From assembly GCA_041302525.1 (NCBI GenBank), contig JBFYQX010000092.1, positions 1-61,807 on the forward strand: a DNA stretch of 61,807 nucleotides. Reading direction: 5' to 3'. This document shows positions 1-61,807 of the stretch, one piece after another. Source of the DNA: Candidatus Bipolaricaulota bacterium (GTDB lineage Bacteria > Bipolaricaulota > Bipolaricaulia > UBA7950 > UBA9294). The position numbers and the translations under genes are program-made. A model generated the notes under the pieces. That model was not told the origin of the DNA. It searched no databases and saw only the letters and a list, made by a program, of their open reading frames with translations. Every line of letters begins with the position of its first letter. Within the stretch, counting starts at the first letter, position 1.

Positions 1-501
1 AACACGAACCCCGATGGGTGGGCGGCCGTGTTCGCGGGGCGCGATGACGCCTCGCGGGCTGCGTTCGCGTGGATGCTCGCGTACGACGTGATCGTGTTCA
101 AGAGCTGCTTTCCGGCATCGAACATCACGGACGAGGAGATGGCCGCGAACTACCGGTCGTGGTACCTCGAGATCCGCGCTGCCGTCGACGGTCATCCGGA
201 TCATCTCTTCATCGCCTTCACGCCGCCTCCGCTCGTTCCCAACGAAACGTCGCCCGAGAACGCGGCGCGGGCTCGCGCCTGGGCCACCTACCTGGCCTCG
301 GACGAGTACGTGGGCGGGCGGGCGAACCTCGCTGTGTTCGACCTCTTCTCGCTTCTTGCCGACGATGCGGGCGTGCTGCGCGTCGAGTACCGAAGCGACG
401 CGTGGGACAGCCATCCCAACGCGCTTGCCAACCGGACGATCGGTCCGCTCCTCGTCGCCGCTGTCGACGCGGCGATCGCACGCTGGCGCAGCGGGTCGTA
501 G
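1..501 (+). CDS. Hypothetical protein, 5'-partial, possibly SGNH/GDSL hydrolase-like
   Basis: Frame is open from base 1 (NTNPDGWAAVF...). C-terminal WDSHPNALAN resembles the SGNH block V DxxHP motif. Confidence 0.5.
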   Translation, partial: NTNPDGWAAVFAGRDDASRAAFAWMLAYDVIVFKSCFPASNITDEEMAANYRSWYLEIRAAVDGHPDHLFIAFTPPPLVPNETSPENAARARAWATYLASDEYVGGRANLAVFDLFSLLADDAGVLRVEYRSDAWDSHPNALANRTIGPLLVAAVDAAIARWRSGS

Positions 502-577
502 CCGGCCGCCGGCAGAGCCTCGGCCGCCACACCGCGCTCGCCTTGGCTAGGATGGGGCACGCCGAGAGGAGGCCGAG

Positions 578-1162
578 ATGTCCACGACGACGCCACGAGT
601 CCGCCTGGCGATCGCCGCCCTCGCGCTGCCGCACGCGGCGGCGCTCCAGGACTTTCTGCCGGACTCCGCCGCGGCGGGCGAGGACGGGATCGACGGCTCC
701 TTCGGCCGCCCGGAGAGGACGCACGCGGAGACGGTGGCCGTGTTCGAGCGCTGGTCGCGCGAAGAGCCACGACCGGGCTGGGTTCCGTGCACGACGCGGC
801 TCTTGTTTGATGGGGAACGGATCGTGGGCGGCTCGAACCTCCGCTACCGCCTGACGCCGCACCTGCTCTCGCACGGCGGGTACGTCGGCTATAGCGTGCG
901 TCCCTCCGATCGCCGGCAAAGGCACGCCCAGGGTCTCCTGCGCGCCGCGGCAAGAGCCGCGCGGCGCATGGAGATCGACCGGCTCCTCGTGACGTGTGAT
1001 GCGAGCAACACGCCCTCGACCTGCGGCGGCGTGCTGGTGAACGAGGTTCCGACGGACGACGGCGAGCCGATCCGCCGGTACTGGATCCGCCTCCGCCCAC
1101 GCCGGCCTACGGGAGCACGCGAACGCGGGGGCCGAATCGGGCCGCGAGATCGTCGATCGTGA
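578..1162 (+). CDS. GNAT-family acetyltransferase (COG3981-like), possibly degraded
   Basis: GxxNLRYRLTPHL..GGYVGYSVRPSDRRQ, LLVTCDxxN and RYWI motifs; SD GAGGAGG upstream of ATG 578. Confidence 0.75.
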   Translation: MSTTTPRVRLAIAALALPHAAALQDFLPDSAAAGEDGIDGSFGRPERTHAETVAVFERWSREEPRPGWVPCTTRLLFDGERIVGGSNLRYRLTPHLLSHGGYVGYSVRPSDRRQRHAQGLLRAAARAARRMEIDRLLVTCDASNTPSTCGGVLVNEVPTDDGEPIRRYWIRLRPRRPTGARERGGRIGPRDRRS

Positions 1163-2081
1163 ACGGCGAGAGGCCGAAGTAGACGACCATCTCGAAGTCC
1201 GACTCGGTGGCCATGTGGTCTTGGCCCACCTTGACCGTGTACGTCCCCGGCGCGACGGGGTACGCGCTCGTGTACACGTCGGCGACGTTGCCCGGCTTGC
1301 GCGTGATCTCGGTCCCGTCGGCGGCGAAGATCCAGCCCGTGATGGCCTCGCCCGCCTGGTCCACGACGCACAGGGCCACGTAGCCGGCTGCCGACACGGT
1401 GAACTCGTAGAGACGCTTGTCGTAGGCGCTTTTGGCGTAGTCGTACGGGCCGATGTGGCCGCGATCCTGCAGAACGACGTAGATGTCGCCTGCGACGGCA
1501 GGCGTCGTCCCCGTCGTCTCCGACCCTCCGGGTGGCAGCGCGCCTGAGGCACCGGCGACCGTCCACGTCCCGACCGCCGCGACGGCGCTGGGCTCGTGGG
1601 CCGCGTAGCTGTCCATCGGAGCCGTGTACGTCAAGATGTAGAACACATCGCCCGGCGCGCGCTCGACAATACCATACCACTCGCGCACGGAAGCCTCGCC
1701 GAACGTGTAGTCGGCGACGAACTGGCGGCCGTCGAGGAGCGCGCCGTCGGCATCGTCGACGTGGAACGCCCCGCCGGCGTAGAGGCAGATCATGTCCGCG
1801 CCGGTTGCCAGCTGGCACTTGAGGCCGGCCACGAGGTCGTCGAGGTCCCCGTACGCGCCGCCTCGCGCGGCGGAGAGAACATTCTGAATCTTGAGCGCCG
1901 CGCCGGCTGGACCCTCGAAGCGAATCGAGGCGGCGTCGGGCCGCGTGAGCGTCCACCCGGCGGGACCCTCAATCGAGTACCCGAGGCTGGCGTCGCGGAA
2001 CACCTGGCCGCTCGTTGCCCATGGAGTCGCCATCAAGAGCCCGAGCACCACGACCGAGACCACTCCCCGTGTCTTCGCCAT
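1107..2081 (-). CDS. Secreted hypothetical protein (signal peptide, PsbP/DcrB-like N domain, C-terminal beta-sandwich)
   Basis: SD AGGAGGAGG before ATG 2081; hydrophobic signal MAKTRGVVSVVVLGLLMA; YSIEGPAGW motif; Thr/Gly linker between domains. Confidence 0.7.
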   Translation of the reverse strand: MAKTRGVVSVVVLGLLMATPWATSGQVFRDASLGYSIEGPAGWTLTRPDAASIRFEGPAGAALKIQNVLSAARGGAYGDLDDLVAGLKCQLATGADMICLYAGGAFHVDDADGALLDGRQFVADYTFGEASVREWYGIVERAPGDVFYILTYTAPMDSYAAHEPSAVAAVGTWTVAGASGALPPGGSETTGTTPAVAGDIYVVLQDRGHIGPYDYAKSAYDKRLYEFTVSAAGYVALCVVDQAGEAITGWIFAADGTEITRKPGNVADVYTSAYPVAPGTYTVKVGQDHMATESDFEMVVYFGLSPFTIDDLAARFGPRVRVLP

Positions 2082-2165
2082 CGCGTACCTCCTCCTGACC
2101 GGCCTTACCGTACGCCGGGCGGCGGCTTCGGACAACCGCAGGGGCACGGGTACCATGGCGCGGCG

Positions 2166-3086
2166 ATGGACGGACCGACACGGACGCGCGGGCGGAGCGA
2201 GCGGGGGCAAGCGGTTGTGTTGGCCCTCGTCGTCACCTTCCTGTGGTCAACGTCCTGGATCCTGATCAAGTGGGGCCTGCCCTCGATTCCGCCGCTCTTG
2301 TTCGCCGGGCTCCGCTATACCCTGGCGTTCCTCTGCCTGGCCCCGATCCTTTGGTTGCGCCGTGACGAAGCGCGCGAGGCGGTCCGCCACGGCGGCGGCC
2401 TGCTCCTTGCGCTGGGGGTCACGCTGTACGCGGCGACCCAGGGCGGCCAGTTCGTCGCCCTCGCCCATCTCGAGGCGACGACGCTCAGTCTGTTTCTCTC
2501 GATGACCACGGCCGTCGTCGCGCTGTTCAGCGCCGCGGGACGCCGCGAGGCGCCGCGGCCGCTGCAGTGGGCCGGAGTCGCCGTGGCGGCGCTCGGTGCG
2601 GCGGCGTACTTCGCGCCTCAGCGCGGCAGCGCGGGCGCCCCGATCGGCTACGCGTTTGCCGGACTGACGGTTGTCGCCAACGCGGTCGCGTCGATCCTGG
2701 GACGTCGCGCCAACCGCGCCGCGCTCGCCAGCCCAGCGGTCATCACGGCGCTCAGCATGGGCGTCGGTGCGGCAATCCTCCTCGGCGCGGGGTTGGCCGT
2801 CGAGGGGATTCCACAGCTCCCGGCGACGTCGTGGGCGATCGTGGCCTGGCTCGCCGTCGTCAACACGGCGGTCGCGTTCACGCTTTGGAATCGTTCCCTG
2901 CGCGCCCTCACCGCGGTCGAGTCCTCGGTCCTCAACAACACGATGCTCGTCCAGGTTGCCGTGTTGGCATGGCTGTTCCTCGGGGAGACCCGCGGGCCGC
3001 TTGAGATCGCCGGGTTGGCGTGCGTCGCGATCGGCACCTTCCTCGTGCACTGGCGCCGCCGCGCACCCTCTCCGTCCGGCGCGTGA
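2166..3086 (+). CDS. EamA/DMT family transporter
   Basis: LWSTSWILIK..L..IPPLLFAGLRY start, about 10 hydrophobic segments, WLFLGE near the C-terminus. Start placed at ATG 2166. Confidence 0.9.
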   Translation: MDGPTRTRGRSERGQAVVLALVVTFLWSTSWILIKWGLPSIPPLLFAGLRYTLAFLCLAPILWLRRDEAREAVRHGGGLLLALGVTLYAATQGGQFVALAHLEATTLSLFLSMTTAVVALFSAAGRREAPRPLQWAGVAVAALGAAAYFAPQRGSAGAPIGYAFAGLTVVANAVASILGRRANRAALASPAVITALSMGVGAAILLGAGLAVEGIPQLPATSWAIVAWLAVVNTAVAFTLWNRSLRALTAVESSVLNNTMLVQVAVLAWLFLGETRGPLEIAGLACVAIGTFLVHWRRRAPSPSGA

Positions 3087-3172
3087 GGTCGAGGGCGATC
3101 CGCTGGCCTCGCACCGCGCACGCGAGTGGGAGGCATGCGGCTACGCCGAGGAGAATGAGGTGTGTGTCCCCG

Positions 3173-4330
3173 CTACTTGAGGGCTTCTTGGCCGGCGAAG
3201 GCGCGGTAGGGCGAGAGGAGCTCGAGGATCTCGTCGTCGCCCGAAGTGGGCGCGCCGCGCACGACGCGGTCGATCAGCTCGCCGAGCCCGGGCCCGAGCA
3301 TGAATCCCTGGCCGCACATGCCGACGGCGGCAAAGTAGCCGCGCGTCGCGCGCGACCAGCCGACGAGCGGGGACCCGTCCGGCGTCATGGGGTAGAGCCC
3401 GCGCCACGTGCGCCGCACGCGCAGGTTGGCGAGCACGGGCATCAGGTCGACCATGCGCTTGGCGACCATCGGCAGGAAGGCGCTCGTCTCGCGGCGGTCG
3501 AAGCCCCAGATGTTGGGGCTGGGCGTGATGCAGAAGACGATCTGCCCGGTCGCTAGCTGGAAGAAGTAGTAGTTGGCCGATCCGGGCGCCGGGCGGATGT
3601 CGACGACCATCGGATCGAGGAAGTGCGCGACGGGCTCGGTGATGCCGCCCTCGTGGGAGTCCGGGCGCACCGGGTGGTCTTCGCCGACGAGCGCGCCGAC
3701 GTCGCGGGCCCACGCGCCGGCGGCGTTCACGACGAGGGGAGCCGCGTAGCTGTCCTTGTCGGTGGCGACACCGCGGATGCGGCCGCCGGCGACCTCGATG
3801 GCCGTCACCGGCTCGCCGAAGCGGAACTCGGCTCCCGCCGATCGCGCTTGGCGGTACATGGCGTGCCCAAAGAGGAGCGGCGAGCAATGGCCGTCGCCGG
3901 GCGCGAACGTGCCCCCCAGCAGGCCCTCGCGGCGCAGGCTCGGGATGCGTGCGCGGAGGGCGTCGGCGTCGTGCCAGTCGATCTCAAGGCCGTATCGCTT
4001 CTGGGTCACGAGGAGGTCCTTGAGGAGCTTCTCCTCGCGCGGCGCGTAGGCGACGAACGAGTACCCGCCCGTCGTCCACTCGATGTCGTCTCCGTGCGCC
4101 TCGCGCCACGTCGTGGCGATCTCGAGCGAGCGCAGGCAGAGGCGGATCTTGGCTGGATCGGAGTGCGTCGCGCGGATGCCGCCGATGGCCGTCTTGTTTG
4201 ATCCCTGCCCGGGGCTGGCGAACGGGTCGAGCACCAGGACCGAGAGCCCGCTTCGGGCCATGGCCCACGCGGTCGGAACGCCGACGCTGCCGGCGCCGAG
4301 GACGATGGCGTCGTAGGCCCTGGGGGTCAT
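3173..4330 (-). CDS. FAD-dependent oxidoreductase, sarcosine oxidase beta / dye-linked L-proline dehydrogenase beta-like
   Basis: GAGSVG dinucleotide motif, GIRATH, VNAAGAW, YPMTPDGSP, GQGFMLGP; ATGA overlap with the upstream gene. Confidence 0.9.
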   Translation of the reverse strand: MTPRAYDAIVLGAGSVGVPTAWAMARSGLSVLVLDPFASPGQGSNKTAIGGIRATHSDPAKIRLCLRSLEIATTWREAHGDDIEWTTGGYSFVAYAPREEKLLKDLLVTQKRYGLEIDWHDADALRARIPSLRREGLLGGTFAPGDGHCSPLLFGHAMYRQARSAGAEFRFGEPVTAIEVAGGRIRGVATDKDSYAAPLVVNAAGAWARDVGALVGEDHPVRPDSHEGGITEPVAHFLDPMVVDIRPAPGSANYYFFQLATGQIVFCITPSPNIWGFDRRETSAFLPMVAKRMVDLMPVLANLRVRRTWRGLYPMTPDGSPLVGWSRATRGYFAAVGMCGQGFMLGPGLGELIDRVVRGAPTSGDDEILELLSPYRAFAGQEALK

Positions 4331-6402
4331 GGCTTCGCCTCCTCGACGCCGGCGAACACGCCGAGCGGAACCTCGACGAAGAGCGGCCGGCGCACGCCCT
4401 CGGTGATCTCGCGCGGCGAGATCCCCGCCTCGCGGAACAATCTCGCGATGAGCGCCGTGCAGGTCTTCCCGCCGCACGCGCCCATGCCCGCCCGGCTCAC
4501 GATCTTCAGCTCGTTGATGTCGCGAATCCCGCGCTCGATGAGCGCGCGAATCTCGCCCGCCGTCACCCGCTCGCAGCGGCAGACGATCGCCTCGTCGGGA
4601 AGCGGTTCGACGGCCTCGGGGAGCGGCGCGCCGACCCACGGCGCCTGCACGCGCAGCCCGGCGGCGCGCTGGGCGATCGCGCGCGGCAAACGCACGCGGA
4701 CGAGGAGCGTCCGGTCGCTCGGGCGAACCGCCTCGACGCGGGCGGTCGCCACCTCCGCGCCTTCTGTGTCGAGCACGACGACCTCGCCTCCGATCGCGGG
4801 GCGGGCGAGGCCGAACTCCATCGGGAGGGTCACGGTCGGCGTCTCGCGGTCCTTGCGGTAGTCGACGAGCGTGATTGCCAGGCCCGGGCAGACGCTGACG
4901 CAGCGGTCGCACCCGATGCAGGCCTTCCCTCCCTCGCCGCCATGAAAGGTCGGCAGCCCGCGGATGTCAACCTCGTCGATGTGGATGAGGTCTTGCGGGC
5001 ACACCGACGTGCATGGGTTGCACGGGATCTCCTGCGTGCAGTGGAAGATCGGCACGACGCCGTCGCCGGCGTCGTCTGCCGACTCGCCGCACGTCGCTCC
5101 CGGTTTCGATTTCAGGATCTCGCCCATGGCGCGCCAGGCGTCGGGGACCTCGTCGGCCGCGCGCCCCAGGGCGCGCGCGATCTCGAGCCCGCGGATCTTG
5201 CCAGCGAAGATGGCCGCCGACGCCTCGGCGATCTCCTCCGCGTCGCCGGCCGCGTAGGCGGGCAGACCGATCTCGCGCGCCGAGCGGAGGAACTCGTCGA
5301 CCGGATCGAGGCCGACGGCGATGAGCACCGTGTCGCAGGCGAACGACCGCTCGCTGCCCGGGACGGGTCGGAACCGCTCGCCGACGCGGGCGATGGTCAC
5401 GGACTCGACAGCCTCGCGGCCGTTCGCCGAGAGGATTGTGTGCGACGTGTGGATGGGGACGCCCATGCGCGCGAGCTTGTCCTTGTGAACCTTGTAGCCG
5501 CCGCACTCGGGGAGCGCCTCGACCAGCCCGACGACGTCGATGCCCGCCTGGAGCGCGTGGTAGCCGGCGATGAGGCCTACGTTGCCGCCGCCGACGATGA
5601 ACAGGCGGTCCGCGGCCTTCACGAGGTCGCGGTTGACGAGCGTCTGGAACGCGCCGGCGCCGTAGACGCCGGGTAGCGTGTTGCCGCTGAACACGAGCGA
5701 CTTCTCGCGCGCTCCGGTCGCGACGAGGAGCACTTCGGGGCGAACGAGCGTGTACTGGCCGCGCCGCAGGACGCCGACCGCGCCGTCGCCGAACACGGCC
5801 AGCGCCGTCGACCCGAGCCACACCTCGACGTTCGAGAGCGCGCGCACGTCGCGCGCCAGGCGCTCTCCGATGTCGATGCCTCGCGTGCCGGCGTACACGG
5901 CCTCGGTCGACCCAAAGAAGCGGTGCGTCTGGAGGACGAGCTTGCCGCCGAGCCGCTCCTTGTCATCCACGAGCAGCACGTCGACGCCGCGCGATCCGAG
6001 TTCGATGGCCGCCGAGAGGCCGGCCGGCCCGCCGCCGAGGATCAGGACGGGCACATGTCGCGTCTCGACGTCGCGCATGCGGTCGGCGCTGTCGCGCGCC
6101 GGCAGGGTCGGCAGGCCGTCGACGGGCTCGACGATCATGCCAGGGCGCGCCTCGGTCATGCAGGCCTTGACCGGCTTGCCGTCGGCAATGACGAGACACT
6201 GCGCGCACTGCCCGTTGGCGCAGAAGAGGCCCTGCGGCGCGCCGTCCTTGGGGTGGTGGCCGAAGACGCGGATCCCGACAGCAAAGAGGGCCGACGAGAT
6301 CATGTCGCCGGGAAAGGCCGTGACGGGCGACCCGGCGTACGTGAAGCGGAAGGGATTGTCCCACTCCCGCTGAACGATCGGATGATCTTCAAGTCGTGGC
6401 AC
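4327..6402 (-). CDS. Fused 2Fe-2S / FAD-NAD oxidoreductase / 4Fe-4S / BFD protein (proline dehydrogenase or sarcosine oxidase alpha-like)
   Basis: GLFCANGQCAQC...AC (Fer2), GGGPAGLSAA, VGGGNVG, CTQEIPCNPC..VCP, CIGCDRCVSVCP, CRCE...GMGACGGKTC (BFD). Confidence 0.88.
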   Translation of the reverse strand: MPRLEDHPIVQREWDNPFRFTYAGSPVTAFPGDMISSALFAVGIRVFGHHPKDGAPQGLFCANGQCAQCLVIADGKPVKACMTEARPGMIVEPVDGLPTLPARDSADRMRDVETRHVPVLILGGGPAGLSAAIELGSRGVDVLLVDDKERLGGKLVLQTHRFFGSTEAVYAGTRGIDIGERLARDVRALSNVEVWLGSTALAVFGDGAVGVLRRGQYTLVRPEVLLVATGAREKSLVFSGNTLPGVYGAGAFQTLVNRDLVKAADRLFIVGGGNVGLIAGYHALQAGIDVVGLVEALPECGGYKVHKDKLARMGVPIHTSHTILSANGREAVESVTIARVGERFRPVPGSERSFACDTVLIAVGLDPVDEFLRSAREIGLPAYAAGDAEEIAEASAAIFAGKIRGLEIARALGRAADEVPDAWRAMGEILKSKPGATCGESADDAGDGVVPIFHCTQEIPCNPCTSVCPQDLIHIDEVDIRGLPTFHGGEGGKACIGCDRCVSVCPGLAITLVDYRKDRETPTVTLPMEFGLARPAIGGEVVVLDTEGAEVATARVEAVRPSDRTLLVRVRLPRAIAQRAAGLRVQAPWVGAPLPEAVEPLPDEAIVCRCERVTAGEIRALIERGIRDINELKIVSRAGMGACGGKTCTALIARLFREAGISPREITEGVRRPLFVEVPLGVFAGVEEAKP

Positions 6403-7039
6403 GACGTGGTTCCTTTCTCTCCCTGGGGCGCGAGGTTTCGCCGGCGGCGCTCTTGCGGGCGCGTCGGGGCGCTGGCACGGGTGCAGCGTCGATGAAGCGC
6501 TCGGTCACGGCCATCAGGATGCGCGCCCCCGATCGGCCGGCCCGATACTCGTGTCGCTCGCGCGACGCGATCCGGTAGCTGTCCCCGACGGCGAGCGCGT
6601 GCTCTTCGTCGCCCACCCACAGCGTCAGCGCGCCGGCGAGGATGTAGCCCAGCTCCTCGCCCTCGTGCGGCGTCGCTTCCTGGCGGGCACCGGCCGGGAA
6701 CTCGGCGATCAACAGCTCCTCGATCGGCGCGGCGGGCAGCTGCGGCGAGAGGTAGCGGTAGGCGACCGCGGAGTCGCCGATCTGGATGCGGAGCTGCTCG
6801 GCCGCCGGCGTCACCCGGTCCGGCCCCCGAAGCAACGGGCCGCTGCTCGTGAACAGGCGATCCATCGGGAGATCGAGCGCGTGACAGATTGCGGCGAGCG
6901 AGACGATGGAGAGCGTCGATTGGTCGCGCTCGACCTGCGACAGGAACCCCGTCGACAGCCCCGAGCGTACGGAGAGCGTCTCCAGCGTCCAGCCTCGTTC
7001 TTGACGCGCCTTGCGGAGTTGTGCCCCAATGTCCGGCAT
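6389..7039 (-). CDS. XRE-family HTH plus cupin transcriptional regulator
   Basis: IGAQLRKARQERGWTLETLS..SGLSTGFLSQVER HTH; HEGEELGYILAG and GDSY cupin motifs. Confidence 0.9.
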   Translation of the reverse strand: MPDIGAQLRKARQERGWTLETLSVRSGLSTGFLSQVERDQSTLSIVSLAAICHALDLPMDRLFTSSGPLLRGPDRVTPAAEQLRIQIGDSAVAYRYLSPQLPAAPIEELLIAEFPAGARQEATPHEGEELGYILAGALTLWVGDEEHALAVGDSYRIASRERHEYRAGRSGARILMAVTERFIDAAPVPAPRRARKSAAGETSRPRERKEPRRATT

Positions 7040-7060
7040 GTCGTTCAGTATATCGAAGGT

Positions 7061-7080
7061 TGCGTTCGATATCTAACGCA
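7061..7080. promoter_or_regulatory. 20-bp near-perfect palindrome, candidate operator between divergent genes
   Basis: TGCGTTCGATATCTAACGCA; lies over the putative -35 (TTAGAT) of the XRE gene promoter, whose -10 is TATACT at 7052-7047. Confidence 0.5.
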
Positions 7081-7129
7081 GCTGGGCGGCGGGCGCCGGG
7101 CGGCGTACACTCAGCACACGGGAGGGACC

Positions 7130-8197
7130 ATGCAGAAGCAGCGTCTGGATTTCCTGAAGAAGCTCATGAACACGGTGTGCCCCACCGGGTACGAGGAAGA
7201 GGCGGCACGCGTCTGGCGGGACGAGGCGGCACGCTTCGCGGACCGCACGTGGATCGACGTGAACGGGAATGCCATCGCGGCGATCAACGAGAAGGCCCCG
7301 TTCCGGGTGATGATCGCCGGCCACCTCGACGAGATCGGGCTCATGGTCACCTACGTGGACGATCGCGGGTACCTGTCGTTCACGGGGCTCGGGGGCTGGG
7401 ACATGGCCATCCTGCCCGGCCAGCGCGTCCGCATTCGGACCGCCAAGGGCGACGTCCTCGGCGTGATCGGCCGCAAGCCGATCCACCTGATGCGCGAGGA
7501 GGACCGGAAAAACCTGCCCAAGTTCGAGGATCTTTGGATCGACATCGGCGCGAAGGACAAGGCCGCCGCGCTGAAGATCGTCGCCCTCGGCGACCCGGCC
7601 GTCCTCGACTACGGGGTCGAGGAGCTGCGCGACGGGATCCTCGTCGGGCGCGGCATTGACGACCGCATCGGCTCGTTCGTTGCCCTCGAGGCGCTCCGCC
7701 TGCTCAAGCAGGCCAAGACGCCGCTCGGCGTGTTCGCTGTCGCGTCGACGCAGGAGGAGATCGGCTCGCGCGGCGCCCAGACCAGCGGCTACGGGATCGA
7801 TCCGCAGGTCGGATTCGCCGTCGACGTGGGCTTCTGCACCGATTACCCCGGCATGGACGACGCGAAGAAGAAGTGGGGCGAGGTCACGATGCGCGGCGGT
7901 CCCATCATCACCCGCGGGCCGAACGCCAACCCGCAGCTCTATAAGCGCGTGCTCGACGCCGCGGCGAAGAGCAAGATGCCGGTCCAGATCGAGCCGTACC
8001 CGCGCGGCACCGGGACCGACGGGAACGTCATGCAGTTGCTGCGCGGCGGCGTGGCGACCGCGATCATCTCGATCCCGAATCGTTACATGCACTCGCCCTG
8101 CGAACTGGTGCATGTCGATGACGTCGAGAACGCGGCCAAGCTCATCGCGCTCACGGTCTCCGGGATGACCGCCAAGACGCGGTTCGCCCCCGAGTAG
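7130..8197 (+). CDS. M42 family metallo-aminopeptidase (TET/FrvX-like)
   Basis: GHLDEIG, GGWD, DDRIG, QEEIG, VDV and RYMHSP metal-ligand motifs; SD GGAGG. Confidence 0.92.
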   Translation: MQKQRLDFLKKLMNTVCPTGYEEEAARVWRDEAARFADRTWIDVNGNAIAAINEKAPFRVMIAGHLDEIGLMVTYVDDRGYLSFTGLGGWDMAILPGQRVRIRTAKGDVLGVIGRKPIHLMREEDRKNLPKFEDLWIDIGAKDKAAALKIVALGDPAVLDYGVEELRDGILVGRGIDDRIGSFVALEALRLLKQAKTPLGVFAVASTQEEIGSRGAQTSGYGIDPQVGFAVDVGFCTDYPGMDDAKKKWGEVTMRGGPIITRGPNANPQLYKRVLDAAAKSKMPVQIEPYPRGTGTDGNVMQLLRGGVATAIISIPNRYMHSPCELVHVDDVENAAKLIALTVSGMTAKTRFAPE

Positions 8198-8212
8198 AGA
8201 CGCGCCGGGTTC

Positions 8213-8262
8213 GAGGCGGGCGCAGGCCGTCCACGGCAGGACGCTTGCGCCCGCTTCTCGTT
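8213..8262 (+). terminator. Possible terminator hairpin after the M42 gene
   Basis: GCGGGCGCA (8216-8224) and TGCGCCCGC (8246-8254) followed by TTCTCGTT; the loop is long. Confidence 0.3.
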
Positions 8263-8272
8263 GGGGTATAGT
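8245..8272 (+). promoter_or_regulatory. sigma70-type promoter of the thi operon
   Basis: TTGCGC-16 nt-TATAGT directly upstream of the riboswitch. Confidence 0.55.
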
Positions 8273-8273
8273 G

Positions 8274-8371
<98 letters not shown>

Positions 8372-8422
8372 CGTCACGCCGCTCTCGCCAGACTCCGATC
8401 TCGCGCTCCCCGAGGAGCGATC

Positions 8423-9073
8423 GTGGACCGGATCGTCATCTTGGCGAACGGAACCTGGAGCACGCGGACGCAGATCCGGCGGCACGCCGCCGCGGCCGAC
8501 TTCGTCATCGCCGCCGACGGCGGCTTCGCCAAGGCGCGACGCGCGAGGGTTCGCGTCGACCTCGTGGTCGGCGACTTCGACTCGCTCGCTCCGGGCGCGT
8601 TCCGCGCCCTCGAGCGCGCCGGGATCGAGGTTCGTCGACACCCCGTGGAGAAGGACGCGTCTGACCTCGAGCTGGCGCTCGACGAGGCGCTGGCGCGCCG
8701 GCCGCGCTCGGTCACGATCGTCGGGGCGCTTGGCGCACGGATCGACCACACGTTGACCAACATCCACCTCCTGGAACGTGGGGCGGCCGCCGGCGTGGAC
8801 GTGCGGCTGGTGCACGGCGCCGACACGATCGCCCTCATCGAGGGTCCATCGGTGCTGGCCGACGCGCGGGTCGGGGATCGGGTTTCTCTCGTGCCGCTGT
8901 CGGAGACGGCGCGCGTCTCTACAGAGGGCCTGCGCTACCCGTTGCGCGACGAGGTGCTGCGTCGCTGCGCGTCGCGCGGCGTCTCGAACGAAGTCGCAGC
9001 CCTTCCCGTCCGCATCGACGCCGCCGCGGGCCGGCTGATCGCGATCCATGGCCGCAGGGAGGTCCGCCGATGA
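8423..9073 (+). CDS. thiN: Thiamine diphosphokinase
   Basis: IAADGG, VGDFDS, EKDASDLELAL, GALGARIDH, LRYPL and GVSNE motifs. Confidence 0.92.
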   Translation: MDRIVILANGTWSTRTQIRRHAAAADFVIAADGGFAKARRARVRVDLVVGDFDSLAPGAFRALERAGIEVRRHPVEKDASDLELALDEALARRPRSVTIVGALGARIDHTLTNIHLLERGAAAGVDVRLVHGADTIALIEGPSVLADARVGDRVSLVPLSETARVSTEGLRYPLRDEVLRRCASRGVSNEVAALPVRIDAAAGRLIAIHGRREVRR

Positions 9074-9840
9074 CACGCCGCGCCGCCACGCCGCCCTGGG
9101 TCTGGACCGTCGCCGGCGTGGCTGCCGTCCTCGCCGCGTGGCAGGCGGCGTGCTCGGTCTTCCGCGTACCCGTCTACCTCCTTGCCTCGCCGGCAGCGAC
9201 GGTGCAGACGCTTGGTGCAGATGCCGCCGTTCTCGGCCGACATGCGGCCACGACGGCCGTCGAGGCCGTGCTCGGCCTCGTCCTCGCGCTCGCCTTCGGC
9301 GTCCTGGTCGCCCTGGCGATGAGCGCCTCGCGCGTCGCCCGCGGGCTTCTCTACCCGTCGCTCGTCTTGTCGCAGGCCGTGCCGCTGATCGCGATCGCGC
9401 CGCTCATCCTCATCTGGTTTGGCCTCGGCCCGTCGGCCAAGGTCTTCGTCGCAGCCTTCATCTCGTTCTTCCCTATCACGGTGAGCACCATCGAGGGCAT
9501 CCAGGCCATCGACCCGCTCTACGGCGAGTTGCTCAAGACGCTCGGCGCACGCCGGCGGGACCTCGTTCGGCATGTGTACGTCCCCGCGGCGCTGCCGGGC
9601 GTGTTCGCCGGCCTGCGGGTCGCGGCGACGTACTGCGTCCTCGGCGCCGTGGTCGGCGAGTGGCTCGGCGGATCGCGCGGCCTCGGAGTCTACATGACGC
9701 GCGCTCTGCAATCGTTCCGCACCGATCGTCTGTTCGCCGCGATCCTGCTCGTGATGGTCATGAGCTACGCCCTGTTCCTGCTTGCCGATCGCGCCGGGCG
9801 GGCGGTGACTCCGTGGCTTCGAAGGAGGCAGCATGCGTAG
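9070..9840 (+). CDS. thiX: ABC transporter permease (thiamine precursor HMP/FAMP type)
   Basis: SsuC/TauC-type permease (SQAVPLIAIAPLILIWFG, ALPGVFAGLR, GEWLG); operon under a TPP riboswitch. Confidence 0.8.
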   Translation: MTRRAATPPWVWTVAGVAAVLAAWQAACSVFRVPVYLLASPAATVQTLGADAAVLGRHAATTAVEAVLGLVLALAFGVLVALAMSASRVARGLLYPSLVLSQAVPLIAIAPLILIWFGLGPSAKVFVAAFISFFPITVSTIEGIQAIDPLYGELLKTLGARRRDLVRHVYVPAALPGVFAGLRVAATYCVLGAVVGEWLGGSRGLGVYMTRALQSFRTDRLFAAILLVMVMSYALFLLADRAGRAVTPWLRRRQHA

Positions 9841-10798
9841 ATGTCTCGTCTTGATCGTCGTGGTCGCGCTGTCCCTCCCCGCGGCCGCCGCGCGGGTGAG
9901 GATTGCCCTCGATTGGACCCCGAACACGAACCACACCGGCATCTTCGTCGCCGAGGCCCGCGGCTACTTCGCCGCCGAAGGTCTGGAGGTCGAGGTGCTC
10001 CAGCCCAGCCCGGTCGTGTCGCTCCAGCTCGTGGCAAGCGGCCGCGCCGAGGTCGGCATCTCGAGCCAGGAGTACGTGACGATGGCGCGGGCCGAAGAGA
10101 CGCCCGTCGTGTCGATCGCCGCCCTCTTCCCGCACAACACGTCGGGGTTCGCTGCGCTCCGATCGACGGGGATCGTCGGGCCGGCCGACTTCGCGGGCAA
10201 GCGGTACGCCGGTTGGGGGAGCGAGTTGGAGGCGCTCATGATCGAGACGGTCATGCGCGGAGCCGGCGCTGACCCGTCGACGGTCGAGGTGATCGGGATG
10301 GGCGCCCTCGACTTCGCCACCGCCGCGCGGGCCGACCTGGCCGACTTCTTCTGGATCTACTACGGTTGGCAAGGCGTGCACGCCGAGCTTCTGGGGCTAG
10401 ACATCGTCTACCTCCCGCTCGTCGACCTCGACCCGGTGCTCGACTACTACACGCCGGTCGTCGTGGCGAGCGAGGGGTTCCTTGCCGAGGCTCCGGACGT
10501 CGCACGGCGTCTCGTGCGGGCCCTCGCCCGCGGGTACGTGGACGCCGCGCTGGATCCGGACACGGCAAGCCAGGCGTTACTCGACGTCGCACCCGAGCTA
10601 GACGCGGATCTCGTTCGCGCGTCGCAGCGCTGGCTCGCGACGCAGAGCGAGACGTCCCTCGAGACGTGGGGCCGGCAAGCGGACGACATCTGGCGGCGCT
10701 TCGCGGAGTGGGCGTTTGACCGTGGCCTGACTCGCCGCGCCGTCGACGCCGGCCAGGCGTACACGAACGCGTTCCTGCCGGAGGGATCGACGCCGTGA
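9833..10798 (+). CDS. thiY: ABC substrate-binding protein, NMT1/THI5-like
   Basis: Signal peptide; LDWTPNTNHTGIFVA..GYF; YYTPV. Confidence 0.85.
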   Translation: MRRCLVLIVVVALSLPAAAARVRIALDWTPNTNHTGIFVAEARGYFAAEGLEVEVLQPSPVVSLQLVASGRAEVGISSQEYVTMARAEETPVVSIAALFPHNTSGFAALRSTGIVGPADFAGKRYAGWGSELEALMIETVMRGAGADPSTVEVIGMGALDFATAARADLADFFWIYYGWQGVHAELLGLDIVYLPLVDLDPVLDYYTPVVVASEGFLAEAPDVARRLVRALARGYVDAALDPDTASQALLDVAPELDADLVRASQRWLATQSETSLETWGRQADDIWRRFAEWAFDRGLTRRAVDAGQAYTNAFLPEGSTP

Positions 10799-11523
10799 GC
10801 CTCGCCTCGGCGTCGCGCGTGTCGAAGCGATTCGGGGACCTCGCCGTCCTTGCCGACGTGAGCCTGACGGTGGGCGTCGCGGACGTCGTCGGCCTGCTCG
10901 GACCTTCCGGCTGCGGCAAGACGACGCTCCTGCGGATCCTCCTCGACCTCGAGACCCCCGATGGCGGCGAGGTCGTGGCGGCCCCGCGCGCCGGCTACTC
11001 GCCGCAGGAGGGCCTGCTCCTCCCGTGGAAGACGGTGCTTGGGAACGCTGAGCTGCCGCTCGCCGTGCGCGGCGTCCCCGCGGGCGAGCGGCGCGCGCGC
11101 GTTCAAGAGGAGCTGCGCGCGTTCGGGCTCGACGGCTTCGAGCGCTCGTACCCGCACGAGCTCTCCGGCGGGATGCGGCAGCGGGCGGCGCTCTTGCGCG
11201 CCGTCTTGACCGGCAGTCCCCTGCTGGTGCTCGACGAGCCGTTCGGCGCGCTGGACACGCTGACACGCCATCGGTTGCAGGATTGGCTGGCGGAGATGGT
11301 GGGTCGCCTCGGCCGCGCCATGCTGTTCGTGACTCACGACATCGAGGAGGCCGTCGCCCTGTCGCGGCGGCTCGTCGTCCTCTCGCCACGCCCGGCGGTC
11401 GTACTCGGCGAGACCGCTGTGGACCTCTCCGCGAGCGAGCGCGCGGATCGCCTCGGCCGCCCGTTCCTCAGCGCCCGCGACCGCGCCCTGGCCCTACTGG
11501 CTGGGTCGGCCGCCCCCGCCTAG
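10795..11523 (+). CDS. thiZ: ABC transporter ATP-binding subunit
   Basis: Walker A GPSGCGKT, LSGGMRQR, LDEPFGALD, FVTHD. Confidence 0.85.
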   Translation: MSLASASRVSKRFGDLAVLADVSLTVGVADVVGLLGPSGCGKTTLLRILLDLETPDGGEVVAAPRAGYSPQEGLLLPWKTVLGNAELPLAVRGVPAGERRARVQEELRAFGLDGFERSYPHELSGGMRQRAALLRAVLTGSPLLVLDEPFGALDTLTRHRLQDWLAEMVGRLGRAMLFVTHDIEEAVALSRRLVVLSPRPAVVLGETAVDLSASERADRLGRPFLSARDRALALLAGSAAPA

Positions 11524-11565
11524 CTCCAGCGCTCGGGCGCGGCGCGGGCGAAGGTCGATCCCATC

Positions 11566-11595
11566 TTGACAGGATGCGCTCGGCCTCCGTAGGAT
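11566..11595 (+). promoter_or_regulatory. sigma70-type promoter, probably giving a leaderless mRNA
   Basis: TTGACA-18 nt-TAGGAT, 7 nt before ATG 11603, with no SD. Confidence 0.55.
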
Positions 11596-11602
11596 CAGCC
11601 CC

Positions 11603-12517
11603 ATGAACGGCGAGAAGTACTTCCTGATCGTCAACCTCATCGCCGGACAAGGCCGCTGCAAGGCGGCCTTTCCGCGGGTGAAGGCCGCGCTGGAGAAGAG
11701 CCGCACGCCCTACGACCTCCACTACACGAACGAGCCGATGGAGGCCATCGACGTCGCCAAGATGGGCATCGAGGCCGGCTTCACGCGCATCGTCGCCATG
11801 GGCGGCGATGGGACCGTCAACGAGGTTGCGAACGGGCTCCTCGGATCGTCGGCCGCGCTCGGCGTCATTCCCGCCGGCACAGGCAACGACTTCGGGCGCA
11901 TGCTGGGGATCCCGTCGGATCCGCTCGAGGCCCTGCGCCTGTTGCCCAAGGCGGTCGTGCGCACGGTGGACCTCGGGTGCGTGAACGGCGAACGGCACTT
12001 CGTCAACGGCTTGGGGATCGGGATCGACGCGCAGGTGGCCCGCGACGTGCTGGCGATGGAGCGTCTCCGCGGAGCCGCCGCCTACCTCTACGCCGCGGTC
12101 AAGGAGGTCTTTCGCTTCCAGGCATTCGACGTCCAGCTTTCTGGGGACGGCTTCGCGGAGGAGATGACGTGCATCTCGCTCGGGATCGCCAACGGCAAGT
12201 ACTGCGGCGGTGGGTTCATGCTCGCCCCGCAGGCGTCCGTGGACGACGGGAAGATCGACGTGGCTGCGATCGGCGACTTCCCGAGGCTCGAACGCCTCTT
12301 CCGTCTGCCCCAGGCCCGCGCCGGCAAGCACCTCGCCCTCTCGCAGGTCCGCTACGCCCAGATGCCGCGGGTGCGCGTCGCCTCAGAGACGAAGCTCATC
12401 GCGCACATGGACGGCGAGCCCTACGAACTCCCGCGCGCCGCGTTCGAGGTCGCCGTCGTGCCCCACGCGCTTCGCGTGCTCGTCCCCGCCTCGCGCGGCG
12501 CGGCAAGCTCCACGTGA
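11603..12517 (+). CDS. Diacylglycerol/lipid kinase family protein (YegS/BmrU-like)
   Basis: IVNxxAG, GGDGTVNEV, IPAGTGNDF, GxGIDA, GGGF and DGE motifs. Confidence 0.9.
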   Translation: MNGEKYFLIVNLIAGQGRCKAAFPRVKAALEKSRTPYDLHYTNEPMEAIDVAKMGIEAGFTRIVAMGGDGTVNEVANGLLGSSAALGVIPAGTGNDFGRMLGIPSDPLEALRLLPKAVVRTVDLGCVNGERHFVNGLGIGIDAQVARDVLAMERLRGAAAYLYAAVKEVFRFQAFDVQLSGDGFAEEMTCISLGIANGKYCGGGFMLAPQASVDDGKIDVAAIGDFPRLERLFRLPQARAGKHLALSQVRYAQMPRVRVASETKLIAHMDGEPYELPRAAFEVAVVPHALRVLVPASRGAASST

Positions 12518-12539
12518 CGCTGCGCGCAGCGAGGGCCGG

Positions 12540-14282
12540 CTAGCGTCGGCCAAACCGGCGGTCGAGTTCCTCGCGTTCGAGCGAGAAGACAATCGGTCGA
12601 CCGTGCGGGCAGCTGTACGGATCGTCCTCCTGCATCAGTTGGTCGACGAGCGCCTGCGCGGCAAGCAGTGGGATTCGGTCGCCGGCCTTGATCGCCGCCG
12701 CGCAAGACAACTCGGTAAGAATGCCGTCGAAGAGCGCGTCCTCGACGTCTCGCTCCTCGCGCAGCAACTCGACCAGGGCGTCGAGGACGTCCTGGAATCC
12801 CCGCGGCGTCTGATCGTCGGCCAGAACCTGGGGGTACTCGCGTAGGAGGAAGGTGCCGCCCCCGAACTCCTCGAGAACCACGCCGGCACGGCTGAGCCGC
12901 TCGAGTCCTGCGGTCACGACCGCCGCGGCCTCGAACGGCAGCTCGATGCGCGCCGGCAGCAGGAACAGCTGGCGAACGATGCCGCCCTGGGCGAACTCGC
13001 GACGCAGCCGCTCGTAGAGAACGCGCTCGTGGGCGATGTGCTGATCGACGATCTCGAGGCCCGCGGCCGTCTCGACCAGCAGGTAGGTGTCGTGCAGTTG
13101 GGCGAGGACGCGCCGCTCGCCGGGAAGGCTCACTCTTGCCGGACCGAGCGGCGTGCCCGCCGCCCCGGCCGGCGCGGGGAGATCAAGCGCCAACGGCCGC
13201 GCGGTCGCGTTCTCCCGCAGGATGCGGATCTCGCCCCCGCGGGGCGCGGCGGGGACGGCGTCCGGAATCGGCGCGACCTCGAACCGCCCGGCCATGCTTG
13301 GCGAGGTCAGGGCCTGGTGCAGCGCGGCGGCGACCGCGTCTTGAACCTCGCGGGAGTTGGCGAAGCGGACCTCCTCCTTGCGGGGGTGGATGTTGACGTC
13401 CACCTGGTCGGGCGGGAGATCCACGCACAGGACGGCGATGGGGAAACTGCCGGGGCGGAGGATGCCGCTGTAGGCGCTGGCCAAGATGTAGCCCAGCCCA
13501 CGATCGCTCACCGCGCGGCGGTTCACGACGAACAGCTGGTCGCGACGGTTGCCGCGCTTGAGGTCGCGGTGGCTGATGCAGCCAGAGACGCGCAGCGCGC
13601 CCCGCCGCCCGTCGAGCGGAAGCATGCCCCGCGCGACGTCGACGCCGTAGACCTGGCCGACCCGTTCGAGCAACGTCCCGACGCGCGGCGCGGCGAACAC
13701 CTCGCGGCCGTCGTGCGCCAACCTCAGGCTCACTTCCGGGACCATGAGCGACAGCCGCTGCACCCAGCGGTTGATGTGCGCCGTCTCCGTGCGCGCCGAC
13801 CCGAGGAACTTGGCGCGCGCCGGCAGGTTGAAGAACAGGTCCCGCACTTCAACTGTCGTGCCCGGCCCGCGTGCATCGGGCGCGGGCTCGCCCGTCTCGC
13901 CGGGACCGAGCGACATGGCGAACGCGTCGGTCGCCCCGGCAGCGCGGGAAGCGATCCGCACGTGGGACACGGCGGCGACGCTGGCCAGCGCCTCGCCGCG
14001 GAACCCGAGTGTGCGCAGCTCGTCGAGATCGTCCACGCTGCGGATCTTGCTCGTCGCGTGCCGTTGCCCGCACAGCCGGAGGTCCGACGCCGCGATGCCA
14101 CAGCCGTCGTCGCGCACCACGATCGATTCGACGCCGCCCCGCGCGATCTCGACCTCGATCGTGCGCGCCCCGGCATCCAGCGCGTTCTCGACGAGCTCCT
14201 TGACCACGGAAACCGGCCGGTCAATGACCTCCCCGGCCGCGATCTTCCGGCTCTCCGACTCATCTAGACGCTGGATGGGCAT
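12540..14282 (-). CDS. mutL: DNA mismatch repair endonuclease MutL
   Basis: IAAGEVI.RP.SVVKELVENALDAG, GFRGEALAS, DVNIHPRK.EV, DQHIAHER...YE, CPHGRP. Confidence 0.95.
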   Translation of the reverse strand: MPIQRLDESESRKIAAGEVIDRPVSVVKELVENALDAGARTIEVEIARGGVESIVVRDDGCGIAASDLRLCGQRHATSKIRSVDDLDELRTLGFRGEALASVAAVSHVRIASRAAGATDAFAMSLGPGETGEPAPDARGPGTTVEVRDLFFNLPARAKFLGSARTETAHINRWVQRLSLMVPEVSLRLAHDGREVFAAPRVGTLLERVGQVYGVDVARGMLPLDGRRGALRVSGCISHRDLKRGNRRDQLFVVNRRAVSDRGLGYILASAYSGILRPGSFPIAVLCVDLPPDQVDVNIHPRKEEVRFANSREVQDAVAAALHQALTSPSMAGRFEVAPIPDAVPAAPRGGEIRILRENATARPLALDLPAPAGAAGTPLGPARVSLPGERRVLAQLHDTYLLVETAAGLEIVDQHIAHERVLYERLRREFAQGGIVRQLFLLPARIELPFEAAAVVTAGLERLSRAGVVLEEFGGGTFLLREYPQVLADDQTPRGFQDVLDALVELLREERDVEDALFDGILTELSCAAAIKAGDRIPLLAAQALVDQLMQEDDPYSCPHGRPIVFSLEREELDRRFGRR

Positions 14283-14288
14283 CCTCGA

Positions 14289-14352
14289 AGGCTACTCCAT
14301 CCCCGGACCTCTCACAATTCGCCTTGGCCGCGACGTGGCGGCCGGCTATCGT
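14289..14352. promoter_or_regulatory. Back-to-back promoters for mutL (-) and the MerR-like gene (+), both apparently leaderless
   Basis: Minus strand: TTGTGA (14317-14312)-17-TAGCCT (14294-14289)-6 nt-ATG. Plus strand: TTGGCC (14324)-17-TATCGT (14347)-6 nt-ATG. Confidence 0.45.
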
Positions 14353-14358
14353 AGGGTC

Positions 14359-14808
14359 ATGCACACCATCTCCAGCCTACGCAAGGCCCTCGGGCTGTCG
14401 ACGGCCAATCAGGTCAGGAACCGCCTCGACGCGGTTCGCGACCTCCTCGAGCCGCACCTGCGCCGCGGCCCGAACAACCAGATCCTCGTGGCGGACGAGG
14501 GCCTCGCTCTCCTGCGCCGACTGCAGGAGTTGGTTGATTCCGGGCTAAGGATGAGCGAGGCGAGCGATGTCTTGCGAGCAACAGCTGTGCACAGTAGCGG
14601 TACGCGCGTAGCGGTTTCGTCCAGTTCCGCCTCAAGCGGGATGCAACGTGACGACAGCGTCCGAGATCTCACGGCGGCATTACGCGGCGAGATCGCCTTT
14701 CTGCGCTCGCGCCTCGTCCAGCTTGAGTCTCGTCCGGTTTCGTCTGCAACAGGATCAGACGCCGCTCCCTGGTGGGCGTCGCTGCGGGAGGACCTCGATG
14801 TCGCTTAA
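14359..14808 (+). CDS. MerR-like HTH / coiled-coil protein (RacA-like architecture)
   Basis: HTH-like N-terminus with RGPNNQILV, heptad region LRGEIAFLRSRLVQLE, terminal PWWASL; overlaps the next gene. Confidence 0.6.
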   Translation: MHTISSLRKALGLSTANQVRNRLDAVRDLLEPHLRRGPNNQILVADEGLALLRRLQELVDSGLRMSEASDVLRATAVHSSGTRVAVSSSSASSGMQRDDSVRDLTAALRGEIAFLRSRLVQLESRPVSSATGSDAAPWWASLREDLDVA

Positions 14809-15571
14809 TCTTCCGGTGCGCGGGAACCAGCCGCTTGGCCAAGTCCTCGACCGCGTCAACGCCTCGGTCACCCTGCAGACCTACTGGGAGGCGTCGAACA
14901 CGACGGCCATCGGGCGGCTGCGCATCAACGACCACGGCCCGGTCCACATTAAGATCATGGCCAACATCTCGCTCAAGCTGCTTCGCCTTCTCGCCGACGC
15001 GGGGATCACGCCCAACGTCGTCGCCGACTATGAGCTCGCGCAAGAGGACGCCGAGGTCGTCGTCGTCCTCGCCGCTTGCCTACATGATGTCGGCCATGCC
15101 ATCCACCGCCGTGACCACGAGCAGCTGTCCCTCATCCTGGCCGCGCCCCTGATCGACGAGTTTCTCGCCGGTCTGTACGACGAGCGCGCGCGCGCGCTGC
15201 TGAAGTCGGAGATCCTCCACGCCGTCCTCACCCACCAGCGCGACATCCCGCCCTTGACCCTCGAGGCGGGCGTGGTCAAGGTTGCGGACGCGCTCGACAT
15301 GGAGGCGGGGCGGGCGCGGATCCCGTTCTCGACCGGCGGGCCGACGATCCACTCGGTGTCGGCCATGGCCATCCGCAAGGTTCGCCTCTCCGCGGGGGAG
15401 AAGAAGCCGATCCGCATCGCGATCGAGATGACCAACTCGGCCGGCATCTATCAGCTCGACAACCTGTTGCGCGAGAAGCTGAAGAACTCGACGCTCGCCC
15501 CGTACGTCGAGGTGCTGGCCGAGATCACCGGAGACGAAGAGCCGATCGTCCAGCACTACGCGATCGAATAG
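14798..15571 (+). CDS. HD-domain metal-dependent phosphohydrolase (COG3294-like)
   Basis: NDHGPVH, LHDVGH.IHR..H, ADALDM..GRAR; SD GGAGG before ATG 14798. Confidence 0.88.
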   Translation: MSLNLPVRGNQPLGQVLDRVNASVTLQTYWEASNTTAIGRLRINDHGPVHIKIMANISLKLLRLLADAGITPNVVADYELAQEDAEVVVVLAACLHDVGHAIHRRDHEQLSLILAAPLIDEFLAGLYDERARALLKSEILHAVLTHQRDIPPLTLEAGVVKVADALDMEAGRARIPFSTGGPTIHSVSAMAIRKVRLSAGEKKPIRIAIEMTNSAGIYQLDNLLREKLKNSTLAPYVEVLAEITGDEEPIVQHYAIE

Positions 15572-15700
15572 GAGGCCCCTCAGGTCGCCCCGTTGGCTTC
15601 AACCGGGCTTGGGGGGGGGTGAGGCCGAGGCGCACGGGTCGCCGACGCCTTCCGTCGGGCCTCGAGGCAGCCGTCGTGCGTTCCTGTCTGCGCGCACGGC

Positions 15701-15736
15701 GGTCTCGCAACAAAAGTACCCTTTTGTTGCGACACC
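15701..15736. repeat. AT-rich inverted repeat, candidate recombination (dif-like) or operator site
   Basis: TCGCAACAAAA-GTACCC-TTTTGTTGCGA (15705-15732, 11-6-11), extendable to 16 bp with one mismatch; about 60 nt upstream of a tyrosine recombinase. Confidence 0.7.
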
Positions 15737-15795
15737 GATCACCTCGCCCGCGCCCGGCGCCCGGTACCTTGACCGCCGACGTGAGGGAGGCGCCC

Positions 15796-16413
15796 ATGCC
15801 GCTTGAGGTGACCTACGAGGACTTCCTGACCCCGGAGCAAGTGCGCCGGCTGAAGGACCACTGCCGGGCGCGCGCCGAGACGGCCGTAGGGGACGGCCGA
15901 ACGAACCCCGTCCGCGATTGGGCCATCTTGCACGTCGCGCTCGACACCGGCCTGCGCGTGTCAGAGATCTGCGCTCTCGAGCTCCGCGACGTCATCCTCG
16001 ACGGCGGGCATCCGTCCCTCATCGTGCGCGACGGCAAGGGCGGCAAGAAGCGCGGCGTGAAGCTGGGCTCGGCGCTGCGCGAGCACCTGACCGCGTTCGT
16101 CGCTTGGAAGGCCGAGCGGAGTGAGGCCGTCGCTGCCGCCGCCCCCCTGTTCGTGTCGTCGCGCGGCGGTCCGCTGACGCGCACGGCCGTCTACCGCGTC
16201 TTCCGCCAGCACGCGGACGCGGTGGGGATCCCGGCTCGGTTCTCGATCCACTCGTGTCGCCACACCTACGCGTCCATGCTCTACCGTGCGTCCAACTTCA
16301 ACCTCCGCCTCGTGCAGAAGCAACTCGGCCATCGGTCGATTCAGACGACCCAGATCTACGCCGACGTGCTCGACGAGGACGCCGTCCTCGCTGTCGAGAA
16401 CCTGCCGCAGTAG
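15796..16413 (+). CDS. Tyrosine recombinase, catalytic domain only (205 aa)
   Basis: TGLRVSE (R), GKGGKKR (K), HSCRH, LGH, TTQIY (Y); SD GGGAGG. Confidence 0.92.
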   Translation: MPLEVTYEDFLTPEQVRRLKDHCRARAETAVGDGRTNPVRDWAILHVALDTGLRVSEICALELRDVILDGGHPSLIVRDGKGGKKRGVKLGSALREHLTAFVAWKAERSEAVAAAAPLFVSSRGGPLTRTAVYRVFRQHADAVGIPARFSIHSCRHTYASMLYRASNFNLRLVQKQLGHRSIQTTQIYADVLDEDAVLAVENLPQ

Positions 16414-16434
16414 CGCGGATCGCGACGGGACGCA

Positions 16435-16463
16435 TTGACACCTCCGGTGACGGGAGGCATAAT
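16435..16463 (+). promoter_or_regulatory. Strong sigma70 promoter of the MoxR operon with a palindromic spacer
   Basis: TTGACA-17-CATAAT; the spacer is CCTCC-GGTGACG-GGAGG. Confidence 0.65.
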
Positions 16464-16517
16464 CCGCCGGATTCTCCTACAGATCCGAACACAGGACCCG
16501 GCACCGAGGCTCGTGGC

Positions 16518-18203
16518 ATGCGGAGGCACGCGATCGCGCGGCAGTACCTATTCGCTCTTGGAGTGAGCGTCTTGCTCGCCGCGCCCTGCGCGGCGTCACC
16601 CCAAGTGTCGCTGTCGGTGGGCTTCGACCAGCAGGTTGTCCGCAACACGTTCACCCCGTTCGAGATTGAGATCGCCGGCCTCGCCAGCCCCGTCGACGGC
16701 ACGCTCAAGGTGCGTCAGAGCGCCGGACTGCCTGGGGAGCGCCGGGCAGAGATCGTGCACGTGATTCAGTCCGGAACCATCGAGAACGGAACGCTGCGCG
16801 CGACGCTTCCACTCGTTGAGCCCCTCAACCCAGTGACCGTCGAACTCGTCGCGCAAGACGGACGAACCGTCGCCGTCGCTGAGCAGAGCCTGCGGTTGGG
16901 GGTCCGGCAGTGGGCGTACCCGCTCACGGTCGGTCGCCCGACGGGCATCGCCTCGGCCGCCGTGGTCGGCGCTGAGGAGTTGCCCCTCGATTGGTGGGCC
17001 TACGATGCGGTGCGCGAGGTCTGGCTCGTCGACCCTCCGTTTTCGGAGCCGGCCCTGCAGGCGCTGGGCGAGTGGACGGTCTCGGGGGGGAGTCTGCTCA
17101 TTGTGAGCGGGTCAGCGTACCCGCGCATGGACTCGCCGACGCTGCGCCGGCTCTTGCCGCTGTCGGCCCCGCAGCTCGAGGAGGCCGAGGACGGGACGTT
17201 CTTCGTGGGGGGGGCTCAGCGCGCCGAGGCCGAGACGGTCCTGAAGCGCGGCGTCCGGCCGCTCCTGGTGCAGATGCCCCTCGGCGCGGGAAGGGTATCC
17301 CTCGTGACCGTCGCCCTGGCCGACCTGGGACCGGGTGAGCTCGAACTCATTGCCGAGCGGATCCCGCAGGCCCAGCGCCCGCCGACGACCGAGCGCGTCT
17401 CGGCGGCCCTCCTCCGGTCAACGCGCGTCCCACGGCCCGCGTACTGGCTCGCGCCGGCCGTGACCGGCGTCACTCTGGCTTCGCTCGTGGCGTTTGGCCT
17501 GTGGGGAACACGGCGGCGTTGGACATTCGGCGCCTTCGTTGGGAGCCTCGTGGCTCTCGCGGCCTGGTCCGGTTTCTATGGAAACAGCCACAAGCGCTTT
17601 GTGCGCGAGTACAGCATGATCACGAATGTATCCGTTCTGTCATCTTTCGGCATCAACACCGCTTTCTCCTCTTTCTACGCAGTGGAGCCGCGATCGGTGA
17701 CGATGCGACACGAACTGGGCTCGTTTCCCGCCGGCGGCTACGTGCTCGGGGCGCGCGGCGGCACACTGAGCGCCGAAAGTGAGGCTGGCCAGACGCGGTT
17801 CGCCCTGCAGGCCGCCGAGCGGCGGGACCTCCTTTTTCACTCTCGTCCTGCAGCGGAGAGTCTGCGCTTCCGCTTCGATGGGACCTACGCTGAGATCGAG
17901 AATCGCACGGGCAAGACGCTCGCGAACGCCTACCTCGCGGCCGACGATGCGATCCTGTCCCTGCCGGCCATCCAGCCGGGCACGCAACGATTGGCCGTGC
18001 AGACGGGGCTCATGCTGGGTGAGGCGCGCTCGACCTACCTCTCCCTGCGCAGCATCCTCCGTCCGATCGAGGAGTGGTTGCCTATCGCCCAGCGCGGCGT
18101 GTGGCTGGTCACGCTCGAGGAGTGGCCGGAAGCGACGGACCGCGACGCGCCGACCCTGGAACGAGAAGTCTGGATCACGATTCTCCAAGGAGAACGCACG
18201 TGA
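16518..18203 (+). CDS. Exported/membrane hypothetical protein of the MoxR operon
   Basis: Signal peptide, central GATase-like stretch (ALGEWTVSGGSLLI), two TM segments; coupled to the downstream genes. Confidence 0.65.
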   Translation: MRRHAIARQYLFALGVSVLLAAPCAASPQVSLSVGFDQQVVRNTFTPFEIEIAGLASPVDGTLKVRQSAGLPGERRAEIVHVIQSGTIENGTLRATLPLVEPLNPVTVELVAQDGRTVAVAEQSLRLGVRQWAYPLTVGRPTGIASAAVVGAEELPLDWWAYDAVREVWLVDPPFSEPALQALGEWTVSGGSLLIVSGSAYPRMDSPTLRRLLPLSAPQLEEAEDGTFFVGGAQRAEAETVLKRGVRPLLVQMPLGAGRVSLVTVALADLGPGELELIAERIPQAQRPPTTERVSAALLRSTRVPRPAYWLAPAVTGVTLASLVAFGLWGTRRRWTFGAFVGSLVALAAWSGFYGNSHKRFVREYSMITNVSVLSSFGINTAFSSFYAVEPRSVTMRHELGSFPAGGYVLGARGGTLSAESEAGQTRFALQAAERRDLLFHSRPAAESLRFRFDGTYAEIENRTGKTLANAYLAADDAILSLPAIQPGTQRLAVQTGLMLGEARSTYLSLRSILRPIEEWLPIAQRGVWLVTLEEWPEATDRDAPTLEREVWITILQGERT

Positions 18204-18865
18204 AACGCATCCTCATCGGCGAACGGGGGCTCTGGGTTTACGCCACCTTCGTCGCCGGCTGCGGCCTCGCCCTCACCCTGTCGATGCCGTGGACGTCCAC
18301 CTTGAGCGACCTGATGAGCTACCCGTGGCGTCCGTTCCCGCTTCCGTTCTTCCTGACCTACGGCTTCCTCAGCGCCTGGGTTGCCTTGGACCGCGCCGCC
18401 GAGGCGGTGCCCGTCGGCCGGCCTCGCGTCGCGTTCCTCGCCGTCGCCGCGCTGCGTGTTGGGTTCACCCAACTCCTCGCCCTGCCGCTCGTGGCGGCGT
18501 CACGCGCGCTCTTCCCCGACGACTGGGCAGCCATTCCACTGGCCGCCGCCTACGTCGTCGCCGCGTCCCTCGCGTTCGCTGCAGGCGCTGTGGTGCTCGA
18601 AATCCTCGCCGTGCGCCGGGGACGGCATCCCGCGGGGCTGCGCTACGGGCTCTTCTTCGCCTGGCTCGGCCTGCCCGCGATCCTCCTCGCTGTTGCCGGA
18701 CCGATCCGCACGCTGGCCCAGCTCAGCCCGGCGGTTGCCGTGGCCTCGATCGTCGGCGGCGACGTCGCGCTCCCGGGTGTGCTCGTGGCCTTCGCCGCGC
18801 CGGCGTTGGCCACGGTCGCCTTCACGGTCTGGTGCCTCGTGCTGTCGAAGGGAGCGTCGACGTGA
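18200..18865 (+). CDS. Integral membrane protein (ABC-2 permease-like)
   Basis: About 6 hydrophobic segments; GTGA overlaps at both ends; SD AAGGAG. Confidence 0.65.
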   Translation: MKRILIGERGLWVYATFVAGCGLALTLSMPWTSTLSDLMSYPWRPFPLPFFLTYGFLSAWVALDRAAEAVPVGRPRVAFLAVAALRVGFTQLLALPLVAASRALFPDDWAAIPLAAAYVVAASLAFAAGAVVLEILAVRRGRHPAGLRYGLFFAWLGLPAILLAVAGPIRTLAQLSPAVAVASIVGGDVALPGVLVAFAAPALATVAFTVWCLVLSKGAST

Positions 18866-20208
18866 CGCGCCCCGCGATGAACGAGGTCTACGCCGCGCTG
18901 GCGGCGCGCGCGCGAACCGTGGCCGGTCTTGGCACCTGCGCCCGCGTTGCCGCCGCAGCGAGCGCCGTGTTCCTTGGCCTGGCGGTGCCGGGGCGCCTGC
19001 TGGGCTGGCCACTGCTCGGTGTCCCCGGAGTGAGCCTTGCCCTCGTCGCAGCGTCCACCCTGATTGGCTACCTTGTCGGTCGCGCGCGCCCGGCCGATCT
19101 ACCCCGCACGCTGTTGCGGGCCGACGTCGGGCTGGGCACGGAGGCGCGGCTCAGCACGCTCCATGCCATTCAGGATCGACAGGACCTCGCGCCGTTTGCC
19201 CTACGCATTGCCGCGGGCCTGCCGGCTCGGCCGGTCTCTGCGAGCGTCGCGCTCCCGATTCCGCGCCGCGTCGCTGCCCTGCTGGCCGTCGCTGCCACCA
19301 TGGCCCTCGCCACGGTGATCGCCGTCTCCGCGATCCCAAGGCCGCGCCCGCCGGCGTCGGCCGCGCCGTCGGCGCCCATCTACGTCCCGATCGACGTGCC
19401 CCCTCGCGCCGAGCCAGCGCCCGCCACTGCGTCGGACGCCCTCCAAGCTCAGGCCGCGCGCGACGACGCCGTGCCCCCGGCGGCATCCTCGGCGCCGCTC
19501 GCAGACGCATCGTCGACGACCGAAAGCTCCGTGGCCGCATCGGACCTTCCGACGCGGCCACAGAGCGCGCTGACTCTCGAAGAGACCCTGCAGCGCATCG
19601 AGGAACGGGTCGCCGCCGATCCTGGGTCCGCCCTGTCCGACGCGGAGCGAGAGGCCCTCGCAACGTGGGTCGAGGGTGCCACCGACGCGCTCGCGGAGGC
19701 GATTCGTGACCTGTTGGCCCAGTCGGCCCGCGACAACACGCTGGCGCAAGTGCGCGCGGTCCTGGCGCGGCCCGACGTCCACGCGTCGCCCTCATCGCAG
19801 CCGCCGGCGGCGCAGCGGCTGCCGGCCCCCGACACGCAGGCCACGACGGCCGGCCCCGAGAGTGTGACTGCGCCCAGCGCCGGCGGAGGGCCCGCTTCGG
19901 GCTCGACGCCGGGACGCCGAGGCGGGGCGTACCCGTTCTTCGACGAAGGCGCAGGCGGGCCGACCGAGATCACGCTCGTCGGAGCCACCCTGCCCTCGAC
20001 GATCGGAACAGCGGGCGACTACTCGTACTACGTCACGCGCAGCGTCCCCGTGGAGCCACCGCCCGACGATCCCGCGACGCCGCGGGGGACACCGCTCGCT
20101 TTGAGCTACGAACGGGCAAGCGCCATCGCGGCCGGACGCGCCCTGCCGAGCGACGTGCTCGAGGCCGTGCGGGCCTACTTCACCGAGATCACTGAGGGAG
20201 GACTATGA
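18862..20208 (+). CDS. Membrane-anchored hypothetical protein with Pro/Ala-rich C-terminal region
   Basis: Three TM segments, then D..LG.EARLST and a low-complexity tail ending VRAYFTEI; coupled to moxR. Confidence 0.65.
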   Translation: MTRPAMNEVYAALAARARTVAGLGTCARVAAAASAVFLGLAVPGRLLGWPLLGVPGVSLALVAASTLIGYLVGRARPADLPRTLLRADVGLGTEARLSTLHAIQDRQDLAPFALRIAAGLPARPVSASVALPIPRRVAALLAVAATMALATVIAVSAIPRPRPPASAAPSAPIYVPIDVPPRAEPAPATASDALQAQAARDDAVPPAASSAPLADASSTTESSVAASDLPTRPQSALTLEETLQRIEERVAADPGSALSDAEREALATWVEGATDALAEAIRDLLAQSARDNTLAQVRAVLARPDVHASPSSQPPAAQRLPAPDTQATTAGPESVTAPSAGGGPASGSTPGRRGGAYPFFDEGAGGPTEITLVGATLPSTIGTAGDYSYYVTRSVPVEPPPDDPATPRGTPLALSYERASAIAAGRALPSDVLEAVRAYFTEITEGGL

Positions 20209-21187
20209 TCACCGAAGCGGACTTCCAGCGTGCCTCACGCGCCATGAGCGCTCTGCAGCAAGCGGTCGGCGAGGTCATCGTTGGCCACGAGGACGTCATT
20301 CGCGCCACGCTGATCGCCCTGTTGTGCCGCGGCAACGTCCTGCTCGAGGGGGTGCCCGGGCTGGGGAAGACGCTCCTGGTCCGCGCGCTGGCCCATGCCA
20401 CCGGCCTGCGTTTCTCGCGCATTCAGTTCACGCCGGACCTGATGCCCGCCGACATCGTCGGGACCGACATCATCTCGGAGACCGACGGTCGTCGGCAGTT
20501 CCAGTTCTCGCCCGGACCGATCTTCGCCAACGTCGTCCTTGCGGACGAGATCAACCGCGCCACGCCCAAGACGCAGTCCGCGTTGCTCGAGGCCATGGAG
20601 GAACGCACGGTCACGGTAGGCACGCACACCTACGCGCTGGAGGAGCCGTACGTGGTCCTGGCCACCGAGAACCCGATCGAGATGGAGGGCACGTATCCCT
20701 TGCCCGAGGCGCAGCTCGACCGGTTCATGCTCAAGGCCATCGTGACGTTCCCGGAGCTCGACGAGCTGATCGAGATCGTGGCGCGCAACACGGAGGGAGA
20801 GGGCATCCGCCTGCCGCGCACCGAAGTGTCGCCGCAGGACGTGCTCCTCGCACGCGAGGTCGCTCGGCAGGTTCCGATCGCCGAGGGCATGCGCGCCTAC
20901 ATCGGGCGGCTCGTCGCCGCGACGCACCCTTCCAGCCTCCTCTCCCCGACCAGCGTGCGGGACTACATCGGGTACGGGGCGAGTCCTCGCGCCGCCATCG
21001 CGTTGACGCTGGCGTCCAAGGCGAACGCGTTCCTCGACGGCCAGGCTCACGTCCGCCCGGTGGATATCGAGCGCCTGTTCCGCCCGGTGTTCGCGCACCG
21101 GCTGATCCTGAACTTCCGCGGCGAGTCTGAGGGGATTGCGGTGGACTCCATCCTCGACGACGTCTGGAAGAAGGTGCCGCTCACGTC

Positions 21188-21191
<4 letters not shown>
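20205..21191 (+). CDS. moxR: MoxR-family AAA+ ATPase
   Basis: LLEGVPGLGKT, RIQFTPDLMPADI, LADEINRATPKTQSALLEAMEE, YPLPEAQLDRF. Confidence 0.95.
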
Positions 21192-22062
<871 letters not shown>

Positions 22063-22066
<4 letters not shown>

Positions 22067-23847
22067 GTTTCGCTCACCCCGCCGCATTCGCGCTGTTCGC
22101 CCTGGCCGCCATCCTGATCTTCCTGGCGTTCCTGCGCGCGCTCACGCGCCCGCAGCCCGTGTCGTCGGTCGCGCTGTGGTCGGGTCTGACGCAGTCGCCG
22201 GAGCGACAACGACCGAAGCTGCACCGGTGGGCGGAGCCGATCCTGTTTGCGCAGCTGCTCGCGCTGGCCGCGATGGTCTTCGCCGTGACGCAGCCGGCGC
22301 GACGCAGCCAGGAGTCAGCGCTGCGCGGCCTGGCGATTGTCGTCGATGAGACCGCGAGCATGCGCACGACGATCGAGCCCGGCGTGACGCGTTTCGCGCG
22401 TGCCGTCGAGCGCGCGCGAGAACTGCTGGCCGAGAGCCCCGCATCGCGCGTCACGCTGCTGCAGTTCTCGAGCCGCTCCCACGTCGTCGTCCCGCCCACA
22501 GACGACGTCGCTGCCGTCGAGCGGGCGCTTGCGCGTCTCGAGCCATCGTGGCGCGGAGACGGCAACACGTCCGACCTCTTGAACCTCCTGACGGCCACGG
22601 GCGGAACGGAGAGCTACGACCGGCTCGTCCTGCTCAGCGACCGCGCGTGGTCCGACCTTCCGCCCGGAATGACCGCCGAGCGCATCGGCGGGGGACACAA
22701 CGTGGGGCTCATCGCGTTCACAGTCCGCGAGAACCCGTCAGGCCCAGGCGTCAGCGCGTTCCTCGAGGTGCGCAACGAAACGGCGACCGACGTCGCCCCT
22801 CGGGTCACGATTCGGGACGAGGCCAGCGCAGTGACCGTGACCCTGCCGGTCGGAGCGGAGACCAGCGAGCGCTTCGTCTCGCCGTTCCCCGCGTCGCGCG
22901 GCGTTCGGTTCACGGCCACCTTGGCGATCGACGACGACTTCGCAGCGGACAACGTGCGTTTCTTCAGTCTCGACCGCCCTTCGACCCTGCGCGTTCGTTG
23001 GATCGGCGAGGAGAACGCCTACCTCCGCGCCGCGCTTGACAGCTCCCTGCAGACAGAGCTTGCCCGCGCGAGCGAACCCGCCGACCTCACCGTCGTCGTC
23101 GGCCGAACGCTCGACCAGCTGCCGCCGGGCGACCTGCTCCTCGTGGCCTCGGACGTCCCGAGCCTGTATCGCTTCGCCGGGACGACCCTTCTCCCCGGCG
23201 GCGACGCCCGCGCCGAGGATCCCGCGCACCCGCTTCTCGCGGGCGTGGATCCCGCGGGCATCTACGTCGAGAGCCTGCCGGAGACCTTCTTCTTCGCGCC
23301 CGTCGAGCGCATCTTGACCGCCAACGGTCTGCCGTTTCTGTCTGCGATCGAGGACGGCGGGCGCACGCTGTACGTCTTCTCCACGGACCTGCGAGCGACG
23401 AACTTGCCGATCACGGTGGAGTTCCCGGTACTCGTGCGCAACGTGCTCGCGTCCGTGACCCGCATCCCCGGAGCCCTCGTGCACACGTGGCGGACCGTCG
23501 GCGAGCTGCTCGAGGTCGCAGAGGCGGGAGGTCTTCGACGCGTGCGCGATCCCGACGGCCGCGAGATCGCGCTCGAACCCGGTCAGACGGCGTTCCTGCC
23601 TGAACGGCCGGGGCTGTACGACGTGGAGACGGATCGCGGGACCCAGGCGCTGGCGGTCAACGTGCCCACGGAAGAGAGCTCCAGCGCGCTGCCCGACGTC
23701 GCCTCCGCGGCCGCGCCGGCCGCGAGCGTGGCTCCCGTGGACGTCCTGCGGCGGCTCTGGCCGCTGTTCGCCTGGATCGCGCTCCTCCTGCTCGCCGTCG
23801 AGGCCGGCCTGTACGTGCGATTCGACGCCACAAGGAGGCTCGCGTGA
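22063..23847 (+). CDS. BatA/vWA domain protein
   Basis: N-terminal BatA-like TM (F.HPAAF..VSSVALW), vWA IVVDETASM, C-terminal TM. Confidence 0.85.
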
Positions 23848-26360
23848 TCCGGTTCCTCTCGCCGTACCTCCTCCTCGGGATCCCCGTCTTGGCCGCCCTG
23901 GTGTGGGGGGTGTTCCGTCGGCACCGCGCGTCGCTCGCCCTGCGCTTCTTCGCCCTGGCCGCGCTCCTCGTCGCCCTGGCCGAGCCGGTGCTGAGCGTGC
24001 GCGCGCCGCGCGACGTCGCCGTGTTCCTCGTCGACCGATCCGCGAGCGTTCGGAGGACGTCCGACGACCTCGGAGTTCAGGAGGCGATGGAGGCCATCAT
24101 GAACGCCCACCGCGACTGGGACTTTGGCGTCGTGGCCTTTGGGGCGCGTGCAGCCATCTCCACGCCGGTCGGCGACCCGTTCAAGGGACTGCCGACGACG
24201 CTCGGCGACCTCGACGGGTCGCGGTTCGACAAGGCCGTCGAACTCGGTCTGGCCATGTTCCCGGCCGATGCGTCCAAGCGCCTGGTTCTCGTGAGCGACG
24301 GCCGGCTGCAGGACACCGACACCGCGGGCATCACGGCCGCCCAGCTCGCGGGCGTGCCGATCTCCGTGCTGGCGGTCGGCGACGCGGCCTTGGGGGACGT
24401 CCGGATGACGGCCCTCGACGCGCCGGACGAGGTGTCGGCGGGACAGACGTTCCGTCTTCAGGCCGGGCTCGCGACGCGCGCGCCGGGACCCGCGGCCGTC
24501 GCCCTGTACCAGGACGATCGGCTCGTTTACTACAACGAGGCGCAGCTCGCAGAAGGGGCGCGAGAACTCACGTTTGCGGCCCAGCTGACCGACGCCGGGG
24601 CCGCCGAGTACACGGCGGTCGTCAAGCGCGACGGCGACGTGTTTCCTGAGAACGACGCTGCCAGCGCGTTCGTCCAGGCCACCGACCGAGCCCGCGTGCT
24701 CGTTCTGGACCCGCGCGGCGACTCCGCCGTGCCGCGCCTCCTCGACGCGCTTGGCACGCGGTTCGACTTGGCCGCGCGCCTGCCGCGCATCGCCGCGCTC
24801 GCCCAGTACGACCAACTGGTCCTCGCGGGCGTCCCGCTCGACGATCTCACGGCGGCCGACGCCACGGCCATCGAGCTCTACGTGACCAACCTCGGGGGCG
24901 GCCTCCTCGTCATCCAGGGGCAAGACGAGGTCCGCGGGCTCACGACCTCGCCGATTGACAGTCTGCTGCCCGTCACGTTCGCCGTGCCGGAGACAGAGCG
25001 CGACGCCAGCCTGGCCATGGTCTACCTCCTCGACCGATCGGGCAGCATGAGCGAGTTGGTCGACACGCGCGCCAAGATCCGCATCCTGCGGGAGGCCACA
25101 GCCGCCAGCGTCTTCCTCCTGCCGCCGGACACGCTGGTCGGCGTCGTGGGGTTCTCCGACACCTACTCGTGGCTCTATCCGCTCGCCCCCGTGGGGAACG
25201 CGGACGCAGTTTACCAGACCTTGCAGGAGCTGCGGGCGGGCGGCGGCACGGACCTCTACTTCCCGCTGCGCGACGCCGTGGACGCGCTGGGCGCGGCTAC
25301 GGCCAGGGTGAAGCACCTGCTCCTGGTCTCGGACGGCAAGACGGTTTCCGACGAGCGCGACTTCGCCGGCCTGGCGAGAGAGATCGCGGCGCGCGACGAC
25401 CTCTCGGTCTCGGCCATTGCCTTGGGCGAGGAGCCGAACCTCAGCCTGTTGGGCGAGATGGTTGAGGCTGGACGGGGCGAGTTGTACCAGGTGACGGACT
25501 TCGTGTCGCTGCCCCAGGTCATTGTTGGGATCACCCAGCGACTCGGTCGAAGCCGCTTCGTGACGGGAGACGTGGCCGCGGTCGGGCCGCTGTGGGACGA
25601 CGCCGCGAACCCGGCGCCGTCGCTTTCGGGCTACCTGTTGACCTACCCGCGTGAGTCGGCCGCGCTCCTCCTCGGCGCCGGCGAGGATCCCGTGGCCGCC
25701 ACGTGGCGCAAGGGTCTCGGCTCGGTGACTGTGCTGAACGTCGACCTGGCCGGGCATTGGTCCGAACGCTGGCTGAACTGGCCGCGGCTGAGCGAGTTGT
25801 TTGGGAGGCTGTTGGCGACGACCGCGCCGCGCGTCGCGACCACGACGGGGCTCGTGCCCACGATCGAAGTCGGCGCGGACGCGGCCACGCTGCTCATCGA
25901 GGCGCGCACGCCGGCCGGCGGCTTCGCGAACTTCCTGCGCCTCGAGGCCGCGCTCTTGCCCGAGGAACGCCCGCTCGACCTCACGCAGGCCGCACCCGGC
26001 GTCTATCGCGCTCGCTTCCCCGTTCCTGCAGTAGGGGGGCACGCGGTGGTGGTCTCCGAACCGTCCACCGGGCGAACGACGCGGCTGTCCTTCGCCATTC
26101 CCTACGCCGCCGAGTTCGCGGCGTCGGGCCGCGACGACGCGGCGTTGCGCGCCATTGCCTCCGCGACGGGGGGCGCTGTCCTCCCGGACGAGTCGCTCGA
26201 GGCGGCCGTGCGCGCGGCCGTCGCCGCGGCTGGCCGCCCGCTTCAGGCCTTGTTCATCGGCCTGGCGATCCTCCTCTTCCTGCTCGACGTCGCGCTCCGC
26301 AAGTCGCGCTTCCGCCGCATCGCGCTGGACCTGCCCGACGAGCGCGACGGAAAACCCTGA
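23844..26360 (+). CDS. Double vWA domain membrane protein
   Basis: VDRSAS and LDRSGSM MIDAS motifs, SDG motifs, GATase-like middle region, terminal TM. Confidence 0.85.
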   Translation: MIRFLSPYLLLGIPVLAALVWGVFRRHRASLALRFFALAALLVALAEPVLSVRAPRDVAVFLVDRSASVRRTSDDLGVQEAMEAIMNAHRDWDFGVVAFGARAAISTPVGDPFKGLPTTLGDLDGSRFDKAVELGLAMFPADASKRLVLVSDGRLQDTDTAGITAAQLAGVPISVLAVGDAALGDVRMTALDAPDEVSAGQTFRLQAGLATRAPGPAAVALYQDDRLVYYNEAQLAEGARELTFAAQLTDAGAAEYTAVVKRDGDVFPENDAASAFVQATDRARVLVLDPRGDSAVPRLLDALGTRFDLAARLPRIAALAQYDQLVLAGVPLDDLTAADATAIELYVTNLGGGLLVIQGQDEVRGLTTSPIDSLLPVTFAVPETERDASLAMVYLLDRSGSMSELVDTRAKIRILREATAASVFLLPPDTLVGVVGFSDTYSWLYPLAPVGNADAVYQTLQELRAGGGTDLYFPLRDAVDALGAATARVKHLLLVSDGKTVSDERDFAGLAREIAARDDLSVSAIALGEEPNLSLLGEMVEAGRGELYQVTDFVSLPQVIVGITQRLGRSRFVTGDVAAVGPLWDDAANPAPSLSGYLLTYPRESAALLLGAGEDPVAATWRKGLGSVTVLNVDLAGHWSERWLNWPRLSELFGRLLATTAPRVATTTGLVPTIEVGADAATLLIEARTPAGGFANFLRLEAALLPEERPLDLTQAAPGVYRARFPVPAVGGHAVVVSEPSTGRTTRLSFAIPYAAEFAASGRDDAALRAIASATGGAVLPDESLEAAVRAAVAAAGRPLQALFIGLAILLFLLDVALRKSRFRRIALDLPDERDGKP

Positions 26361-26389
26361 ACCCATCGAAACAGGACGCGGCTCGCGCG

Positions 26390-26418
26390 TTGAACGTCCC
26401 GACCGCGGTCCCTATAAT
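26390..26418 (+). promoter_or_regulatory. sigma70 promoter of tRNA-Pro/dnaX
   Basis: TTGAAC-17-TATAAT. Confidence 0.75.
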
Positions 26419-26432
26419 GCCGACCGTCGCTG

Positions 26433-26509
26433 CGGGGAGTGGCGCAGCCTGGTAGCGCGCCTGCTTTGGGAGCAGGAAGCCGCTGGTTCAAATCCAGTCT
26501 CCCCGACCA
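26433..26509 (+). tRNA. tRNA-Pro(TGG)
   Basis: CGGGGAG/CTCCCCG acceptor, anticodon stem CCTGC/GCAGG with loop TT-TGG-GA, TTCAAAT T-loop, encoded CCA. Confidence 0.97.
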
Positions 26510-26531
26510 GGCGGTCCAGGGGGTGACTCGG

Positions 26532-28091
26532 GTGGCGGAGACAACGGCTCGGCTTTCGCTGTACCGACGCTGGCGTCCGCAGCGGTTCGCCGACGTGGTC
26601 GGGCAGGACGACATCGTTCGCACGCTGCGCAACGCGCTCCTTGCCGCGGACGTCTCCCACGCATACTTGCTCGCGGGCGAGCGCGGCGTCGGCAAAACGT
26701 CGGTTGCCCGCATCCTTGCGCGTGCCGTCAACTGCGAGCGCCTTCAAGACGGGGAGCCCTGCAACGAGTGTCCGACCTGCCTGACCATCTCGGCCGGCCG
26801 CTCGCTCGACATCGTCGAGATCGACGGCGCGTCGAACCGCGGCATCGACCACATCCGCCGATTGCGCGAGGAGGTCAACTTCGCGCCGACCGACCTTCGG
26901 CGCAAGGTCTACATCATCGACGAAGTGCACATGCTGACCCCCGAAGCGTTCAATGCCCTCCTGAAGACGCTCGAGGAGCCGCCCCCGCACGCCATGTTCG
27001 TCTTCGCGACCACCGAACCGCACAAGCTGCCACGCACGATTGTCTCGAGATGCCAGGCGTTCGAGTTCCGCCGCCTCGCGCCCGACGTCATCGAGGCCCA
27101 GCTTCGCCGCATCGCGGCCGCCGAAGGTGCGCGACTGACCGACGAGGCCGCCGCGCTTCTCGCCCGACGGGCGAACGGCGGCCTGCGTGACGCCGTCGTC
27201 ATGCTCGAGCAGGCCGCGACCTACGATCGCGACGCGATCACCGAGACGACCGTTCTGGACATGCTCGGACTCGCCCCGCGCGAGACGCTGGACCGCTTCG
27301 TCGCCGCGCTGGAGCGCGCCGACCGCGTCGGCGTGCTCGAAGTCATCGCGTCGCTCGCCGACCGCGGCAAGGACCTGGAGTTGTTCCTCGGCGACGTCCT
27401 CTTGCTCCTGCGCGATCGCATCGCTGCCGGGGAGCCCTCGGAGGCCCAAGACGTCATGCTGGCTCAGGGTCTGCTGGCCGTGAAGGCCGACCTCTACCGC
27501 GCGCTCGACCGGCAGATCCGTCTTGAGGTGGGGGCGCTCGCTCTCGCGGCGTCCTTCGCCGCCCGACGTTCCTCCGCCGCAGCGCCCGCCCGGGCTGCGA
27601 CCCAGACGCCGGACCGAGTCGGCCCGACCGCGTCCAGGAACGCCGGCGTCGCGACGCCGCCTCCCGTGCCGGCCCGCGCGGAGGTCGCTCATCCCGGCGC
27701 CGCGGGGGAGCCGTCTCCCGACGAGCCGCGCTCGGCGCCTGATCTCGACCCCCAGCTTGCTTGTGCCTGGGACGCGCTGCTCCGCGAGATCGAGAAGGAT
27801 CGCATCGCTGTCGCGGCGTACCTCACCGAGGCGCGCCCCACGGTCGACGGCACTCGCCTGGTGCTGGCGTTTCATCCCGACCACACGTTCCATAAGGAGA
27901 GCCTCGAGAAGAACGAGAACATGCAGTACGTGGCCGGCGCGGTGCGCAGGCACTTTGGGGATACCTGGCGCGTCGACGTCCGGTTCGATGTGGGCGTGGA
28001 GAAGAAGGCGCTGCCGCGGGACCTTCTCCTCGAGAAGGCGCGGCTCGTCTGCCAGGTCTTTGATGGCCGCATCGTCAAGGAGGCATCGTGA
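26532..28091 (+). CDS. dnaX: DNA polymerase III subunit gamma/tau
   Basis: LYRRWRPQ.F.DVVGQ, GERGVGKT, CNECPTC, EIDGASNRG, IIDEVHML, TIVSRCQ. Confidence 0.95.
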   Translation: MAETTARLSLYRRWRPQRFADVVGQDDIVRTLRNALLAADVSHAYLLAGERGVGKTSVARILARAVNCERLQDGEPCNECPTCLTISAGRSLDIVEIDGASNRGIDHIRRLREEVNFAPTDLRRKVYIIDEVHMLTPEAFNALLKTLEEPPPHAMFVFATTEPHKLPRTIVSRCQAFEFRRLAPDVIEAQLRRIAAAEGARLTDEAAALLARRANGGLRDAVVMLEQAATYDRDAITETTVLDMLGLAPRETLDRFVAALERADRVGVLEVIASLADRGKDLELFLGDVLLLLRDRIAAGEPSEAQDVMLAQGLLAVKADLYRALDRQIRLEVGALALAASFAARRSSAAAPARAATQTPDRVGPTASRNAGVATPPPVPARAEVAHPGAAGEPSPDEPRSAPDLDPQLACAWDALLREIEKDRIAVAAYLTEARPTVDGTRLVLAFHPDHTFHKESLEKNENMQYVAGAVRRHFGDTWRVDVRFDVGVEKKALPRDLLLEKARLVCQVFDGRIVKEAS

Positions 28092-28417
28092 AGGGCATCG
28101 GGAACCTCGGCGCGTTGATGAAACAGGCCAAGAAGCTGCAGGAGGACCTCGAGCGCGCGCAAGCCGAGATCGCCGAACTGCGGATCACGGCGACGGCCGG
28201 CGGCGGGATGGTCGGCGCCACCGTCAGCGGCAAGGGCGATCTCGTCTCGCTCTCGCTCGAACGCGAGGTGGTCGACCCCGCGGACGTTGAGATGCTCGCC
28301 GACCTGATCGTTGCGGCCGTGCAGGAGGCCCAACGCCAGGCCCAGGAGGCCGCCCAGGCGAAGCTCGGCCCTCTCGCGCAGGGACTCGGCGGAGCTCCTG
28401 GACTCCCCGGCATGTAG
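28088..28417 (+). CDS. ebfC: YbaB/EbfC nucleoid-associated protein
   Basis: MKQAKKLQ, AGGGMV..VSG, DVEMLADLIVAA; coupled to dnaX. Confidence 0.92.
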   Translation: MKGIGNLGALMKQAKKLQEDLERAQAEIAELRITATAGGGMVGATVSGKGDLVSLSLEREVVDPADVEMLADLIVAAVQEAQRQAQEAAQAKLGPLAQGLGGAPGLPGM

Positions 28418-28434
28418 ACGGGAACACTGCTTTC

Positions 28435-28463
28435 TTGCACCTCTCGGCGCCCTCTCGTATAGT
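28435..28463 (+). promoter_or_regulatory. sigma70 promoter
   Basis: TTGCAC-17-TATAGT. Confidence 0.6.
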
Positions 28464-28475
28464 CGGAAGCAGACG

Positions 28476-29192
28476 ATGGGGGTGAGCGTGCTCCAGAACA
28501 CCAAGCAGCTTCTCGAGCTTCAGGGCGTGGACGTCAAGATCCAGGAGCTCGTGGCCCACCTCGAGAGGCAGGCCGCACACCGCCGCCAGCTCGAGGCCCG
28601 CATTGTGCAGGAACGCGCCGCGGCCGCCGCGGCGCGGGACGCCTTCCAGAAGCTCGAACTGGACAGCCGCGCGCAAAACCTTGAGGTGGACGAGCTGGAC
28701 ATGCGCATCCGCGCTTACCAGGACCGCCTCGACAAGGGGATCATCAGCTTCAAGGAGATGGAAGACCTGCGAGCCAAGATCTCTGGCGAGAAGACGCGCA
28801 TGGGGACGCTCGAAGACGCGGCCTTGGCGCTGATGTCATCGATCGAGTCGGCTCGCGCCGAGCTCGCCGAGGCGCAGGCGGCCCTCGCACCGCGCGTCCA
28901 GCATCTCGAGGCCCAGATTGCCGAGATCGTCCGCGAGATGTCGGACACGGAGACAGGTCGACTGGCCGCGTTGCGTGCTGAGCGCGTTCGTCTCGCCACT
29001 GCGGTGCCTCCGTACGCACTCGCCCAGTACGAGGCGTTGCGCGCGACCTTTCCCAACCCCGTCGCCGCGATCGAACATGGCACCTGCGGAGGATGCAAGA
29101 TCCGCGTCAGCGCCAACACCGCGGAGCGCGTGCGCGCGGGCAGGGAGATCGTGACGTGCGAACACTGTTCGCGCATCTTGTTCTCGTTCTAG
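28476..29192 (+). CDS. Coiled-coil C4 zinc-ribbon protein (DUF164/CT398-like)
   Basis: LLELQ.VD, long coiled coil, CGGC...CEHCSRIL. Confidence 0.88.
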   Translation: MGVSVLQNTKQLLELQGVDVKIQELVAHLERQAAHRRQLEARIVQERAAAAAARDAFQKLELDSRAQNLEVDELDMRIRAYQDRLDKGIISFKEMEDLRAKISGEKTRMGTLEDAALALMSSIESARAELAEAQAALAPRVQHLEAQIAEIVREMSDTETGRLAALRAERVRLATAVPPYALAQYEALRATFPNPVAAIEHGTCGGCKIRVSANTAERVRAGREIVTCEHCSRILFSF

Positions 29193-29863
29193 CGCTCGTC
29201 CTCGTCGCGGCGTCCGCGGCAGCTGTTGGGGTCCCGGGGCCTCTGGGCAAGCTCTCCGACTACGGAGCGGTCTTTGATCGCCACGGCCGTGACGAGGTGA
29301 ACGCGGCCATCGCCGAAGTGGCCGCGCTCCTGCACCTCGACGTCCATGTCCTCGTGAGCTGGGAGAACCCTTATCCAACCGTCGATGCCTTTGCCGCTGC
29401 CGTGTTCTCGGCGTGGAACCTCGCGCCAAAGGTCACCCTATTGGCCGTGTTCCTGCGCACGGGCGCGAACTGGACGGCGAGCGTCGTCGCGAGCGCGAGC
29501 GCCAAGGCCCAGCTTGGCACGGTCGATCAGCGCATCAAGGCGCGCATCGCAGACCTCGTGGCGCACCGCCGGATCGAGGAGGCGGTCCGCGCGATGTTCC
29601 ATGAACTGAAGAGCCTGCCCGCCGCGCAACACGCGGCGGCACAGGCGGCACGCGGCGCGCCGAGCCGTGGCGCGGGCCCTCCGGTCGCCGTCCTCGTGTC
29701 CGCCGTCGTCGTCGGCCTCGGCGGGTTGGCCCTGCTCATCCGGTGGCGCATCTGCCCCCGTTGCGCCGGCATCCTGCGCCGAGAGCAGCCACGCTCCCAA
29801 TTCACAACGCGCGCGCACCGCGTATACTCGTGCCGTCGATGCGGGTATCGACGCGGAGTGTAG
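29156..29863 (+). CDS. TPM-domain membrane protein with C-terminal Cys4 finger
   Basis: SD AGGGAG then GTG 29156; signal peptide; LSDYGAVF TPM-like start; TM; CPRC...CRRC. Confidence 0.7.
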   Translation: MRTLFAHLVLVLALVLVAASAAAVGVPGPLGKLSDYGAVFDRHGRDEVNAAIAEVAALLHLDVHVLVSWENPYPTVDAFAAAVFSAWNLAPKVTLLAVFLRTGANWTASVVASASAKAQLGTVDQRIKARIADLVAHRRIEEAVRAMFHELKSLPAAQHAAAQAARGAPSRGAGPPVAVLVSAVVVGLGGLALLIRWRICPRCAGILRREQPRSQFTTRAHRVYSCRRCGYRRGV

Positions 29864-30201
29864 GGAGAGGGTTAGAGAGACGCCGGTCGGGCGTGAGCCA
29901 CGGCTGGAGGAAAGTCCGGACTCCATAGGGCAGACCACTGAGGAGATCTCAGCGGGGGCGACCCTCGGGACAGTGCAACAGAGAGCAGACCGCCGATGGC
30001 CCGGTAACACGGGCTCAGGCAAGGGTGAAACGGTGGTGTAAGAGACCACCAGCGGCTCGGGCGACCGGGCCGGCTCGGCAAACCCTGGTCGGAGCAAGGC
30101 CAAGTAGGAAGGCGTCGGAGAACGGCCCGTTCAAGCCTTCGGGTAGGCCGCACAGATGAATGTCTCTCCTCGACAGAATCCGGCTTATCGACCCTCTCCC
30201 C
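29863..30201 (+). ncRNA. rnpB: RNase P RNA, bacterial type A
   Basis: GAGGAAAGTCCGGACTC, AGTGCAACAGAG, GGGTGAAACGGTGGTGTAAGAGACCACC, ACAGAATCCGGCTTA; P1 GGGAGAGGGT/ACCCTCTCCC. Confidence 0.97.
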
Positions 30202-30297
30202 ACCTTGCGCCCTCCGGGCGCAGGCCCTTGCCTTGGTTGTTGACGCCCGACGGGCTCCGTATACTCGTCCACGCGTGATGAGGAGGCGAAGACAGAG

Positions 30298-30981
30298 ATG
30301 TTCAGCGGCCTGATGTTCGATCCGATCTGGGTCATCGTGCTGCCGGCCATGGCCCTCGCCCTCTATGCTCAGTGGAAGGTTCAATCGACGTACAGCCACT
30401 ACGCGAACGTCGAGGTTGTCCGTCAACTCACGGCCGAAGACGCCGCGCGACGGATCCTGAACGCCGACCATGTCGAAGGCGTGGCAATTGAGAAGACCGA
30501 TCGGCGGTTGGGCGACCACTACGACCCGCGGAAGAAGGTGCTGCGGTTGTCGGCGCCCAGATCGACGTCCGTGGCTGCCATCGGCGTCGCTGCCCACGAG
30601 GCCGGCCACGCCATGCAGCATGCCAAGCAGTACGGACCCCTCGCCCTCCGTTCGAGCCTGGTTCCCATCGCCAATTTCGGCTCGCAGCTCGCTTTCCCGC
30701 TCTTCCTGGTCGGCCTGCTCGCGCAGATCCCGGTCCTGATCACAGCGGGCATCGTGCTGTTCTCGGCCGCGGTCCTGTTCACGCTGGTGACCCTTCCCGT
30801 CGAATTCGACGCCAGCCGGCGCGCCGTGCGTGCGCTCGAACAGTCGGGCATGGTGACTACCGAGGAACTTGGCGCCGTACGCAAGGTCCTCTCGGCCGCG
30901 GCGCTGACGTACGTCGCGGCGGCCGCGGTCGCCGCTCTCCAGCTCGTCGCGCTCGTCTTGTCGACCAACCGCCGCCGATGA
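30298..30981 (+). CDS. Membrane zinc metallopeptidase (YugP/COG2738 family)
   Basis: DHYDP..K.LRLS, AAHEAGHA.QH, TLPVEFDASRRA, AAALTYVAA. Confidence 0.92.
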   Translation: MFSGLMFDPIWVIVLPAMALALYAQWKVQSTYSHYANVEVVRQLTAEDAARRILNADHVEGVAIEKTDRRLGDHYDPRKKVLRLSAPRSTSVAAIGVAAHEAGHAMQHAKQYGPLALRSSLVPIANFGSQLAFPLFLVGLLAQIPVLITAGIVLFSAAVLFTLVTLPVEFDASRRAVRALEQSGMVTTEELGAVRKVLSAAALTYVAAAAVAALQLVALVLSTNRRR

Positions 30982-31619
30982 AGCTCGCGCCATCCCTGCT
31001 GGCCGCGGACTTCTCGTGCCTCCTCGACGAGGCGGAGGCGGTTGCGCCGCTCGCATCGTGTCTGCACTGGGACGTCATGGACGGGCACTTCGTGCCCAAC
31101 CTGACGTTCGGCCCGCCGGTCGTGAACGCGTTGCGACGCCGCCTCGACCTGCCGTTTGAGATCCACCTGATGATCGAACGCCCGGCCGAGTACGCGCCGC
31201 AGTTCGACGTGCTTGAGAGGGACACAATCATCTTCCACGTCGAGGCGAGCGATCCGCCCGAGCGAGCGATCGCGGCCATCCGCAAGACGGGCGCCAGGGT
31301 CGGCGTGTCCCTGCGACCGCGGACGCCGCTCTGGGACCTCTTTCCGCTTCTCGACGAGGTCCGCACTGTCCTGGTGATGAGCGTCGAACCCGGCTTCGGC
31401 GGCCAGGCGTTTCGTCCCGAAACCCTCGAACGCATCCGCGCCCTGCGCGTCGAGACCGCGCCGCGCGGGATCGAGATCGCCGTGGACGGGGGCGTGAACG
31501 TCCACAACGCCCGCGAGATCGCGCGCGCCGGCGCGGATCTGCTCATTGCCGGCTCCGCGATCTTTGCCGCGCCGGACCGTCTCGCCGCCATGCGTGCCCT
31601 GCGGGAGGCCGCGGCGTGA
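30978..31619 (+). CDS. rpe: Ribulose-phosphate 3-epimerase
   Basis: APSLLAADF, HWDVMDGHFVPNLTFG, MSVEPGFGGQ, VDGG. Confidence 0.95.
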   Translation: MKLAPSLLAADFSCLLDEAEAVAPLASCLHWDVMDGHFVPNLTFGPPVVNALRRRLDLPFEIHLMIERPAEYAPQFDVLERDTIIFHVEASDPPERAIAAIRKTGARVGVSLRPRTPLWDLFPLLDEVRTVLVMSVEPGFGGQAFRPETLERIRALRVETAPRGIEIAVDGGVNVHNAREIARAGADLLIAGSAIFAAPDRLAAMRALREAAA

Positions 31620-32707
31620 ACGACGAGACGTTCCTGCGGCGCGCGTTTGAACTCGCCGAGGTGGGGGAGGGCGACACGTCGCCAAACCCGCTCGTCGGCG
31701 CCCTCGTCGTCCGCGACGGGCTCATCGTCGGGCGAGGCGCGCACCGCGCGTTCGGAGGCCCCCACGCCGAGGTCTTCGCCCTCGATGAGGCCGGGGACCG
31801 CGCGCGCGGCGCGACCCTTTACGTCACTCTCGAACCGTGCGCACACCACGGCAAGACCCCGCCGTGCACCGAGCGCATCCTGGCCGCCGGCGTCGCGCGC
31901 ATCGTCGCGCCGGTAGAAGACCCGAACCCCGTCGTCGCCGGGCGCGGCTTTGCCGCGCTCCGTTCCGGCGGTCTGACCGTCGATGTGGGTTTGTTGCTCG
32001 ACGTCGCGCTTCGCCAGAACGAGATCTTCTTCAAGTACATCCGGACCCGCCTCCCGTTCGTCCACCTCAAGCTCGCCCAGAGCCTCGACGGTCGCATCGC
32101 CACGCGAACCGGGGACGCGCGCTGGATCTCGAGCGAGCCCGCCCAGGTGCTCGTACACCGCTGGCGCCGGCGCCATGCCGCCGTGCTCGTCGGCCTCGGA
32201 ACCGTGCTCGCCGACGATCCCGAGCTGACCGTGCGCCACGTCGTCGGGCGCCAACCCACGCCCGTCGTCGTGGACCGCGACGGACAGCTTGCGCCCACTG
32301 CGCGACTCGTCCGTTCAGGTCGCGCCCCGATCGTGGCCGTCGCCCGCATCGAGGCCGAGCGTCGCGCCGCGCTCGAAGCGCAGGGGTGCCGCGTGTGGGA
32401 GCTGCCAGCAGGCCAGGGTGACGTCGACATCGCCGTTCTTCTCTGTCGGCTCGGCGCCGCGGGCATCGACTCGCTGCTCGTCGAAGGCGGGGGAGAGACC
32501 GCTGCCTCGTTCCTCCGAGCCGGACTCGTGGACCGCATCTCCGTGTTCATTGCGCCCCTGCTGATCGGCGGGCGCAGCGCCGTCCCGGCGATCGGCGGAG
32601 AGGGGAGCGAGCGCCTGCGCGACGCGTGGCCCCTTCGCGGCGTGACCATCGAGTGGATCGGCCCCGATCTGCTCTACTCCGGCCGGGTGGGTTCTCCAGA
32701 CGCGTAA
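31616..32707 (+). CDS. ribD: Riboflavin biosynthesis deaminase/reductase
   Basis: PNPLVG, HAE, TLEPCAHHGKTPPC, SLDGRIA, LVEGGG. Confidence 0.95.
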   Translation: MNDETFLRRAFELAEVGEGDTSPNPLVGALVVRDGLIVGRGAHRAFGGPHAEVFALDEAGDRARGATLYVTLEPCAHHGKTPPCTERILAAGVARIVAPVEDPNPVVAGRGFAALRSGGLTVDVGLLLDVALRQNEIFFKYIRTRLPFVHLKLAQSLDGRIATRTGDARWISSEPAQVLVHRWRRRHAAVLVGLGTVLADDPELTVRHVVGRQPTPVVVDRDGQLAPTARLVRSGRAPIVAVARIEAERRAALEAQGCRVWELPAGQGDVDIAVLLCRLGAAGIDSLLVEGGGETAASFLRAGLVDRISVFIAPLLIGGRSAVPAIGGEGSERLRDAWPLRGVTIEWIGPDLLYSGRVGSPDA

Positions 32708-32757
32708 CGCGCCGCTTCCACAGAGACGGCGCATCCCTGGCTTCCCCCGACAACCTC

Positions 32758-32830
32758 TGGGGCGCAGCCGGGTATCAGCCTGCCGCACCCCCGAGGTGGC
32801 CGAACGCTCCCTCTCCAGAGCGGCGTGGCT
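32758..32830 (-). pseudogene. Strongly decayed tRNA-Val-derived copy (copy 3)
   Basis: Aligns with copy 2 and tRNA-Val; retains the GCTC/GAGC D-stem, GTTCGG, GCAGG and TGCGCCC. Confidence 0.6.
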
Positions 32831-32879
32831 CTCCCAGCCGCAGGGCAAGCAGCAAAGCCGGATGCAGGCCTCGAGAGAG

Positions 32880-32904
32880 GAGCCGCCGGCATAGCCGGCG
32901 GCTC
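32880..32904 (-). terminator. GC hairpin downstream of tRNA copy 2
   Basis: GAGCCGCCGGC-ATA-GCCGGCGGCTC, perfect 11-bp stem, homologous to 33210-33236. Confidence 0.6.
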
Positions 32905-32912
32905 CGATGTCC

Positions 32913-32988
32913 TGGTGGGCGCAGCAGGGGTTCTAGCCTGCGGCACCTCCGAGGTGCCCGAACGCTCTCCCAGCTGAGCGACTTGGCC
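32913..32988 (-). pseudogene. tRNA-Val-derived copy 2 (76 nt, ends in CCA, acceptor and anticodon arms altered)
   Basis: Shares GCTCAGCTGGGAGAGCGTTCGGG and CCTGCTGCGCCCA with tRNA-Val; the anticodon arm is replaced by GGCACCT-CGG-AGGTGCC. Confidence 0.75.
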
Positions 32989-33002
32989 ACCAGACGACAA
33001 GC

Positions 33003-33183
33003 CAAGCAGCGAAGTCAGACCAAGCCGCCACTGAGCTACTCGCCCCGCCGCAGAGACAAGCGAGCAGCGAAGCCGACCACGCCATGCGGAGCTACTTGCT
33101 CCTCCAGACCGAAAGGCAAGCAGCGAAGCCGACCACGCCATGCGGAGCTACTTGCCCCTCCGAACCGCAGGCAAGCAGCGAAG
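33003..33183. repeat. Tandem 55-58 nt degenerate repeats with core (C)AAGCAGCGAAG
   Basis: Cores at 33003, 33062, 33117 and 33172, plus a variant at 32846; units 2 and 3 share GCAGCGAAGCCGACCACGCCATGCGGAGCTACTTGC. Confidence 0.8.
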
Positions 33184-33209
33184 CGCATCGCAGGTTGGCC
33201 AAGAGAGAC

Positions 33210-33236
33210 GGGCCGCCGGTCGATGACCGGCGGCCC
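33210..33236 (-). terminator. GC hairpin downstream of tRNA-Val
   Basis: GGGCCGCCGGTC-GAT-GACCGGCGGCCC, perfect 12-bp stem. Confidence 0.65.
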
Positions 33237-33250
33237 GTGGCTACGCGCTG

Positions 33251-33323
33251 TGGGCGCAGCAGGGTTCGAACCTGCGGCCTCTCGGATGTGACCCGAACGC
33301 TCTCCCAGCTGAGCTATGCGCCC
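33251..33323 (-). tRNA. tRNA-Val(CAC), CCA not encoded
   Basis: GGGCGCA/TGCGCCC acceptor, loop GT-CAC-AT, TTCGAAC T-loop; extended -10 TG-G-TACAAT upstream. Confidence 0.92.
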
Positions 33324-33391
33324 TTCTTGCGCATTGTACCACGCGGGCCGCCGCAAGGGGAGTCTCGCGACTCACCCCGCGCAGCGCGCGT

Positions 33392-34636
33392 CTAGGCGTC
33401 GAATTTGGCGTTCTCGAGCATGTCTGAGAGGCTTTCGCCGCGCCGTTTACGCGTGATCTCCACCAGCCCGAGCGCCGTCATGTCCACGAAGTCCGCCGAG
33501 ACCCGATCCTTCTTCAGCTCCTCCTGCACCTTCTGCACGACCTGCTCGACGTGGGTTGGATCCTCCATGTCGACGAAGTCCACGATGATGATCCCGCTGA
33601 TCTGGCGTAGCCGAAGCTGCCGTGCGATCTCTGTCGCCGCCTCGAGGTTCGTGTTGAGAATCGCCGACGACTGGTTGCGGTGGCGCACATCGCCCCCGGT
33701 GTTGACATCGATGGCAATGAGGGCTTCCGTTTCATCGATGACAATCGACCCGCCGCCCGAGAGCGGCACGCGCCGCGCCAGGCTGTCGTGGATCTGTCGC
33801 TCCAGATCGTGTTTGGCGAACAGCGGATCCGGTCCCTTGTGCAGGCGGATCCGATCCCGGTGCTCGGTCATCTGCATGTACTCGAGGAACGACTGGATCT
33901 TCTCGAAGAAGAACGGCGAGTCCGCGATGACCTCGACGATGTCAGGCCCCATCCAGTCGCGCAGCACGGTCTGAACGAGGCCCATGGCCTTGTACACCAG
34001 CCGCGGTGACGTCGCGGCCTTGGCGGCCGCGGTGACGCGCTCCCAGCTCTCCACGAGCAGGCGGTAGTCCCTTTCCAGTTCCTCATCCGTGGCCCATTGC
34101 GCGGCTGTGCGAGCGATCATGCCCTCGCCCGGCCTCTTCAGCGCCCGCGCCAATCGGCGGATGCGCCGTTGATCGCGCACGGCCTCGACCCGCCGCGAAA
34201 CGCCGAGCCGGTCTTCGGTCGGCAGGTAGACCCAGAAGCGCCCCGGGATCGAGATCTTCGTTGTCCCTTGTGGGTTCTTCGTGCCGATCCCGTCGCGCCG
34301 CACCTGGAGCGTGATCATCTGGCCCTGCCGCAGGATCTTCCCGATGGGGATCCCGTTCTGCCACGGCTTGAACCCCTTCTCCTCGAGCATGCTGTCGTTC
34401 AGCTCGTTCAGCGACAGGAAGAGGCTCTTCTTCTCCCCGACGTCGACGAACGCCGACCCCATGCCCGGGACAACGTCCTCGATGCGTCCCCGATAGATGT
34501 TTCCAACGAGCTTCTCGCGTGATGGGTGACCGTAGTAGATCTCCATCAGTCGGGTCCCCTCGAGGAGCGCGACCCGCGTCCGCTTGTCTCCGTCTTCCGT
34601 CGTGTCAACGGAGATCAGGATTCTCTTGTCGTCGAT
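33392..34636 (-). CDS. rng: RNase G/E family ribonuclease; probable ATC start at 34636
   Basis: GNIYRG...V.PGM.SAFVD.G, KNPQGTT.ISIPGR, IDETEALIAIDVNTG, RLRQISGIIIVDFVDM; the conserved N-terminus lies upstream of ATG 34546. Confidence 0.9.
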   Translation of the reverse strand: MDDKRILISVDTTEDGDKRTRVALLEGTRLMEIYYGHPSREKLVGNIYRGRIEDVVPGMGSAFVDVGEKKSLFLSLNELNDSMLEEKGFKPWQNGIPIGKILRQGQMITLQVRRDGIGTKNPQGTTKISIPGRFWVYLPTEDRLGVSRRVEAVRDQRRIRRLARALKRPGEGMIARTAAQWATDEELERDYRLLVESWERVTAAAKAATSPRLVYKAMGLVQTVLRDWMGPDIVEVIADSPFFFEKIQSFLEYMQMTEHRDRIRLHKGPDPLFAKHDLERQIHDSLARRVPLSGGGSIVIDETEALIAIDVNTGGDVRHRNQSSAILNTNLEAATEIARQLRLRQISGIIIVDFVDMEDPTHVEQVVQKVQEELKKDRVSADFVDMTALGLVEITRKRRGESLSDMLENAKFDA

Positions 34637-35151
34637 CTCGCCACCTTCTTTCCCTCACCGAGTCCACGCAGAACGGAGGCGAACGGCGCTCCGTCCCGAA
34701 AGTCCACGAGCTTCGGGTCGAGTTCGAGCAGCGGGACGAGCGCAAAGGCGCGCTCGCGGAGCCGCGGGTGCGGAATCTCCAGGTCGGGCTCTCGAATCTC
34801 CAACCGGCCGTAGAGCAGAATGTCGACATCGAGCGTACGGGGCCCAAAGCGCGGGCCGCGCTGCCGTCCGCACAACGCCTCTGCCTCCTGGCACCAGGTG
34901 AGGAGCGTTCGCGGCGGCACGCAGACGCGCCCGCGGGCTGCGCGGTTCAGAAACCATGGCTGGTCCTCCAGGCCAACAGGTTCTGTCTCGTAATCGGACG
35001 AGACGGCCAACCACTCGACTCCGCGGTCCCCGAGCGCGGCGAGTCCCCGCTCGATGGCGGCGTGCCGATCGCCGAGGTTCGAGCCGAAGAGGAGGTACGC
35101 CTCTACGCCTCCGCTCGTGCCTGGCGTTTCGTCACGACGGCGGTTGCACAT
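34615..35151 (-). CDS. folK: 2-amino-4-hydroxy-6-hydroxymethyldihydropteridine diphosphokinase
   Basis: AYL.FGSNLGDR, YETEP, QPWFLN, GPRTLDVDIL, PHP.L.ERAF.L.PL; start uncertain. Confidence 0.92.
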   Translation of the reverse strand: MCNRRRDETPGTSGGVEAYLLFGSNLGDRHAAIERGLAALGDRGVEWLAVSSDYETEPVGLEDQPWFLNRAARGRVCVPPRTLLTWCQEAEALCGRQRGPRFGPRTLDVDILLYGRLEIREPDLEIPHPRLRERAFALVPLLELDPKLVDFRDGAPFASVLRGLGEGKKVARSTTRES

Positions 35152-35474
35152 GCGCCTTGACCCCACGCTTCAAACCCCAACTTCCGCACGCCGACGCGCA
35201 CCGCGCGCACCCTGGCGAAGTCGCCGAGCACTTCGTCCGCGATAGCCCCGGCGAGCGACTCGATGAGGTGAAAGCTTCGCCCCCGGCTCACGCGGTGAAT
35301 GCAGCGCACGATCGCATCGTAATCCATCGTCTCGCGCAGCTCGTCGTTCCCAACCGCCGCGCGCCAATCGCCGATCACGGTCACGTCGACCTCGAAGCGC
35401 CGATCCGTGGTACGTTCCTCGGGATAGACGCCATGGCGCGCCGTCAGTTCGACGCGCTCAACGCTCAACCGCAT
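35103..35474 (-). CDS. folB: Dihydroneopterin aldolase
   Basis: HGVYPEE...RFEVDV, L.ETMDY, LIESLA, V.VRK; start is ATG 35474 or TTG 35522. Confidence 0.88.
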   Translation of the reverse strand: MRLSVERVELTARHGVYPEERTTDRRFEVDVTVIGDWRAAVGNDELRETMDYDAIVRCIHRVSRGRSFHLIESLAGAIADEVLGDFARVRAVRVGVRKLGFEAWGQGACATAVVTKRQARAEA

Positions 35475-35520
35475 CGCGGCGCTCAATCGTCTCGTTCTGT
35501 CCTCGTGCTTCTCGCGGCTC

Positions 35521-35550
35521 AAGACAAGAGGTCACCCCGCGGGTGACCTC
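35521..35550 (-). terminator. Hairpin terminator/attenuator after rplT
   Basis: GAGGTCACCC-3 nt-GGGTGACCTC followed by TTGTCTT on the minus strand. Confidence 0.55.
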
Positions 35551-35628
35551 CACACTCCTCTGCGATCGACGCGGTGCCGCCAAGCAGCGACCACCCTCGG
35601 CAACGCGGCCTCCTGCTTGGCATTGCGC

Positions 35629-35991
35629 TCAGCCCCTCGAGGCCCCTTCCTTGGACACCTTCGCCAGCTCCGCGAACGTCGCAGGGTCGCGCACGGCGAT
35701 GTCCGCGAGCATCTTCCGGTTGAGGATGACGCCGCGCTTGGCGAGCCCGCCGGTCAGACCCGAGTACGACAACCCGTTCTGCCGTGCTCCCGCCCCGATC
35801 CGCGTGATCCAAAGGCTTCGGAAGTTTCGCTTCTTCAGGCGGCGCCCGATGTAGCTGTTCTTCAGGGCCTTCATCACCGCCTGCTTGGCAATGCGGTGCG
35901 ATCGACCCCGCTTGCCCTTGAAGCCCTTGGCGAGAGCCAGGATCTTCCTGCGGCTCTCCGCCCTCTTGTTGCCTCCACGTGCTCGCGGCAT
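35629..35991 (-). CDS. rplT: 50S ribosomal protein L20
   Basis: KILALAKGF.G, YIGRR.KKRNFRSLWITRI, LNRKMLADIAV. Confidence 0.97.
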   Translation of the reverse strand: MPRARGGNKRAESRRKILALAKGFKGKRGRSHRIAKQAVMKALKNSYIGRRLKKRNFRSLWITRIGAGARQNGLSYSGLTGGLAKRGVILNRKMLADIAVRDPATFAELAKVSKEGASRG

Positions 35992-36019
35992 CTCGTTCTC
36001 CTTCGTTCGCGGCCGGGGC

Positions 36020-36223
36020 CTACCGCTTCTTCTTCCCGATCATCCGGGAGAGCATCTTCTCCAATCCCCCGGTCACCTGCTTGCCCTTCCGCGCCTGTCG
36101 CTTCGCCTTCGAACTCTTCTTCACGTTCTTGTGCCAGAAGTTCGACATCTCGTGGAAGAGCTTTCCGCCCTTCGATCGCGTGAACCGCTTCTTCGATGCG
36201 GAATGCGTTTTCTGCTTCGGCAC
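36020..36223 (-). CDS. rpmI: 50S ribosomal protein L35
   Basis: MPKQKTH.ASKKRF; lies between infC and rplT. Confidence 0.93.
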   Translation of the reverse strand: MPKQKTHSASKKRFTRSKGGKLFHEMSNFWHKNVKKSSKAKRQARKGKQVTGGLEKMLSRMIGKKKR

Positions 36224-36247
36224 TGCGTCTCCTCCTCGCGCCGCCGC

Positions 36248-36757
36248 CTAGCTCTGCTGCGACGGCACGACCATCATCTGCAGGATCTTGCCCTTGGCCA
36301 TCGGCTGGCCTTCGACGCGGGCGATGTCCTTGACCTCTTCCTCCACACGCTTCAGGAGCTCGTGTCCCTTGCTGGCGTGAATGATCTCGCGCCCCCTGAA
36401 GAAGATGCTGATGCGGACCATGTCACCGTGCGTCAGGAACTCGCGAACGCGGTTCAGTTTCGTCTGGAAATCATGTTCGCCGATCTTGATCGTGAACTTG
36501 ATCTCCTTCAGCTTTGAGCGGTGCTGCTGCTTGCGCTCCCGCTTCTCCTGCTGGTAGTAGTACTTGCCGAAGTCCACGATCTTGCACACCGGCGGGTTGG
36601 CCTGAGGCGCAACCTCCACGAGGTCCAGCGCCCGCTCCTTGGCCACGGCGATCGCCTGATCGGTCGCCAGAACGCCCAGGTTCTCCCCCTTCTCGTCGAT
36701 GACCCGAACCTCGGGAACCCGGATTCGCTCGTTCACCCGCATCTTCTTACTGTCGAT
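36248..36757 (-). CDS. infC: Translation initiation factor IF-3; probable ATC start at 36757
   Basis: RVNERIR.PEVRVID, LDLVEVAP.A.PPVCKI.DFGK, KEIKF; SD AGGAGGT 4-5 nt before an in-frame ATC. Confidence 0.95.
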   Translation of the reverse strand: MDSKKMRVNERIRVPEVRVIDEKGENLGVLATDQAIAVAKERALDLVEVAPQANPPVCKIVDFGKYYYQQEKRERKQQHRSKLKEIKFTIKIGEHDFQTKLNRVREFLTHGDMVRISIFFRGREIIHASKGHELLKRVEEEVKDIARVEGQPMAKGKILQMMVVPSQQS

Positions 36758-36766
36758 ACGAACCTC

Positions 36767-37378
36767 CTATCTCGTGCGGTCCTTGCCACCGCGTGCCCGA
36801 TACAGCCCATGCTCTCGGATGTACTTCGCCACGCCCCGCGGCACCCACGGCTCGAGGTCCTCGCCGCGGCTCGCCTTCTCGCGCACGAACGTCGAAGACA
36901 AGTCGACGGGCATCATGTCGAGCTCATGGATCCGCGCCCCGGCCCACGGAGCCCTCGCAGGCTTCGACAAGTCAACTCCCGGCCGCGGTGCGACAACAAA
37001 AGGAACGGAACGCAAGAGGTCTTGCGACTCCTTCCACGCGTCGATGCCCATCAACCGGTCGGCTCCGAGAATGAAGCACAGCCCTTCTGGAACATCTTGC
37101 TCCATCGCGCGAATCGTGTCAATGGTGTACGAGGGTCCTTGCCGGTCGATCTCGATGCGGGACGCGGAGAGCCCCTTGCGCCCGCGCACGAGCGCCTGGA
37201 CCATCCGATACCGGTCGTCGGACGTCTCCAGTGCCTGTCCCTTCTGCGGCGGGACACCGTTGGGGACAAACAGGACGCGACGCAGCCCGCACTGGCGCAG
37301 CGCCTCCTGGGCGACCAGGAGGTGGGCGCGGTGGGGCGGGTCGAAGGTCCCGCCAAACAGCCCGACCCTATGGCGCAA
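36767..37378 (-). CDS. nadD: Nicotinate-nucleotide adenylyltransferase
   Basis: GLFGGTFDPPH.AH, PPQK, SYTIDT, ILGAD, SST..R; TTG start overlapping the obg stop. Confidence 0.93.
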   Translation of the reverse strand: MRHRVGLFGGTFDPPHRAHLLVAQEALRQCGLRRVLFVPNGVPPQKGQALETSDDRYRMVQALVRGRKGLSASRIEIDRQGPSYTIDTIRAMEQDVPEGLCFILGADRLMGIDAWKESQDLLRSVPFVVAPRPGVDLSKPARAPWAGARIHELDMMPVDLSSTFVREKASRGEDLEPWVPRGVAKYIREHGLYRARGGKDRTR

Positions 37379-38642
37379 GCTCAACGCGAACCTCGCCGAT
37401 GCGCAGCGGATCCCCGTCATGGTACCCGATGCGGCGCAGCTCCTTGAGTGCACCCATCTTCTCCAAGCGGTCGGTGAGGTACTCGGGCGCGTCGCGCGTG
37501 GAGAGCACGAGCTTGCGGGCCACGTTCTCGACCGAGCGCCCCGAGATGACGAACGCGTCGGCCGCTCGGCTGACCGCGAACCCCGACTCGCCCTCGTAGC
37601 GATAGACCCGCCGGCGGACACTGGTCGGGGCTACGACGTCCCTGGACCGCTCCTCCTCGAGCCTGCGCCACGCGCGTTCGACCAACTCGCGCACCCCGCG
37701 CAGGGTCGCGACCGACACGGGGTGGAGCTCCACGCCGGCCACGGCGAACCGGGCGCGCATCGCCTCGATGGCATCATCCTGCAGAAGATCGCACTTGTTC
37801 CCGGCAACGATCTGCGGTCGTTCGGCCAACGCCGGGTTAAACGCGGCCAGCTCCGCGTTGATCCGCTGCAGATCCTCGACCGGATCTCGTCCGTCGAGCG
37901 CCGCAAGGTCGATCAGGTGGATGAGGACGCGCGTCCGTTCCACGTGGCGAAGGAACCGATCGCCCAGGCCGCGGCCCTTGTGCGCTCCGTCAATCAGTCC
38001 CGGCACGTCGACCGCCACGAACTGGTGCCGGCCGTCGACGTCGACCACGCCGAGATTGGGCACGAGCGTGGTGAACGGGTAGTCGGCGACCTTGGCCCGC
38101 TTGCCGGAGATCGACGAGATCAGGCTCGACTTGCCGACGTTGGGGTATCCGATGATCCCCACGTCAGCGATGAGGCGGAGCTCGAGCTTGAGCGTCCGCG
38201 CTTCGCCAGCCAGCCCACGCTCGCAGAGGCGCGGGGTCGTGCGCGACGGCCCGGCGAAGCTGGAGTTGCCCCGCCCGCCTTCGCCGCCGCGAGCGACGAC
38301 GACCTCGTCCCCGGCCTGCGCCAGGTCAGCGAGCAGCTCGCTCGTCCCCTCGTCCTTGATCACCGTGCCCACCGGAACGTGGACAATGCGGTCCGTACCG
38401 CACGCGCCGGCGCGGTTGTTCTCCCCTCCGCTCCCGCCGTCCTCCGCCTGGAACAGCGGGCGGTTGCGGAACGAGTACAGGGTCGACATGCTGGGGGATG
38501 CCACCAGCACCACGGCCCCGCCGGGGGCGCCGTTGCCCCCGTCCGGTCCGCCGCGCGGATTGTGCCGACTCGAGAGAAAGTGGATGATCCCGCCGCCTCC
38601 GCGTCCGCCACGGACGCGGATGGTTGCTTCATCGACGAACAT
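37368..38642 (-). CDS. obgE: GTPase Obg/CgtA
   Basis: MFVDEA, GGPDGG, ADVGIIGYPNVGKS, YPFTTL.PNLG, DVPGLI, NKCD, C-terminal DUF1967-like domain. Confidence 0.96.
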   Translation of the reverse strand: MFVDEATIRVRGGRGGGGIIHFLSSRHNPRGGPDGGNGAPGGAVVLVASPSMSTLYSFRNRPLFQAEDGGSGGENNRAGACGTDRIVHVPVGTVIKDEGTSELLADLAQAGDEVVVARGGEGGRGNSSFAGPSRTTPRLCERGLAGEARTLKLELRLIADVGIIGYPNVGKSSLISSISGKRAKVADYPFTTLVPNLGVVDVDGRHQFVAVDVPGLIDGAHKGRGLGDRFLRHVERTRVLIHLIDLAALDGRDPVEDLQRINAELAAFNPALAERPQIVAGNKCDLLQDDAIEAMRARFAVAGVELHPVSVATLRGVRELVERAWRRLEEERSRDVVAPTSVRRRVYRYEGESGFAVSRAADAFVISGRSVENVARKLVLSTRDAPEYLTDRLEKMGALKELRRIGYHDGDPLRIGEVRVELAP

Positions 38643-38665
38643 TCGTCGCGGGCCCCCTCAGAGGC

Positions 38666-38926
38666 CTAGTCCCCGGTGTCGGCAGGCAAAACGTTGACGA
38701 TCGTCTTCCCGCGGTTCTCGAAGTGCACGACCCCGGCCACCGTGGCGAAGATGGTGAAGTCCCTCCCAAGTCCCACGTTCTTCCCGGGAGCGTACTTCGT
38801 CCCTCGTTGCCGGACGATGATCGTCCCGGCGTTCACGAACTCACCGCCGAAGCGCTTGACGCCCAGGCGCTGGCCCGGGCTGTCGTGCACGTTCTGCGTT
38901 GAGCCTGTACTGGTCTTGTGCGCCAT
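38666..38926 (-). CDS. rpmA: 50S ribosomal protein L27 (no N-terminal extension)
   Basis: [29 protein letters not shown]; SD AAGGAG. Confidence 0.96.
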
Positions 38927-38936
38927 CTTGGACTCC

Positions 38937-39281
38937 TTACAGCACTTCCACGCCCACGGTTTCTTCGTGGAGGGTCACATTCTTCGCATGGTTGCGCTCG
39001 ACGATGCGGAACCCGACCACCAGGGTCTCGAGGATCGCGTCCAGCTCGCGATCAAGGTGCGGGTCCCCGCGATCCACGACGAGCGTCATGTCCGACCCGA
39101 GCGACGTCTCGGCCGGCACGTGGAGGTACTCGGTGAGGCTTGTCGCAGCGGCCTCGAGTAGTGTCGAGAGGACCGCGCCCAACGTGGTCACCGGCCGCAC
39201 GCCGCGGACCACCACGCCCACCACCCGGTTTGACTCGTCGCGCTGTACGACGATCTCGCCCAACGTCGTCCCCCTACTCAC
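38937..39281 (-). CDS. Prp/YsxB (DUF464)-like protein lacking the catalytic His/Cys
   Basis: Syntenic position between rplU and rpmA, about 110 aa, C-terminal [17 protein letters not shown] pattern; contains no Cys. Confidence 0.7.
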
Positions 39282-39588
39282 CGATCGCCACGATGCGGGT
39301 CACCATGAACCCCTGTCGATGGCCTTGTTTCCTTCGGTAGCCCTTCTTCGGCTTGTACTTGTAGACGATGATCTTGTCGCCCCGGCCGGTGGACTTGACC
39401 TCGCCGGTCACCGTCACGCCAGAGAGGTAGGGAGTCCCGACCCGGACGCCTGCCTCCGACACCAGGAGCAGAACCTTGTCGAACTGGACCGTCGCGCCGA
39501 CGTCGACCTGGGGCAACAGCTCGTGCTCCAGGTCCATTCCCTGCTCCACTCGGTACTGCCTGCCACACGTCTCAATGACTGCGTACAT
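39274..39588 (-). CDS. rplU: 50S ribosomal protein L21
   Basis: MYAVIETCGRQYRV, KIIVYKYKPKKGYRRKQGHRQ. Confidence 0.97.
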   Translation of the reverse strand: MYAVIETCGRQYRVEQGMDLEHELLPQVDVGATVQFDKVLLLVSEAGVRVGTPYLSGVTVTGEVKSTGRGDKIIVYKYKPKKGYRRKQGHRQGFMVTRIVAIGE

Positions 39589-39641
39589 CTTTCACCCCAA
39601 TCGAGAGCGGATGGTAACGGCCCCGCCGCGACGCTGCAACG

Positions 39642-41624
39642 TCATCCCACCGTGCTGCCGGGCGCGACCGCGCCGTCCGGTGTGACGATCACCGGGGACG
39701 GACCCTGCGTAGCGAGAATCATCAGTTCCGATCGGATCCCCCGGATCGTCCGCGGGGCGAGGTTTGCCACGACCACGACCGACCTGCCGACCAGGCGATC
39801 CGCCTCGTAAGACCCGCGCAACCCGGCCACGCAGGTGCGCACGTCGTCGCCCACGTCCACAGAGAGTCGCCACAGCTTGTCGGCTCCCTCGACGGGTGCC
39901 ACGTCGCGCACCACGCCGACGCGAAGATCGAGCCGGCGGAACTCGTCGAACGTGATCTCGGCGGCTCCGTCGGCCGCCTCCGCGGTCGGCGCCGCAGCGC
40001 GCGCTTGGCGCGCCTCGACCTTGGCGCGGATCGCCGCGATGTCGATCCGTTCGAGCAAGATCCGCTCGGTCCCGACCCGCCGCCCGGCCATCGGCGTGGC
40101 CAGATCGTTCCAGGTCGGCTGCTCGAATCCGAGCACGCGCAGCACGCGCGTCGCAAACCCTGGCACGTAGGGCAAGAAGAGGAGCGCCAACGTCTTCGCC
40201 ACGCTGATGCTCCCGACAATGCCCGTCGGGTCGTCAGTCGCCCAGGGCTTGTGCCGCTGGACGTAGACGTTGCCGAACACGGCGAGATCGCAGGCCGCGC
40301 GAAGGGCCTGGCCGAGGAGCCCGTCGGCGACGGCCTTCTCGTACGACGCGACCGTTGCGCGCACGCGTTCGGCAACCTCCGCGTCGAGGTCCGCCACCGG
40401 GACCACGCCGCCGGCGCGGGTCTGCACGAGCGCCACAACGCGGTTGATGAGGTTGGCGACGTTCGAGATGAGGATGCCGTTGACGGCCTTCTCCAGCTCC
40501 TCGTAGGAGAAGTCGACGTCGCGCGACTCGGGGCGGTTGTAGAGCAGGTAGAAGCGCCACAACTCGCCGTCCATCACCTCGAGGGCGTCATCGCAGTACA
40601 GGCCGACGCCGCGCGTCTTGGAGAAGCTGTCGCCGCCAATCCAGTTCAGGTACTCGGTCGCGGCGATCTGGTCCGGCAGATGGTAGCCCCGGCCCGAAGC
40701 GATCAACTGGCCTGGGAAGATGAGCGAGTGAAACGGAATGTTGTCCTTGCCGATCGTGTAGATCTGGAAGACGTCGTCGCCGAACCAGTAGTCCTTCCAC
40801 TCGGGCGCCGCGGCGAAGTGCTCGATCACGGCAGACACATACCCCAACGCCGCCTCGCCCCAGACGTAGATCACCTTGCCCTCCGCGCCGACGAACGGCG
40901 CGGGGATGCCCCAGTCGATGTCGCGGGTCATCGCGCGTGGCCGGAGGCCCTCGTCGATCATCTGCTGCGTGAACCGGCGCACGTTGCCCTGGAAATCGCG
41001 CTCGGCGACATACGCGCGCAAGGCCGGTGCCAGCTTCGGCAGGTCAAGGTACCAGTGCTTCGTCTGGCGGAACTCGATCTCGCCTGAGCCGCAGGAGCTG
41101 CAGACCGGGTCTAGGAGCTCTTCGGGCTCGAGGATCGTCCCGCAGGCGTCGCACTGGTCGCCCAGCGCGTGTGGCGACCGGCAGCGCGGGCACGTCCCGC
41201 TGATGAAACGGTCGGCGAGGAAGCGCTGGCACTGCCGGCAGTACGCGCGCGACTCGAGCTGCGTCGTGATGTACCCGTTCTTCTCGATGTCCAGGTAGAT
41301 GCCCCGCACAAACTCCTTGTGCGTCGGGCACTCGGTGGTCGTGTAGTTGTCGAACGCAATGCCGAAGGCCTCAAGGATCCGGCAGATGCCGTCGTGGGTC
41401 TGTGTCGCCAACTCGCTCGGCGTGATGCCGCGCTTGCGCGCCTCGAACTCGATCTTCGTGCCGTGCGCGTCGGTCCCGGAGACGTAGAGCACGTCCATGC
41501 CGCGCAGCCGGTAGTAGCGCGCGAACACGTCGCCAGACAACAGGGACCCCACCAGGTTCCCGAGATGCGGGAGCCCGGACGCGTACGGCCACGCACTGCA
41601 TACGAGGACACGCTGTCTTTTCAC
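39642..41624 (-). CDS. metG: Methionyl-tRNA synthetase with C-terminal tRNA-binding domain
   Basis: PY.SG.PHLGN, two Zn knuckles, IGKDNIPFH, FSKT.G, C-terminal DLRVG...RS..MIL OB domain. Confidence 0.96.
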   Translation of the reverse strand: MKRQRVLVCSAWPYASGLPHLGNLVGSLLSGDVFARYYRLRGMDVLYVSGTDAHGTKIEFEARKRGITPSELATQTHDGICRILEAFGIAFDNYTTTECPTHKEFVRGIYLDIEKNGYITTQLESRAYCRQCQRFLADRFISGTCPRCRSPHALGDQCDACGTILEPEELLDPVCSSCGSGEIEFRQTKHWYLDLPKLAPALRAYVAERDFQGNVRRFTQQMIDEGLRPRAMTRDIDWGIPAPFVGAEGKVIYVWGEAALGYVSAVIEHFAAAPEWKDYWFGDDVFQIYTIGKDNIPFHSLIFPGQLIASGRGYHLPDQIAATEYLNWIGGDSFSKTRGVGLYCDDALEVMDGELWRFYLLYNRPESRDVDFSYEELEKAVNGILISNVANLINRVVALVQTRAGGVVPVADLDAEVAERVRATVASYEKAVADGLLGQALRAACDLAVFGNVYVQRHKPWATDDPTGIVGSISVAKTLALLFLPYVPGFATRVLRVLGFEQPTWNDLATPMAGRRVGTERILLERIDIAAIRAKVEARQARAAAPTAEAADGAAEITFDEFRRLDLRVGVVRDVAPVEGADKLWRLSVDVGDDVRTCVAGLRGSYEADRLVGRSVVVVANLAPRTIRGIRSELMILATQGPSPVIVTPDGAVAPGSTVG

Positions 41625-41658
41625 GAACGGGATCTCCTTCGGCGTGCGAACGACGGCG

Positions 41659-41727
41659 ATTATAGCTGCGACGTCCCAAGCGGCAAACGCAAGAACCCTT
41701 GCGCGCGCGCCTCGCGGCCGGTATACC
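41659..41727. promoter_or_regulatory. Divergent promoters for metG (-) and the MoaD-like gene (+)
   Basis: Minus strand: TTGCCG-16-TATAAT (41686-41659). Plus strand: TTGCGC-17-TATACC (41699-41727). Confidence 0.55.
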
Positions 41728-41737
41728 TGGTCTCGGG

Positions 41738-42049
41738 ATGAACAAGGAGAGAGAGGTTCCGCCCTGCGCTGAGGGGCTGGTCACCGTGCGCGTGTTCGGC
41801 GGGCTGCGCGACCTCGCCTCCAGCGCCCCGCTCGCCTACCCTGCCGCCGACACCCCGACGCTGGCTCGGCTGCTCGCGCGCATGGGCGGCGAACAGCCCG
41901 CGCTTGCGGCCGCGTTGCGCGAGGGCCTCGCCGACGGCTACCTCAACACGCTCGTCAACGGGCGCAACGCGCGCTTCCTCGCGGGGGACGACACCCCGCT
42001 CGCCGCAGGCGATGTCGTCGCATTCCTTCCGCCCATCGGGGGCGGCTGA
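41738..42049 (+). CDS. MoaD/ThiS/SAMP ubiquitin-like protein
   Basis: VRVFGGLRD, LVNGRN...L..GD.VAFLPPIGGG C-terminus. Confidence 0.9.
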   Translation: MNKEREVPPCAEGLVTVRVFGGLRDLASSAPLAYPAADTPTLARLLARMGGEQPALAAALREGLADGYLNTLVNGRNARFLAGDDTPLAAGDVVAFLPPIGGG

Positions 42050-42051
42050 GC

Positions 42052-45000
42052 CTAGCGCTCGAAGTCAATCGCCACCGTCATCTCGAGGACCAGCCCGTGG
42101 TAGGGTGGCACCGCCGTGCGCATGCCCCCGCGGTACGTGGCCCCGAGCGACAGGCTCCATGTGGGAGAGAGCCGCAGGTCGGCCGTCAGGCCCGCGCGCC
42201 AGGTCGCATCGTCCTTGTCGTTCTGTCGCCGCCACTCCCCGCCCGCGTCGCTGCGCAGCAGGACCGTGGGCACGAACCCCGCGGCCTCCACGGCCGAGGG
42301 TCGTCGCGTCGTCGACGCAGCCGGCGCCGACTCCACATCCCGTGGTGACTCGGCGTCGACGACGTCGGCAGTCGGCTCGGCCTCACTAGGCGCGCGCGCC
42401 GGTGCATCGTCGTTCTCGCCGCGCGCTGCCATCCAGCCGCGCACCAGCGCGGTGATGTCTCGCGAGTATGAGTTCGTCACGCTGAGGTTGGCTGCGCCGC
42501 TTGCCTCGAGCCGCGCCGTGGCGGCCAAGGTCTCCGAGGTTCCGTCAGGGCCGGACCACGACACACGCCCCGTCAGCGTGTGCGTCGTCTTTGCCTTCGA
42601 TCCCTGGCCCTCGACCTGCGTCACGGTGCGCGTTGCGTTGTAGTTCAGGGACGGTCGCAGATCGGCGATCCCCGAGTACGTGAACGACGACGTCAGCCGC
42701 TCCGTCCATCGCACCACGCGCGATCCGATGCCCGACACGTCCACGGAAGCGGTCGCGCGTGCCGTCATGTCGGGGCCGTTGAGGCGCGCCCCGAGACGGC
42801 CCGAGACGGCACTCACGCGGTCCTCGTGCTCGCCTTCGAGGTCCAACGTCGGGGCGAGCGACCACTCCCCGGACGCGATCGGATCGATCGTGAACGAGAG
42901 CGTCGCCGCGTGACTCAACGCCACGTCCCCGCCCGGCAACGCCCGCCCTCCGGTGAGGTCGTAGCCCGCAGCAATTCCCAACGAGCCGGCGTCGAACGCG
43001 CCGTCGGTCGTCCACGTCAGCCGGTCGCTGCCCGACGCCGAAGCGCCGACGATCCGCACGGGGCGGCGCCAGGTCCAGCTCGTCTCAACGCCCGGCAGGA
43101 TGTCGAGCGAAGCCCGCGTCGAGAGCGTCGTGTCCCGGCGCGGCGCAAGCGACTCGCTCCAGGACACCCTCTCGTCCCATCCGATCGACAGCTCCAAGGC
43201 CTTCTCGAAGAACGAGTGATCGATCCCCACGTTGTAGGCCACAGCGCTCCGCTCGTATCCCGGCCGCGCCGCGTTGTCCTCGACCGTGTAGTCGATGGCG
43301 AACGTCAGCTTCGGCCCCATCGTGGTGCGGAACGTGAGCCCCTGCTCAGCGAGGGTTCTGGCGTCCACCGACCCGACGTGCGACATCCGCACCTCGTGGG
43401 TGAAGGAAAGCGAGCTTGTCGCCCCAAGATCGAGGTCCGACGCGAACGTCCAGCCGCCGTCGTTCGAGCGACTCCGCGCGTCGATGGCGCGGAATCCGGG
43501 CAGCGTTCGGTTGACGCTTGCTGCGACCGAGTACCCGTCTCCCTGGTGCGAGAACGACCCGCGCGCCATCCAGCCGGTCGTCGTGTGCTCGTCGGCCGGC
43601 GCGTCGGTGTACACGCGCGGGTTCCACGGATCGATGCCCGTCGTCGCCGCATCGTAGACTGCCTCGCCCGCAGAGAGACGACCGACGAGCAGCTCGCCCT
43701 CGCCGGTGCCGCTCGTCCCAACCCAGAGCCGGTCGGCCTCTGCGCCAAGCGCAGTGACCTGCCAGCCGTCAAAGAACCGTGCGCCGTCTGCCACGCGCGC
43801 GACGCCATCGCCGGCCGCGTAGTAGACGTGATCGCCCGCCGCCTCGACCGCTGGGACGGCCTCCCCGCGGATCACCCACTCCGTCTCCGCGCCAGCGACC
43901 ACGGTGCGCAGGCCCTCCGCGCCGGCTGCGTAGAGCACGTCGCCGTGGACAGCGAGGTCCCAGACAGCCGTGGCGGAACCGACCCGCTCCGCCGTCCGCG
44001 TGGCAGGATCAAGGCGGACAAGGCCTTCGGACGTTCCGACGTACAGGGCGCCGGCCGCCACGGCGAGCGCCCGGACCCCGAGCAACGCGGCGTCTTCGTA
44101 CGACGTCCACGCGTCCGGGTCGGCAACGGCCGCCGTGGGGACAGCAGACAGCCCCGCATCGGTGCCGATCCACAGGGTGTCGCCGTCGAGGGCGAGGGCG
44201 CGGATCGAATCCTCGAGAAGGCCCTGGCGCTCGCCGTAGCGCGACCAGTTTGCCACCTTGTCAAGCGGCGACACGCCGACCAGGCGCACGATCGTCAGCC
44301 CGCCCTCGGTGCCGAGGTAGACGGCGGACTCATCCAGAGCCACCGCCCGCACCTCGCGGCCGCTCAGACCGGACTGCGACCCGTACGCCTCCCAGGCGCC
44401 GGCGCCGAACACGCTGAAGCCCGTGTCGGTGCCGACGACGACGCGTCCGGCGCCTGCCGCCACGGCCCGGACCTCGTTGGGCGTGCGCACGCGCCCGTTG
44501 TCGTCATAGGGGAAGAGATCGTCGGTGTAGCCAATGTCGACGCTCGCCGAGAGATCCGGACGCGTCCATCGGCCACTGACGCCGACGACGGTCTGTCGAT
44601 TGGGCATGGTCTTGACGCTGTCGGAGTTCTCCACTGAGCCCGTGTCGTCCGACGCCCGCAGCGCGTACCCCGTGAACGACCATTCGGACCCCACGGGGAG
44701 GCTGATCGTGCCGCCGTAGAAAGTCCGTGCGTAGGCACCCGCGCCGCCCGGCCCGCTGTAGCGCTCGAACTCCACGATCAGCGCCTCGTCGGGGCCGATG
44801 TCGACAAGCAGCGCGAGCATTCCGAACTCATAGTCGAGCGTGTAGTCGGTATCGCGGACGAGGGATCGGCCGGCGAGGACCACCCGTTCGCTTCCCGGGA
44901 TGACGGACGCGCCGAGGAAGTAGATGCCGCCAACCACTTTGTAGGCGAACTGGACGCGCAGCGCAGCGTCTGGATCCGCGAAGAAGCTCTCGGGGAAGCT

Positions 45001-46119
45001 CACGTCGAGCAACCCCTCCGCGGCGCGCACCCGGAAGGAGTAGTCGCTGAGCCGTGGGTCGTCGGTCGAGACGTACTCGCCATCGCGGCGAACCTCAACG
45101 CGCACCGTCTCGGGCTCGACGCGTTCCTGACCAAGATCGAAGAATCGACGGAAGCGTAGTTCGCCGAGCGACCGCGCCTCGGATCCGACGCGGAGCGCAG
45201 TCCGCGCCACGAGCGCGGCGAGGAAGTCCTGCTCCACGCCGCTTCCGCTGACGAATGGGTACGTCAGCGCCTCGCCCGAACCGGTCGCGTTGTAGACGCG
45301 GAGCGCCTCGCGTAGGGTCTCGCGCACCGCCTGCGTGGGCTCGACCCGCAGGATGAGCGACTGCGTGTCGCTCCCCGACTCGCCCTCGCCGACCACGAGT
45401 GCCTCGTGGCTGTCCACGAGCCGTCCATCGAACGCAGACAGGGTCTTGATCAGATCGGCGACACCGAACTGCGTCATGATGGCGCTCGCCTCGCCGGGTT
45501 CGAGGTCGAGACGGATCTCGGTGAAGCCCTCCGCGTACAACTCCTTGAGGTCCACGTAGCCGAAGCCCCGTAGGCTGGTCGCGTACGAGACGCCCTCATC
45601 GCCCGACGCCCCGGCGAACACCTCCTCGCCGAACGCCAGCTCGCCGACAAACTGCCGCGACGCGCGGGTGCCGGATACCTGGGAGACGATCGCCAACGCC
45701 GAGCCCTGATCCCACAATGCGTCAACGCGCGCCCCTATCATCGTCCGGCTGCCGGCAAAGAACCCGCCCAGGCTGGGCGCGGTGAAGTCGCCGAGGACGC
45801 CCTGGACGTGCTCGGTGTCCAAGTACAGGGACAACGACTGCATGTCAGTCGGCTCCTGATCATCGAAGTGGCCTACGACGCGGAAGATGTCGAGCGCCGT
45901 CGCCGTGAAGTCGACGCGCAGCGTCTGATCAAGCTCGAACTGGCCTGCGCCGATCGACGCGCCGGCCAGGGCCAGAGGGTCGCCCAGTCCGAACCGCACC
46001 GTCCACGTCTTGCGTCCGTCGAGGTCCACGTTCAGGGAGTCCGTTTGCGTCGCCTGCTGCGCCCAACCGAGCGACCCCATCACGATGACCCACAGCGCCA
46101 GGATCACGCACGTCCTCAT
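42052..46119 (-). CDS. Large exported SprA/Sov-like beta-barrel protein with internal beta-propeller
   Basis: Signal peptide; FFDLG and LGASVIPGSERVVLAGRSLVRDTDYTLDYEFG (SprA-type motifs); WIGTDAGL/LYVGT.EGL repeats; long C-terminal run of amphipathic strands ending VAIDFER. Confidence 0.7.
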   Translation of the reverse strand: MRTCVILALWVIVMGSLGWAQQATQTDSLNVDLDGRKTWTVRFGLGDPLALAGASIGAGQFELDQTLRVDFTATALDIFRVVGHFDDQEPTDMQSLSLYLDTEHVQGVLGDFTAPSLGGFFAGSRTMIGARVDALWDQGSALAIVSQVSGTRASRQFVGELAFGEEVFAGASGDEGVSYATSLRGFGYVDLKELYAEGFTEIRLDLEPGEASAIMTQFGVADLIKTLSAFDGRLVDSHEALVVGEGESGSDTQSLILRVEPTQAVRETLREALRVYNATGSGEALTYPFVSGSGVEQDFLAALVARTALRVGSEARSLGELRFRRFFDLGQERVEPETVRVEVRRDGEYVSTDDPRLSDYSFRVRAAEGLLDVSFPESFFADPDAALRVQFAYKVVGGIYFLGASVIPGSERVVLAGRSLVRDTDYTLDYEFGMLALLVDIGPDEALIVEFERYSGPGGAGAYARTFYGGTISLPVGSEWSFTGYALRASDDTGSVENSDSVKTMPNRQTVVGVSGRWTRPDLSASVDIGYTDDLFPYDDNGRVRTPNEVRAVAAGAGRVVVGTDTGFSVFGAGAWEAYGSQSGLSGREVRAVALDESAVYLGTEGGLTIVRLVGVSPLDKVANWSRYGERQGLLEDSIRALALDGDTLWIGTDAGLSAVPTAAVADPDAWTSYEDAALLGVRALAVAAGALYVGTSEGLVRLDPATRTAERVGSATAVWDLAVHGDVLYAAGAEGLRTVVAGAETEWVIRGEAVPAVEAAGDHVYYAAGDGVARVADGARFFDGWQVTALGAEADRLWVGTSGTGEGELLVGRLSAGEAVYDAATTGIDPWNPRVYTDAPADEHTTTGWMARGSFSHQGDGYSVAASVNRTLPGFRAIDARSRSNDGGWTFASDLDLGATSSLSFTHEVRMSHVGSVDARTLAEQGLTFRTTMGPKLTFAIDYTVEDNAARPGYERSAVAYNVGIDHSFFEKALELSIGWDERVSWSESLAPRRDTTLSTRASLDILPGVETSWTWRRPVRIVGASASGSDRLTWTTDGAFDAGSLGIAAGYDLTGGRALPGGDVALSHAATLSFTIDPIASGEWSLAPTLDLEGEHEDRVSAVSGRLGARLNGPDMTARATASVDVSGIGSRVVRWTERLTSSFTYSGIADLRPSLNYNATRTVTQVEGQGSKAKTTHTLTGRVSWSGPDGTSETLAATARLEASGAANLSVTNSYSRDITALVRGWMAARGENDDAPARAPSEAEPTADVVDAESPRDVESAPAASTTRRPSAVEAAGFVPTVLLRSDAGGEWRRQNDKDDATWRAGLTADLRLSPTWSLSLGATYRGGMRTAVPPYHGLVLEMTVAIDFER

Positions 46120-47087
46120 CTGGATCCTTCACCTCCGCCCGACAACACCCACTGCAGGGAAACCCGGTGACTCACCCCAAGGTCGGAGCGTACAACGGAA
46201 CACCAGTCGAGCTCCACCCGGCGCGCCGCGACCGACGCGCCCAAGGTCCATCCAGCGCCGTCCCAACCCCATCGCCCCGCGAGTCTGCCCAACGAGATCT
46301 CCATGCCGCCCACCAGGCGGCTCGTCCCGCTCAGGGCCTCGACCCAATCGAGCGCCCCCTGCAAGCGAACCTGAGATGACAGCGCTACCTGCGCCCCCAC
46401 GCCCAGGGACAGCGAGCGCGCCCAGTCCTCGCGCCGATCGCGGTCGAAGAGCATCCCCGAGGAAAGCAGGGCGTCCACCATGACGCCGACGCGGACGACG
46501 CCGAGCTCCGCGGCCATCCCGACGTCGGCGGCCCATCCGTTTGCCGAGAACGGCGCCCCCACGTGCAGATAGCGCCACTGCGCCCCGACACCGAACGCGC
46601 CAAACGCCGCGCCCGCCCCGCAAGACAGGCCCTGGGAGGCAAAGCGCAGCGGGTCCTCGCCGGAGACGATCCATCCGGAGTCCAGGACCGCAGCCGCGAC
46701 GGCCACGTGCGGAGCCGACAACGCGAACGACGTGTAGCTCGCAGCGCCGAACTGATCTGCGTAAAGCGACTCAAGATGGACCTGCTCAGTCCAGGCCAGC
46801 AGCGCGGGGTTCAGGCCCGCGCTCGCCTCGCCAAGAACGGCCACCGACGCCCCGCCCATCCCGAGCAGGCGCGCCGAGCCCCCAAGGTCGAACATCGCCG
46901 CGGCGCCGCCCGCCGCAGCGCTCGGGCGCCCCAGTCCGACAAGCGCGAGGCACGCCAAGAAGGCGCAGTGCCGCAGCGCACGAGCAGATCGGCTCTCGGC
47001 TCCTCGCGCCGCAGAGCCCCGGAAGGGCAAGGCGGCTGCCACCGCACCGGCTTCGCAGAACGCACGCCCAGCTCGCAGAGATCTCAC
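46116..47087 (-). CDS. PorV/PorQ-like (FadL-type) outer-membrane barrel, copy B
   Basis: SD GAGGAGG; GGSARLLGMGGASVAV...NPALLAW motif; LGVSHRVSL terminus. Confidence 0.75.
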   Translation of the reverse strand: MRSLRAGRAFCEAGAVAAALPFRGSAARGAESRSARALRHCAFLACLALVGLGRPSAAAGGAAAMFDLGGSARLLGMGGASVAVLGEASAGLNPALLAWTEQVHLESLYADQFGAASYTSFALSAPHVAVAAAVLDSGWIVSGEDPLRFASQGLSCGAGAAFGAFGVGAQWRYLHVGAPFSANGWAADVGMAAELGVVRVGVMVDALLSSGMLFDRDRREDWARSLSLGVGAQVALSSQVRLQGALDWVEALSGTSRLVGGMEISLGRLAGRWGWDGAGWTLGASVAARRVELDWCSVVRSDLGVSHRVSLQWVLSGGGEGSR

Positions 47088-47109
47088 CTTGCCTCCTCAC
47101 CCCGTGCCA

Positions 47110-49326
47110 TCACGGGGCCACCACCAGGGGTGCGATGCTCGACGCCCCGCGATCCGAGGCCACTACGCACAGATACAGGCCGGCCGTCGCCTGCACCCCG
47201 CGGCGCGTCGAGAGATCCCAGATCTCGTCCGTCGCGCCTGCGCGGAGAGCCACCTCGTACACGAGCGCCCCCGCCACGTCATACACGCGCAGCCACGCGC
47301 TGCGCGTCCCCGGCGGCAGGACGTAGGAGAACTGCGCGCGTCCTCGCGCCGGGTTGTCCACGATGCGCAACGTCGGCCGCACCGCCGGAGGGGGCAGTCC
47401 GCCGCCTCCCAGGCTCTGGGCGGCACTCCATGCATCGAGCTTGCCGTAACCCCACTGCGGCCCCACCGACACGTCCGCATCGCGCCGCGCGCTCTCGATC
47501 AGCGTGTCGCGAATCTCGTCGGCCGAGAGGGCGGGCTCCAGCTCAAGCAACAGCGCCACCGTGCCGGTGACGTGCGGCGCGGCCATGCTCGTCCCCCGCC
47601 GCACGACGTGCACGCCGTCGGGATGTCGCTCGTCCGCCGGAGCCTGAACCCAGGCGGAGAGAGACGAGCAGATCCACGCGCCCGGCGCCGTGAGGTCGGG
47701 CTTGATGCGCCCGTCGCGCGTCGGTCCGCGGCTGGAGAACGCGGACAGGGCGCCCGGCGCCACGTTGCCCGCGTCGTCCTGATCTCCGGCGGTCGACGGC
47801 CACGACGCCTTCGAGTCGAAACTGCCCACGGTCACCACGCCGCGCGAGTTCCCCGGCTCATCGATCGTGCTCACCGCGTCGCCGCCGACAATCGTCCCGG
47901 CGAGCGTCGTGACCCAGCCGTCGAAGCGGCCACCGCCCCCCTCGTCGCGGACGGTGATCCGCCAGCGGGCCCCCGCCGCGGTCTCCGTGATGCGCACGAC
48001 GACCTCGCGATCGCCGTTGTTCGGGTTCCTCCCCAGCGAGGCGTTGTCAATGTAGGCCGTGCCATCGGGCGTGGGCACGTAGCCGCTGGTGCCGCCCGCT
48101 GGCGCGACCACCAACGCACCGCTCGGCGAGCTCATCGACACGGAGAACGTCGAGTCCCCGGGGTACCAGAGTTCCATGCTCGCCTCGCGAGCGCCGGCCT
48201 GGAGCTCGAAGGTCTTGGCGCCGCGGTCCAGGGTCCCGGAGATGTGGATCGGGAGATTCCCCTCGTTGCCGGCAGCGACCACGATCGCCCGGCCGGGTTT
48301 CCGAACCAGCTCCTCGAGACCTCGCTCGAGGGCCGACGTGCCGTCGTGGGGACCGGCGTGCCCGCCAAGGCTCAAGTTGACCACGGCAGGCATCGCCCGG
48401 CGCTCGGCCTCCTGGAAGATGAAGCCGACGGCCTCGAGGATGTCGGCGGTGAAGAACGTCGTCTTGACCGCGATGATCCACGCGCTCGGCGCGACGCCCT
48501 CGAACCCGGCGCTCGACGACGACCCGTCGCCTGCGGCGATGCCCGCCACGTGCGTGCCGTGGCCGTCCCGGTCGACCTGCTTGACCGTCCCGTCGCCTGG
48601 CTCCGCCAGGGCCGCCTCGATGTCGGCGCGGTCATACGACGCGCCGAAGAGGCCCCAGGTCTGGTCCCACAGCGCGAGGACCCGCGTCGACTCCTCGAAA
48701 CCATCGCCGTCCTGGTCGGTTCGGAAGTCCAGGTGACGATAGTCGATGCCGGAGTCCACGATGCCGACAATCACGCCCTCGCCCTGCGCGCCGGGCACCG
48801 CCTCATGCACGCGGTCGGCCCGCACAGTCTCCACGCTCACGTCGAGCGATGGAGACGCGCGCCAAGACGCCTCGACGTACGTCACGCGTTCGTCGGCCAG
48901 GAGCCCGGCCAACTCGCCGGCCGTCACGGACACGACGGCCACGCTGGCCGTCGCGAAGCTGACGGGGACCCCGCCCAGGGTCAACCCGGGGGCCTCGCGG
49001 ACGGTGGCCAGCACCTTCGCCCGCGCCTCGCCGGTTGGGGAGACCGTCGTCTGCAGGCCTTCCGGCGCCGCCCCACGAGGCGACCCGCCGCTCGAAACCC
49101 ACGCCGCGAGCGCCGGGTCGAGGCGCGCCACATCCGCGGCCAACGCCGCGCTGGCCAGGCACAACGCGGCCACGACCATCGCCGCGCAACGCAGCCCGCG
49201 CCAGACGTCCCGCCCCCATCCCCGGTCGAGGCCGGGCCCCTGACGCTCGGCGACCGCAGCCCGCCTTGCCAAGCGCGCGCCGATTCCGCCGGCCGGCCGC
49301 TGACGCAGTGCCGCGCATTGTGCCAT
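47110..49326 (-). CDS. S8 subtilase (CspA-like insert) with T9SS-type C-terminal domain, copy B
   Basis: IVDSG (D), GHGTHVAG (H), GTSMAAPHV (S); tail NP..FSY.LP...LRVYDVAG.LV...WD....G...GLY. Confidence 0.9.
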   Translation of the reverse strand: MAQCAALRQRPAGGIGARLARRAAVAERQGPGLDRGWGRDVWRGLRCAAMVVAALCLASAALAADVARLDPALAAWVSSGGSPRGAAPEGLQTTVSPTGEARAKVLATVREAPGLTLGGVPVSFATASVAVVSVTAGELAGLLADERVTYVEASWRASPSLDVSVETVRADRVHEAVPGAQGEGVIVGIVDSGIDYRHLDFRTDQDGDGFEESTRVLALWDQTWGLFGASYDRADIEAALAEPGDGTVKQVDRDGHGTHVAGIAAGDGSSSSAGFEGVAPSAWIIAVKTTFFTADILEAVGFIFQEAERRAMPAVVNLSLGGHAGPHDGTSALERGLEELVRKPGRAIVVAAGNEGNLPIHISGTLDRGAKTFELQAGAREASMELWYPGDSTFSVSMSSPSGALVVAPAGGTSGYVPTPDGTAYIDNASLGRNPNNGDREVVVRITETAAGARWRITVRDEGGGGRFDGWVTTLAGTIVGGDAVSTIDEPGNSRGVVTVGSFDSKASWPSTAGDQDDAGNVAPGALSAFSSRGPTRDGRIKPDLTAPGAWICSSLSAWVQAPADERHPDGVHVVRRGTSMAAPHVTGTVALLLELEPALSADEIRDTLIESARRDADVSVGPQWGYGKLDAWSAAQSLGGGGLPPPAVRPTLRIVDNPARGRAQFSYVLPPGTRSAWLRVYDVAGALVYEVALRAGATDEIWDLSTRRGVQATAGLYLCVVASDRGASSIAPLVVAP

Positions 49327-50184
49327 CTAGAACTGCACCTCCAGCGATACGCGGTGACTGGTCCCCAGGTCCGAGCGCACGGCGCAGGCCCAGTCGATCC
49401 CAATCTCGGATACCCGCACCGTGGCTCCCAGCGTGATCCCCTCGCCGTCCCAGCCAACGCGGGCCGCAGTGGCCTCGCCGAACCGGACCTCCACGCCCCC
49501 GACAACGCGCCACGCCACCGAGATCAGGTCATCGACGTCGACCGTCGCGATCCAGATGACCTCCTCGGGCCAAGCGAGCGTCCACGACAAGCCCACGCAC
49601 ACCGCCGGATCCCATGGCGTGTGCGCCCCGCCGCCGAAGACCACGCCGGGAGACCACAGCGCGTCACAGATCGCCCCAACGCACACAGGGCCGAGGTCGA
49701 TGAGCGCTGCCACATCCACAGCCCCGCCGAAGGCTTCGGCAGGTTGGCCGTGTCGCACGAGCCGCCCGCGCCCCGCGATGGCCACGGGGCCGATGGGCAC
49801 TGCACCGGCGGCCTCGAGGCCGAGCGCCAGGTACCGCAGCCCGCCGTCTCCGGTGGGAATCCAGCCCGAGTCGAGCATCGCCGCGATCATTCCGACGTGA
49901 GGGGCGGCGAACCCCACCGCACCGTAGCGGACACCGCCGAACTGCAGCACGCCAAGCGAGGCCAGGTGCACGTCCGACACCCACGCGAGCCACGCCGGGT
50001 TGAGGCTCGCAGACGCCGCGTCGTCTCGATACGCAGCCTGCGCCCCGCCCACGCCGAGCGATCGCGCCGAGACCCCGAAGTCGAGCCAGGCCGCAACGCC
50101 TCCTGCAGCCGTCACGCCGGGCGCTGCGCTGGCCAGCAGCGCGGCCGCGCACAGCCACGTGAGGAGGGCGCCCGCGCGTCTCAT
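49327..50184 (-). CDS. PorV/PorQ-like outer-membrane barrel, copy A
   Basis: Signal peptide; GVSARSLGVGGAQAAY.DD..SASLNPAWL; ends LGTSHRVSLEVQF (terminal Phe). Confidence 0.75.
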   Translation of the reverse strand: MRRAGALLTWLCAAALLASAAPGVTAAGGVAAWLDFGVSARSLGVGGAQAAYRDDAASASLNPAWLAWVSDVHLASLGVLQFGGVRYGAVGFAAPHVGMIAAMLDSGWIPTGDGGLRYLALGLEAAGAVPIGPVAIAGRGRLVRHGQPAEAFGGAVDVAALIDLGPVCVGAICDALWSPGVVFGGGAHTPWDPAVCVGLSWTLAWPEEVIWIATVDVDDLISVAWRVVGGVEVRFGEATAARVGWDGEGITLGATVRVSEIGIDWACAVRSDLGTSHRVSLEVQF

Positions 50185-52286
50185 AGACTCACCACCAGTC
50201 GCCCGACGAGGCTTCGGCCGCGATCGCTTGTGACCACGTAGAGGTAGAGGCCCGGGGCCACGCGAGCTCCCGCGTCCGAGACGAGATCCCAAACGTAGTC
50301 CGACGCACTGACGCTGAGAGGCACAGCCAGCACCCGCCGCCCGACGACGTCGTAGACGTAGAGCGCGGCACTGCGTGTCCCCTCGGGAAGGCCGTAGGCG
50401 AAGACCGCCTGGTCAATCGAAGGGTTCTTCTCGACCGCGACGCTGGGGCGATCTCCTGACGGCGGGGGCGGTTCGCTGGCGAGAACGCGTCGCAGAGCGG
50501 CCCAAGCGTCGACGCGGCCGAAGCCCCACCGCATGTTCGGCACGGCCCCCATCCGTCCTTCGCGCGTGGTCGTCGAGGTCAAGAGCGCGGTGATCTCGGT
50601 CGACGTGAGGCGCGGATTGACGTCAAACAGGAGTGCAATCACGCCCGACACGTGGGGGGCGGCCATGCTCGTTCCGCGGTGCATGCTGTGGACGCCGTCG
50701 GGGTGGGTGAGGTCGGCAAACGAGAGCGCCGCGGAAGAAAGGGCGGCGCAGATCCACGTTCCCGGCGCGACAAGGTCTGGCTTCGTGCGCCCGTCGCGCG
50801 TCGGCCCTTGGCTCGAGAACGGCGACAACAAGCCCACCTCCACCTCGTCGGAGTCGTCCTGCAGGCCGATCTGTGACGGCCAGACGGCCTTCGAATTCAG
50901 CGCGCCTACGGTGACCACGTTGCGAGCGTTGCCCGGCTCGTCGATCGTCGACGTTGAGTCGCCGCCGCGGATCCGACCGGTGCTGGACGTGATCCAGCCG
51001 TCGAAGCGCCCCCCGCCGCCAGCGTCAGTCATGCTGACGCGCCAGACGGTCCCGGCCGTCGTGTTGGTCACGCGGATCAGGACCTCGCGGTCGCCATTCC
51101 GCACGTTCGGGCCGCCGGCCGAGTTGTCGATGTACGCCACGCCGTCCGGCGTCGTGACGAACCCGCTGGCCGAACCCGCCGCCGCGGAGATCGTGGCGCC
51201 GCTGGGCGCGGTCACGGTCACCGTGAAGCGCGATGCGCCCGTGTACCAGATCTCGAGCGTGAGCTCGCGGCCGCCGGCCTGGAGGTCGAAGCTCCGCGAC
51301 CCGCCCTGCAGGAACCCCGACACGTGAATCGGGATGTCGCCCTCGTTTCCTGCAGACACGACGATCGCTCGCCCCGGCCCAACCGCCAGCTCGTCCAGGC
51401 CGCGCTCGAACGCCGACGTCCCGTCGTGCGGACCCTCTTGTCCCCCGAGGCTCAGGTTCACGACCGCCGGCATGCCGCGCCGTTCGGCCTCGTCGAAGAT
51501 GAACCCGACGGCCTCGAGGATGTCGGCCGTGAAGAACGTTGTCTTGACCGCGATGATCGACGCACCCGGCGCCACGCCGCGGAGCCCGGCAGTGGACGAC
51601 GATCCGTCCCCGGCCGCGATGCCCGCAACGTGCGTGCCGTGCCCATCACGATCGAGGCTCTTCACCTTCCCGGGGCCGGGGCTGGCCAGGTCGGCCTCGA
51701 TGTCGCTCCGGCTGTACGTGGTTCCGAACAGGCCCCACGTCTGATCCCACAGCATGAGGACCCGTGTCGCTTCCTCCTCGCCGTCCCCGTCCGCGTCATA
51801 GCGAAAGTCGAGATGACGCACATCCAAGCCAGTGTCCACCAATCCCACGATGACGCCTTCGCCGACGATGGGCGGCGAGGCCGTGGAGGCACGGTCAGCG
51901 GCTATGGCGGGCACGCTCACATCGACGGCCGGACGTGTCTTCCAGGACGACTCCACGTGCAGGACCCGCGGATCCCCGACCAACGCCACGAGTTCAGCGC
52001 GCGAGACGCACAGGCTGGCGACGGTCCCGGTCGCGAAATCGACGGGCACTCCGGCAAGGCTCTGGCCGGACCCCGTGGACGTCGTGGCGAGCACCTTGAC
52101 GCGGACTTCGCCCGTGGGGGACGCGACCGTCTGGAGCCCGACGGTCGCCTCGCGCGCCATCGCCTCGCCGGCCGCGAGCCACGCCGCGAGCGCCGGGTCG
52201 ACCTGGGCGAGGGGGCCCGCGAGAAGGCGCGCGGACCCAACCAGCAACAAGCATCCCCACGCGACCCACCCGGCCGCTCGTCGCAT
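50181..52286 (-). CDS. S8 subtilase (CspA-like insert) with T9SS-type C-terminal domain, copy A
   Basis: LVDTG, GHGTHVAG, GTSMAAPHV; tail KNP..FAYGLP...LYVYDVVGRRV...WD...G.RVAPGLYLY; start uncertain (52286/52310). Confidence 0.9.
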   Translation of the reverse strand: MRRAAGWVAWGCLLLVGSARLLAGPLAQVDPALAAWLAAGEAMAREATVGLQTVASPTGEVRVKVLATTSTGSGQSLAGVPVDFATGTVASLCVSRAELVALVGDPRVLHVESSWKTRPAVDVSVPAIAADRASTASPPIVGEGVIVGLVDTGLDVRHLDFRYDADGDGEEEATRVLMLWDQTWGLFGTTYSRSDIEADLASPGPGKVKSLDRDGHGTHVAGIAAGDGSSSTAGLRGVAPGASIIAVKTTFFTADILEAVGFIFDEAERRGMPAVVNLSLGGQEGPHDGTSAFERGLDELAVGPGRAIVVSAGNEGDIPIHVSGFLQGGSRSFDLQAGGRELTLEIWYTGASRFTVTVTAPSGATISAAAGSASGFVTTPDGVAYIDNSAGGPNVRNGDREVLIRVTNTTAGTVWRVSMTDAGGGGRFDGWITSSTGRIRGGDSTSTIDEPGNARNVVTVGALNSKAVWPSQIGLQDDSDEVEVGLLSPFSSQGPTRDGRTKPDLVAPGTWICAALSSAALSFADLTHPDGVHSMHRGTSMAAPHVSGVIALLFDVNPRLTSTEITALLTSTTTREGRMGAVPNMRWGFGRVDAWAALRRVLASEPPPPSGDRPSVAVEKNPSIDQAVFAYGLPEGTRSAALYVYDVVGRRVLAVPLSVSASDYVWDLVSDAGARVAPGLYLYVVTSDRGRSLVGRLVVSL

Positions 52287-52386
52287 CACGCGCTGGAACC
52301 CCCTCTGCATCTGGCCGGAATTGTACACGAGGCCGCGCCCGGAACCCATGCCCCTTGCTGCCATCACGATGCCGGCCCCCGCGTCC

Positions 52387-52416
52387 TTTACACCTAGAGA
52401 GACCCTGTGATATGAT
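52387..52416 (+). promoter_or_regulatory. sigma70 promoter of the hypothetical-pgm-leuS run
   Basis: TTTACA-18-TATGAT with extended -10 TG. Confidence 0.5.
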
Positions 52417-52507
52417 CCAGTCGCTGGCGCAGATGCCACCTACATTTGCGTGGTCCGAGGCTCGCCGCAGAGCAGGTCTCCGCGCCAGGCGCCGGGAGTG
52501 AGACAAC

Positions 52508-52813
52508 ATGAGCGACGAACGGGCAGAGGCGCCGGGCGAGACCGGCGACGAGATGCTCCAGCGGTACAAGGTGGCCGTCGAGCGCGCATTGCCGCGCGTT
52601 CCAGTCAAGAACGGCGTCGTGGACATCGACTCGGTGTGGGTCGAGACCTCGTTGCCGTATGATCTGCTTGAGGCCATCCTCCGCCGGGAGGACCTCGTGC
52701 GACCGGCCAACGTAGAACGCATCGTGCTCAAGACCCGCGCGCAGGGGCAGCAGTCGCAAGGAGAGCAGAGTGGGACAGGCAAGCGGCGCCGAAGGCGTGA
52801 AGTTCGGAACTGA
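52508..52813 (+). CDS. Small hypothetical protein with basic C-terminal tail
   Basis: Globular-looking core (IDSVWVETSLPYDLL), typical codon usage, downstream of a promoter; overlaps the pgm start. Confidence 0.6.
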   Translation: MSDERAEAPGETGDEMLQRYKVAVERALPRVPVKNGVVDIDSVWVETSLPYDLLEAILRREDLVRPANVERIVLKTRAQGQQSQGEQSGTGKRRRRREVRN

Positions 52814-54239
52814 CGGCTGGCGCGGCATCATCGCCCGCGAGTTCACGTTCGACAACGTGGCCCGCGTTGGCGAGGCGCTCGTTGCGCACCTTCGCGACCC
52901 CCGTCGCTCCCAGGGCCGGATCTACACGGACTGGAGATCCCCGTTCCGGCCGGCTGAGCGGGGCGTCGTCATCGGATACGACACCCGATTCCTGTCGGAG
53001 GAGTTCGCCCTGCACTTCGCGCGCGTCGTCCAGAGCCGCGGAGTCCCGGTCGTCGTCTCAGGTGCTGTCGTGCCGACGCCGGCGCTCTCCTACGCCGTCG
53101 TCGATCGTGCGGCCGCGGTGGGCGTCATGGTCACGAGCAGCCACAACCCGGCGACGTACAACGGGATCAAGATCAAGGCCGAGTACGGGGGATCGGCGCC
53201 GCAGGAGATCACCGACTCGATCGAGGCGCGACTCCCTGCCTCGCCCCCCGCGGCGCCGCGCTCCGCGGACCCGATCGAGCGCGTCGACCTGCGCACCCCG
53301 TACATGAACCGCATCCGCGAGCTAATGGACCGCGAGCGCCTGACGTCGTCGCGCATTCACGCCGTCGTCGACTCGATGTACGGCTCGGCCGCCGGGTACG
53401 TGGCCGAACTCCTCCGTGAGGCCGGCGTACCCTATACGCAGATCCGCGGCAGGCGCGACCCCTTGTTCGGGGGCAAGAAGCCCGAGCCGCTCGTCGAGAA
53501 CCTCATTCCGCTCCGCGCCGTGCTGCGGTCGCGGGCGGCGTCGGGCGCCCGCGAGCGGACGATCGGCGTCATCACCGACGGCGACGGCGACCGCATCGCG
53601 GCCATGGACGAGAAGGGCGGGTTCATCGATCCGCACGGCACCTACGCCCTCATCCTGCGCTACCTCGTCGAGGAGCGCGGGCTTCGTGGCGCAGTCGTCG
53701 TGTCGTTCAACTTGACCGACCTCGTGCGCCGGATGTGCGCCGCCTACGGATTGGAGGTCATCGAGGTGCCGATCGGCTTCAAGTACGCGGTCGAGCAGAT
53801 CCTCAAGCGCGACGTCCTGATGGCGGGTGAGGAAAGCGGCAGTCTCGCCCTGCGCGGCCACATCCCCGAGCGCGACGGCGTGTTGTGGTCGATTCTGCTC
53901 TGCGAGATCCTGGCCACGTCGAAGCGCCCGGCGAGCGACCTCGTCCTGGACCTGCACCGGCGGTTCGGGCCGCAGGCCGTGCAGCGTCGCGACATCGAGA
54001 TCGTGACGCGGCTCGAGGTCGTCGAGCGGCTGCGCCAGAACCCGCCCGAGCGGTTCGGCGGCAAGCCGGTGCGCTCCATGGAGACCCTGGACGGGATCAA
54101 GCTGCGCGTTGACGGCGGCTGGATCCTGTTCCGCGCCTCCGGCACGGAGCCGATCTTGCGCATCTACTGTGAGATGGAGACCGAGGAAGCCGTCCGCGCG
54201 ATGCTGGACGAAGGCGAACGATTCGCACGAGGAGTCTAG
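52770..54239 (+). CDS. Phosphoglucomutase/phosphomannomutase family protein
   Basis: FGTDGWRG, TSSHNP phosphoserine loop, DGDGDR, GEESG, RASGTEP. Confidence 0.93.
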   Translation: MGQASGAEGVKFGTDGWRGIIAREFTFDNVARVGEALVAHLRDPRRSQGRIYTDWRSPFRPAERGVVIGYDTRFLSEEFALHFARVVQSRGVPVVVSGAVVPTPALSYAVVDRAAAVGVMVTSSHNPATYNGIKIKAEYGGSAPQEITDSIEARLPASPPAAPRSADPIERVDLRTPYMNRIRELMDRERLTSSRIHAVVDSMYGSAAGYVAELLREAGVPYTQIRGRRDPLFGGKKPEPLVENLIPLRAVLRSRAASGARERTIGVITDGDGDRIAAMDEKGGFIDPHGTYALILRYLVEERGLRGAVVVSFNLTDLVRRMCAAYGLEVIEVPIGFKYAVEQILKRDVLMAGEESGSLALRGHIPERDGVLWSILLCEILATSKRPASDLVLDLHRRFGPQAVQRRDIEIVTRLEVVERLRQNPPERFGGKPVRSMETLDGIKLRVDGGWILFRASGTEPILRIYCEMETEEAVRAMLDEGERFARGV

Positions 54240-54242
54240 GCC

Positions 54243-57140
54243 ATGGCGGCCCACGTGACAGAACCCTACGATTTCAAGGCCATTGAGGCGCGCTGGCGCG
54301 ACCACTGGACGGAGAAGGGCTACTTCCGCGTCGACACCAAGGCGCGCGACAACACCTTCTACTACCTGAACATGTTCCCGTATCCGTCCGGCTACCTGCA
54401 CGTCGGGCACGGGCGCAACTACATCATCGGCGACGTCCTGATGCGCTTCTACCGCATGCGCGGCTACAACATCCTGAACCCGATGGGCTGGGACGCTTTC
54501 GGGCTCCCGGCCGAGAACGCCGCGATCGACCGCGGCATCCACCCGCGCGAGTGGACGGTCAAGAACATCGCCTACGCCAAGGACCAGTTCCGGGCGTGGG
54601 GCATCGTCTACGACTGGGATCGCGAGATCGCGACCTGCGAACCCGACTACTACCGCTGGACCCAGTGGCTGTTCCTTGAGCTGTACAAGAAGGGCCTCGC
54701 CTACCGCAAGCGGGCGACCGTGAATTACTGCCCGCAGTGCAAGACGGTGCTCGCGAACGAGCAGGTCGTCGGCGGGGGCTGCGACCGCTGCGGCACCGCG
54801 CCCGAGCCCAAGACGCTCGAGCAGTGGTTCTTCAAGATCACCGAGTACGCCGACCGTCTGCTTGACGACCTGGCCACCCTTGAGAGCTGGCCCGAGAGCG
54901 TCAAGAAGATGCAGGAGAACTGGATTGGACGGAGCGAGGGGGCGCACGTCACGTTCAAGACAGAGAAGGGGGGCGAGCTCGCCGTGTTCACGACGCGGCC
55001 GGACACCCTGTGGGGCGCGACGTTCATGGTCCTCGCCCCCGAGCACCCGCTCGTCGATTCGCTCACCACCCCCGAGCACAAGTCCGAAATCGCCGCGTAC
55101 CGCGACCGGGCGCTCCGCGCCTCCGACATCGATCGCCTGTCGACCGAGCGAGAGAAGACGGGCGTGTTCACGGGCTCGTACGCGATCAACCCGGTGAACA
55201 ACGAGCGGATTCCGATCTGGATTGCCGACTACGTGCTCGTGACCTACGGGACGGGCGCGATCATGGCCGTCCCGGCCCACGACGAGCGCGACTTCGCCTT
55301 CGCGCTCGGCTACGGCCTTCCGATCTTGCCGGTCATCGAGCGCGCCGACCGTCGCGCCCGCGCCTTCATCCCTCTCTCCGCGGTGGGCGCGGACTTCGAG
55401 AAACTGGCCAGCGACGACGGACTTCCCGTCGTGAAGCGCGAGGACGGATACGTTCTCGACCCCGCCTGGGACGACGTCAACCGCGCGGTGCGTCTCGTCC
55501 AGGGCGAGCTCAAGTCCGGCGCCTGGGCGTCCGTCGTCGGCACCCGGTTCGCGTTCATCTTCCAAGATGCCGTGATCGCCCACGACTCGATCGCCGCCGA
55601 CCGCGAGATCGTCGCGCGCTGCGCGCTCCTCACCGGCGCATCGTTTCACGCCCGCACGGCGATGGAGATCCTGACGCACATCCCGGCCTACGAGGGGCTT
55701 CTCTTCCACGCCGACGTCGGCACAATGCAGCATTCCGGCAGGTTCAGCGGCACGCGCGGCCACCAGGCCAAAGAGGCCGTGACGGCGTGGCTCGAAAAGG
55801 CGGGAAAGGGCAAGAAGTCGATCACGTATCGACTCCACGACTGGCTCATCTCGCGCCAACGCTACTGGGGCGCCCCGATCCCGATCATCTACTGCGGCAA
55901 GTGCGGCGAGGTGCCAGTCCCCGAGAAGGATCTGCCTGTCCAGCTGCCCGATGTGGCCTTTATCGGCAAGATGGGGCTCGCCGACATCCCCGGCTACGCC
56001 GACACCACGTGCCCCAACTGCGGCGGACCGGCACGGCGCGACACGGACACCATGGACACGTTCGTCGATTCGTCCTGGTACTACCTTCGATTCATCAATC
56101 CCAACGACACGCGGCAGGCCTTCGTGCGCGACGACGTCGACCATTGGCTGCCGGTCAACCAGTACGTGGGCGGCGTCGAACATGCCATCCTCCACCTCCT
56201 GTACTCGCGTTTCGTCACCAAGGCCCTCTACGACCTCGGCCACATCGGGTTCCAGGAGCCGTTCGCACGCCTGTTCACGCAGGGCATGGTGTGCCACACC
56301 GCCTACAAGTGCCCCGAGCACGGCTGGCTGTACCCGAAGGATGTGGCAGAAGGCAATCGCTGTCCGACCTGCGGGAAGGCTGTTGAGACCCCGTACTTCT
56401 CCATGTCGAAGTCGAAGAAGAACGTTGTCGACCCCTCCGAGATCATCGACCGCGTCGGCGCCGACGCCGAGCGTCTCTACACCCTGTTCATGGGTCCGCC
56501 CGACCGCGACATCGAGTGGTCCGAGGAAGGAATCCGCGGCTCGTTCCGCTTCCTCAACCGCGTCTGGACGCTCGTGTCCGACCTCGCCCCGCGTCTCGCG
56601 CCGCGCACGGCCGGCGCCGACCCCGCAGCGCTTGATGCCGACGGGTTGGCGCTGTGGCGGCGCGTCCATCGCACCGTGCGCAAGGTGAGCGAGGACATTC
56701 AGGACCGCTTCAGCTTCAACACCGCCGTGTCGGCGATCATGGAGCTGGCCAACGACCTCGCCAAGTACGCCGAGCGGCCCGATGCAGACCCCGACCTCCT
56801 CAGGGAGGCCGTCGATCGCCTCGTCCTGGTGCTTGCCCCCATCTGCCCGTTCCTCGCTGAGGAGCTGTGGCGCAAGGTCGGGCACGAGGGCTCGCCGCTC
56901 GAGGCCGGCTGGCCGCGCGTCATCGAGGAGGCGCTCGGCGCCGACACCGTAGAGATTCCCGTTCAGGTCAACGGCAAGCTCCGGGCGCGGATCACAGTCT
57001 CGGCCGAGATTGCCGCCGACGCCAAGGCCCTCGAGAAGGCCGCGCTCGAGAGCGCCGACGTCAAGGCCAAGCTCGGCGACGTGACGATCGTCAAGGCCAT
57101 TGCCGTGCCCAACAAGATGATCAGCCTGGTCGTGAAATAG
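54243..57140 (+). CDS. leuS: Leucyl-tRNA synthetase
   Basis: [63 protein letters not shown]. Confidence 0.97.
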
Positions 57141-57143
57141 GGC

Positions 57144-57977
57144 GTGGCAACCCGGAAGAGCCAAGCGGAGAGACCCTCCCGGCAACCGCCCGGCGAGGCC
57201 AACCATGACCCTGGCCGTTCGCAACCCACCGGGCGGCCAGGCGAAGGCGATCACCCGCACGCCTTCGCCCCTAGCTGCCCCTTCCGCGAAAGAGGGGCAG
57301 CCTTCCTGGATAGAGACGGAGTCATCAACGACCAAACAGCCTTCGTCAATGCGCCCGACGACTTCCGTCTCCTGCCCGGCGCAGCCGCAGCCATTCGTCG
57401 GCTGAACGAGGCCGGGATCCCGATCGTTGTCGTCACCAACCAAGGCGGCATCGCCCTCGGGTACCTCACCGAAGACGATCTCGCTGCCATCCACGAGCGC
57501 ATGGCCACGCTGCTCGCCGCGGAGGGCGCCCACATCGACAAGGTCTACTATTGCCCGTACTACCCGGGCGGCACAATCCATAGTCCACAAGCCGAAGGCA
57601 GCACCACCCACCCACGGGCTGAGTTCGGCCCTAGGCGCAGCCTCGCGGAAGCTGCGCCCAGGATCTCGGATCGCAAACCCGGTATTGGCATGCTCGAACG
57701 CGCCCGGGATGAACTCGATATCGATCTCGCGCAGTCCTTCCTCGTTGGCGACGCGACAACAGACATCCTCGCCGGCTTTCGCGCCGGCTGCACGACGATC
57801 CTCGTCCAGACCGGCTACGCCGGCGCAGACGGCAAAGTCGTCGCAGAGCCCGACTACACAGTCGCGGATCTGGCAGAAGCAGCAGACCTCATCCTCGGCC
57901 GGGTCATTGCCACGTCGACAACTCCCGCCCAGCCGAGTCCGACTCCATCCAGTCGGGAGAGCCCGACTCGGCCCTAG
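57144..57977 (+). CDS. GmhB/HisB-N-like HAD phosphatase with repeat-derived insertions
   Basis: FLDRDGVIN, VVTNQGG, YYCP, RKP..GM, VGD..TD..AG..AG; true start uncertain. Confidence 0.8.
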   Translation: MATRKSQAERPSRQPPGEANHDPGRSQPTGRPGEGDHPHAFAPSCPFRERGAAFLDRDGVINDQTAFVNAPDDFRLLPGAAAAIRRLNEAGIPIVVVTNQGGIALGYLTEDDLAAIHERMATLLAAEGAHIDKVYYCPYYPGGTIHSPQAEGSTTHPRAEFGPRRSLAEAAPRISDRKPGIGMLERARDELDIDLAQSFLVGDATTDILAGFRAGCTTILVQTGYAGADGKVVAEPDYTVADLAEAADLILGRVIATSTTPAQPSPTPSSRESPTRP

Positions 57978-58159
57978 GCGCTCCGCGGAGCGCCCATGCG
58001 CCGTCTGAGCTGTTCCGCACACCACTGACACCGACGCCGTCGGAGACAAGCTCCGACGCTACGCGGTCTCGGCCTACGGACCACGGATTTCGCCAGGCGA
58101 AGGCATCCAGCCCGAACTGCCGTCGCCCCTAGCCGCACCGCCGTAGGCGATGCGGCCCA
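57240..58159 (+). repeat. Four REP-like elements TCG(G/C)CCCTAG-hairpin-CC(A)
   Basis: CCCTAG at 57269, 57629, 57972 and 58127, each followed by a GC stem (e.g. GCGCAGC/GCTGCGC, GCGCTCC/GGAGCGC). Confidence 0.65.
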
Positions 58160-58202
58160 TTGCGTCCCTCCGCCATCAACGGGTATCATGCGGTCGTTAC
58201 CT

Positions 58203-58278
<76 letters not shown>

Positions 58279-58392
58279 CTTTGAAGCGGACATCCGTGTC
58301 TGGCGCCCGCTTCTTCACTGGAAGCAGGCGCTTCCTCGCTCTCCCGCACACGTGCTTGCGTCTCTGCGAAGCGAGTGAGTCGCATCCCGGGT

Positions 58393-58845
58393 CTAGTGCG
58401 CACGCTCAGGAGATGTCTCGTCAAGCACCGCGGACAGTCGCTGCAGTTCGCGAATCAGCGACTCGAGCTCGGCGCGCCCGAATGCCTTCACGATCCGTTT
58501 GGAGAATGCGGTCTGCTCGGGAGCAATCCCCGCGACGGCGTTCCGTCCTGCCTGCGTCGCTGCCAGCAGAGGAGCGCGTCGGTGCGCCGGGTTGTCCGAT
58601 CTCTCCAAGAGCCCCTCGTCCAAGAGACGATCTGCGACCCGCTGCACCGCCTGTCTCGATATCCCCATCTGCCGACTGATGCCTGAGGCCGTCTGTGGCT
58701 CACGCAGACAGGCGCCGAGCACCTGCCACCAAGCGACGGTGAGGCCGACCGGCCTAGTGAGCGCCTCTCCAGCCCCGAGCATCTGACCGTTCAGCCTGAA
58801 GATGAAAAGGGCGAGTTCACCGCCGAGCGCCGATTCGTCAGCCAT
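58393..58845 (-). CDS. MarR-family transcriptional regulator
   Basis: IFRLNG.ML.AG..L..PVGLT.A.WQVLG, SRQAVQR.A..L...GL, NP.HRRA.L. Confidence 0.9.
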   Translation of the reverse strand: MADESALGGELALFIFRLNGQMLGAGEALTRPVGLTVAWWQVLGACLREPQTASGISRQMGISRQAVQRVADRLLDEGLLERSDNPAHRRAPLLAATQAGRNAVAGIAPEQTAFSKRIVKAFGRAELESLIRELQRLSAVLDETSPERAH

Positions 58846-59461
58846 GGGCAGCGCCTTGCATGAGCCCGAAGAACCCGGCTGGGTTGTGTTCTCCGTAGAG
58901 CAGGTACCAGTTCTCGGCGGTCGCTCTGTTGTAGAACCCCAGCAGGGTGAAGATCTCTCGGGCGAACTCAACCGGAGCGATTCCGGAGGCGGTGATGAGG
59001 TTGCCGTCCGTCACTGCAAGATCATCCTTGTGCCGGGCGGCACCGGTGTACGCAGGGCACTCGAGCGTCTGGACAGCATTGGACGTGTGGGCAACATCGT
59101 TCAGCAGGCCGCCACGTGCTAGGCCAATGGTCGCACCGCAGATAGCAGCCACCGGAACGCCAGCGCCGAGGAACGCTCGCGCTGCTTCAACGAACGCCAT
59201 GTTCTCGCCAGCCAGCCACGTATCCGCTCCGGGAAGAATGAGCATCTCACTGTCCTCCGGCCGTAGATCCGCCAAGACCATGTCAGGCGTCAGCGTAATC
59301 CCAGCCTTGGTGGCAACTGGCTCGGCTGATTCTCCGACGAGCCGGATCTCGTACCTAGTTCGTGGCGAGCTCCAGTCACCCGATCCGAGATGGGCGAGCG
59401 CAAGGCCAGCTTCCCAGTCGGCCCAGGTGTTGTAGATAGCGACATGCACTGTACGACTCAT
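58838..59461 (-). CDS. DJ-1/PfpI family protein (YdeA-like)
   Basis: ADWE, ILPGAD, AAICGA nucleophile elbow, LITASG; SD GGAGGAGG. Confidence 0.9.
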   Translation of the reverse strand: MSRTVHVAIYNTWADWEAGLALAHLGSGDWSSPRTRYEIRLVGESAEPVATKAGITLTPDMVLADLRPEDSEMLILPGADTWLAGENMAFVEAARAFLGAGVPVAAICGATIGLARGGLLNDVAHTSNAVQTLECPAYTGAARHKDDLAVTDGNLITASGIAPVEFAREIFTLLGFYNRATAENWYLLYGEHNPAGFFGLMQGAAHG

Positions 59462-59480
59462 ACTGACCTCCTCCAGCAAC

Positions 59481-59515
59481 GACAACATGTTACCAAGGCG
59501 ACAATCGGTTGTCAA
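59481..59515 (-). promoter_or_regulatory. Promoter with two overlapping GACAA-N4-TT(G/A)(T/C)C operator boxes
   Basis: TTGACA (59515-59510)-17-TAACAT with TG extension; boxes GACAACATGTTACC (59481) and GACAATCGGTTGTC (59500). Confidence 0.7.
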
Positions 59516-59929
59516 AGTAGGTCGTCGCCGTTGAGCTGCCATCGACACAGGCGGCCATGTTCACCCCCACTACGCCGCGTCAACCCGCAGACGCTGTCCT
59601 GGCAACTCAGTAATGAACGACTCTCCTTGGAGTCTGGGTACCCCGTGATCGCCCACCCGTCACCACGTGGCCGCTACCGAACGCGTTCTGCACTCAGTCA
59701 CCCAGGTTCCAAAGCAGAAGCTTTCTTTGGCTCTTCGTTTCCGGTGCCCGGAAGGTGCCGAGTTGCTCACCACGCCGGCCCTCGCCTCTCACGGAGTCCG
59801 GTCTCCGGCTGTACCGGGGCAGCTCACCTCCGAATCCACCGCGTTTCATGCTCCTCGCAGACCAGGCGCTCTGGGCGTCACTGGCGCACCGGCGGCGCGA
59901 GTAGTAGAGTGCCGGTGAGGTGAGACGGC

Positions 59930-60142
59930 ATGGCCAATACGTACACGGCAGTGACCAAGCAAGACGGACCTTGGTGGGTCGGCTGGATCGCCGAGATCCC
60001 AGGGGTCAACTGCCAAGAGCGAACGCGCGAGGAGCTACTCGCCAGCCTCCGGGCGACCCTCACCGAGGCGCTGGCGCTCAATCGGGAGGATGCTGTCCGG
60101 GCCGCAGAGCCGGACTACACCGAAGAACGCGTCACGGTATGA
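59930..60142 (+). CDS. hicB: HicB-family antitoxin (short form)
   Basis: YTAV..QDG.WW.GWIAEIPGVNCQE.TREEL..L..L.EAL. Confidence 0.88.
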   Translation: MANTYTAVTKQDGPWWVGWIAEIPGVNCQERTREELLASLRATLTEALALNREDAVRAAEPDYTEERVTV

Positions 60143-60336
60143 AGCGTGCCGAGCTGCTCAAACACCTCCGCCAGCATGGCTGTTCCTTGGTTCGCGAGGG
60201 GAGCAGCCACTCCTGGTGGGCCAACCCATCCCTGAGTCGCAGGTCATCAGTGCCTCGGCACACCGAAGTGCGCGATGTGCTCGCGCGCAAGATCTGCCGC
60301 GACCTCGGCGTGCCGTGGAAGGCCTCCAAGTCGTGA
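60139..60336 (+). CDS. hicA: HicA-family toxin
   Basis: MKR.ELLKHL...GC..REGSSH, VPRH.E...LARKIC.DL; ATGA overlap with hicB. Confidence 0.9.
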   Translation: MKRAELLKHLRQHGCSLVREGSSHSWWANPSLSRRSSVPRHTEVRDVLARKICRDLGVPWKASKS

Positions 60337-60558
60337 GCACAGGATTGACCACGCGCCGGACTTCATACCCAGCCGCATGCCCCGTCCCGGTATCCCGCGG
60401 CCAGCGAACCTGAGGGACACAGTGTGGACTCCCCCGGGGATCTTCTCGAGTGCAGTACGGAGTCCGTGCCGGTGTCGTCGCCGGTGCGAAACCGAACCGG
60501 CTCGCTGAAGGAGTCGCCAGGCAGCGACACGGCTGTGGATCGCAACGGGCCCACAGCA

Positions 60559-60612
60559 GAGAAGCAGGTTCGCGGAGTGCTCCTGAAGTGCAATCTGCAC
60601 TTGGAGGACTAG
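60559..60612 (+). pseudogene. 3' remnant of a second HicA-like toxin
   Basis: KQVRGVLLKCNLHLED* resembles the C-terminus of HicA-type toxins that precede this HicB type; no matching N-terminus upstream. Confidence 0.45.
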
Positions 60613-60614
60613 CA

Positions 60615-60826
60615 ATGGAGCCAAAGTGCGAGGTCATGATCTTCTGGAGCCACGAGGACAACGCGTTCGTCGCTGAGGTTCCTGAGCTTCCCGGGTGCAT
60701 GGCCGATGGCGAACCTACCAAGAGGCCTTGTCGAACGCCGAACAGGTCATCCGAGAGTGGATCGAGACCGCGAAGGAACTCGGGAGGTCCGTTACGCAGC
60801 CGAAAGGGCGACTCGCCTACGCCTAG
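60615..60826 (+). pseudogene. hicB: Frameshifted HicB-family antitoxin
   Basis: IFWSHEDNAFVAEVPELPGCMADG, then a frameshift near 60712 gives TYQEALSNAEQVIREWIETAKELGR...KGRLAYA*. Confidence 0.8.
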
Positions 60827-60878
60827 AAGGACTGGATAGGAGTCCCCGCTCACTGCTGTTCCTGCACTCTGCGGTGGA

Positions 60879-61807
60879 TCAGACGGCACGCGTCACCACT
60901 CCGCGACGGCCACACGCGACCCCGGATCGGTCCCCAGCCTCCACAGCGACGACCCGATGGTTCCTCATCCCCCCGGCGCCCTCGGGGGCAGGTCGATCTC
61001 CCGCATGCGGAATCGTCACCGCCACACCGCCTCGCTTGTGCCCGCCTTCGACGAAGCGATGGGCTTCGACGATGTCGCTAAGCGAATACGTGCGCCCAAG
61101 AACCGGCGTGATCGTCCCAGCTTCGACAAGTTCCTTGAGTCGCGCCATCCGTTCGGAGCTTAGCTCGAGATCGCCGTCGTCAATCGAGACGTACTTCCCT
61201 CCTGCCGCAAGCGCTTCCCTGCACGCTTTCTTCAGCCTCGACGTCTTGATGCCGCCGACCGAATCGAGCACGAAGTCGTAGCGCACACCCTCCGGTGGCG
61301 CATCAGTCCGTGTGTAGTCGATCACCTGATCTGCGCCAAGCGACCTCATGAGGTCGATGTTCGACGTGCTACACACGCCCGTCACGATTGCACCGAGGTG
61401 CTTTGCGCATTGCACGGCAATCGTGCCAGACGTCCCCGACGCTCCGTAGATGAGGACCTGGTCGCCGGCCTGGATGTTCCCCTTCTCGACATACTGAAGC
61501 GCCAGCAATCCTCCGTATGCGGCCGCGGTCGACTCCTCGTGTGTGAGGTTCTCTGGCTTGAGCGCCAGGCACCCATGCCAACGTGAGTCCGTTTCCTTCA
61601 TGCACCGGTACTCCGCATATGCGCCCAGGCGAAATCCTGTCGTTCCATACACCTCATCGCCCGGCTTGAACCGCGAAGCCCTCGCGCCTACTTCGTCCAC
61701 AACACCGGAAAAGACGAACCCGACAACAGGATGCCGTGGTTTGGTGATCCCCATCATCAGACGAAATGGAACCTGGAGCGCGGGCGTCACGCGCGCCGAT
61801 CGGATGA
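60879..61807 (-). CDS. NAD(P)-dependent alcohol dehydrogenase / quinone reductase (MDR), 5'-partial
   Basis: KP..PV.G..FSG.V..VG, GD.VYG, GASGTSG, GADQVIDYT, GHKRGGVAVTI; frame is open to the window end. Confidence 0.88.
   Translation of the reverse strand, partial: IRSARVTPALQVPFRLMMGITKPRHPVVGFVFSGVVDEVGARASRFKPGDEVYGTTGFRLGAYAEYRCMKETDSRWHGCLALKPENLTHEESTAAAYGGLLALQYVEKGNIQAGDQVLIYGASGTSGTIAVQCAKHLGAIVTGVCSTSNIDLMRSLGADQVIDYTRTDAPPEGVRYDFVLDSVGGIKTSRLKKACREALAAGGKYVSIDDGDLELSSERMARLKELVEAGTITPVLGRTYSLSDIVEAHRFVEGGHKRGGVAVTIPHAGDRPAPEGAGGMRNHRVVAVEAGDRSGVACGRRGVVTRAV

Follow-up and report, generated by a model that had tools for sequence, protein, structure and literature searches.

A palindromic site and a catalytic-domain-only tyrosine recombinase as a candidate Xer/dif-like module of Bipolaricaulia

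Gene locus and its setting

The window analysed here is a whole contig (C27) of 61.8 kb, which belongs to a 1.82-Mb metagenome-assembled genome of 118 contigs. Going by the names that near-identical proteins bear in public sources, this genome falls within Candidatus Bipolaricaulota (also Acetothermia). The window contains a locus whose gene order is conserved among relatives: a lipid kinase gene, mutL on the opposite strand, a gene for a 149-aa protein, an HD protein gene, a palindromic site, a tyrosine recombinase gene and a gene for a 561-aa protein. The 149-aa protein (positions 14359-14808, plus strand) is predicted to consist of a MerR-type winged helix at its N-terminus followed by a coiled coil, and carries a WW motif at its C-terminus; the description draws on 113 loci, fold prediction and a phage homologue. 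The gene of the 257-aa HD-domain protein (14798-15571, plus strand) overlaps with its start the stop codon of the 149-aa gene. In most loci, though not in all, it separates the 149-aa gene from the site (88 of 97), and it is missing in g9-type genomes.

The recombinase gene (15796-16413, plus strand) translates into 205 aa free of stops. It is followed by a canonical promoter, TTGACA-17-CATAAT (16435-16463, plus strand), which belongs to the downstream 561-aa gene. Since this gene has its own promoter, the recombinase gene is indicated to be a transcription unit of its own. No match in Pfam or PHROGs was obtained for the 149-aa, 561-aa and 221-aa neighbours. The initial annotation had seen no mobile-element cargo around the recombinase gene, and the neighbours are indeed housekeeping-type genes in conserved order.

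Architecture of the palindromic site

The site is intergenic and lies 64 bp upstream of the recombinase start codon. Its core is a perfect palindrome, TCGCAACAAAAG-TACC-CTTTTGTTGCGA (15705-15732). It had been described as a perfect palindrome of 11-bp arms and a 6-bp spacer; this is correct, and one extra complementary pair extends it to 12-4-12, which corresponds to 11-6-11 in dif terms. The arms are proposed to be bound by the recombinase. The core is embedded in an extended imperfect palindrome with 17-nt arms and one mismatch (15700-15737), and many relatives have 14-nt arms, TGTCGCAACAAAAG and CTTTTGTTGCGACA.

The central four nucleotides, TACC (15717-15720, plus strand), are asymmetric and are proposed to form the centre of a 6-bp crossover region, G-TRCC-C (15716-15721). 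Read in gene direction, the centre of the site in relatives is T (51 of 68), R (all 68), C (56 of 68) and C (52 of 68), and the same bias is found in the metagenome set. A polar variable centre between invariant arms is what would be expected of a crossover region that gives direction, and shared ancestry contributes to the pattern.

The site was also said to be AT-rich for its genome, which holds: its G+C content is 43%, compared with about 69% for the window. No match was found in 100 shuffles of the window. Three perfect palindromes with arms of at least 12 bp are present in the window versus 0.1 expected, an excess of about 30-fold. The other two are G+C-rich hairpins, the site being the only A+T-rich one. 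Compared with the dif arm of Escherichia coli, which includes TTATGTT, the arm of the site agrees at 6 of 7 inner positions and at 6 of 11 positions of the whole arm. The site thus has what characterises dif-type layout (about 28-31 bp, inverted arms, a 6-11-bp centre, non-coding location and low G+C), and an 11-6-11 arrangement with conserved polar centre fits the core site of a tyrosine recombinase.

The palindrome might alternatively act as RNA hairpin, either as a terminator or stability element of the MerR-like/HD operon or in the leader of the recombinase mRNA. A perfect 12-bp stem is possible, and the palindrome follows the HD gene on its own strand, 134 nt past the stop codon. We nevertheless consider this explanation highly improbable. 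The stem is A+T-rich and a T-run is absent, the terminator scan was negative and no Rfam match was obtained; the site is thus not terminator-like, and the alternative raised by the initial annotation was answered in the negative. Furthermore, the sequence itself is invariant, beyond what pairing would need. The -10-like hexamer of the recombinase gene (see below) is situated downstream of the palindrome, which would place the palindrome outside the recombinase mRNA. Finally, the palindrome is kept in genomes that have no HD gene at this place and on phages in unrelated contexts.

Catalytic-domain-only recombinase

The only Pfam domain of the 205-aa protein is PF00589 (Phage_integrase, E 6e-34), where residues 10-193 align with profile positions 2-170. 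As the match starts at profile position 2, the N-terminal domain is absent. In an alignment of 25 orthologues, the catalytic residues R54, K81, H152, R155, H179 and Y188 are invariant, as are the start codon M1 and the C-terminal LPQ, and mean column identity is 76%. The earlier reading of an intact R-K-H-R-H-Y set in 205 aa without SAM-like N domain is therefore substantiated. By its catalytic residues and fold, the protein belongs to the tyrosine recombinase superfamily.

Its position within this superfamily was examined by sequence and fold searches, whose nearest matches were XerA, XerD, XerH and integron integrases. Considering families and structures, XerD, XerC, XerA, XerH and XerS gave the best matches. 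Family cut-offs of NCBIfam were not reached in any of these comparisons: XerD scored 122.8 bits versus a cut-off of 329.6, XerC 122.1 versus 335, XerA 119.9 versus 220 and XerS 98 versus 267. Xer families are the best matches, yet they align by their C-terminal catalytic halves only. The predicted fold matches XerA, XerH, XerD, IntI, Cre and lambda Int, the model being of low confidence in the segment that contains H179 and Y188.

In a library of 1.8 billion proteins, the nearest homologues that are not orthologous are mostly 195-260 aa long. Since they are equally short, catalytic-domain-only recombinases constitute a wide family. Two distant members (P0122 and P0124) were inspected and an upstream palindrome was absent from both. 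The one short-recombinase gene of this family for which annotated neighbours were available adjoins a gene for an IS605-type OrfB.

Distribution of the recombinase gene and its site

Orthologues of the recombinase (57-84% identity, one copy each) were detected in 35 of the 40 relatives searched. They occur throughout the order of the window genome (families f1 and f2), in family f6 and in two of three f7 genomes; in the other families of the class, full-length recombinases take its place. Seven of ten genomes searched, including the closed genomes G032 and G035, contain no further PF00589 match above the family cut-off. As for separate xerC and xerD genes, the presence of which had been raised as a question, none were found in the two closed relatives, where the 205-aa protein is the sole PF00589 match. 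By its distribution, the recombinase is a core single-copy gene of Bipolaricaulia and not a mobile-element remnant.

The site is equally well preserved. Neither the full site (up to three mismatches tolerated) nor the half-site (up to one mismatch) occurs anywhere else in the 1.82-Mb genome, which settles the question of its uniqueness there. An invertase switch was considered and rejected, as no second repeat exists in the genome at these tolerances. Among genomes of the order, 27 of 29 have the site in single copy, and in all 30 orthologous loci that were fetched the palindrome precedes the gene.

A scan of approximately 185,000 species genomes returned 70 exact matches, 68 of them with the recombinase 58-124 bp downstream; the exceptions are a tandem repeat in between, a cut locus and an unrelated hairpin in a gammaproteobacterium. 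The site is thereby almost exclusive to the Bipolaricaulia lineage among these genomes. At least 120 matches were found in metagenomes. Among the 80 that are listed, 69 are linked to the gene at a median distance of 63 bp, and the unlinked ones represent contig ends, two unrelated palindromes and mobile-element copies. Overall, the distance between site and gene is nearly always 55-129 bp. A 374-bp gap in locus L168 was examined as a possible insertion and this was rejected, the gap consisting of a tandem repeat and a run of N. Genomes G013 and G020 contain extra, degenerate palindrome copies, which were likewise rejected as prophage borders, since ordinary genes flank them.

In 68 distinct orthologous sites the arms are invariant. 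Family f6 has a variant, CTTGACAAAAGG-NN-CCTTTTGTCAAG, with four matched changes in both arms. The site stays beside the gene even where the upstream gene order is broken. The supposition that it would be conserved next to orthologues was thus borne out by each of these sets, although, gene order being conserved, many of these loci do not count as separate pieces of evidence. One copy per chromosome and conservation across a taxon, both features of dif-type sites, were accordingly found.

Promoter region and the MerR-like neighbour

The gene-proximal flank of the site, GACACCGATC (15731-15740, plus strand), is a degenerate copy of GACA-NN-TGTC. This small palindrome is nearly invariant in other genera, TGTC being found at positions +6 to +9 in at least 113 of 120 sequences. 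In the genus of the window, TGTC of the flank is replaced by GATC, CATC or CGTC. Further downstream, TACCTT (15765-15770, plus strand) represents a -10-like hexamer of the recombinase gene, of the form TAnnnT and at fixed distance from the site; 108 out of 120 distinct sequences of the intergenic region have TAnnnT at +34 to +39 past the 26-nt core. A ribosome-binding site, GGGAGG (15785-15790, plus strand), can be read from the sequence, and a GGAGG-like motif precedes ATG in orthologues.

No conserved -35 element was found in the recombinase promoter region of the 120 distinct intergenic sequences. The organism does use canonical promoters; that of the recombinase gene, lacking a -35 element, looks weak or factor-dependent. 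Flank and hexamer occupy fixed positions, and the site is therefore built into the promoter region of the recombinase gene. Occupancy of the site probably also tunes this promoter, since the site is situated 33 bp upstream of the -10-like hexamer and this distance is invariant.

The gene of the 149-aa protein, conserved in 113 loci, is always found upstream of the site, even in genomes from which the HD gene and the broader synteny have disappeared. The possibility that this protein serves as core-binding domain in trans was rejected, its predicted fold being MerR-like and not SAM-like. Its putative recognition helix reads NQVRNR in family f6 as well, despite the differing outer arms of the site there. 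Conversely, the homologue encoded by phage G041 (see below) has the helix HAARKR, while arms of the phage site are the same as those of the presumed host. This mismatch between helix and arms argues against reading of the arms by the 149-aa protein. An accessory or activating role would fit these sequences better than a pair of operator and repressor.

MerR-type dimers bind palindromes of the size of this site. A dimer of the 149-aa protein, the gene of which is always adjacent, could thus in principle bind it. One may then ask if the palindrome is mainly a transcriptional operator of the recombinase promoter, bound either by the recombinase or by the MerR-like dimer, with the true substrate of the recombinase elsewhere or on mobile DNA. 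The rigid spacing between site and -10-like hexamer, together with the missing conserved -35 element, is consistent with an operator, and the second small palindrome, GACA-NN-TGTC, occupies roughly the position expected of a class II activator site. Phage G041 has both the site and a MerR-like homologue. Repressors with tyrosine-recombinase fold have a precedent as well, in MrpR/YopR of SPbeta (PMC10516654). We regard the operator explanation as rather improbable. It would leave the invariant catalytic hexad, which pure DNA binding does not need, without a role, and it calls for another substrate, although there is no other conserved candidate site and the palindrome is the sole copy in the genome. 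The constancy of NQVRNR in family f6 with altered outer arms, and the occurrence of HAARKR together with the same arms in the phage, speak against it in the case of the MerR-like protein. In mobile element G042 the site is paired with a short recombinase, the MerR-like gene being absent, and in G041 the site is 12 kb away from the MerR-like gene, between terminase and portal genes.

Position relative to the terminus

It had been asked whether the site is near the terminus as defined by GC skew. In the closed genome G035, the minimum of cumulative GC skew, at approximately 180 kb, coincides with dnaA at 178.7 kb, the GC-skew maximum is at approximately 880 kb and the AT-skew minimum at approximately 910 kb (75% of the sequence was read and the remainder interpolated). 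At 895 kb, the site falls between the latter two extremes and thus no more than about 15 kb from the terminus indicated by skew. In the second closed genome, G032, which is of the same genus and 0.4 Mb larger, the site is found at 47% of the circle from dnaA. It precedes a local GC-skew maximum by 75 kb, and a sharp break of AT skew follows about 12 kb past the site. Judged by AT skew and gene orientation, the terminus of G032 would be further from the site; skews are weak. The terminal position consequently stands for G035 and only roughly, at about 75 kb, for G032, and both belong to one genus. In this genus the site appears to be a terminus-region site. Both distances fall inside the range found in the study of Legionella XerL/dif, where 89 bp to 79 kb separate the sites from the skew inflection (PMC9765430).

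In the window, cumulative skew has its maximum at 8.3 kb and is negative from about 8-12 kb onwards, the site being located at 15.7 kb; the part of the window to its left is too short to weigh much. On the 886-kb contig JBFOMW010000006.1 the site is near 380.6 kb; this contig and one of 681 kb, both of the window's genus, were covered for 10 kb to either side. Local GC skew beside the site is mixed in 12 fragmented relatives and is confounded by conserved gene order. Strand bias of gene orientation in G032, G035 and the window was rejected as a marker of the terminus, being too weak. G021 was rejected as third closed genome for skew analysis, as its contigs are joined by runs of N.

FtsK and core-binding domain

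Dimer resolution by Xer/dif is considered close to universal among bacteria whose chromosomes are circular. To our knowledge, every Xer protein characterised so far combines a core-binding with a catalytic domain, and those of bacteria are under the control of FtsK. Neither the FtsK gamma domain (PF09397) nor the FtsK/SpoIIIE ATPase (PF01580) was found in ten genomes, two of which are closed; controls of this search responded in eight bacteria. The translocase on which an FtsK-controlled Xer system depends was accordingly not detected in any of the ten. A search for the core-binding SAM-like domain, carried out with PF02899, found none in seven of ten genomes, among them the two closed ones and that of the window. 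The N-terminal core-binding domain by which Xer proteins are recognised is lacking in the 205-aa protein itself, too.

The window genome has RecA and RuvB. Crossovers that fuse sister chromosomes should therefore occur, and dimers can arise. Given the absence of FtsK, any resolution system in these bacteria would have to be FtsK-independent. Independence of FtsK has been reported for archaeal XerA (PMC5357621). The missing core-binding domain counts against an Xer-like interpretation, as it is hard to picture how a catalytic domain would clamp and read an arm of 12-14 bp.

Mobile elements carrying the site

Two records of IMG/VR, G041 and G042, carry the exact arms. G041 is a tailed phage of 38.5 kb with terminal repeats, 100% complete by CheckV, with terminase and portal genes. 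Neither a tyrosine (PF00589) nor a serine (PF00239) recombinase was found in G041 by profile search. Its homologue of the 149-aa protein has 142 aa, is full-length (hhalign probability 96.7%, E 4e-10) and shares the WW motif. G042 (17 kb) carries, besides the site, a second copy of the right-arm half-site at a distance of 165 bp and a short recombinase of its own (222 aa), which is 38% identical to the 205-aa host protein and paralogous to it. The MerR-like gene was not found in G042. The window genome itself contains, at the cut start of contig C11, a copy of this mobile-element recombinase that is 65% identical to it.

Elements that exploit the Xer system of their host are recognised by having a site but no recombinase, and G041, with its host-type site and no recombinase detected, matches this pattern. 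Phages and other elements with the same site would use the system for integration. No integrated copy flanked by two sites was found among the 70 genome matches and 80 listed metagenome matches, all with exact arms, a search in which hybrid sites would be missed.

Such findings also bring up the possibility that the recombinase is a domesticated integrase and the palindrome its attachment site, kept as a landing pad or for other programmed rearrangement, with dimers handled otherwise. The site does occur on a phage and other elements, and paralogous short recombinases reside on mobile elements and at the start of contig C11. The nearest non-orthologous proteins make up a wide short family, one gene of which is beside IS605-type OrfB. 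Moreover, some bacteria, for example cyanobacteria, have no classical Xer (PMC8138268), and dimers might be handled without it here as well. On the other hand, strong purifying selection acts on this universal core gene, mean column identity being 76%. It is present in one copy, resides in a conserved housekeeping neighbourhood in at least four families and encodes the sole tyrosine recombinase of the closed genomes. The near-terminus position of the site in these genomes also speaks against a domesticated integrase, and there is no second chromosomal site for inversion or excision. Domestication of an integrase thus seems to us quite improbable.

Proposed function

Considering these results together, it is rather probable that the palindrome and the 205-aa recombinase represent a single-recombinase, FtsK-independent, Xer/dif-like dimer-resolution module which controls its own promoter and is exploited by phages. 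We infer binding of the site, positions of cleavage, dimer resolution, autoregulation and the role of the MerR-like protein from comparison of sequences. Dimer resolution and autoregulation had been put forward as two options for the recombinase and its site. Both find support and probably both apply, the -10-like hexamer being at rigid distance from the site.

In the dimer-resolution module, each arm of 12-14 bp would be occupied by one protomer of the recombinase. Pairing of the two copies of the site in a chromosome dimer would give rise to a tetramer. Tyr188 would then cleave at the borders of the 6-bp crossover region G-TRCC-C, and two rounds of strand exchange via a Holliday junction would yield two monomers. 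The asymmetric centre would set polarity of the site. The MerR-like winged-helix protein may participate as an accessory or activating factor.

A more specific version ascribes a larger part to the latter protein. The module would be a two-piece machine working without FtsK/SpoIIIE, in which the 149-aa protein replaces the core-binding domain, the FtsK gamma activator, or both, for a recombinase that is catalytic only. Phages would hijack this machine by means of a 28-bp site and their own version of the 149-aa protein, in a manner resembling XafT. This version is speculative and we would sooner doubt than endorse it; if true, it would be a mode of Xer control undescribed in any bacterium.

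We found no published description of this pair of recombinase and site in the literature, and the published classification of tyrosine recombinases includes only types with core-binding domain (PMC8138268). If confirmed as a dimer-resolution module, the pair would contain the smallest known Xer-type recombinase. Site recognition and timing would be achieved without core-binding clamp or FtsK, perhaps via a winged-helix partner. A compact recombinase with a 28-bp site would be a potential genetic tool. The finding would also fill a gap in what is known of basic cell biology in Bipolaricaulota, an uncultured phylum of wide distribution, and would mark an attachment site for phages of these bacteria.

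Comparison with known systems

FimB/FimE invertases resemble the 205-aa protein in size, as they have about 200 aa, consist essentially of the catalytic domain only and recombine DNA. Their recombination is helped by accessory DNA-binding proteins. The genetic arrangement is different: FimB/FimE act on two inverted repeats around an invertible promoter segment, in contrast to a single site per genome here. Similarity to this family is also weaker than to Xer (51.9 bits versus a cut-off of 222).

Concerning phage elements, G041 may be analogous to TLC-phi, which encodes XafT (PMC6744903). It has the site and a homologue of the partner protein without recombinase, and would thus resemble an element that brings its own activation factor. 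G041 was not seen in integrated state among the contigs searched.

XerL/dif of Legionellales, along with the mobile element LME-1 (PMC9765430), shares several features with the system described here: a single recombinase, long uninterrupted arms with low G+C content, a site within tens of kilobases of the skew inflection (here in closed genomes of one genus) and a mobile element carrying a mimic of the site. In contrast, XerL is long (its catalytic tyrosine is residue 389), its gene is not beside the site and Legionella has an FtsK homologue.

The lone recombinase XerS of streptococci and lactococci and its site difSL (PMC1914069, PMC2965235) are similar in organization. difSL directly precedes xerS, to whose promoter it has been proposed to belong (PMC1914069), just as the palindrome precedes the 205-aa recombinase gene, and in both systems the site is present in single copy on the chromosome. 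difSL lies in the terminus region, as the palindrome appears to do in the two closed genomes. Differences concern the protein, the site and control. XerS has 356 aa with N-terminal core-binding domain, compared with 205 aa and the catalytic domain only; difSL has imperfect arms and an 11-bp centre, compared with perfect arms and a centre of 4-6 bp; and the XerS system is FtsK-dependent, FtsK having not been found in the ten genomes searched here.

Archaeal XerA/dif (PMC5357621; structures 5hxy and 4a8e) is the best match of the 205-aa protein in sequence and fold. It likewise comprises a single recombinase and a 28-bp 11-6-11 site and operates without FtsK, and certain species have xerA joined to dif in a single module. 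XerA is distinguished by its length of about 280 aa with core-binding domain. The host of the present system is bacterial, and its recombinase scores 119.9 bits versus the XerA cut-off of 220. As far as can be judged from sequence, the system is one that works like XerS/difSL and XerA/dif and is a member of neither by their own definitions, remaining below the family cut-offs and having no core-binding domain.

Copies of the site in mobile elements

The palindromic site upstream of the host recombinase gene also occurs in mobile elements. One of them is a complete tailed phage of 38.5 kb (G041), in which the host site is located between terminase-side genes and the portal gene (L165 19665-19690). 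No integrase was found in this complete phage, and the approximately 900 bp following its site contain no ORF of at least 80 aa. About 12 kb from the site, the phage encodes a 142-aa homologue of the host 149-aa protein (L165 7555-7983). Another is the mobile element G042 (L157 6519-6544, 6699-6712 and 7496-8164). Immediately after the site, G042 and the phage have about 20 conserved bp in common, GCAGAYAGGAACRGGGTTCT. Mobile-element copies of the site (L157 of G042 and locus L282) share the flank GTTGCGAGA and are accompanied by an extra right-arm half-site in direct orientation, 165-300 bp from the site.

The genome studied here (G000) encodes a second short tyrosine recombinase (contig C11:3-482, L003), truncated at the contig start. 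This protein and the G042 recombinase share 65% identity, which suggests that an element related to G042 is present in G000, its own site being unassembled. In a relative, G007, an isolated fragment (C9:2044-2262, L365) encodes the C-terminal 49 residues of the recombinase with 80% identity. No site lies close to this fragment, which is a remnant of duplication or rearrangement.

Other palindromes and repeats

Degenerate extra copies of the palindrome, with 2-3 mismatches and some of them in tandem, are found in ordinary intergenic regions of genomes G013 (C47:9741 and C1:86073) and G020 (C112:10, C14:935 and C133:2397; L160-L164 in total for both). Two of the G020 copies are identical in left arm and centre. 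These extra copies may be hybrid sites that have decayed, or they may form a small family of repeats. In one relative (L168 4200-4500), the leader between site and start codon is lengthened by a tandem repeat with a unit of approximately CCGTCCGAGGCGAAGCGAGGAGGGACTCT, each unit containing ribosome-binding-like GGAGGG; the repeat is broken by an assembly gap. Besides the site, the only long perfect palindromes in the window are two G+C-rich ones, 300 bp apart (32879-32905 and 33208-33238), with arms of 12 and 14 bp, respectively, and 3-nt loops.

Lineage and genomic context

The ten Bipolaricaulia genomes searched (G000, G007, G009, G012, G014, G015, G025, G032, G035 and G038, including two closed ones) yielded no match to the FtsK/SpoIIIE ATPase domain (PF01580) or to the FtsK gamma domain (PF09397), while control bacteria were positive. 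The otherwise widespread DNA translocase FtsK/SpoIIIE may be absent from Bipolaricaulia.

The 149-aa gene, coding for a MerR-type winged helix and a coiled coil, overlaps by 11 nt with the start of the 257-aa HD-domain gene (pair at window 14359-15571), and mutL is divergent from this pair (12540-14282, minus strand). All 464 members of the 149-aa protein family come from Bipolaricaulota, are annotated as "hypothetical proteins" and lack any Pfam match. Downstream of the recombinase gene, a conserved gene run (window 16518 onward; L367 10735-20537) comprises three genes without family match (561, ~225 and ~440 aa), followed by those for a MoxR-type AAA ATPase, a DUF58 protein and BatA/VWA proteins. 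This run resembles a Bat-like cluster.

Follow-up and report, generated by a model that had tools for sequence, protein, structure and literature searches.

The tandem repeats downstream of tyrT in Escherichia coli each contain no more of the tRNA than about 19 nt from its 3' end. According to the account of Bosl & Kersten 1991 given in PMC3318445, the 178-bp repeats distal to tyrT/tyrV in E. coli give the RtT (rttR) RNA (RF00391). Integrating elements are described as leaving behind partial tRNA genes and attL/attR repeats (Williams 2002 and Reiter 1989, as reviewed in PMC9897764). Such relics resemble the array described here in that incomplete tRNA copies lie beside an intact gene and tRNA finders can take them for real genes. 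The t-elements of plant mitochondria, and tRNA-like or acceptor-stem-like stem-loops, serve as processing signals for RNase P and RNase Z.

The array lies at positions 32758-33323 of the window, the whole 61,807-nucleotide stretch analysed here, on contig JBFYQX010000092.1 of an uncultured Candidatus Bipolaricaulota bacterium (G000), a MAG in 118 contigs. On the minus strand the order was tRNA-Val(CAC), hairpin hp1, four 56-nt R hairpins, copy 2, hairpin hp2, the decayed unit R5 and copy 3; all the elements that the initial annotation had listed (tRNA, hairpin, repeats, copy 2, homologous hairpin and copy 3) were present where it had placed them. The features are as follows.

33392 to 34546, minus strand: rng, RNase E/G family (Pfam RNase_E_G, E = 2.5e-90).
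33333 to 33341, minus strand: probable extended -10 promoter, TGGTACAAT, read by eye 9 nt ahead of the mature tRNA 5' end.
33250 to 33323, minus strand: functional tRNA-Val(CAC) (ARAGORN; Rfam tRNA 62.1 bits; 7/7 acceptor pairs; cloverleaf as the minimum-free-energy fold).
33208 to 33238, minus strand: hairpin hp1, a 14-bp GC stem with 14-nt arms 100% complementary, tail GUCUCUCUU and fold z = -5.96.
33143 to 33183, minus strand: R1 hairpin, CTTCGCTGCTTGCC, 13-nt loop, GGCAAGTAGCTC (model R2, 52.1 bits; fold).
33087 to 33128, minus strand: R2 hairpin (model R2, 50.3 bits).
33031 to 33072, minus strand: R3 hairpin, arms CTCGC/GCGAG, compensatory relative to R1 (model R2, 50.9 bits).
32974 to 33014, minus strand: R4 hairpin, arms CTTGGC/GCCAAG, its 3' arm being the 5' end of copy 2 (model R2, 45.4 bits).
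32913 to 32988, minus strand: copy 2, a pseudo-tRNA of 76 nt ending in GCGCCCA-CCA, 83.6% identical to the tRNA (fold z = -0.45).
32879 to 32905, minus strand: hairpin hp2, homologous to hp1, a perfect 12-bp stem with 12-nt arms 100% complementary (z = -7.16).
32832 to 32860, minus strand: R5, a decayed R unit with a recognisable 5' arm, CTTTGCTGCTTGCC, and a degenerate 3' arm (unit alignment, repeat family).
32758 to 32831, minus strand: copy 3, a further decayed pseudo-tRNA (identity 70.3% with the tRNA and 79.7% with copy 2; fold z = -0.94).
31616 to 32707, plus strand: ribD (deaminase + RibD_C), convergent and bounding the array (Pfam RibD_C, E = 3e-48; dCMP_cyt_deam_1, E = 7e-16).

Like the tyrT repeats, the G000 units follow a tRNA gene immediately and in tandem, each contains part of the tRNA, and their copy number varies; both are thought to arise or change by unequal recombination, and neither has an established function. 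In contrast to the tyrT repeats, the G000 units combine nearly the whole tRNA body (from position 8-10) with a terminator hairpin of their own and a hairpin that is acceptor-like, the array lacks a Tpr-like open reading frame, and the phylum is Bipolaricaulota. The likeness to tyrT that the initial annotation had drawn is apt as an analogy, but RF00391 was not matched in the region even at E <= 10, and seven related loci searched with Rfam (E <= 0.01) gave tRNA only, with neither RtT nor any other family. An Rfam scan of the region at the gathering threshold likewise matched tRNA alone. Weak Rfam matches to asX1, YrlA and P17 were rejected as the tRNA or the hairpin itself. Compared to att relics, the G000 copies include the D arm, extend past the tRNA 3' end and stand in tandem, and related arrays occur also upstream of the tRNA. 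The R hairpins, together with the mini-units (mini-tRNA hairpins) found in other genera, resemble t-elements as acceptor-end mimics inside longer transcripts, with stems of 10-11 bp that approximate stacked acceptor and T stems. In contrast to t-elements, they flank the parent tRNA and not mRNAs, and the discriminator base/CCA context is not conserved.

We favour, at a probability of about 0.7, the explanation that the locus consists of a single working transcription unit for tRNA-Val(CAC) and, behind it, the remains of repeated tandem duplications of that unit. Three macro-units, each consisting of body, hairpin, spacer and R arm, could be aligned over approximately 170 nt and decayed stepwise, which agrees with the relics of repeated duplication that had been proposed. 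When the region was compared to the genome by blastn, units 1 and 2 were 77.8% identical over 162 nt (E = 5e-17) and units 2 and 3 were 78% identical over 100 nt (E = 9e-10). The homology extended from tRNA position 8-10 to approximately 100 nt past the tRNA 3' end. Further copies, for which the initial annotation had suggested a genome search, were not found outside the locus by blastn of the region or by model R2, and R copies were confined to 32974-33183. A tendency to tandem duplication is seen elsewhere in G000, where a 72-nt x3 repeat precedes tRNA-Leu(tag) and partial tRNA-Arg copies occur; the 72-nt repeat was not found in the 25 related genomes searched.

In the acceptor stem, 4/7 standard pairs were found in copy 2 and in copy 3, compared to 7/7 in the tRNA. 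Both copies had lost the TTCGA of the T loop, which reads CTAGAACC in copy 2 and CTGATAC in copy 3, and in both the 7-nt anticodon loop was gone, the anticodon arm of copy 2 being remodelled to GGCACCTCGGAGGTGCC. The only ARAGORN call over the region was 33250-33323, so that this check, proposed with the initial annotation, did not recover copies 2 and 3 as tRNAs, and the Rfam tRNA model left both unmatched even at E <= 10 in a search of 851 nt. By these signs, copies 2 and 3 are non-functional pseudogenes. The CCA of copy 2 was rejected as a sign of retro-copying or of a displaced 3' end: CCA is not encoded in the tRNA-Val(CAC) of G000, but the real tRNA encodes it in some relatives (G073, G023), though not in most, and the difference is one base. 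A circularly permuted or split tRNA was also rejected, as each body has a complete T arm and 3' strand of its own.

In five assemblies with extra bodies (G004, G002, G001, G074 and the metagenome contig L094), all of these bodies were found to begin with the 3' arm of R, and identity to each genome's own tRNA resumed at TAGCTCAG or GCTCAG. The G004 bodies are still identical to the tRNA from position 10 onward and scored 45.9 and 41.7 bits with Rfam compared to 62.4 bits for the intact gene; ARAGORN called two tRNA-Val genes in G004 and in G074. The bodies of G001 are fragments. The number of extra bodies ranged from 0 to 3 among close relatives, and a metagenome contig of the G004 type, 99.8-100% identical, had 2 bodies instead of 3. 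The array was absent from half of the genus. A pattern scan of metagenomes gave, among the 120 matches listed, 2 relevant ones (L094 and L109). All three G000 bodies have A in TTCGAAC, where the six other genus members read (G006 left out) have G. The presence of this lineage-specific T-loop base in all three bodies points to a recent and lineage-specific duplication, although gene conversion from the tRNA could also explain the common base.

These findings suggest how the array may have arisen. An old tRNA-derived hairpin, R, would have lain downstream of the tRNA, with a 3'-acceptor-like arm, a purine-rich spacer loop of 12-16 nt, and a 5'-acceptor-like arm plus TAGCTCAG. Because the 3' arm of R has ..AGTAGCTCAG in common with tRNA positions 7-15, we infer that recombination of R with the 5' region of the tRNA, slipped or unequal, would duplicate the block consisting of the body from position 8-10, the terminator hairpin, the spacer and R. 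A new body formed in this way would begin with the R arm and not with the true 5' acceptor strand, so that an acceptor stem would be impossible and the body would never have been functional. The initial duplication is read back from its products only, and the microhomology at the junction is short, approximately 8-10 nt. The new bodies would have no promoter of their own and would be reached at most by read-through of a weak hp1, and would thus decay neutrally, to 84% identity in copy 2 and 70% in copy 3. Later unequal crossing-over would expand or contract the array.

The rng stop is approximately 70 nt upstream of tRNA-Val(CAC), and rng was its conserved upstream neighbour in the family wherever the upstream flank was read, with the coding sequence in related loci ending ...ENAKFDA* ahead of the tRNA. 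The promoters of relatives read TACAAT or TAGAAT at the place matching the probable promoter of G000. A consensus promoter and terminator scan that required a -35 element returned nothing and missed even the obvious tRNA promoter, and is therefore uninformative in this GC-rich genome. Hairpin hp1 is probably a weak intrinsic terminator of the tRNA, the scanner having made no terminator call there because the U tract is poor. Hairpins hp1 and hp2 have the core GCCGCCGG/CCGGCGGC in common, and hp2 has an extra A-T pair (GGAGCC../..GGCTCC compared to GGGCC../..GGCCC in hp1); this bears out the compensatory change that had been pointed out between the two, for which a substitution and an inserted pair are both possible readings. 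Hairpin hp2 is a probable back-up terminator and may have been kept to shield the convergent ribD. The hairpin downstream of copy 3 is likewise decayed.

The R repeats gave a TRF period of 56 with 2.2 copies and 92% matches, and R compared to R was 81.8% identical over 143 nt (blastn of the region against the genome, E = 3e-24). The upstream arm of R1 is like the 3' acceptor strand of the tRNA, its loop is the spacer, and its downstream arm is like the 5' acceptor strand plus TAGCTC. The acceptor-like arms have drifted to GGGCAAG, GGGCGAG and GGCCAAG, compared to GGGCGCA in the tRNA. Within G000, arms paired nearly equally well across the spacer (27/28) and across the unit interior (19/21). 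With 45-52 bits in model R2, R1-R4 belong to the family's acceptor mini-helix/R repeats, a provisional and undescribed group.

In a set of 12 R hairpins from 5 genomes, 97.5% of the cells were paired, compared to 46% or less in slid controls. Three pairs had changed on both sides (13 cells), which 0/500 shuffles reached, although these sequences are related and related sequences without structure are known to exceed shuffle controls too. The R arms CTTCGCTGCT and AGTAGCTC were conserved between two genera. Structural constraint is seen in the covarying R hairpins and in the perfect hairpin hp2, and is not supported for copies 2 and 3. The conservation of R and the covariation of its stems are unlike simple junk, and part of the array may have a function. 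R stems might be kept paired in RNA, perhaps to prevent stray acceptor-like strands from pairing wrongly with the precursor of the real tRNA.

Several other assignments for the repeats were rejected. Dispersed palindromic repeats of the REP/MITE type do not fit, as the copies are not scattered and model R1 found one locus per genome in the family. The GTAG in the R arm, a possible sign of a REP/RAYT element, derives from tRNA positions 7-10 in a repeat confined to one locus. The GGA of a CsrA-type sponge occurred in no more than about half of the R loops, and the spacers of the other genera lacked it. A coding role was rejected as well: the three long open reading frames across the array (221, 155 and 106 aa) gave 0/3 Pfam matches, and the unit lengths of 56, 38 and 61-65 nt are no multiples of three.

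In other genera, the mini-unit model matched only the tRNA-Val(CAC) locus, in 6/6 genomes of genus g18 and 3/3 of genus g10. The g18 and g10 units are situated in the tRNA leader, between the promoter and the mature tRNA, and must therefore be transcribed. In contrast, the arrays in the genus of G000 lie downstream of the tRNA, behind a hairpin, and are interleaved with near full-length pseudo-tRNA bodies. The leader units are homologous to R, with which they have in common the locus (rng, then tRNA-Val) and the basal stem (acceptor + TAGC/GCTG). When folded, the leader-array units formed hairpins with a base of 10-11 bp in all cases except the composite first unit of G074 (116 nt). Base stems of the mini-units were 94% paired, two pairs switched between AU and GC in step, and the apical stem covaried. 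G.U pairs were conserved in the stems of both R and the mini-units, which fits RNA on the sense strand only. Between species, unit types were 85-97% identical, compared to 77-92% for flanking coding DNA and 72-85% for the promoter region. Most genera of the family had no array, and the pattern GGGCGAWT..GGGCGAWT, searched phylum-wide, gave mostly chance matches in coding DNA, with true arrays only in g18 and g10.

These observations raise a possible but doubtful alternative, namely that R and the mini-tRNA hairpins of related genera form a functional structured RNA module that is co-transcribed with tRNA-Val and places acceptor-stem mimics in its leader or trailer. Such hairpins might direct processing by RNase P, Z or E/G, serve as decoys for these enzymes, or insulate the precursor against misfolding, with copies 2 and 3 as by-products. 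This proposal overlaps with the duplication and decay explanation, the difference being whether R has a function. It gains from the persistence of a single locus across genera, with stretch 33101-33157 of G000 matching mini-unit model R1, whose source units come from another genus (28.8 bits, E = 3.6e-5), from the covariation and retained G.U pairs of the conserved hairpins, and from unit conservation as high as that of coding sequence. It gains also from the transcribed position of the leader units and from G002, in which there is no hairpin between the tRNA and R plus extra body, so that both must be transcribed there. In G000, G001 and G004, however, a strong hairpin stands ahead of R. Close relatives differ freely in the number and order of the units, half of the genus and most genera of the family lack the array, and there is no known protein partner, no sequence motif and no Rfam family. 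Gene conversion with the conserved tRNA could account for part of the conservation, and the limits of shuffle controls apply here as well. Still more tentatively, R and the leader mini-tRNA hairpins may constitute one undescribed family of tRNA-derived cis-acting RNA modules beside the RNase E/G gene, with pseudo-tRNAs as a recurrent side product.

It is very unlikely that selection maintains copies 2 and 3 as tRNA-like RNAs with a new central hairpin, as the initial annotation had also suggested. The sequence features behind that suggestion are real: both copies retain the GCTC/GAGC D stem, the D arm of copy 2 being that of the tRNA and the D loop of copy 3 being changed, and CACCTCGG(A/G)GGTG occupies the former anticodon arm site in both, while copy 2 has CCA at its end and a perfect hairpin of its own. 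Descent explains these common features. The derived changes common to the two copies are the loss of T33, CACCTCGG.GGTG and GGCT in the T loop, and the new hairpin is a shared derived character, inherited and not convergent, with copy 3 coming from a copy-2-like unit. The minimum-free-energy folds (RNAfold) of both copies leave the CACC-TCGG-GGTG hairpin unused, and their z values were no better than those of shuffled sequence. In addition, their acceptor and T arms are broken, they occur in the G000 lineage only, and the extra bodies of G001, G002, G004, G074 and L094 have different lesions. No promoter was found for the copies, in a consensus scan that also missed the tRNA promoter.

An origin of the partial copies as attL/attR-type scars, left by mobile elements that had entered tRNA-Val and subsequently underwent deletion, is even less credible. 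Transfer RNA genes are common integration sites (PMC9897764), and the gene downstream of tRNA-Val differs within the genus, being a convergent ribD or a same-strand epimerase, which makes the site a point of rearrangement. The repeats, however, begin at tRNA position 8-10 and not at the anticodon or T loop, and they reach into hairpin and spacer, about 100 nt further than the 3' end of the tRNA. The units are contiguous, and no integrase or foreign cargo was found between or beside them when the neighbouring genes and array open reading frames were compared to Pfam, which returned the housekeeping neighbours rng, ribD, rpe and a Zn peptidase. Related arrays also lie upstream inside the tRNA leader, where scars are not expected, and integration as raised in the initial annotation was not upheld. 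An assembly artefact can practically be dismissed, for although this is a 118-contig MAG and this tRNA is where many related contigs end, divergence between the copies is 16-30%, repeats so diverged are not something that assemblers invent, and matching architecture was present in at least 5 independent assemblies.

For annotation, the G000 copies and the fresher ones of relatives, which ARAGORN and Rfam score as tRNAs, are pseudogenes and are not to be counted as tRNA-Val genes. The bodies form a natural decay series, identical in G004, 84% and 70% in G000, and fragments in G001, which bears on the origin and decay of tRNA-linked repeats and on the seeding of repeated duplication by a tRNA-derived hairpin. 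Should the hairpins be functional, bacteria would have in them a counterpart of tRNA-like processing elements, located beside the gene for an RNase that processes tRNA precursors.

The tRNA-Val(CAC) locus on contig C27 of the MAG (1.82 Mb, 68% GC, 118 contigs) was found to contain the following features:

34546..33392, minus strand: rng (Pfam RNase_E_G, E = 2.5e-90)
33341..33333, minus strand: extended -10 box TGGTACAAT, 9 nt upstream of the tRNA (read by eye)
33323..33250, minus strand: tRNA-Val(CAC) (ARAGORN; Rfam, 62.1 bits)
33238..33208, minus strand: hp1, perfect hairpin of 14 bp (z = -5.96)
33183..32974, minus strand: R1-R4, four tRNA-derived hairpin repeats of ~56 nt (TRF and model matches)
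32988..32913, minus strand: copy 2, decayed tRNA body, 76 nt, 3' end CCCA-CCA (sequence reading)
32905..32879, minus strand: hp2, perfect hairpin of 12 bp, homologue of hp1 (z = -7.16)
~32860..32832, minus strand: R5, decayed repeat (alignment and repeat family)
32831..32758, minus strand: copy 3, decayed tRNA body (sequence reading)
31616-32707, plus strand: ribD, convergent (Pfam)

All three macro-units share an alignment that starts in the D stem, continues past the tRNA end and the hairpin and reaches into the next repeat arm; at E = 5e-17 and 9e-10 (whole-genome comparison), their similarity is far above chance. Every part of the description in the initial annotation, an intact tRNA-Val followed by two progressively remodelled copies, is therefore confirmed. 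A hairpin, GAGTC(TC)..(GA)GACTC, separates the rng stop codon from the tRNA -10 box (window 33392-33341; L002, L025, L026, L053) and is conserved in the several genera read; possibly it is the terminator of rng and overlaps the promoter of the tRNA.

Copies 2 and 3 were 83.6% and 70.3% identical to the tRNA, respectively. Copy 3 matched copy 2 better (79.7%) than it matched the tRNA and therefore arose by duplication of an already decayed copy. Only four of the seven acceptor pairs can form in either copy, because the 5' strand (GGCCAAG or GAGCCAC, compared to GGGCGCA in the tRNA) does not come from the tRNA itself. The invariant T-loop sequence has been lost and the anticodon arm rewritten. 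Neither copy was called by ARAGORN, a check proposed at the outset, and the Rfam tRNA model did not match them even at E <= 10 (851-nt search). The tRNA and both copies have in common the A of TTCGAAC, while G occupies that T-loop site in the six other genus members read (all but G006 of the seven) and in nearly all loci examined in the family; it follows that the duplications (or a later conversion) were confined to this lineage, and that the copies have since undergone fast decay. These results show that copies 2 and 3 are promoter-less, non-functional products of successive duplication in the lineage of this genome, as the proposal of duplication relics had it, and that one tRNA-Val transcription unit at the locus is functional.

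Two other origins had been proposed for the copies. Element integration, a known route to partial tRNA genes (PMC9897764), does not fit, because the repeats begin at tRNA position 8-10 and extend about 100 nt beyond the tRNA end, are contiguous without cargo or integrase among housekeeping genes, and have homologous arrays upstream of the tRNA in other genera. Selection for tRNA-like RNAs had been suggested by the CACC-TCGG-(A/G)GGTG hairpin that both copies have in common; this hairpin and the T-loop changes are shared derived characters, inherited rather than produced by convergence or covariation. Selection is further unsupported by the 4/7 acceptor pairing and by predicted fold stability at the level of shuffled sequence (z = -0.45 and -0.94), and the "new" hairpin is absent from the minimum-free-energy fold of copy 2.

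Extra elements behind tRNA-Val were found in 4/8 genomes of the genus. G004 carries three bodies, identical from position 10 to past the hairpin; ARAGORN calls two of them tRNA-Val, and the extra bodies score 45.9 and 41.7 bits with Rfam. The order in G002 is tRNA, 10 nt, R and body, with the sole hairpin after the body; in G001, a hairpin and then R come between the tRNA and a half-decayed body. The same R, body and hairpin macro-units are present in G074, from another genus, and on metagenome contig L094. In all five, the 5' end of every extra body is supplied by an R-hairpin 3' arm, and the match to the tRNA of the same genome picks up again at TAGCTCAG or GCTCAG, a stretch that the R 3' arm (..AGTAGCTCAG) has in common with tRNA positions 7-15. 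Most simply, R would have undergone slipped or unequal recombination with the 5' region of the tRNA, so that body, hairpin, spacer and R were duplicated and the new copy lacked an acceptor strand to match; homologous unequal crossing-over would next have taken place among the long repeats so produced. The extra tRNA bodies would then be hairpin-tRNA recombination products, a reading new here, and array turnover appears to be fast.

The gene 3' of tRNA-Val also varies within the genus, being convergent ribD in G000 (the genome under study), G001 and G002 and a same-strand NAD-dependent epimerase-like gene in G003, G004, G005 and G007 (kin loci L002-L012); the tRNA 3' flank or array is therefore a rearrangement point. 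Metagenome contig L109 (Ga0116154_10018281) has flanks 99.8-100% identical to those of L004 (G004:C170), with two tRNA-Val bodies rather than three and about 210 nt less sequence, reflecting either within-population copy-number polymorphism or assembly collapse. On L094 (Ga0272444_10190819, G074-like), tRNA-Val is followed by two further macro-units (about 480 nt). In their bodies the anticodon loop reads GTCGCAC or GTCGCAT (A35 to G), which taken literally would give the anticodon CGC. In many related assemblies a contig stops at tRNA-Val(CAC) or the array, or no more than about 50 nt away (G046:C73, G052:C44, G053:C99, G079:C15, G088:C203, G016:C50, G056:C91, G074:C57), as expected if unassembled repeats are common there.

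Tandem duplication also tends to occur elsewhere in the genome. Three near-identical 72-nt units lie immediately 5' of tRNA-Leu(tag) (G000:C20:2220-2434; L197/L200), and in each unit the initial 14 nt are those of the tRNA itself (GCGAAGGTGGCGGA) and the end is TCCTTGACAC. A search of 25 related genomes did not find the repeat, which thus arose recently in this lineage. At tRNA-Arg loci (G000:C23:500-1700, reverse strand, L198; G000:C44:1-500, L199), behind tRNA-Arg(ccg) come a second copy, split by a ~90-nt insert in the D-loop region, and a third 3' fragment; behind tRNA-Arg(cct) come two fragments of T-arm and 3' acceptor, the first with its own hairpin. Both loci carry the hairpin motif GGAGTTCGC..GCGAACTCC-CAAGC. 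A perfect palindromic hairpin, GCTACTCTGC-loop-GCAGAGTAGC, stands 3 nt 5' of both tRNA-Arg(ccg) copies (G000:C20:211-243, G000:C23:1050-1082), and its 3' arm ends in AGTAGC, like the R hairpins; genome-wide, that motif occurs only at these two sites and in the tRNA-Val array.

Each R repeat consists of CTTCGCTGCT plus 3-4 variable nt, a purine-rich loop of 12-16 nt, the complementary variable nt and AGTAGCTC, and the arms can be recognised as derived from the tRNA ends of the family consensus (..CTGCTTCGCCC and GGGCGAATAGCTC). All 12 R hairpins from G000, G001, G002, G004 and G074 folded as hairpins of 9-10 bp with an invariant stem G.U pair. Paired cells made up 97.5% of their alignment, compared to <= 46% in slid controls, with both-sided changes at three pairs (UA/CG, GC/CG, CG/GC/AU; 13 cells). 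The observed pairing or covariation was matched by 0/500 shuffles, a control that related sequences without structure are known to exceed. The R hairpins are older than the copies, confined to the tRNA-Val locus and structurally constrained.

The closest precedent, by analogy, is the tRNA-linked repeats behind E. coli tyrT, one unit of which yields rttR/RtT RNA (Bosl & Kersten 1991, as cited in PMC3318445). The two are alike in layout, variable copy number and presumed recombinational origin; unlike tyrT units, however, the unit here is almost a whole tRNA with its own hairpin and an acceptor-like hairpin, and the Rfam RtT model gave no match here.

In genera g18 and g10, arrays of 2-6 homologous mini-tRNA units lie between the promoter and the mature tRNA. 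In each unit, GGGCGAA and T(A/G)(G/A)C are joined through an apical hairpin, or a loop of 3 nt, to G(C/T)(T/C)G and TTCGCYY, followed by a copy, 12-14 nt long, of the tRNA leader. A covariance model constructed from these units matched solely at the tRNA-Val(CAC) locus in 6/6 g18 and 3/3 g10 genomes, and also found a unit here (33101-33157; 28.8 bits, E = 3.6e-5). Pairing in the basal stem reached 94%; the pairs 9-64 and 10-63 changed in concert (TAGC/GCTG, TGAC/GTCG, TGGC/GCCG), and the apical stem covaried too. Unit types common to several species were 85-97% identical, compared to 77-92% for flanking genes and 72-85% for the promoter region. The downstream array of this genus is homologous to the upstream arrays of other genera, and the hairpin family is limited to a single locus in each genome, apart from one possible exception; both findings are new here. 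That exception is in genus g5, where two similarly built hairpin-repeat arrays (arms GAGGAA-TAGC ... GCTG-TTCCTT, spacers TTGAGGATTGGTT) are found at sites other than tRNA-Val (G083:C37:~37400-37760, L208; G082:C27:~2300-2450, L209). One is divergent from tRNA-Pro(tgg), and the other falls within the promoter region of an lspA-like gene with TTGACG-17 nt-TAGCCT. Such arrays point to a hairpin module that can exist apart from its parent tRNA.

Against a function of the R and mini-tRNA units, copy number and order vary freely, the array is missing in half of the genus under study and in most of the family's genera, conversion by the tRNA may account for part of the conservation, and related unstructured sequences can exceed the shuffle control. 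Furthermore, two arm pairings nearly tie in G000 (27/28 across the spacer, 19/21 across the unit interior); with one R each, G001 and G002 allow only the across-spacer pairing. At the transcript level, hp1, with its poor U tract (GUCUCUCUU), would let some transcription pass, hp2 would be kept perfect because it stops read-through ahead of convergent ribD, and the hairpin of the third unit would have decayed because little transcription arrives there. The acceptor-mimic hairpins are conserved and covary, and the R stems would be held paired at the RNA level, possibly because stray acceptor-like strands may otherwise mispair with the tRNA precursor.

Follow-up and report, generated by a model that had tools for sequence, protein, structure and literature searches.

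A predicted SprA-like giant barrel with a mid-chain beta-propeller, probable translocon of a compact type 9-like secretion module in a Bipolaricaulota bacterium

The reverse strand of the window (the whole stretch of DNA that was analysed, 61,807 nucleotides) carries a gene whose product combines sequence motifs of the type 9 secretion translocon SprA with the repeats of a sensor-type beta-propeller. This raises the question whether a protein of such composition can be a SprA-type barrel at all, and, if so, what the propeller does in it. The original prediction regarded it as a smaller translocon whose propeller might be a built-in plug or a cargo dock. We think that the gene product is probably the outer-membrane translocon in a compact type 9-like secretion module. 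[quoted passage not shown]

The reading frame and its sequence relationships

The frame runs from ATG to stop, and its GC content per codon position (0.68/0.53/0.87) is coding-like for a window of 70% GC. The features of the gene and of the encoded protein are as follows.

42052..46119, (-): SprA-like gene, candidate translocon, 1,355 aa, ATG to stop
46057..46119, (-): Sec-type signal peptide read from the translation, aa 1-21, MRTCVILALWVIVMGSLGWAQ followed by QATQ
45613..46035, (-): predicted barrel strands 1-9, aa 29-169 (DSSP of the AF2 model, pLDDT mostly >85)
44731..45612, (-): predicted folded insert 1, aa 170-463, after strand 9 (secondary structure of the model)
44560..44934, (-): segment with SprA homology, aa 396-520 (hhalign, profile search, TIGR04189)
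44515..44730, (-): predicted barrel strands 10-13, aa 464-535, followed by an FPYDDN neck
43651..44484, (-): Reg_prop beta-propeller of seven blades, aa 546-823, between strands 13 and 14
42058..43584, (-): predicted barrel strands 14-38, aa 846-1354, ending in ...TVAIDF-ER
42268..42456, (-): aa 1222-1284, linking strands 34 and 35, predicted amphipathic helix and disordered loop, acidic and rich in Pro

The signal peptide is presumably cleaved before QATQ. All motifs quoted in the original prediction were found in the translation, namely the N-terminal SprA-type motifs FFDLG (aa 326-330), LGASVIPGSERV (aa 402-413) and RTFYG (aa 465-469), and the propeller motifs VYLGTEGGL (aa 600-608), LWIGTDAGL (aa 649-657), LYVGTSEGL (aa 692-700) and LWVGT (aa 798-802). 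That the SprA-type motifs go beyond chance could be shown with three kinds of comparison. The NCBIfam model TIGR04189 (SprA/Sov) matches aa 390-439 with an E-value of 2.9e-5, the matched part of the profile being positions 588-637, and 28 of 30 family members match the same model one by one at E 0.01 or better (best E 8.9e-9). These scores of 21-23 bits (21.4-23.1) extend over ~50 aa only and lie below the curated cutoff of 200 bits, and PF14349 (SprA_N) gave no match in the protein even at E up to 10. A family profile compared with the PDB found residues 697-795 of Flavobacterium johnsoniae SprA (6H3I_A, E 2.1e-5), and hhalign aligned aa 396-520 to residues 696-820 of a 2,216-aa PF14349 protein with a probability of 94% (E 1.3e-7; 118 columns, 33% identity). 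At the sequence level, homology to SprA is detectable and it is local only, being confined to aa 396-520.

The propeller repeats in the middle of the protein are also real. The family profile matches the sensor propellers 3OTT/3VA6 of hybrid two-component systems (HTCS) with an E-value of 6.7e-17, seven blade motifs are found at aa 560, 600, 649, 692, 728, 765 and 798, and the single-sequence score of 19.6 bits for Pfam PF07494 is just under the cutoff of 20.4. Judged from its repeats, aa 546-823 is a seven-blade Reg_prop propeller. A survey of homologue architectures, as called for in the original prediction, places this insert of ~280 aa at the same site in 33 of 34 full-length genome loci and in nearly all of ~60 full-length cluster representatives. 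The mean pairwise identity is 41% in the propeller vs 33% in the C-terminal barrel, and the FPYDDN neck that follows strand 13 is invariant.

The barrel model and the placement of the propeller

An AF2 run on the propeller-deleted sequence, with an alignment of 69 sequences, resulted in a model with a pLDDT of 89.3 and a pTM of 0.73 in which about 38 long strands form a meander, or 36 if two short pairs are discounted; SprA has 36. The ~500 C-terminal amino acids, originally described as alternating amphipathic strands, are modelled with high confidence as 25 long antiparallel strands, and the last strand (...TVAIDF-ER, with an invariant F1353) resembles a beta-signal. In a Foldseek search of the PDB, ranks 1-4 are all SprA (8GL6_A, 8GL8_A, 6H3I_A, 6H3J_A), with E-values from 3.4e-16 (8GL6_A, TMq 0.49) to 1.1e-8 and TMq values of 0.47-0.49, whereas the next match has an E-value of 1e-6 and every non-SprA match a TMq of <=0.29; this fold match partly reflects size alone, because SprA is the sole PDB barrel this large. 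Both checks favour the original reading of a SprA-type giant barrel with a mid-chain beta-propeller. With high confidence, the protein is predicted to fold as a single chain into a giant barrel with about 36-38 strands, and SprA is the sole PDB structure that matches it closely.

A barrel of this size could also be a general channel or a component of the toga, such as a porin, a SlpA/OmpM-like anchor or a pore for peptide uptake associated with a surface protease. Lower Foldseek matches indeed comprise the 30-strand Deinococcus SlpA (E 5e-6) as well as TonB-dependent and usher barrels, and the gene is kept across the phylum amid the housekeeping genes for LeuRS, PGM and MetRS. However, SprA is ahead of all other Foldseek matches by ~ten orders of magnitude in E-value, the local sequence homology is specific to SprA, a Pfam scan of the protein detected no SLH or OmpM-type domain, and the conserved coupling to a PorV-like protein and to a protein tagged with a C-terminal sorting domain (CTD) is a transport signature of the T9SS, so that we consider a channel without export function very unlikely.

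With respect to size, the "smaller translocon" of the original prediction has to be divided into its two meanings. The chain is far shorter than that of canonical SprA, with 1,355 aa vs about 2,200-2,400 aa, because the inserted domains are smaller. The barrel itself is not smaller; with ~36-38 strands vs 36 in SprA it would be of full size.

Two folded domains are inserted between the strands of the model. Insert 1 follows strand 9 and is modelled as an alpha/beta subdomain plus a beta-sandwich that bears the SprA-type motif, and the propeller follows strand 13 of 38. As both preceding strands are odd-numbered, both inserts would be extracellular, given periplasmic N- and C-termini. Counting back from the C-terminal beta-signal strand likewise assigns the propeller and the termini to opposite faces, and strands 14-22 have their longer loops on the face of the propeller. 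From the model it is therefore predicted that the two inserts (aa 170-463 and aa 546-823) lie outside the cell and form a cap closing the barrel. The helix and loop of aa 1222-1284 are placed on the periplasmic side by the same parity. Conservation is lowest in this segment (20% identity), its long disordered part is lineage-specific, and the pLDDT drops below 50 at residues 940-979 of the modelled chimera.

The placement of the propeller bears directly on its supposed function as a built-in plug. A seven-blade propeller is ~45-50 Å across and might in principle block part of a wide pore, and the AF2 model behind the placement was made with the propeller-deleted sequence. It is nevertheless improbable that the propeller sits in the lumen or at the periplasmic entrance to gate a smaller barrel, as the position after strand 13 and the longer loops on the same face point to the outside and the strand count is not below that of SprA. 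In SprA, the periplasmic entrance is shut by the separate Plug protein, whereas the extracellular end is shut by folded inserts between the strands (PMC10202324). The plug function is thus probably wrong. The second suggestion, a cargo dock, is possible by analogy, because the CTD in F. johnsoniae also touches the SprA cap (PMC10994853).

The protease and carrier genes and the conservation of the module

The SprA-like gene is the last one in a tightly packed operon, in which two pairs of an S8 subtilase with a CTD and a PorV-like barrel lie upstream and in which start and stop codons overlap or abut, as seen from the junction sequences.

50181..52439, (-): S8 subtilase a, 752 aa by longest ORF, Peptidase_S8 E 3e-46
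50184..50450, (-): CTD of subtilase a, ~89 aa, T9SS type-A-like
49327..50184, (-): PorV-like barrel 2, 285 aa, ATG overlapping the stop of subtilase a (CTATGA)
47110..49326, (-): S8 subtilase b, 738 aa, Peptidase_S8 E 1.3e-44
47113..47379, (-): CTD-like domain of subtilase b, E 6e-31 with a local HMM made from the CTD alignment
46116..47087, (-): PorV-like barrel 1, 323 aa from GTG, with GGAGG before the start

The start of subtilase b abuts the stop of PorV-like barrel 2 with no gap (TAGATG), and the stop of PorV-like barrel 1 shares bases with the ATG at the start of the SprA-like gene (ATGA). Subtilase a shows the D/H/S catalytic motifs in its translation, and its signal peptide starts at ~aa 52 of the longest ORF. 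Other genomes have a single protease, to which subtilase a is the closer copy (69% identity to that of locus L001, vs 61% for subtilase b); subtilase b is a second, more divergent copy. The CTD is located at the extreme C-terminus of the protease in every case and has the conserved pattern NPV...LRIY...GLYLYV...G(R/K)LVI. As an isolated domain, that of subtilase a reaches 22.9 bits with TIGR04183 (Por_Secre_tail), for which the cutoff is 23, and 27 of 27 orthologous CTDs match this model at E 0.01 or better (best E 3.4e-7). The CTD of subtilase b ends with IAPLVVAP and does not have the conserved G-R/K of the family.

The two PorV-like proteins share 41% identity. Both are under the cutoff of 90 bits for the PorV/PorQ model NF033709, with 23.8 and 36.6 bits in the window and E-values of 3e-5 for barrel 1 and 3.8e-9 for barrel 2; a local PorV-like HMM matches barrel 1 with an E-value of 1.2e-92, and 26 of 26 neighbouring PorV-like proteins match the PorV/PorQ family model (best E 2.8e-17). 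The AF2 model of barrel 2 (pLDDT 91.5, pTM 0.87) has 14 strands that come after a helical segment at the N-terminus, and its first Foldseek match is PorV (8GL6_F, E 1.8e-9, TMq 0.80), with 6H3I_F next and then FadL, TbuX and TodX. With these barrels and the CTD-bearing proteases immediately upstream, the SprA-type reading gains support from the operon, and we regard this gene context as the strongest argument for it. Genes for PorL/M, PorK/N, PorU/Z/Q, SprE and Plug were looked for in the 61.8-kb window and none was found; a T9SS requires an energy source for carrier release.

In MAGs of Candidatus Bipolaricaulota / Acetothermia, 50 loci of the SprA-like family were found, and the host phylum here is Bipolaricaulota, whereas the original prediction had compared the protein with that of Bacteroidota. 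In 40 of the 50 genome loci the order is protease, PorV-like gene and SprA-like gene, and the coupling of a PorV-type carrier with a CTD substrate is seen as gene context only, in 40/50 loci. Of the ten exceptions, six end at a contig edge upstream of the gene. The PorV-like gene is retained in another two (L041, L043), and the last two (L047, L048) are the remotest relatives. A distant relative of 1,621 aa has the same context with a different protease, a 1,488-aa S8-PKD-CTD protein. Bipolaricaulota are described as having a toga-like outer membrane and as lacking LPS genes (PMC6092417; bioRxiv 10.1101/2025.11.21.689855).

This distribution also bears on the source of the module. Single genome-scan matches carry the labels Neomarinimicrobiota, which is an FCB phylum, and Atribacteria, and proteins of the PorV/PorQ family are annotated in several phyla, as might be seen if an ordinary T9SS had recently been acquired from an FCB bacterium or if the contig were a mis-binned FCB one. 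Against this, the same LeuRS-PGM / MetRS synteny is found in ~40 Bipolaricaulota species, and the identity of the module proteins (30-60%) tracks that of the housekeeping neighbours, which together indicate a long vertical inheritance. The divergence from canonical SprA is moreover extreme, with only ~120 alignable residues, and the architecture is fixed and distinct among the family members. We therefore give a recent transfer or a binning error very little credence.

We propose subtilase a as secreted cargo. Alternatively, the subtilase could be a surface processing peptidase that serves CTD cargos encoded elsewhere, as an analogue of PorU, which carries a CTD itself and remains bound to PorV. 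In ~40 genomes the module always includes the protease gene, the best PDB match of the CTD is that of PorU (6ZA2 residues 1057-1138, E 1e-6), 20 of 27 CTDs match the PorU and PorZ models and resemble these as much as generic ones, and one locus (L052) encodes, further upstream, another CTD protein that is not a protease. However, the protease and PorV-like genes were duplicated jointly, which fits a pair of cargo and carrier, and a single extracellular protease is reported for the closed genome of Ran1 (PMC6092417). A search with the family CTD HMM found no further CTD ORFs in the window and ~0.8 Mb of Bipolaricaulota flanks, which is weak evidence because the latter is the same locus repeated. 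We regard it as unlikely that the subtilase is a processing peptidase rather than the main cargo, and a PorU-like role would not exclude that the protease is also cargo.

If subtilase export by the SprA-like barrel resembles that in F. johnsoniae, the subtilase would cross the inner membrane via Sec, and its CTD would enter the periplasmic mouth of the barrel, where the PorV-like carrier, docked at a lateral opening, and the lower face of the cap would bind it; cargo and carrier would then exit sideways together. The cargo might subsequently be freed, or its cognate PorV-like barrel might keep it anchored on the LPS-free toga, and the two cargo-carrier pairs in the window would serve one translocon. 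As the loops of the PorV-like proteins are all short, the propeller may supply part of a CTD-binding roof.

Comparison with known systems

The protein shares with SprA/Sov (6H3I/6H3J/8GL6; TIGR04189; PF14349) the giant single-chain barrel (about 36-38 vs 36 strands), the folded inserts between strands, whose extracellular position is here predicted from parity, a homologous segment (IPGSE...L.RD.DY.IDYE.G) at a comparable relative position, and the coupling of the gene to a PorV-type barrel and a putative CTD-tagged cargo. It differs in its 1,355 aa vs about 2,200-2,400 aa, its scores far under the curated thresholds, its LPS-less Bipolaricaulota host, which is not an FCB bacterium, and the genes for motor, ring and attachment complex, none of which is seen nearby in the 61.8-kb window. 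The predicted cap consists of one alpha/beta-plus-sandwich insert and the Reg_prop propeller, and to our knowledge no propeller occurs in canonical SprA.

The PorV-like proteins resemble PorV/PorQ/PorP-SprF (NF033709, PF19572, PF11751) in being 14-strand barrels of the FadL type whose N-terminal segment bears G.GG...DD....NPA. Carrier genes adjoin cargo genes in known systems, with type-B CTD cargo next to PorP/SprF-like genes or PorZ next to PorQ (PMC10202324), and here too the cognate carrier gene adjoins the cargo gene. Unlike PorV, the mature proteins have ~260 aa instead of about 370-400 aa, score under the family cutoffs, and have predicted extracellular loops of <=10 residues throughout, lacking the long loops that in F. 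johnsoniae enclose the CTD within SprA.

The CTDs are like type-A CTDs (TIGR04183; PorU, PorZ, RgpB) in their about 80-90 aa at the extreme C-terminus and in the elements N-P, hydrophobic-Y-D/T-x-x-G, G-L-Y-L-Y-V and a basic residue in G(R/K)LVI. In contrast to these, they score at or just under the cutoff, copy b is without the basic residue, there is no A-LPS for attachment, and a PorU sortase was not seen in the window.

The propeller, finally, agrees with the Reg_prop propellers of HTCS sensors (PF07494; 3OTT, 3VA6, 4A2L; B. thetaiotaomicron BT4663/BT3049-type) in its seven blades and in the repeat signature hydrophobic-W/Y-hydrophobic-G-T-x-x-G-L. It differs from them as a single propeller without Y_Y_Y domain and kinase, and it would be located in a loop of an outer-membrane barrel and not in a periplasmic sensor domain.

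The translocon candidate and its relation to SprA

The stretch at 42052-46119 is one minus-strand ORF of 1,355 codons with an ATG start. As spurious ORFs are numerous at the ~70% GC of the window, a mis-called frame was considered, but the coding signature of this ORF (GC 0.68/0.53/0.87 by codon position, with its third-position signal) and its more than 100 homologues argue against this. The motifs quoted in the original prediction, which had proposed a small SprA-type barrel with a mid-chain propeller, were all found (aa 326-330, 402-413, 465-469, 600-608, 649-657, 692-700 and 798-802). The protein starts with a typical signal peptide and ends with ...TVAIDF-ER, in which the Phe is invariant in the family, a terminus typical of the final strand in outer-membrane barrels. 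In many family members (homologues of loci L001-L050) a Gln follows the predicted cleavage site (A/QQATQ, G/QEATQ, A/QEDE, with the slash at the site; window 46050-46060, minus strand), which recalls the "Q-rule" of Bacteroidetes signal peptidase I substrates. Family members that carry any name in a source are annotated only as "hypothetical protein".

Library searches gave weak signals. Pfam returned only a sub-threshold Reg_prop repeat, and NCBIfam a local 21-bit match to the SprA/Sov model TIGR04189 (cutoff 200 bits), which was individually matched by 28 of 30 family members. A 19-sequence family profile matched sensor propellers of hybrid two-component systems (HTCS) in the PDB with E 6.7e-17 and residues 697-795 of the Flavobacterium johnsoniae SprA (6H3I) with E 2.1e-5, and in an hhalign comparison, aa 396-520 aligned to a 2,216-aa protein bearing the Pfam domain SprA_N with 94% probability and 33% identity. 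Since these signals persist at the family level, we regard the sequence homology to SprA as real, although it is local and limited to ~120 residues. A homologue search with the full-length profile mostly found propeller-containing sensor kinases, together with hardly any new family members and one SprA_N protein. The SprA-motif segment at aa ~387-432 (window 44900-45040, minus strand) also weakly matches the phage tail tube model NF052337 in 8 of 30 members (best E 1.7e-6), which may stem from a common beta-sandwich.

For structure prediction, the window protein without aa 546-823, which form the propeller, was modelled by AF2 with an alignment of 68 full-length homologues, giving a model with pLDDT 89.3 and pTM 0.73.

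Predicted elements of the propeller-deleted AF2 model, assigned by DSSP
aa 29-169: strands 1-9
aa 170-463: folded insert 1, alpha/beta and beta-sandwich
aa 464-535: strands 10-13, followed by the propeller site
aa 846-1221: strands 14-34
aa 1222-1284: helix and disordered loop
aa 1285-1354: strands 35-38

The barrel reading, including barrel closure, a lateral opening and the cap geometry, is based on the DSSP strings and Foldseek scores of this propeller-less sequence. In the Foldseek comparison with the PDB, by which the proposed SprA-like barrel could be checked, the four best matches were SprA chains (E 3.4e-16 to 1.1e-8, TMq 0.47-0.49); the next match had E 1e-6, and TMq was at most 0.29 for every non-SprA match. 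To our knowledge, SprA is the sole barrel of such size in the PDB, and the match can therefore partly reflect size alone. Considering also the gene context and the locally homologous sequence, we nevertheless take this resemblance of the predicted model as homology, and we consider it likely that the protein is an outer-membrane translocon.

Of the "mini-SprA" of the original prediction, the SprA-like barrel and its mid-chain propeller are supported, but the small barrel size is not: the model has 38 strands, or 36 without two short pairs, and SprA has 36 (PMC10994853). The protein is shorter than SprA because its inserts are smaller. After a conserved amphipathic helix, the region at aa 1222-1284 (window 42268-42456, minus strand) contains an acidic, Pro-rich disordered loop with pLDDT <50, which should lie on the periplasmic side between strands 34 and 35 of the model; its long form is limited to the window protein and its nearest relatives.

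Age and placement of the propeller

A survey of homologue architectures, as originally suggested, found the ~280-aa propeller at the same position within a common five-part architecture in nearly all of the ~60 full-length representatives. Its mean pairwise identity is 41%, compared to 33% for the C-terminal barrel. As the position is kept and the conservation exceeds that of the C-terminal barrel, the propeller is, judged from these alignments, old and constrained and not a recent insertion.

The C-terminus was taken as periplasmic because the last strand bears the C-terminal signal. Counted back from there in the DSSP topology, the propeller (between strands 13 and 14) and insert 1 (between strands 9 and 10) both fall in connections on the extracellular face, where strands 14-22 also have their longer loops. 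This count is supported by tight SG and GE turns near strand 8. The predicted strand topology thus somewhat favors the propeller as a component of an extracellular cap, and the plug function that had been envisaged for it is probably not realized.

The putative carrier-protease operon and its distribution

Four genes lie directly upstream of the SprA-like gene on the same strand, with start and stop codons that overlap or abut. In operon order, the genes are:

50181-52439, minus strand: S8 subtilase a
49327-50184, minus strand: PorV-like protein 2, ~285 aa
47110-49326, minus strand: S8 subtilase b
46116-47087, minus strand: PorV-like protein 1, ~323 aa
42052-46119, minus strand: SprA-like protein, 1,355 aa

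Both small proteins match the PorV/PorQ family model (E 3.8e-9 for PorV-like protein 2, 3e-5 for PorV-like protein 1), as do all 26 tested orthologues (best E 2.8e-17). The AF2 model of the PorV-like protein (pLDDT 91.5, pTM 0.87) has 14 strands after an N-terminal helical segment, and its best PDB matches are PorV chains (8GL6_F with TMq 0.80, 6H3I_F with TMq 0.76), with FadL, TbuX and TodX ranking lower. The C-terminal ~89 aa of both subtilases follow the pattern NPV...LRIY...GLYLYV...G(R/K)LVI; the T9SS type-A sorting-domain model was matched by 27 of 27 orthologous subtilase C-termini, and the top PDB match of this C-terminal domain (CTD) is the PorU CTD. By sequence and model, the three defining parts of a T9SS transport core, which are the CTD-tagged cargo, the PorV-type carrier and the SprA-type translocon, are thus encoded together. 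In the CTD of subtilase b (window 47113-47140, minus strand), which ends with ...SSIAPLVVAP, the G-(R/K) kept in nearly all orthologues is missing; the corresponding Lys is near-invariant and functionally important in type-A CTDs of Bacteroidota.

Compared to PorV, the PorV-like protein is ~140 residues shorter, and its predicted extracellular loops all have at most 10 residues. By this prediction, it therefore lacks the loops which surround the CTD in F. johnsoniae. Given these short loops, we speculate that the cap including the propeller could supply more of the CTD-binding surface.

In a scan of one genome per species, 50 loci were found, nearly all in MAGs of Candidatus Bipolaricaulota or Acetothermia, with some labelled "Thermotogae"; the homologues come from outside Bacteroidota. 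When the propeller-less query was searched exhaustively with phmmer, 143 clusters (50% identity) were obtained, of which 81 had E <1e-30. The order LeuRS (minus strand), PGM (minus strand), protease, PorV-like, SprA-like and MetRS recurs across the loci, and local HMMs identified exactly one PorV-like and one CTD gene upstream in 40 of the 50. Among the ten exceptions, six are truncated by a contig end upstream of the gene, L041 and L043 retain the PorV-like gene, and L047 and L048 are the most distant relatives. A recent transfer of the module from FCB bacteria was considered, but the conserved synteny together with the extreme divergence argues against it.

The tandem duplication of the protease-carrier pair (46116-52439, minus strand) occurs only in the window; all 40 other complete loci carry one pair. 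The translocon-adjacent pair (47110-49326 and 46116-47087) is more divergent, with 61% and 44% identity to locus L001, compared to 69% and 54% for the other pair. For a much more distant 1,621-aa relative (locus L052, 1-11316; cluster representative P0119, 67% GC), genes for a CTD protein and a PorV-like protein precede the SprA-like gene, and behind it stands the gene of a 1,488-aa S8 subtilase that carries PKD domains, a CTD and a fervidolysin-like prodomain; by its sequences, this arrangement shows the same logic with a different cargo. No PorV-like neighbor was found beside the distant relatives P0115 (L048), P0143 and P0149, and the P0023 locus stops at a contig end. The representative search also returned dozens of proteins of 850-1,735 aa without Pfam annotation (P0140-P0178), of which P0149 carries a CBM_11 domain. 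Their overlap with the family is limited to the N-terminal strands and insert 1, and they may be further unrecognized SprA-like barrels in other phyla.

Envelope context and comparison with the canonical T9SS

Nothing similar to PorK/L/M/N, PorU/Z/Q or SprE was found elsewhere in the 61.8-kb window, where the remaining genes are housekeeping genes (tRNA synthetases, Obg, RNase G, MutL, DnaX, ABC transport and others). As canonical T9SS genes are scattered across the genome, this says little. A cluster of MoxR AAA ATPase, DUF58, BatA and VWA genes (20205-26360, plus strand) resembles the Bat aerotolerance operon. A 116-aa ORF with coding-like GC3 of 0.86 (41699-42049, plus strand) matches MoaD/SAMP1 ubiquitin-like sulfur-carrier models (E 4.5e-10); it occupies the gap before MetRS, in convergent orientation to the SprA-like gene. 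At 15619-20208 (plus strand), ~3.8 kb lie downstream of a gene for a tyrosine recombinase (Phage_integrase, E 1.3e-33). The long ORFs of these ~3.8 kb, 16254-18203 and 17779-20208, have no Pfam match and do not show the GC3 signature that is usual for coding sequence, and the DNA may be foreign or degraded.

The diderm Bipolaricaulota possess a toga-like outer membrane, and the closed Ran1 genome lacks LPS genes and is reported to contain a single extracellular protease (PMC6092417); in the first isolate, an outer membrane with an S-layer covering the toga was seen (bioRxiv 10.1101/2025.11.21.689855). These reports are consistent with a dedicated route for the export of that protease, and the module provides a concrete candidate with a bearing on amino-acid acquisition by these widespread anaerobes. 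In the absence of A-LPS or a PorU-type sortase, the subtilase might be released, or it might stay bound to its cognate PorV-like barrel, for which PorZ on PorQ and type-B cargo on PorP/SprF-like proteins are precedents (PMC10202324).

We classify the module as a probable compact T9SS transport core with a propeller in its predicted cap, occurring in an unexpected phylum. Reviews confine the T9SS to Bacteroidota and other FCB phyla, with the genes absent elsewhere (PMC11285876, PMC10202324), and our full-text literature searches found no paper that ties T9SS, SprA or PorV to Bipolaricaulota, Acetothermia or Thermotogota, nor any description of an SprA-like protein from beyond the FCB group. The restriction stated in the reviews would be broken by a conserved translocon-carrier-cargo operon in a phylum that branches deeply, lacks LPS and bears a toga, and structural biology would gain a translocon of slightly over half the size of SprA with cargo and carrier encoded alongside. 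In such a simpler system, the role of the cap, CTD recognition, the need of a motor for carrier release and cargo retention without A-LPS would become testable.

In F. johnsoniae, the complex of PorV and substrate needs energy from the motor to leave the translocon (PMC10994853); a paper about periplasmic force transducers contained no information on motors in Bipolaricaulota. A tentative possibility, to which we give rather less than even weight, is that Bipolaricaulota and the distant lineages with 1,500-1,700-aa relatives possess a minimal three-part T9SS of CTD-tagged subtilase, short-looped PorV-like carrier and full-bore, propeller-capped SprA-like barrel, which would operate in an LPS-free toga without a PorKLMN motor and ring or a PorU/Z attachment complex. 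In that case, the translocon-carrier-CTD core would predate the FCB superphylum or be more mobile than it, and would be able to work, or to be energized, in a way that differs from the Bacteroidota machine.
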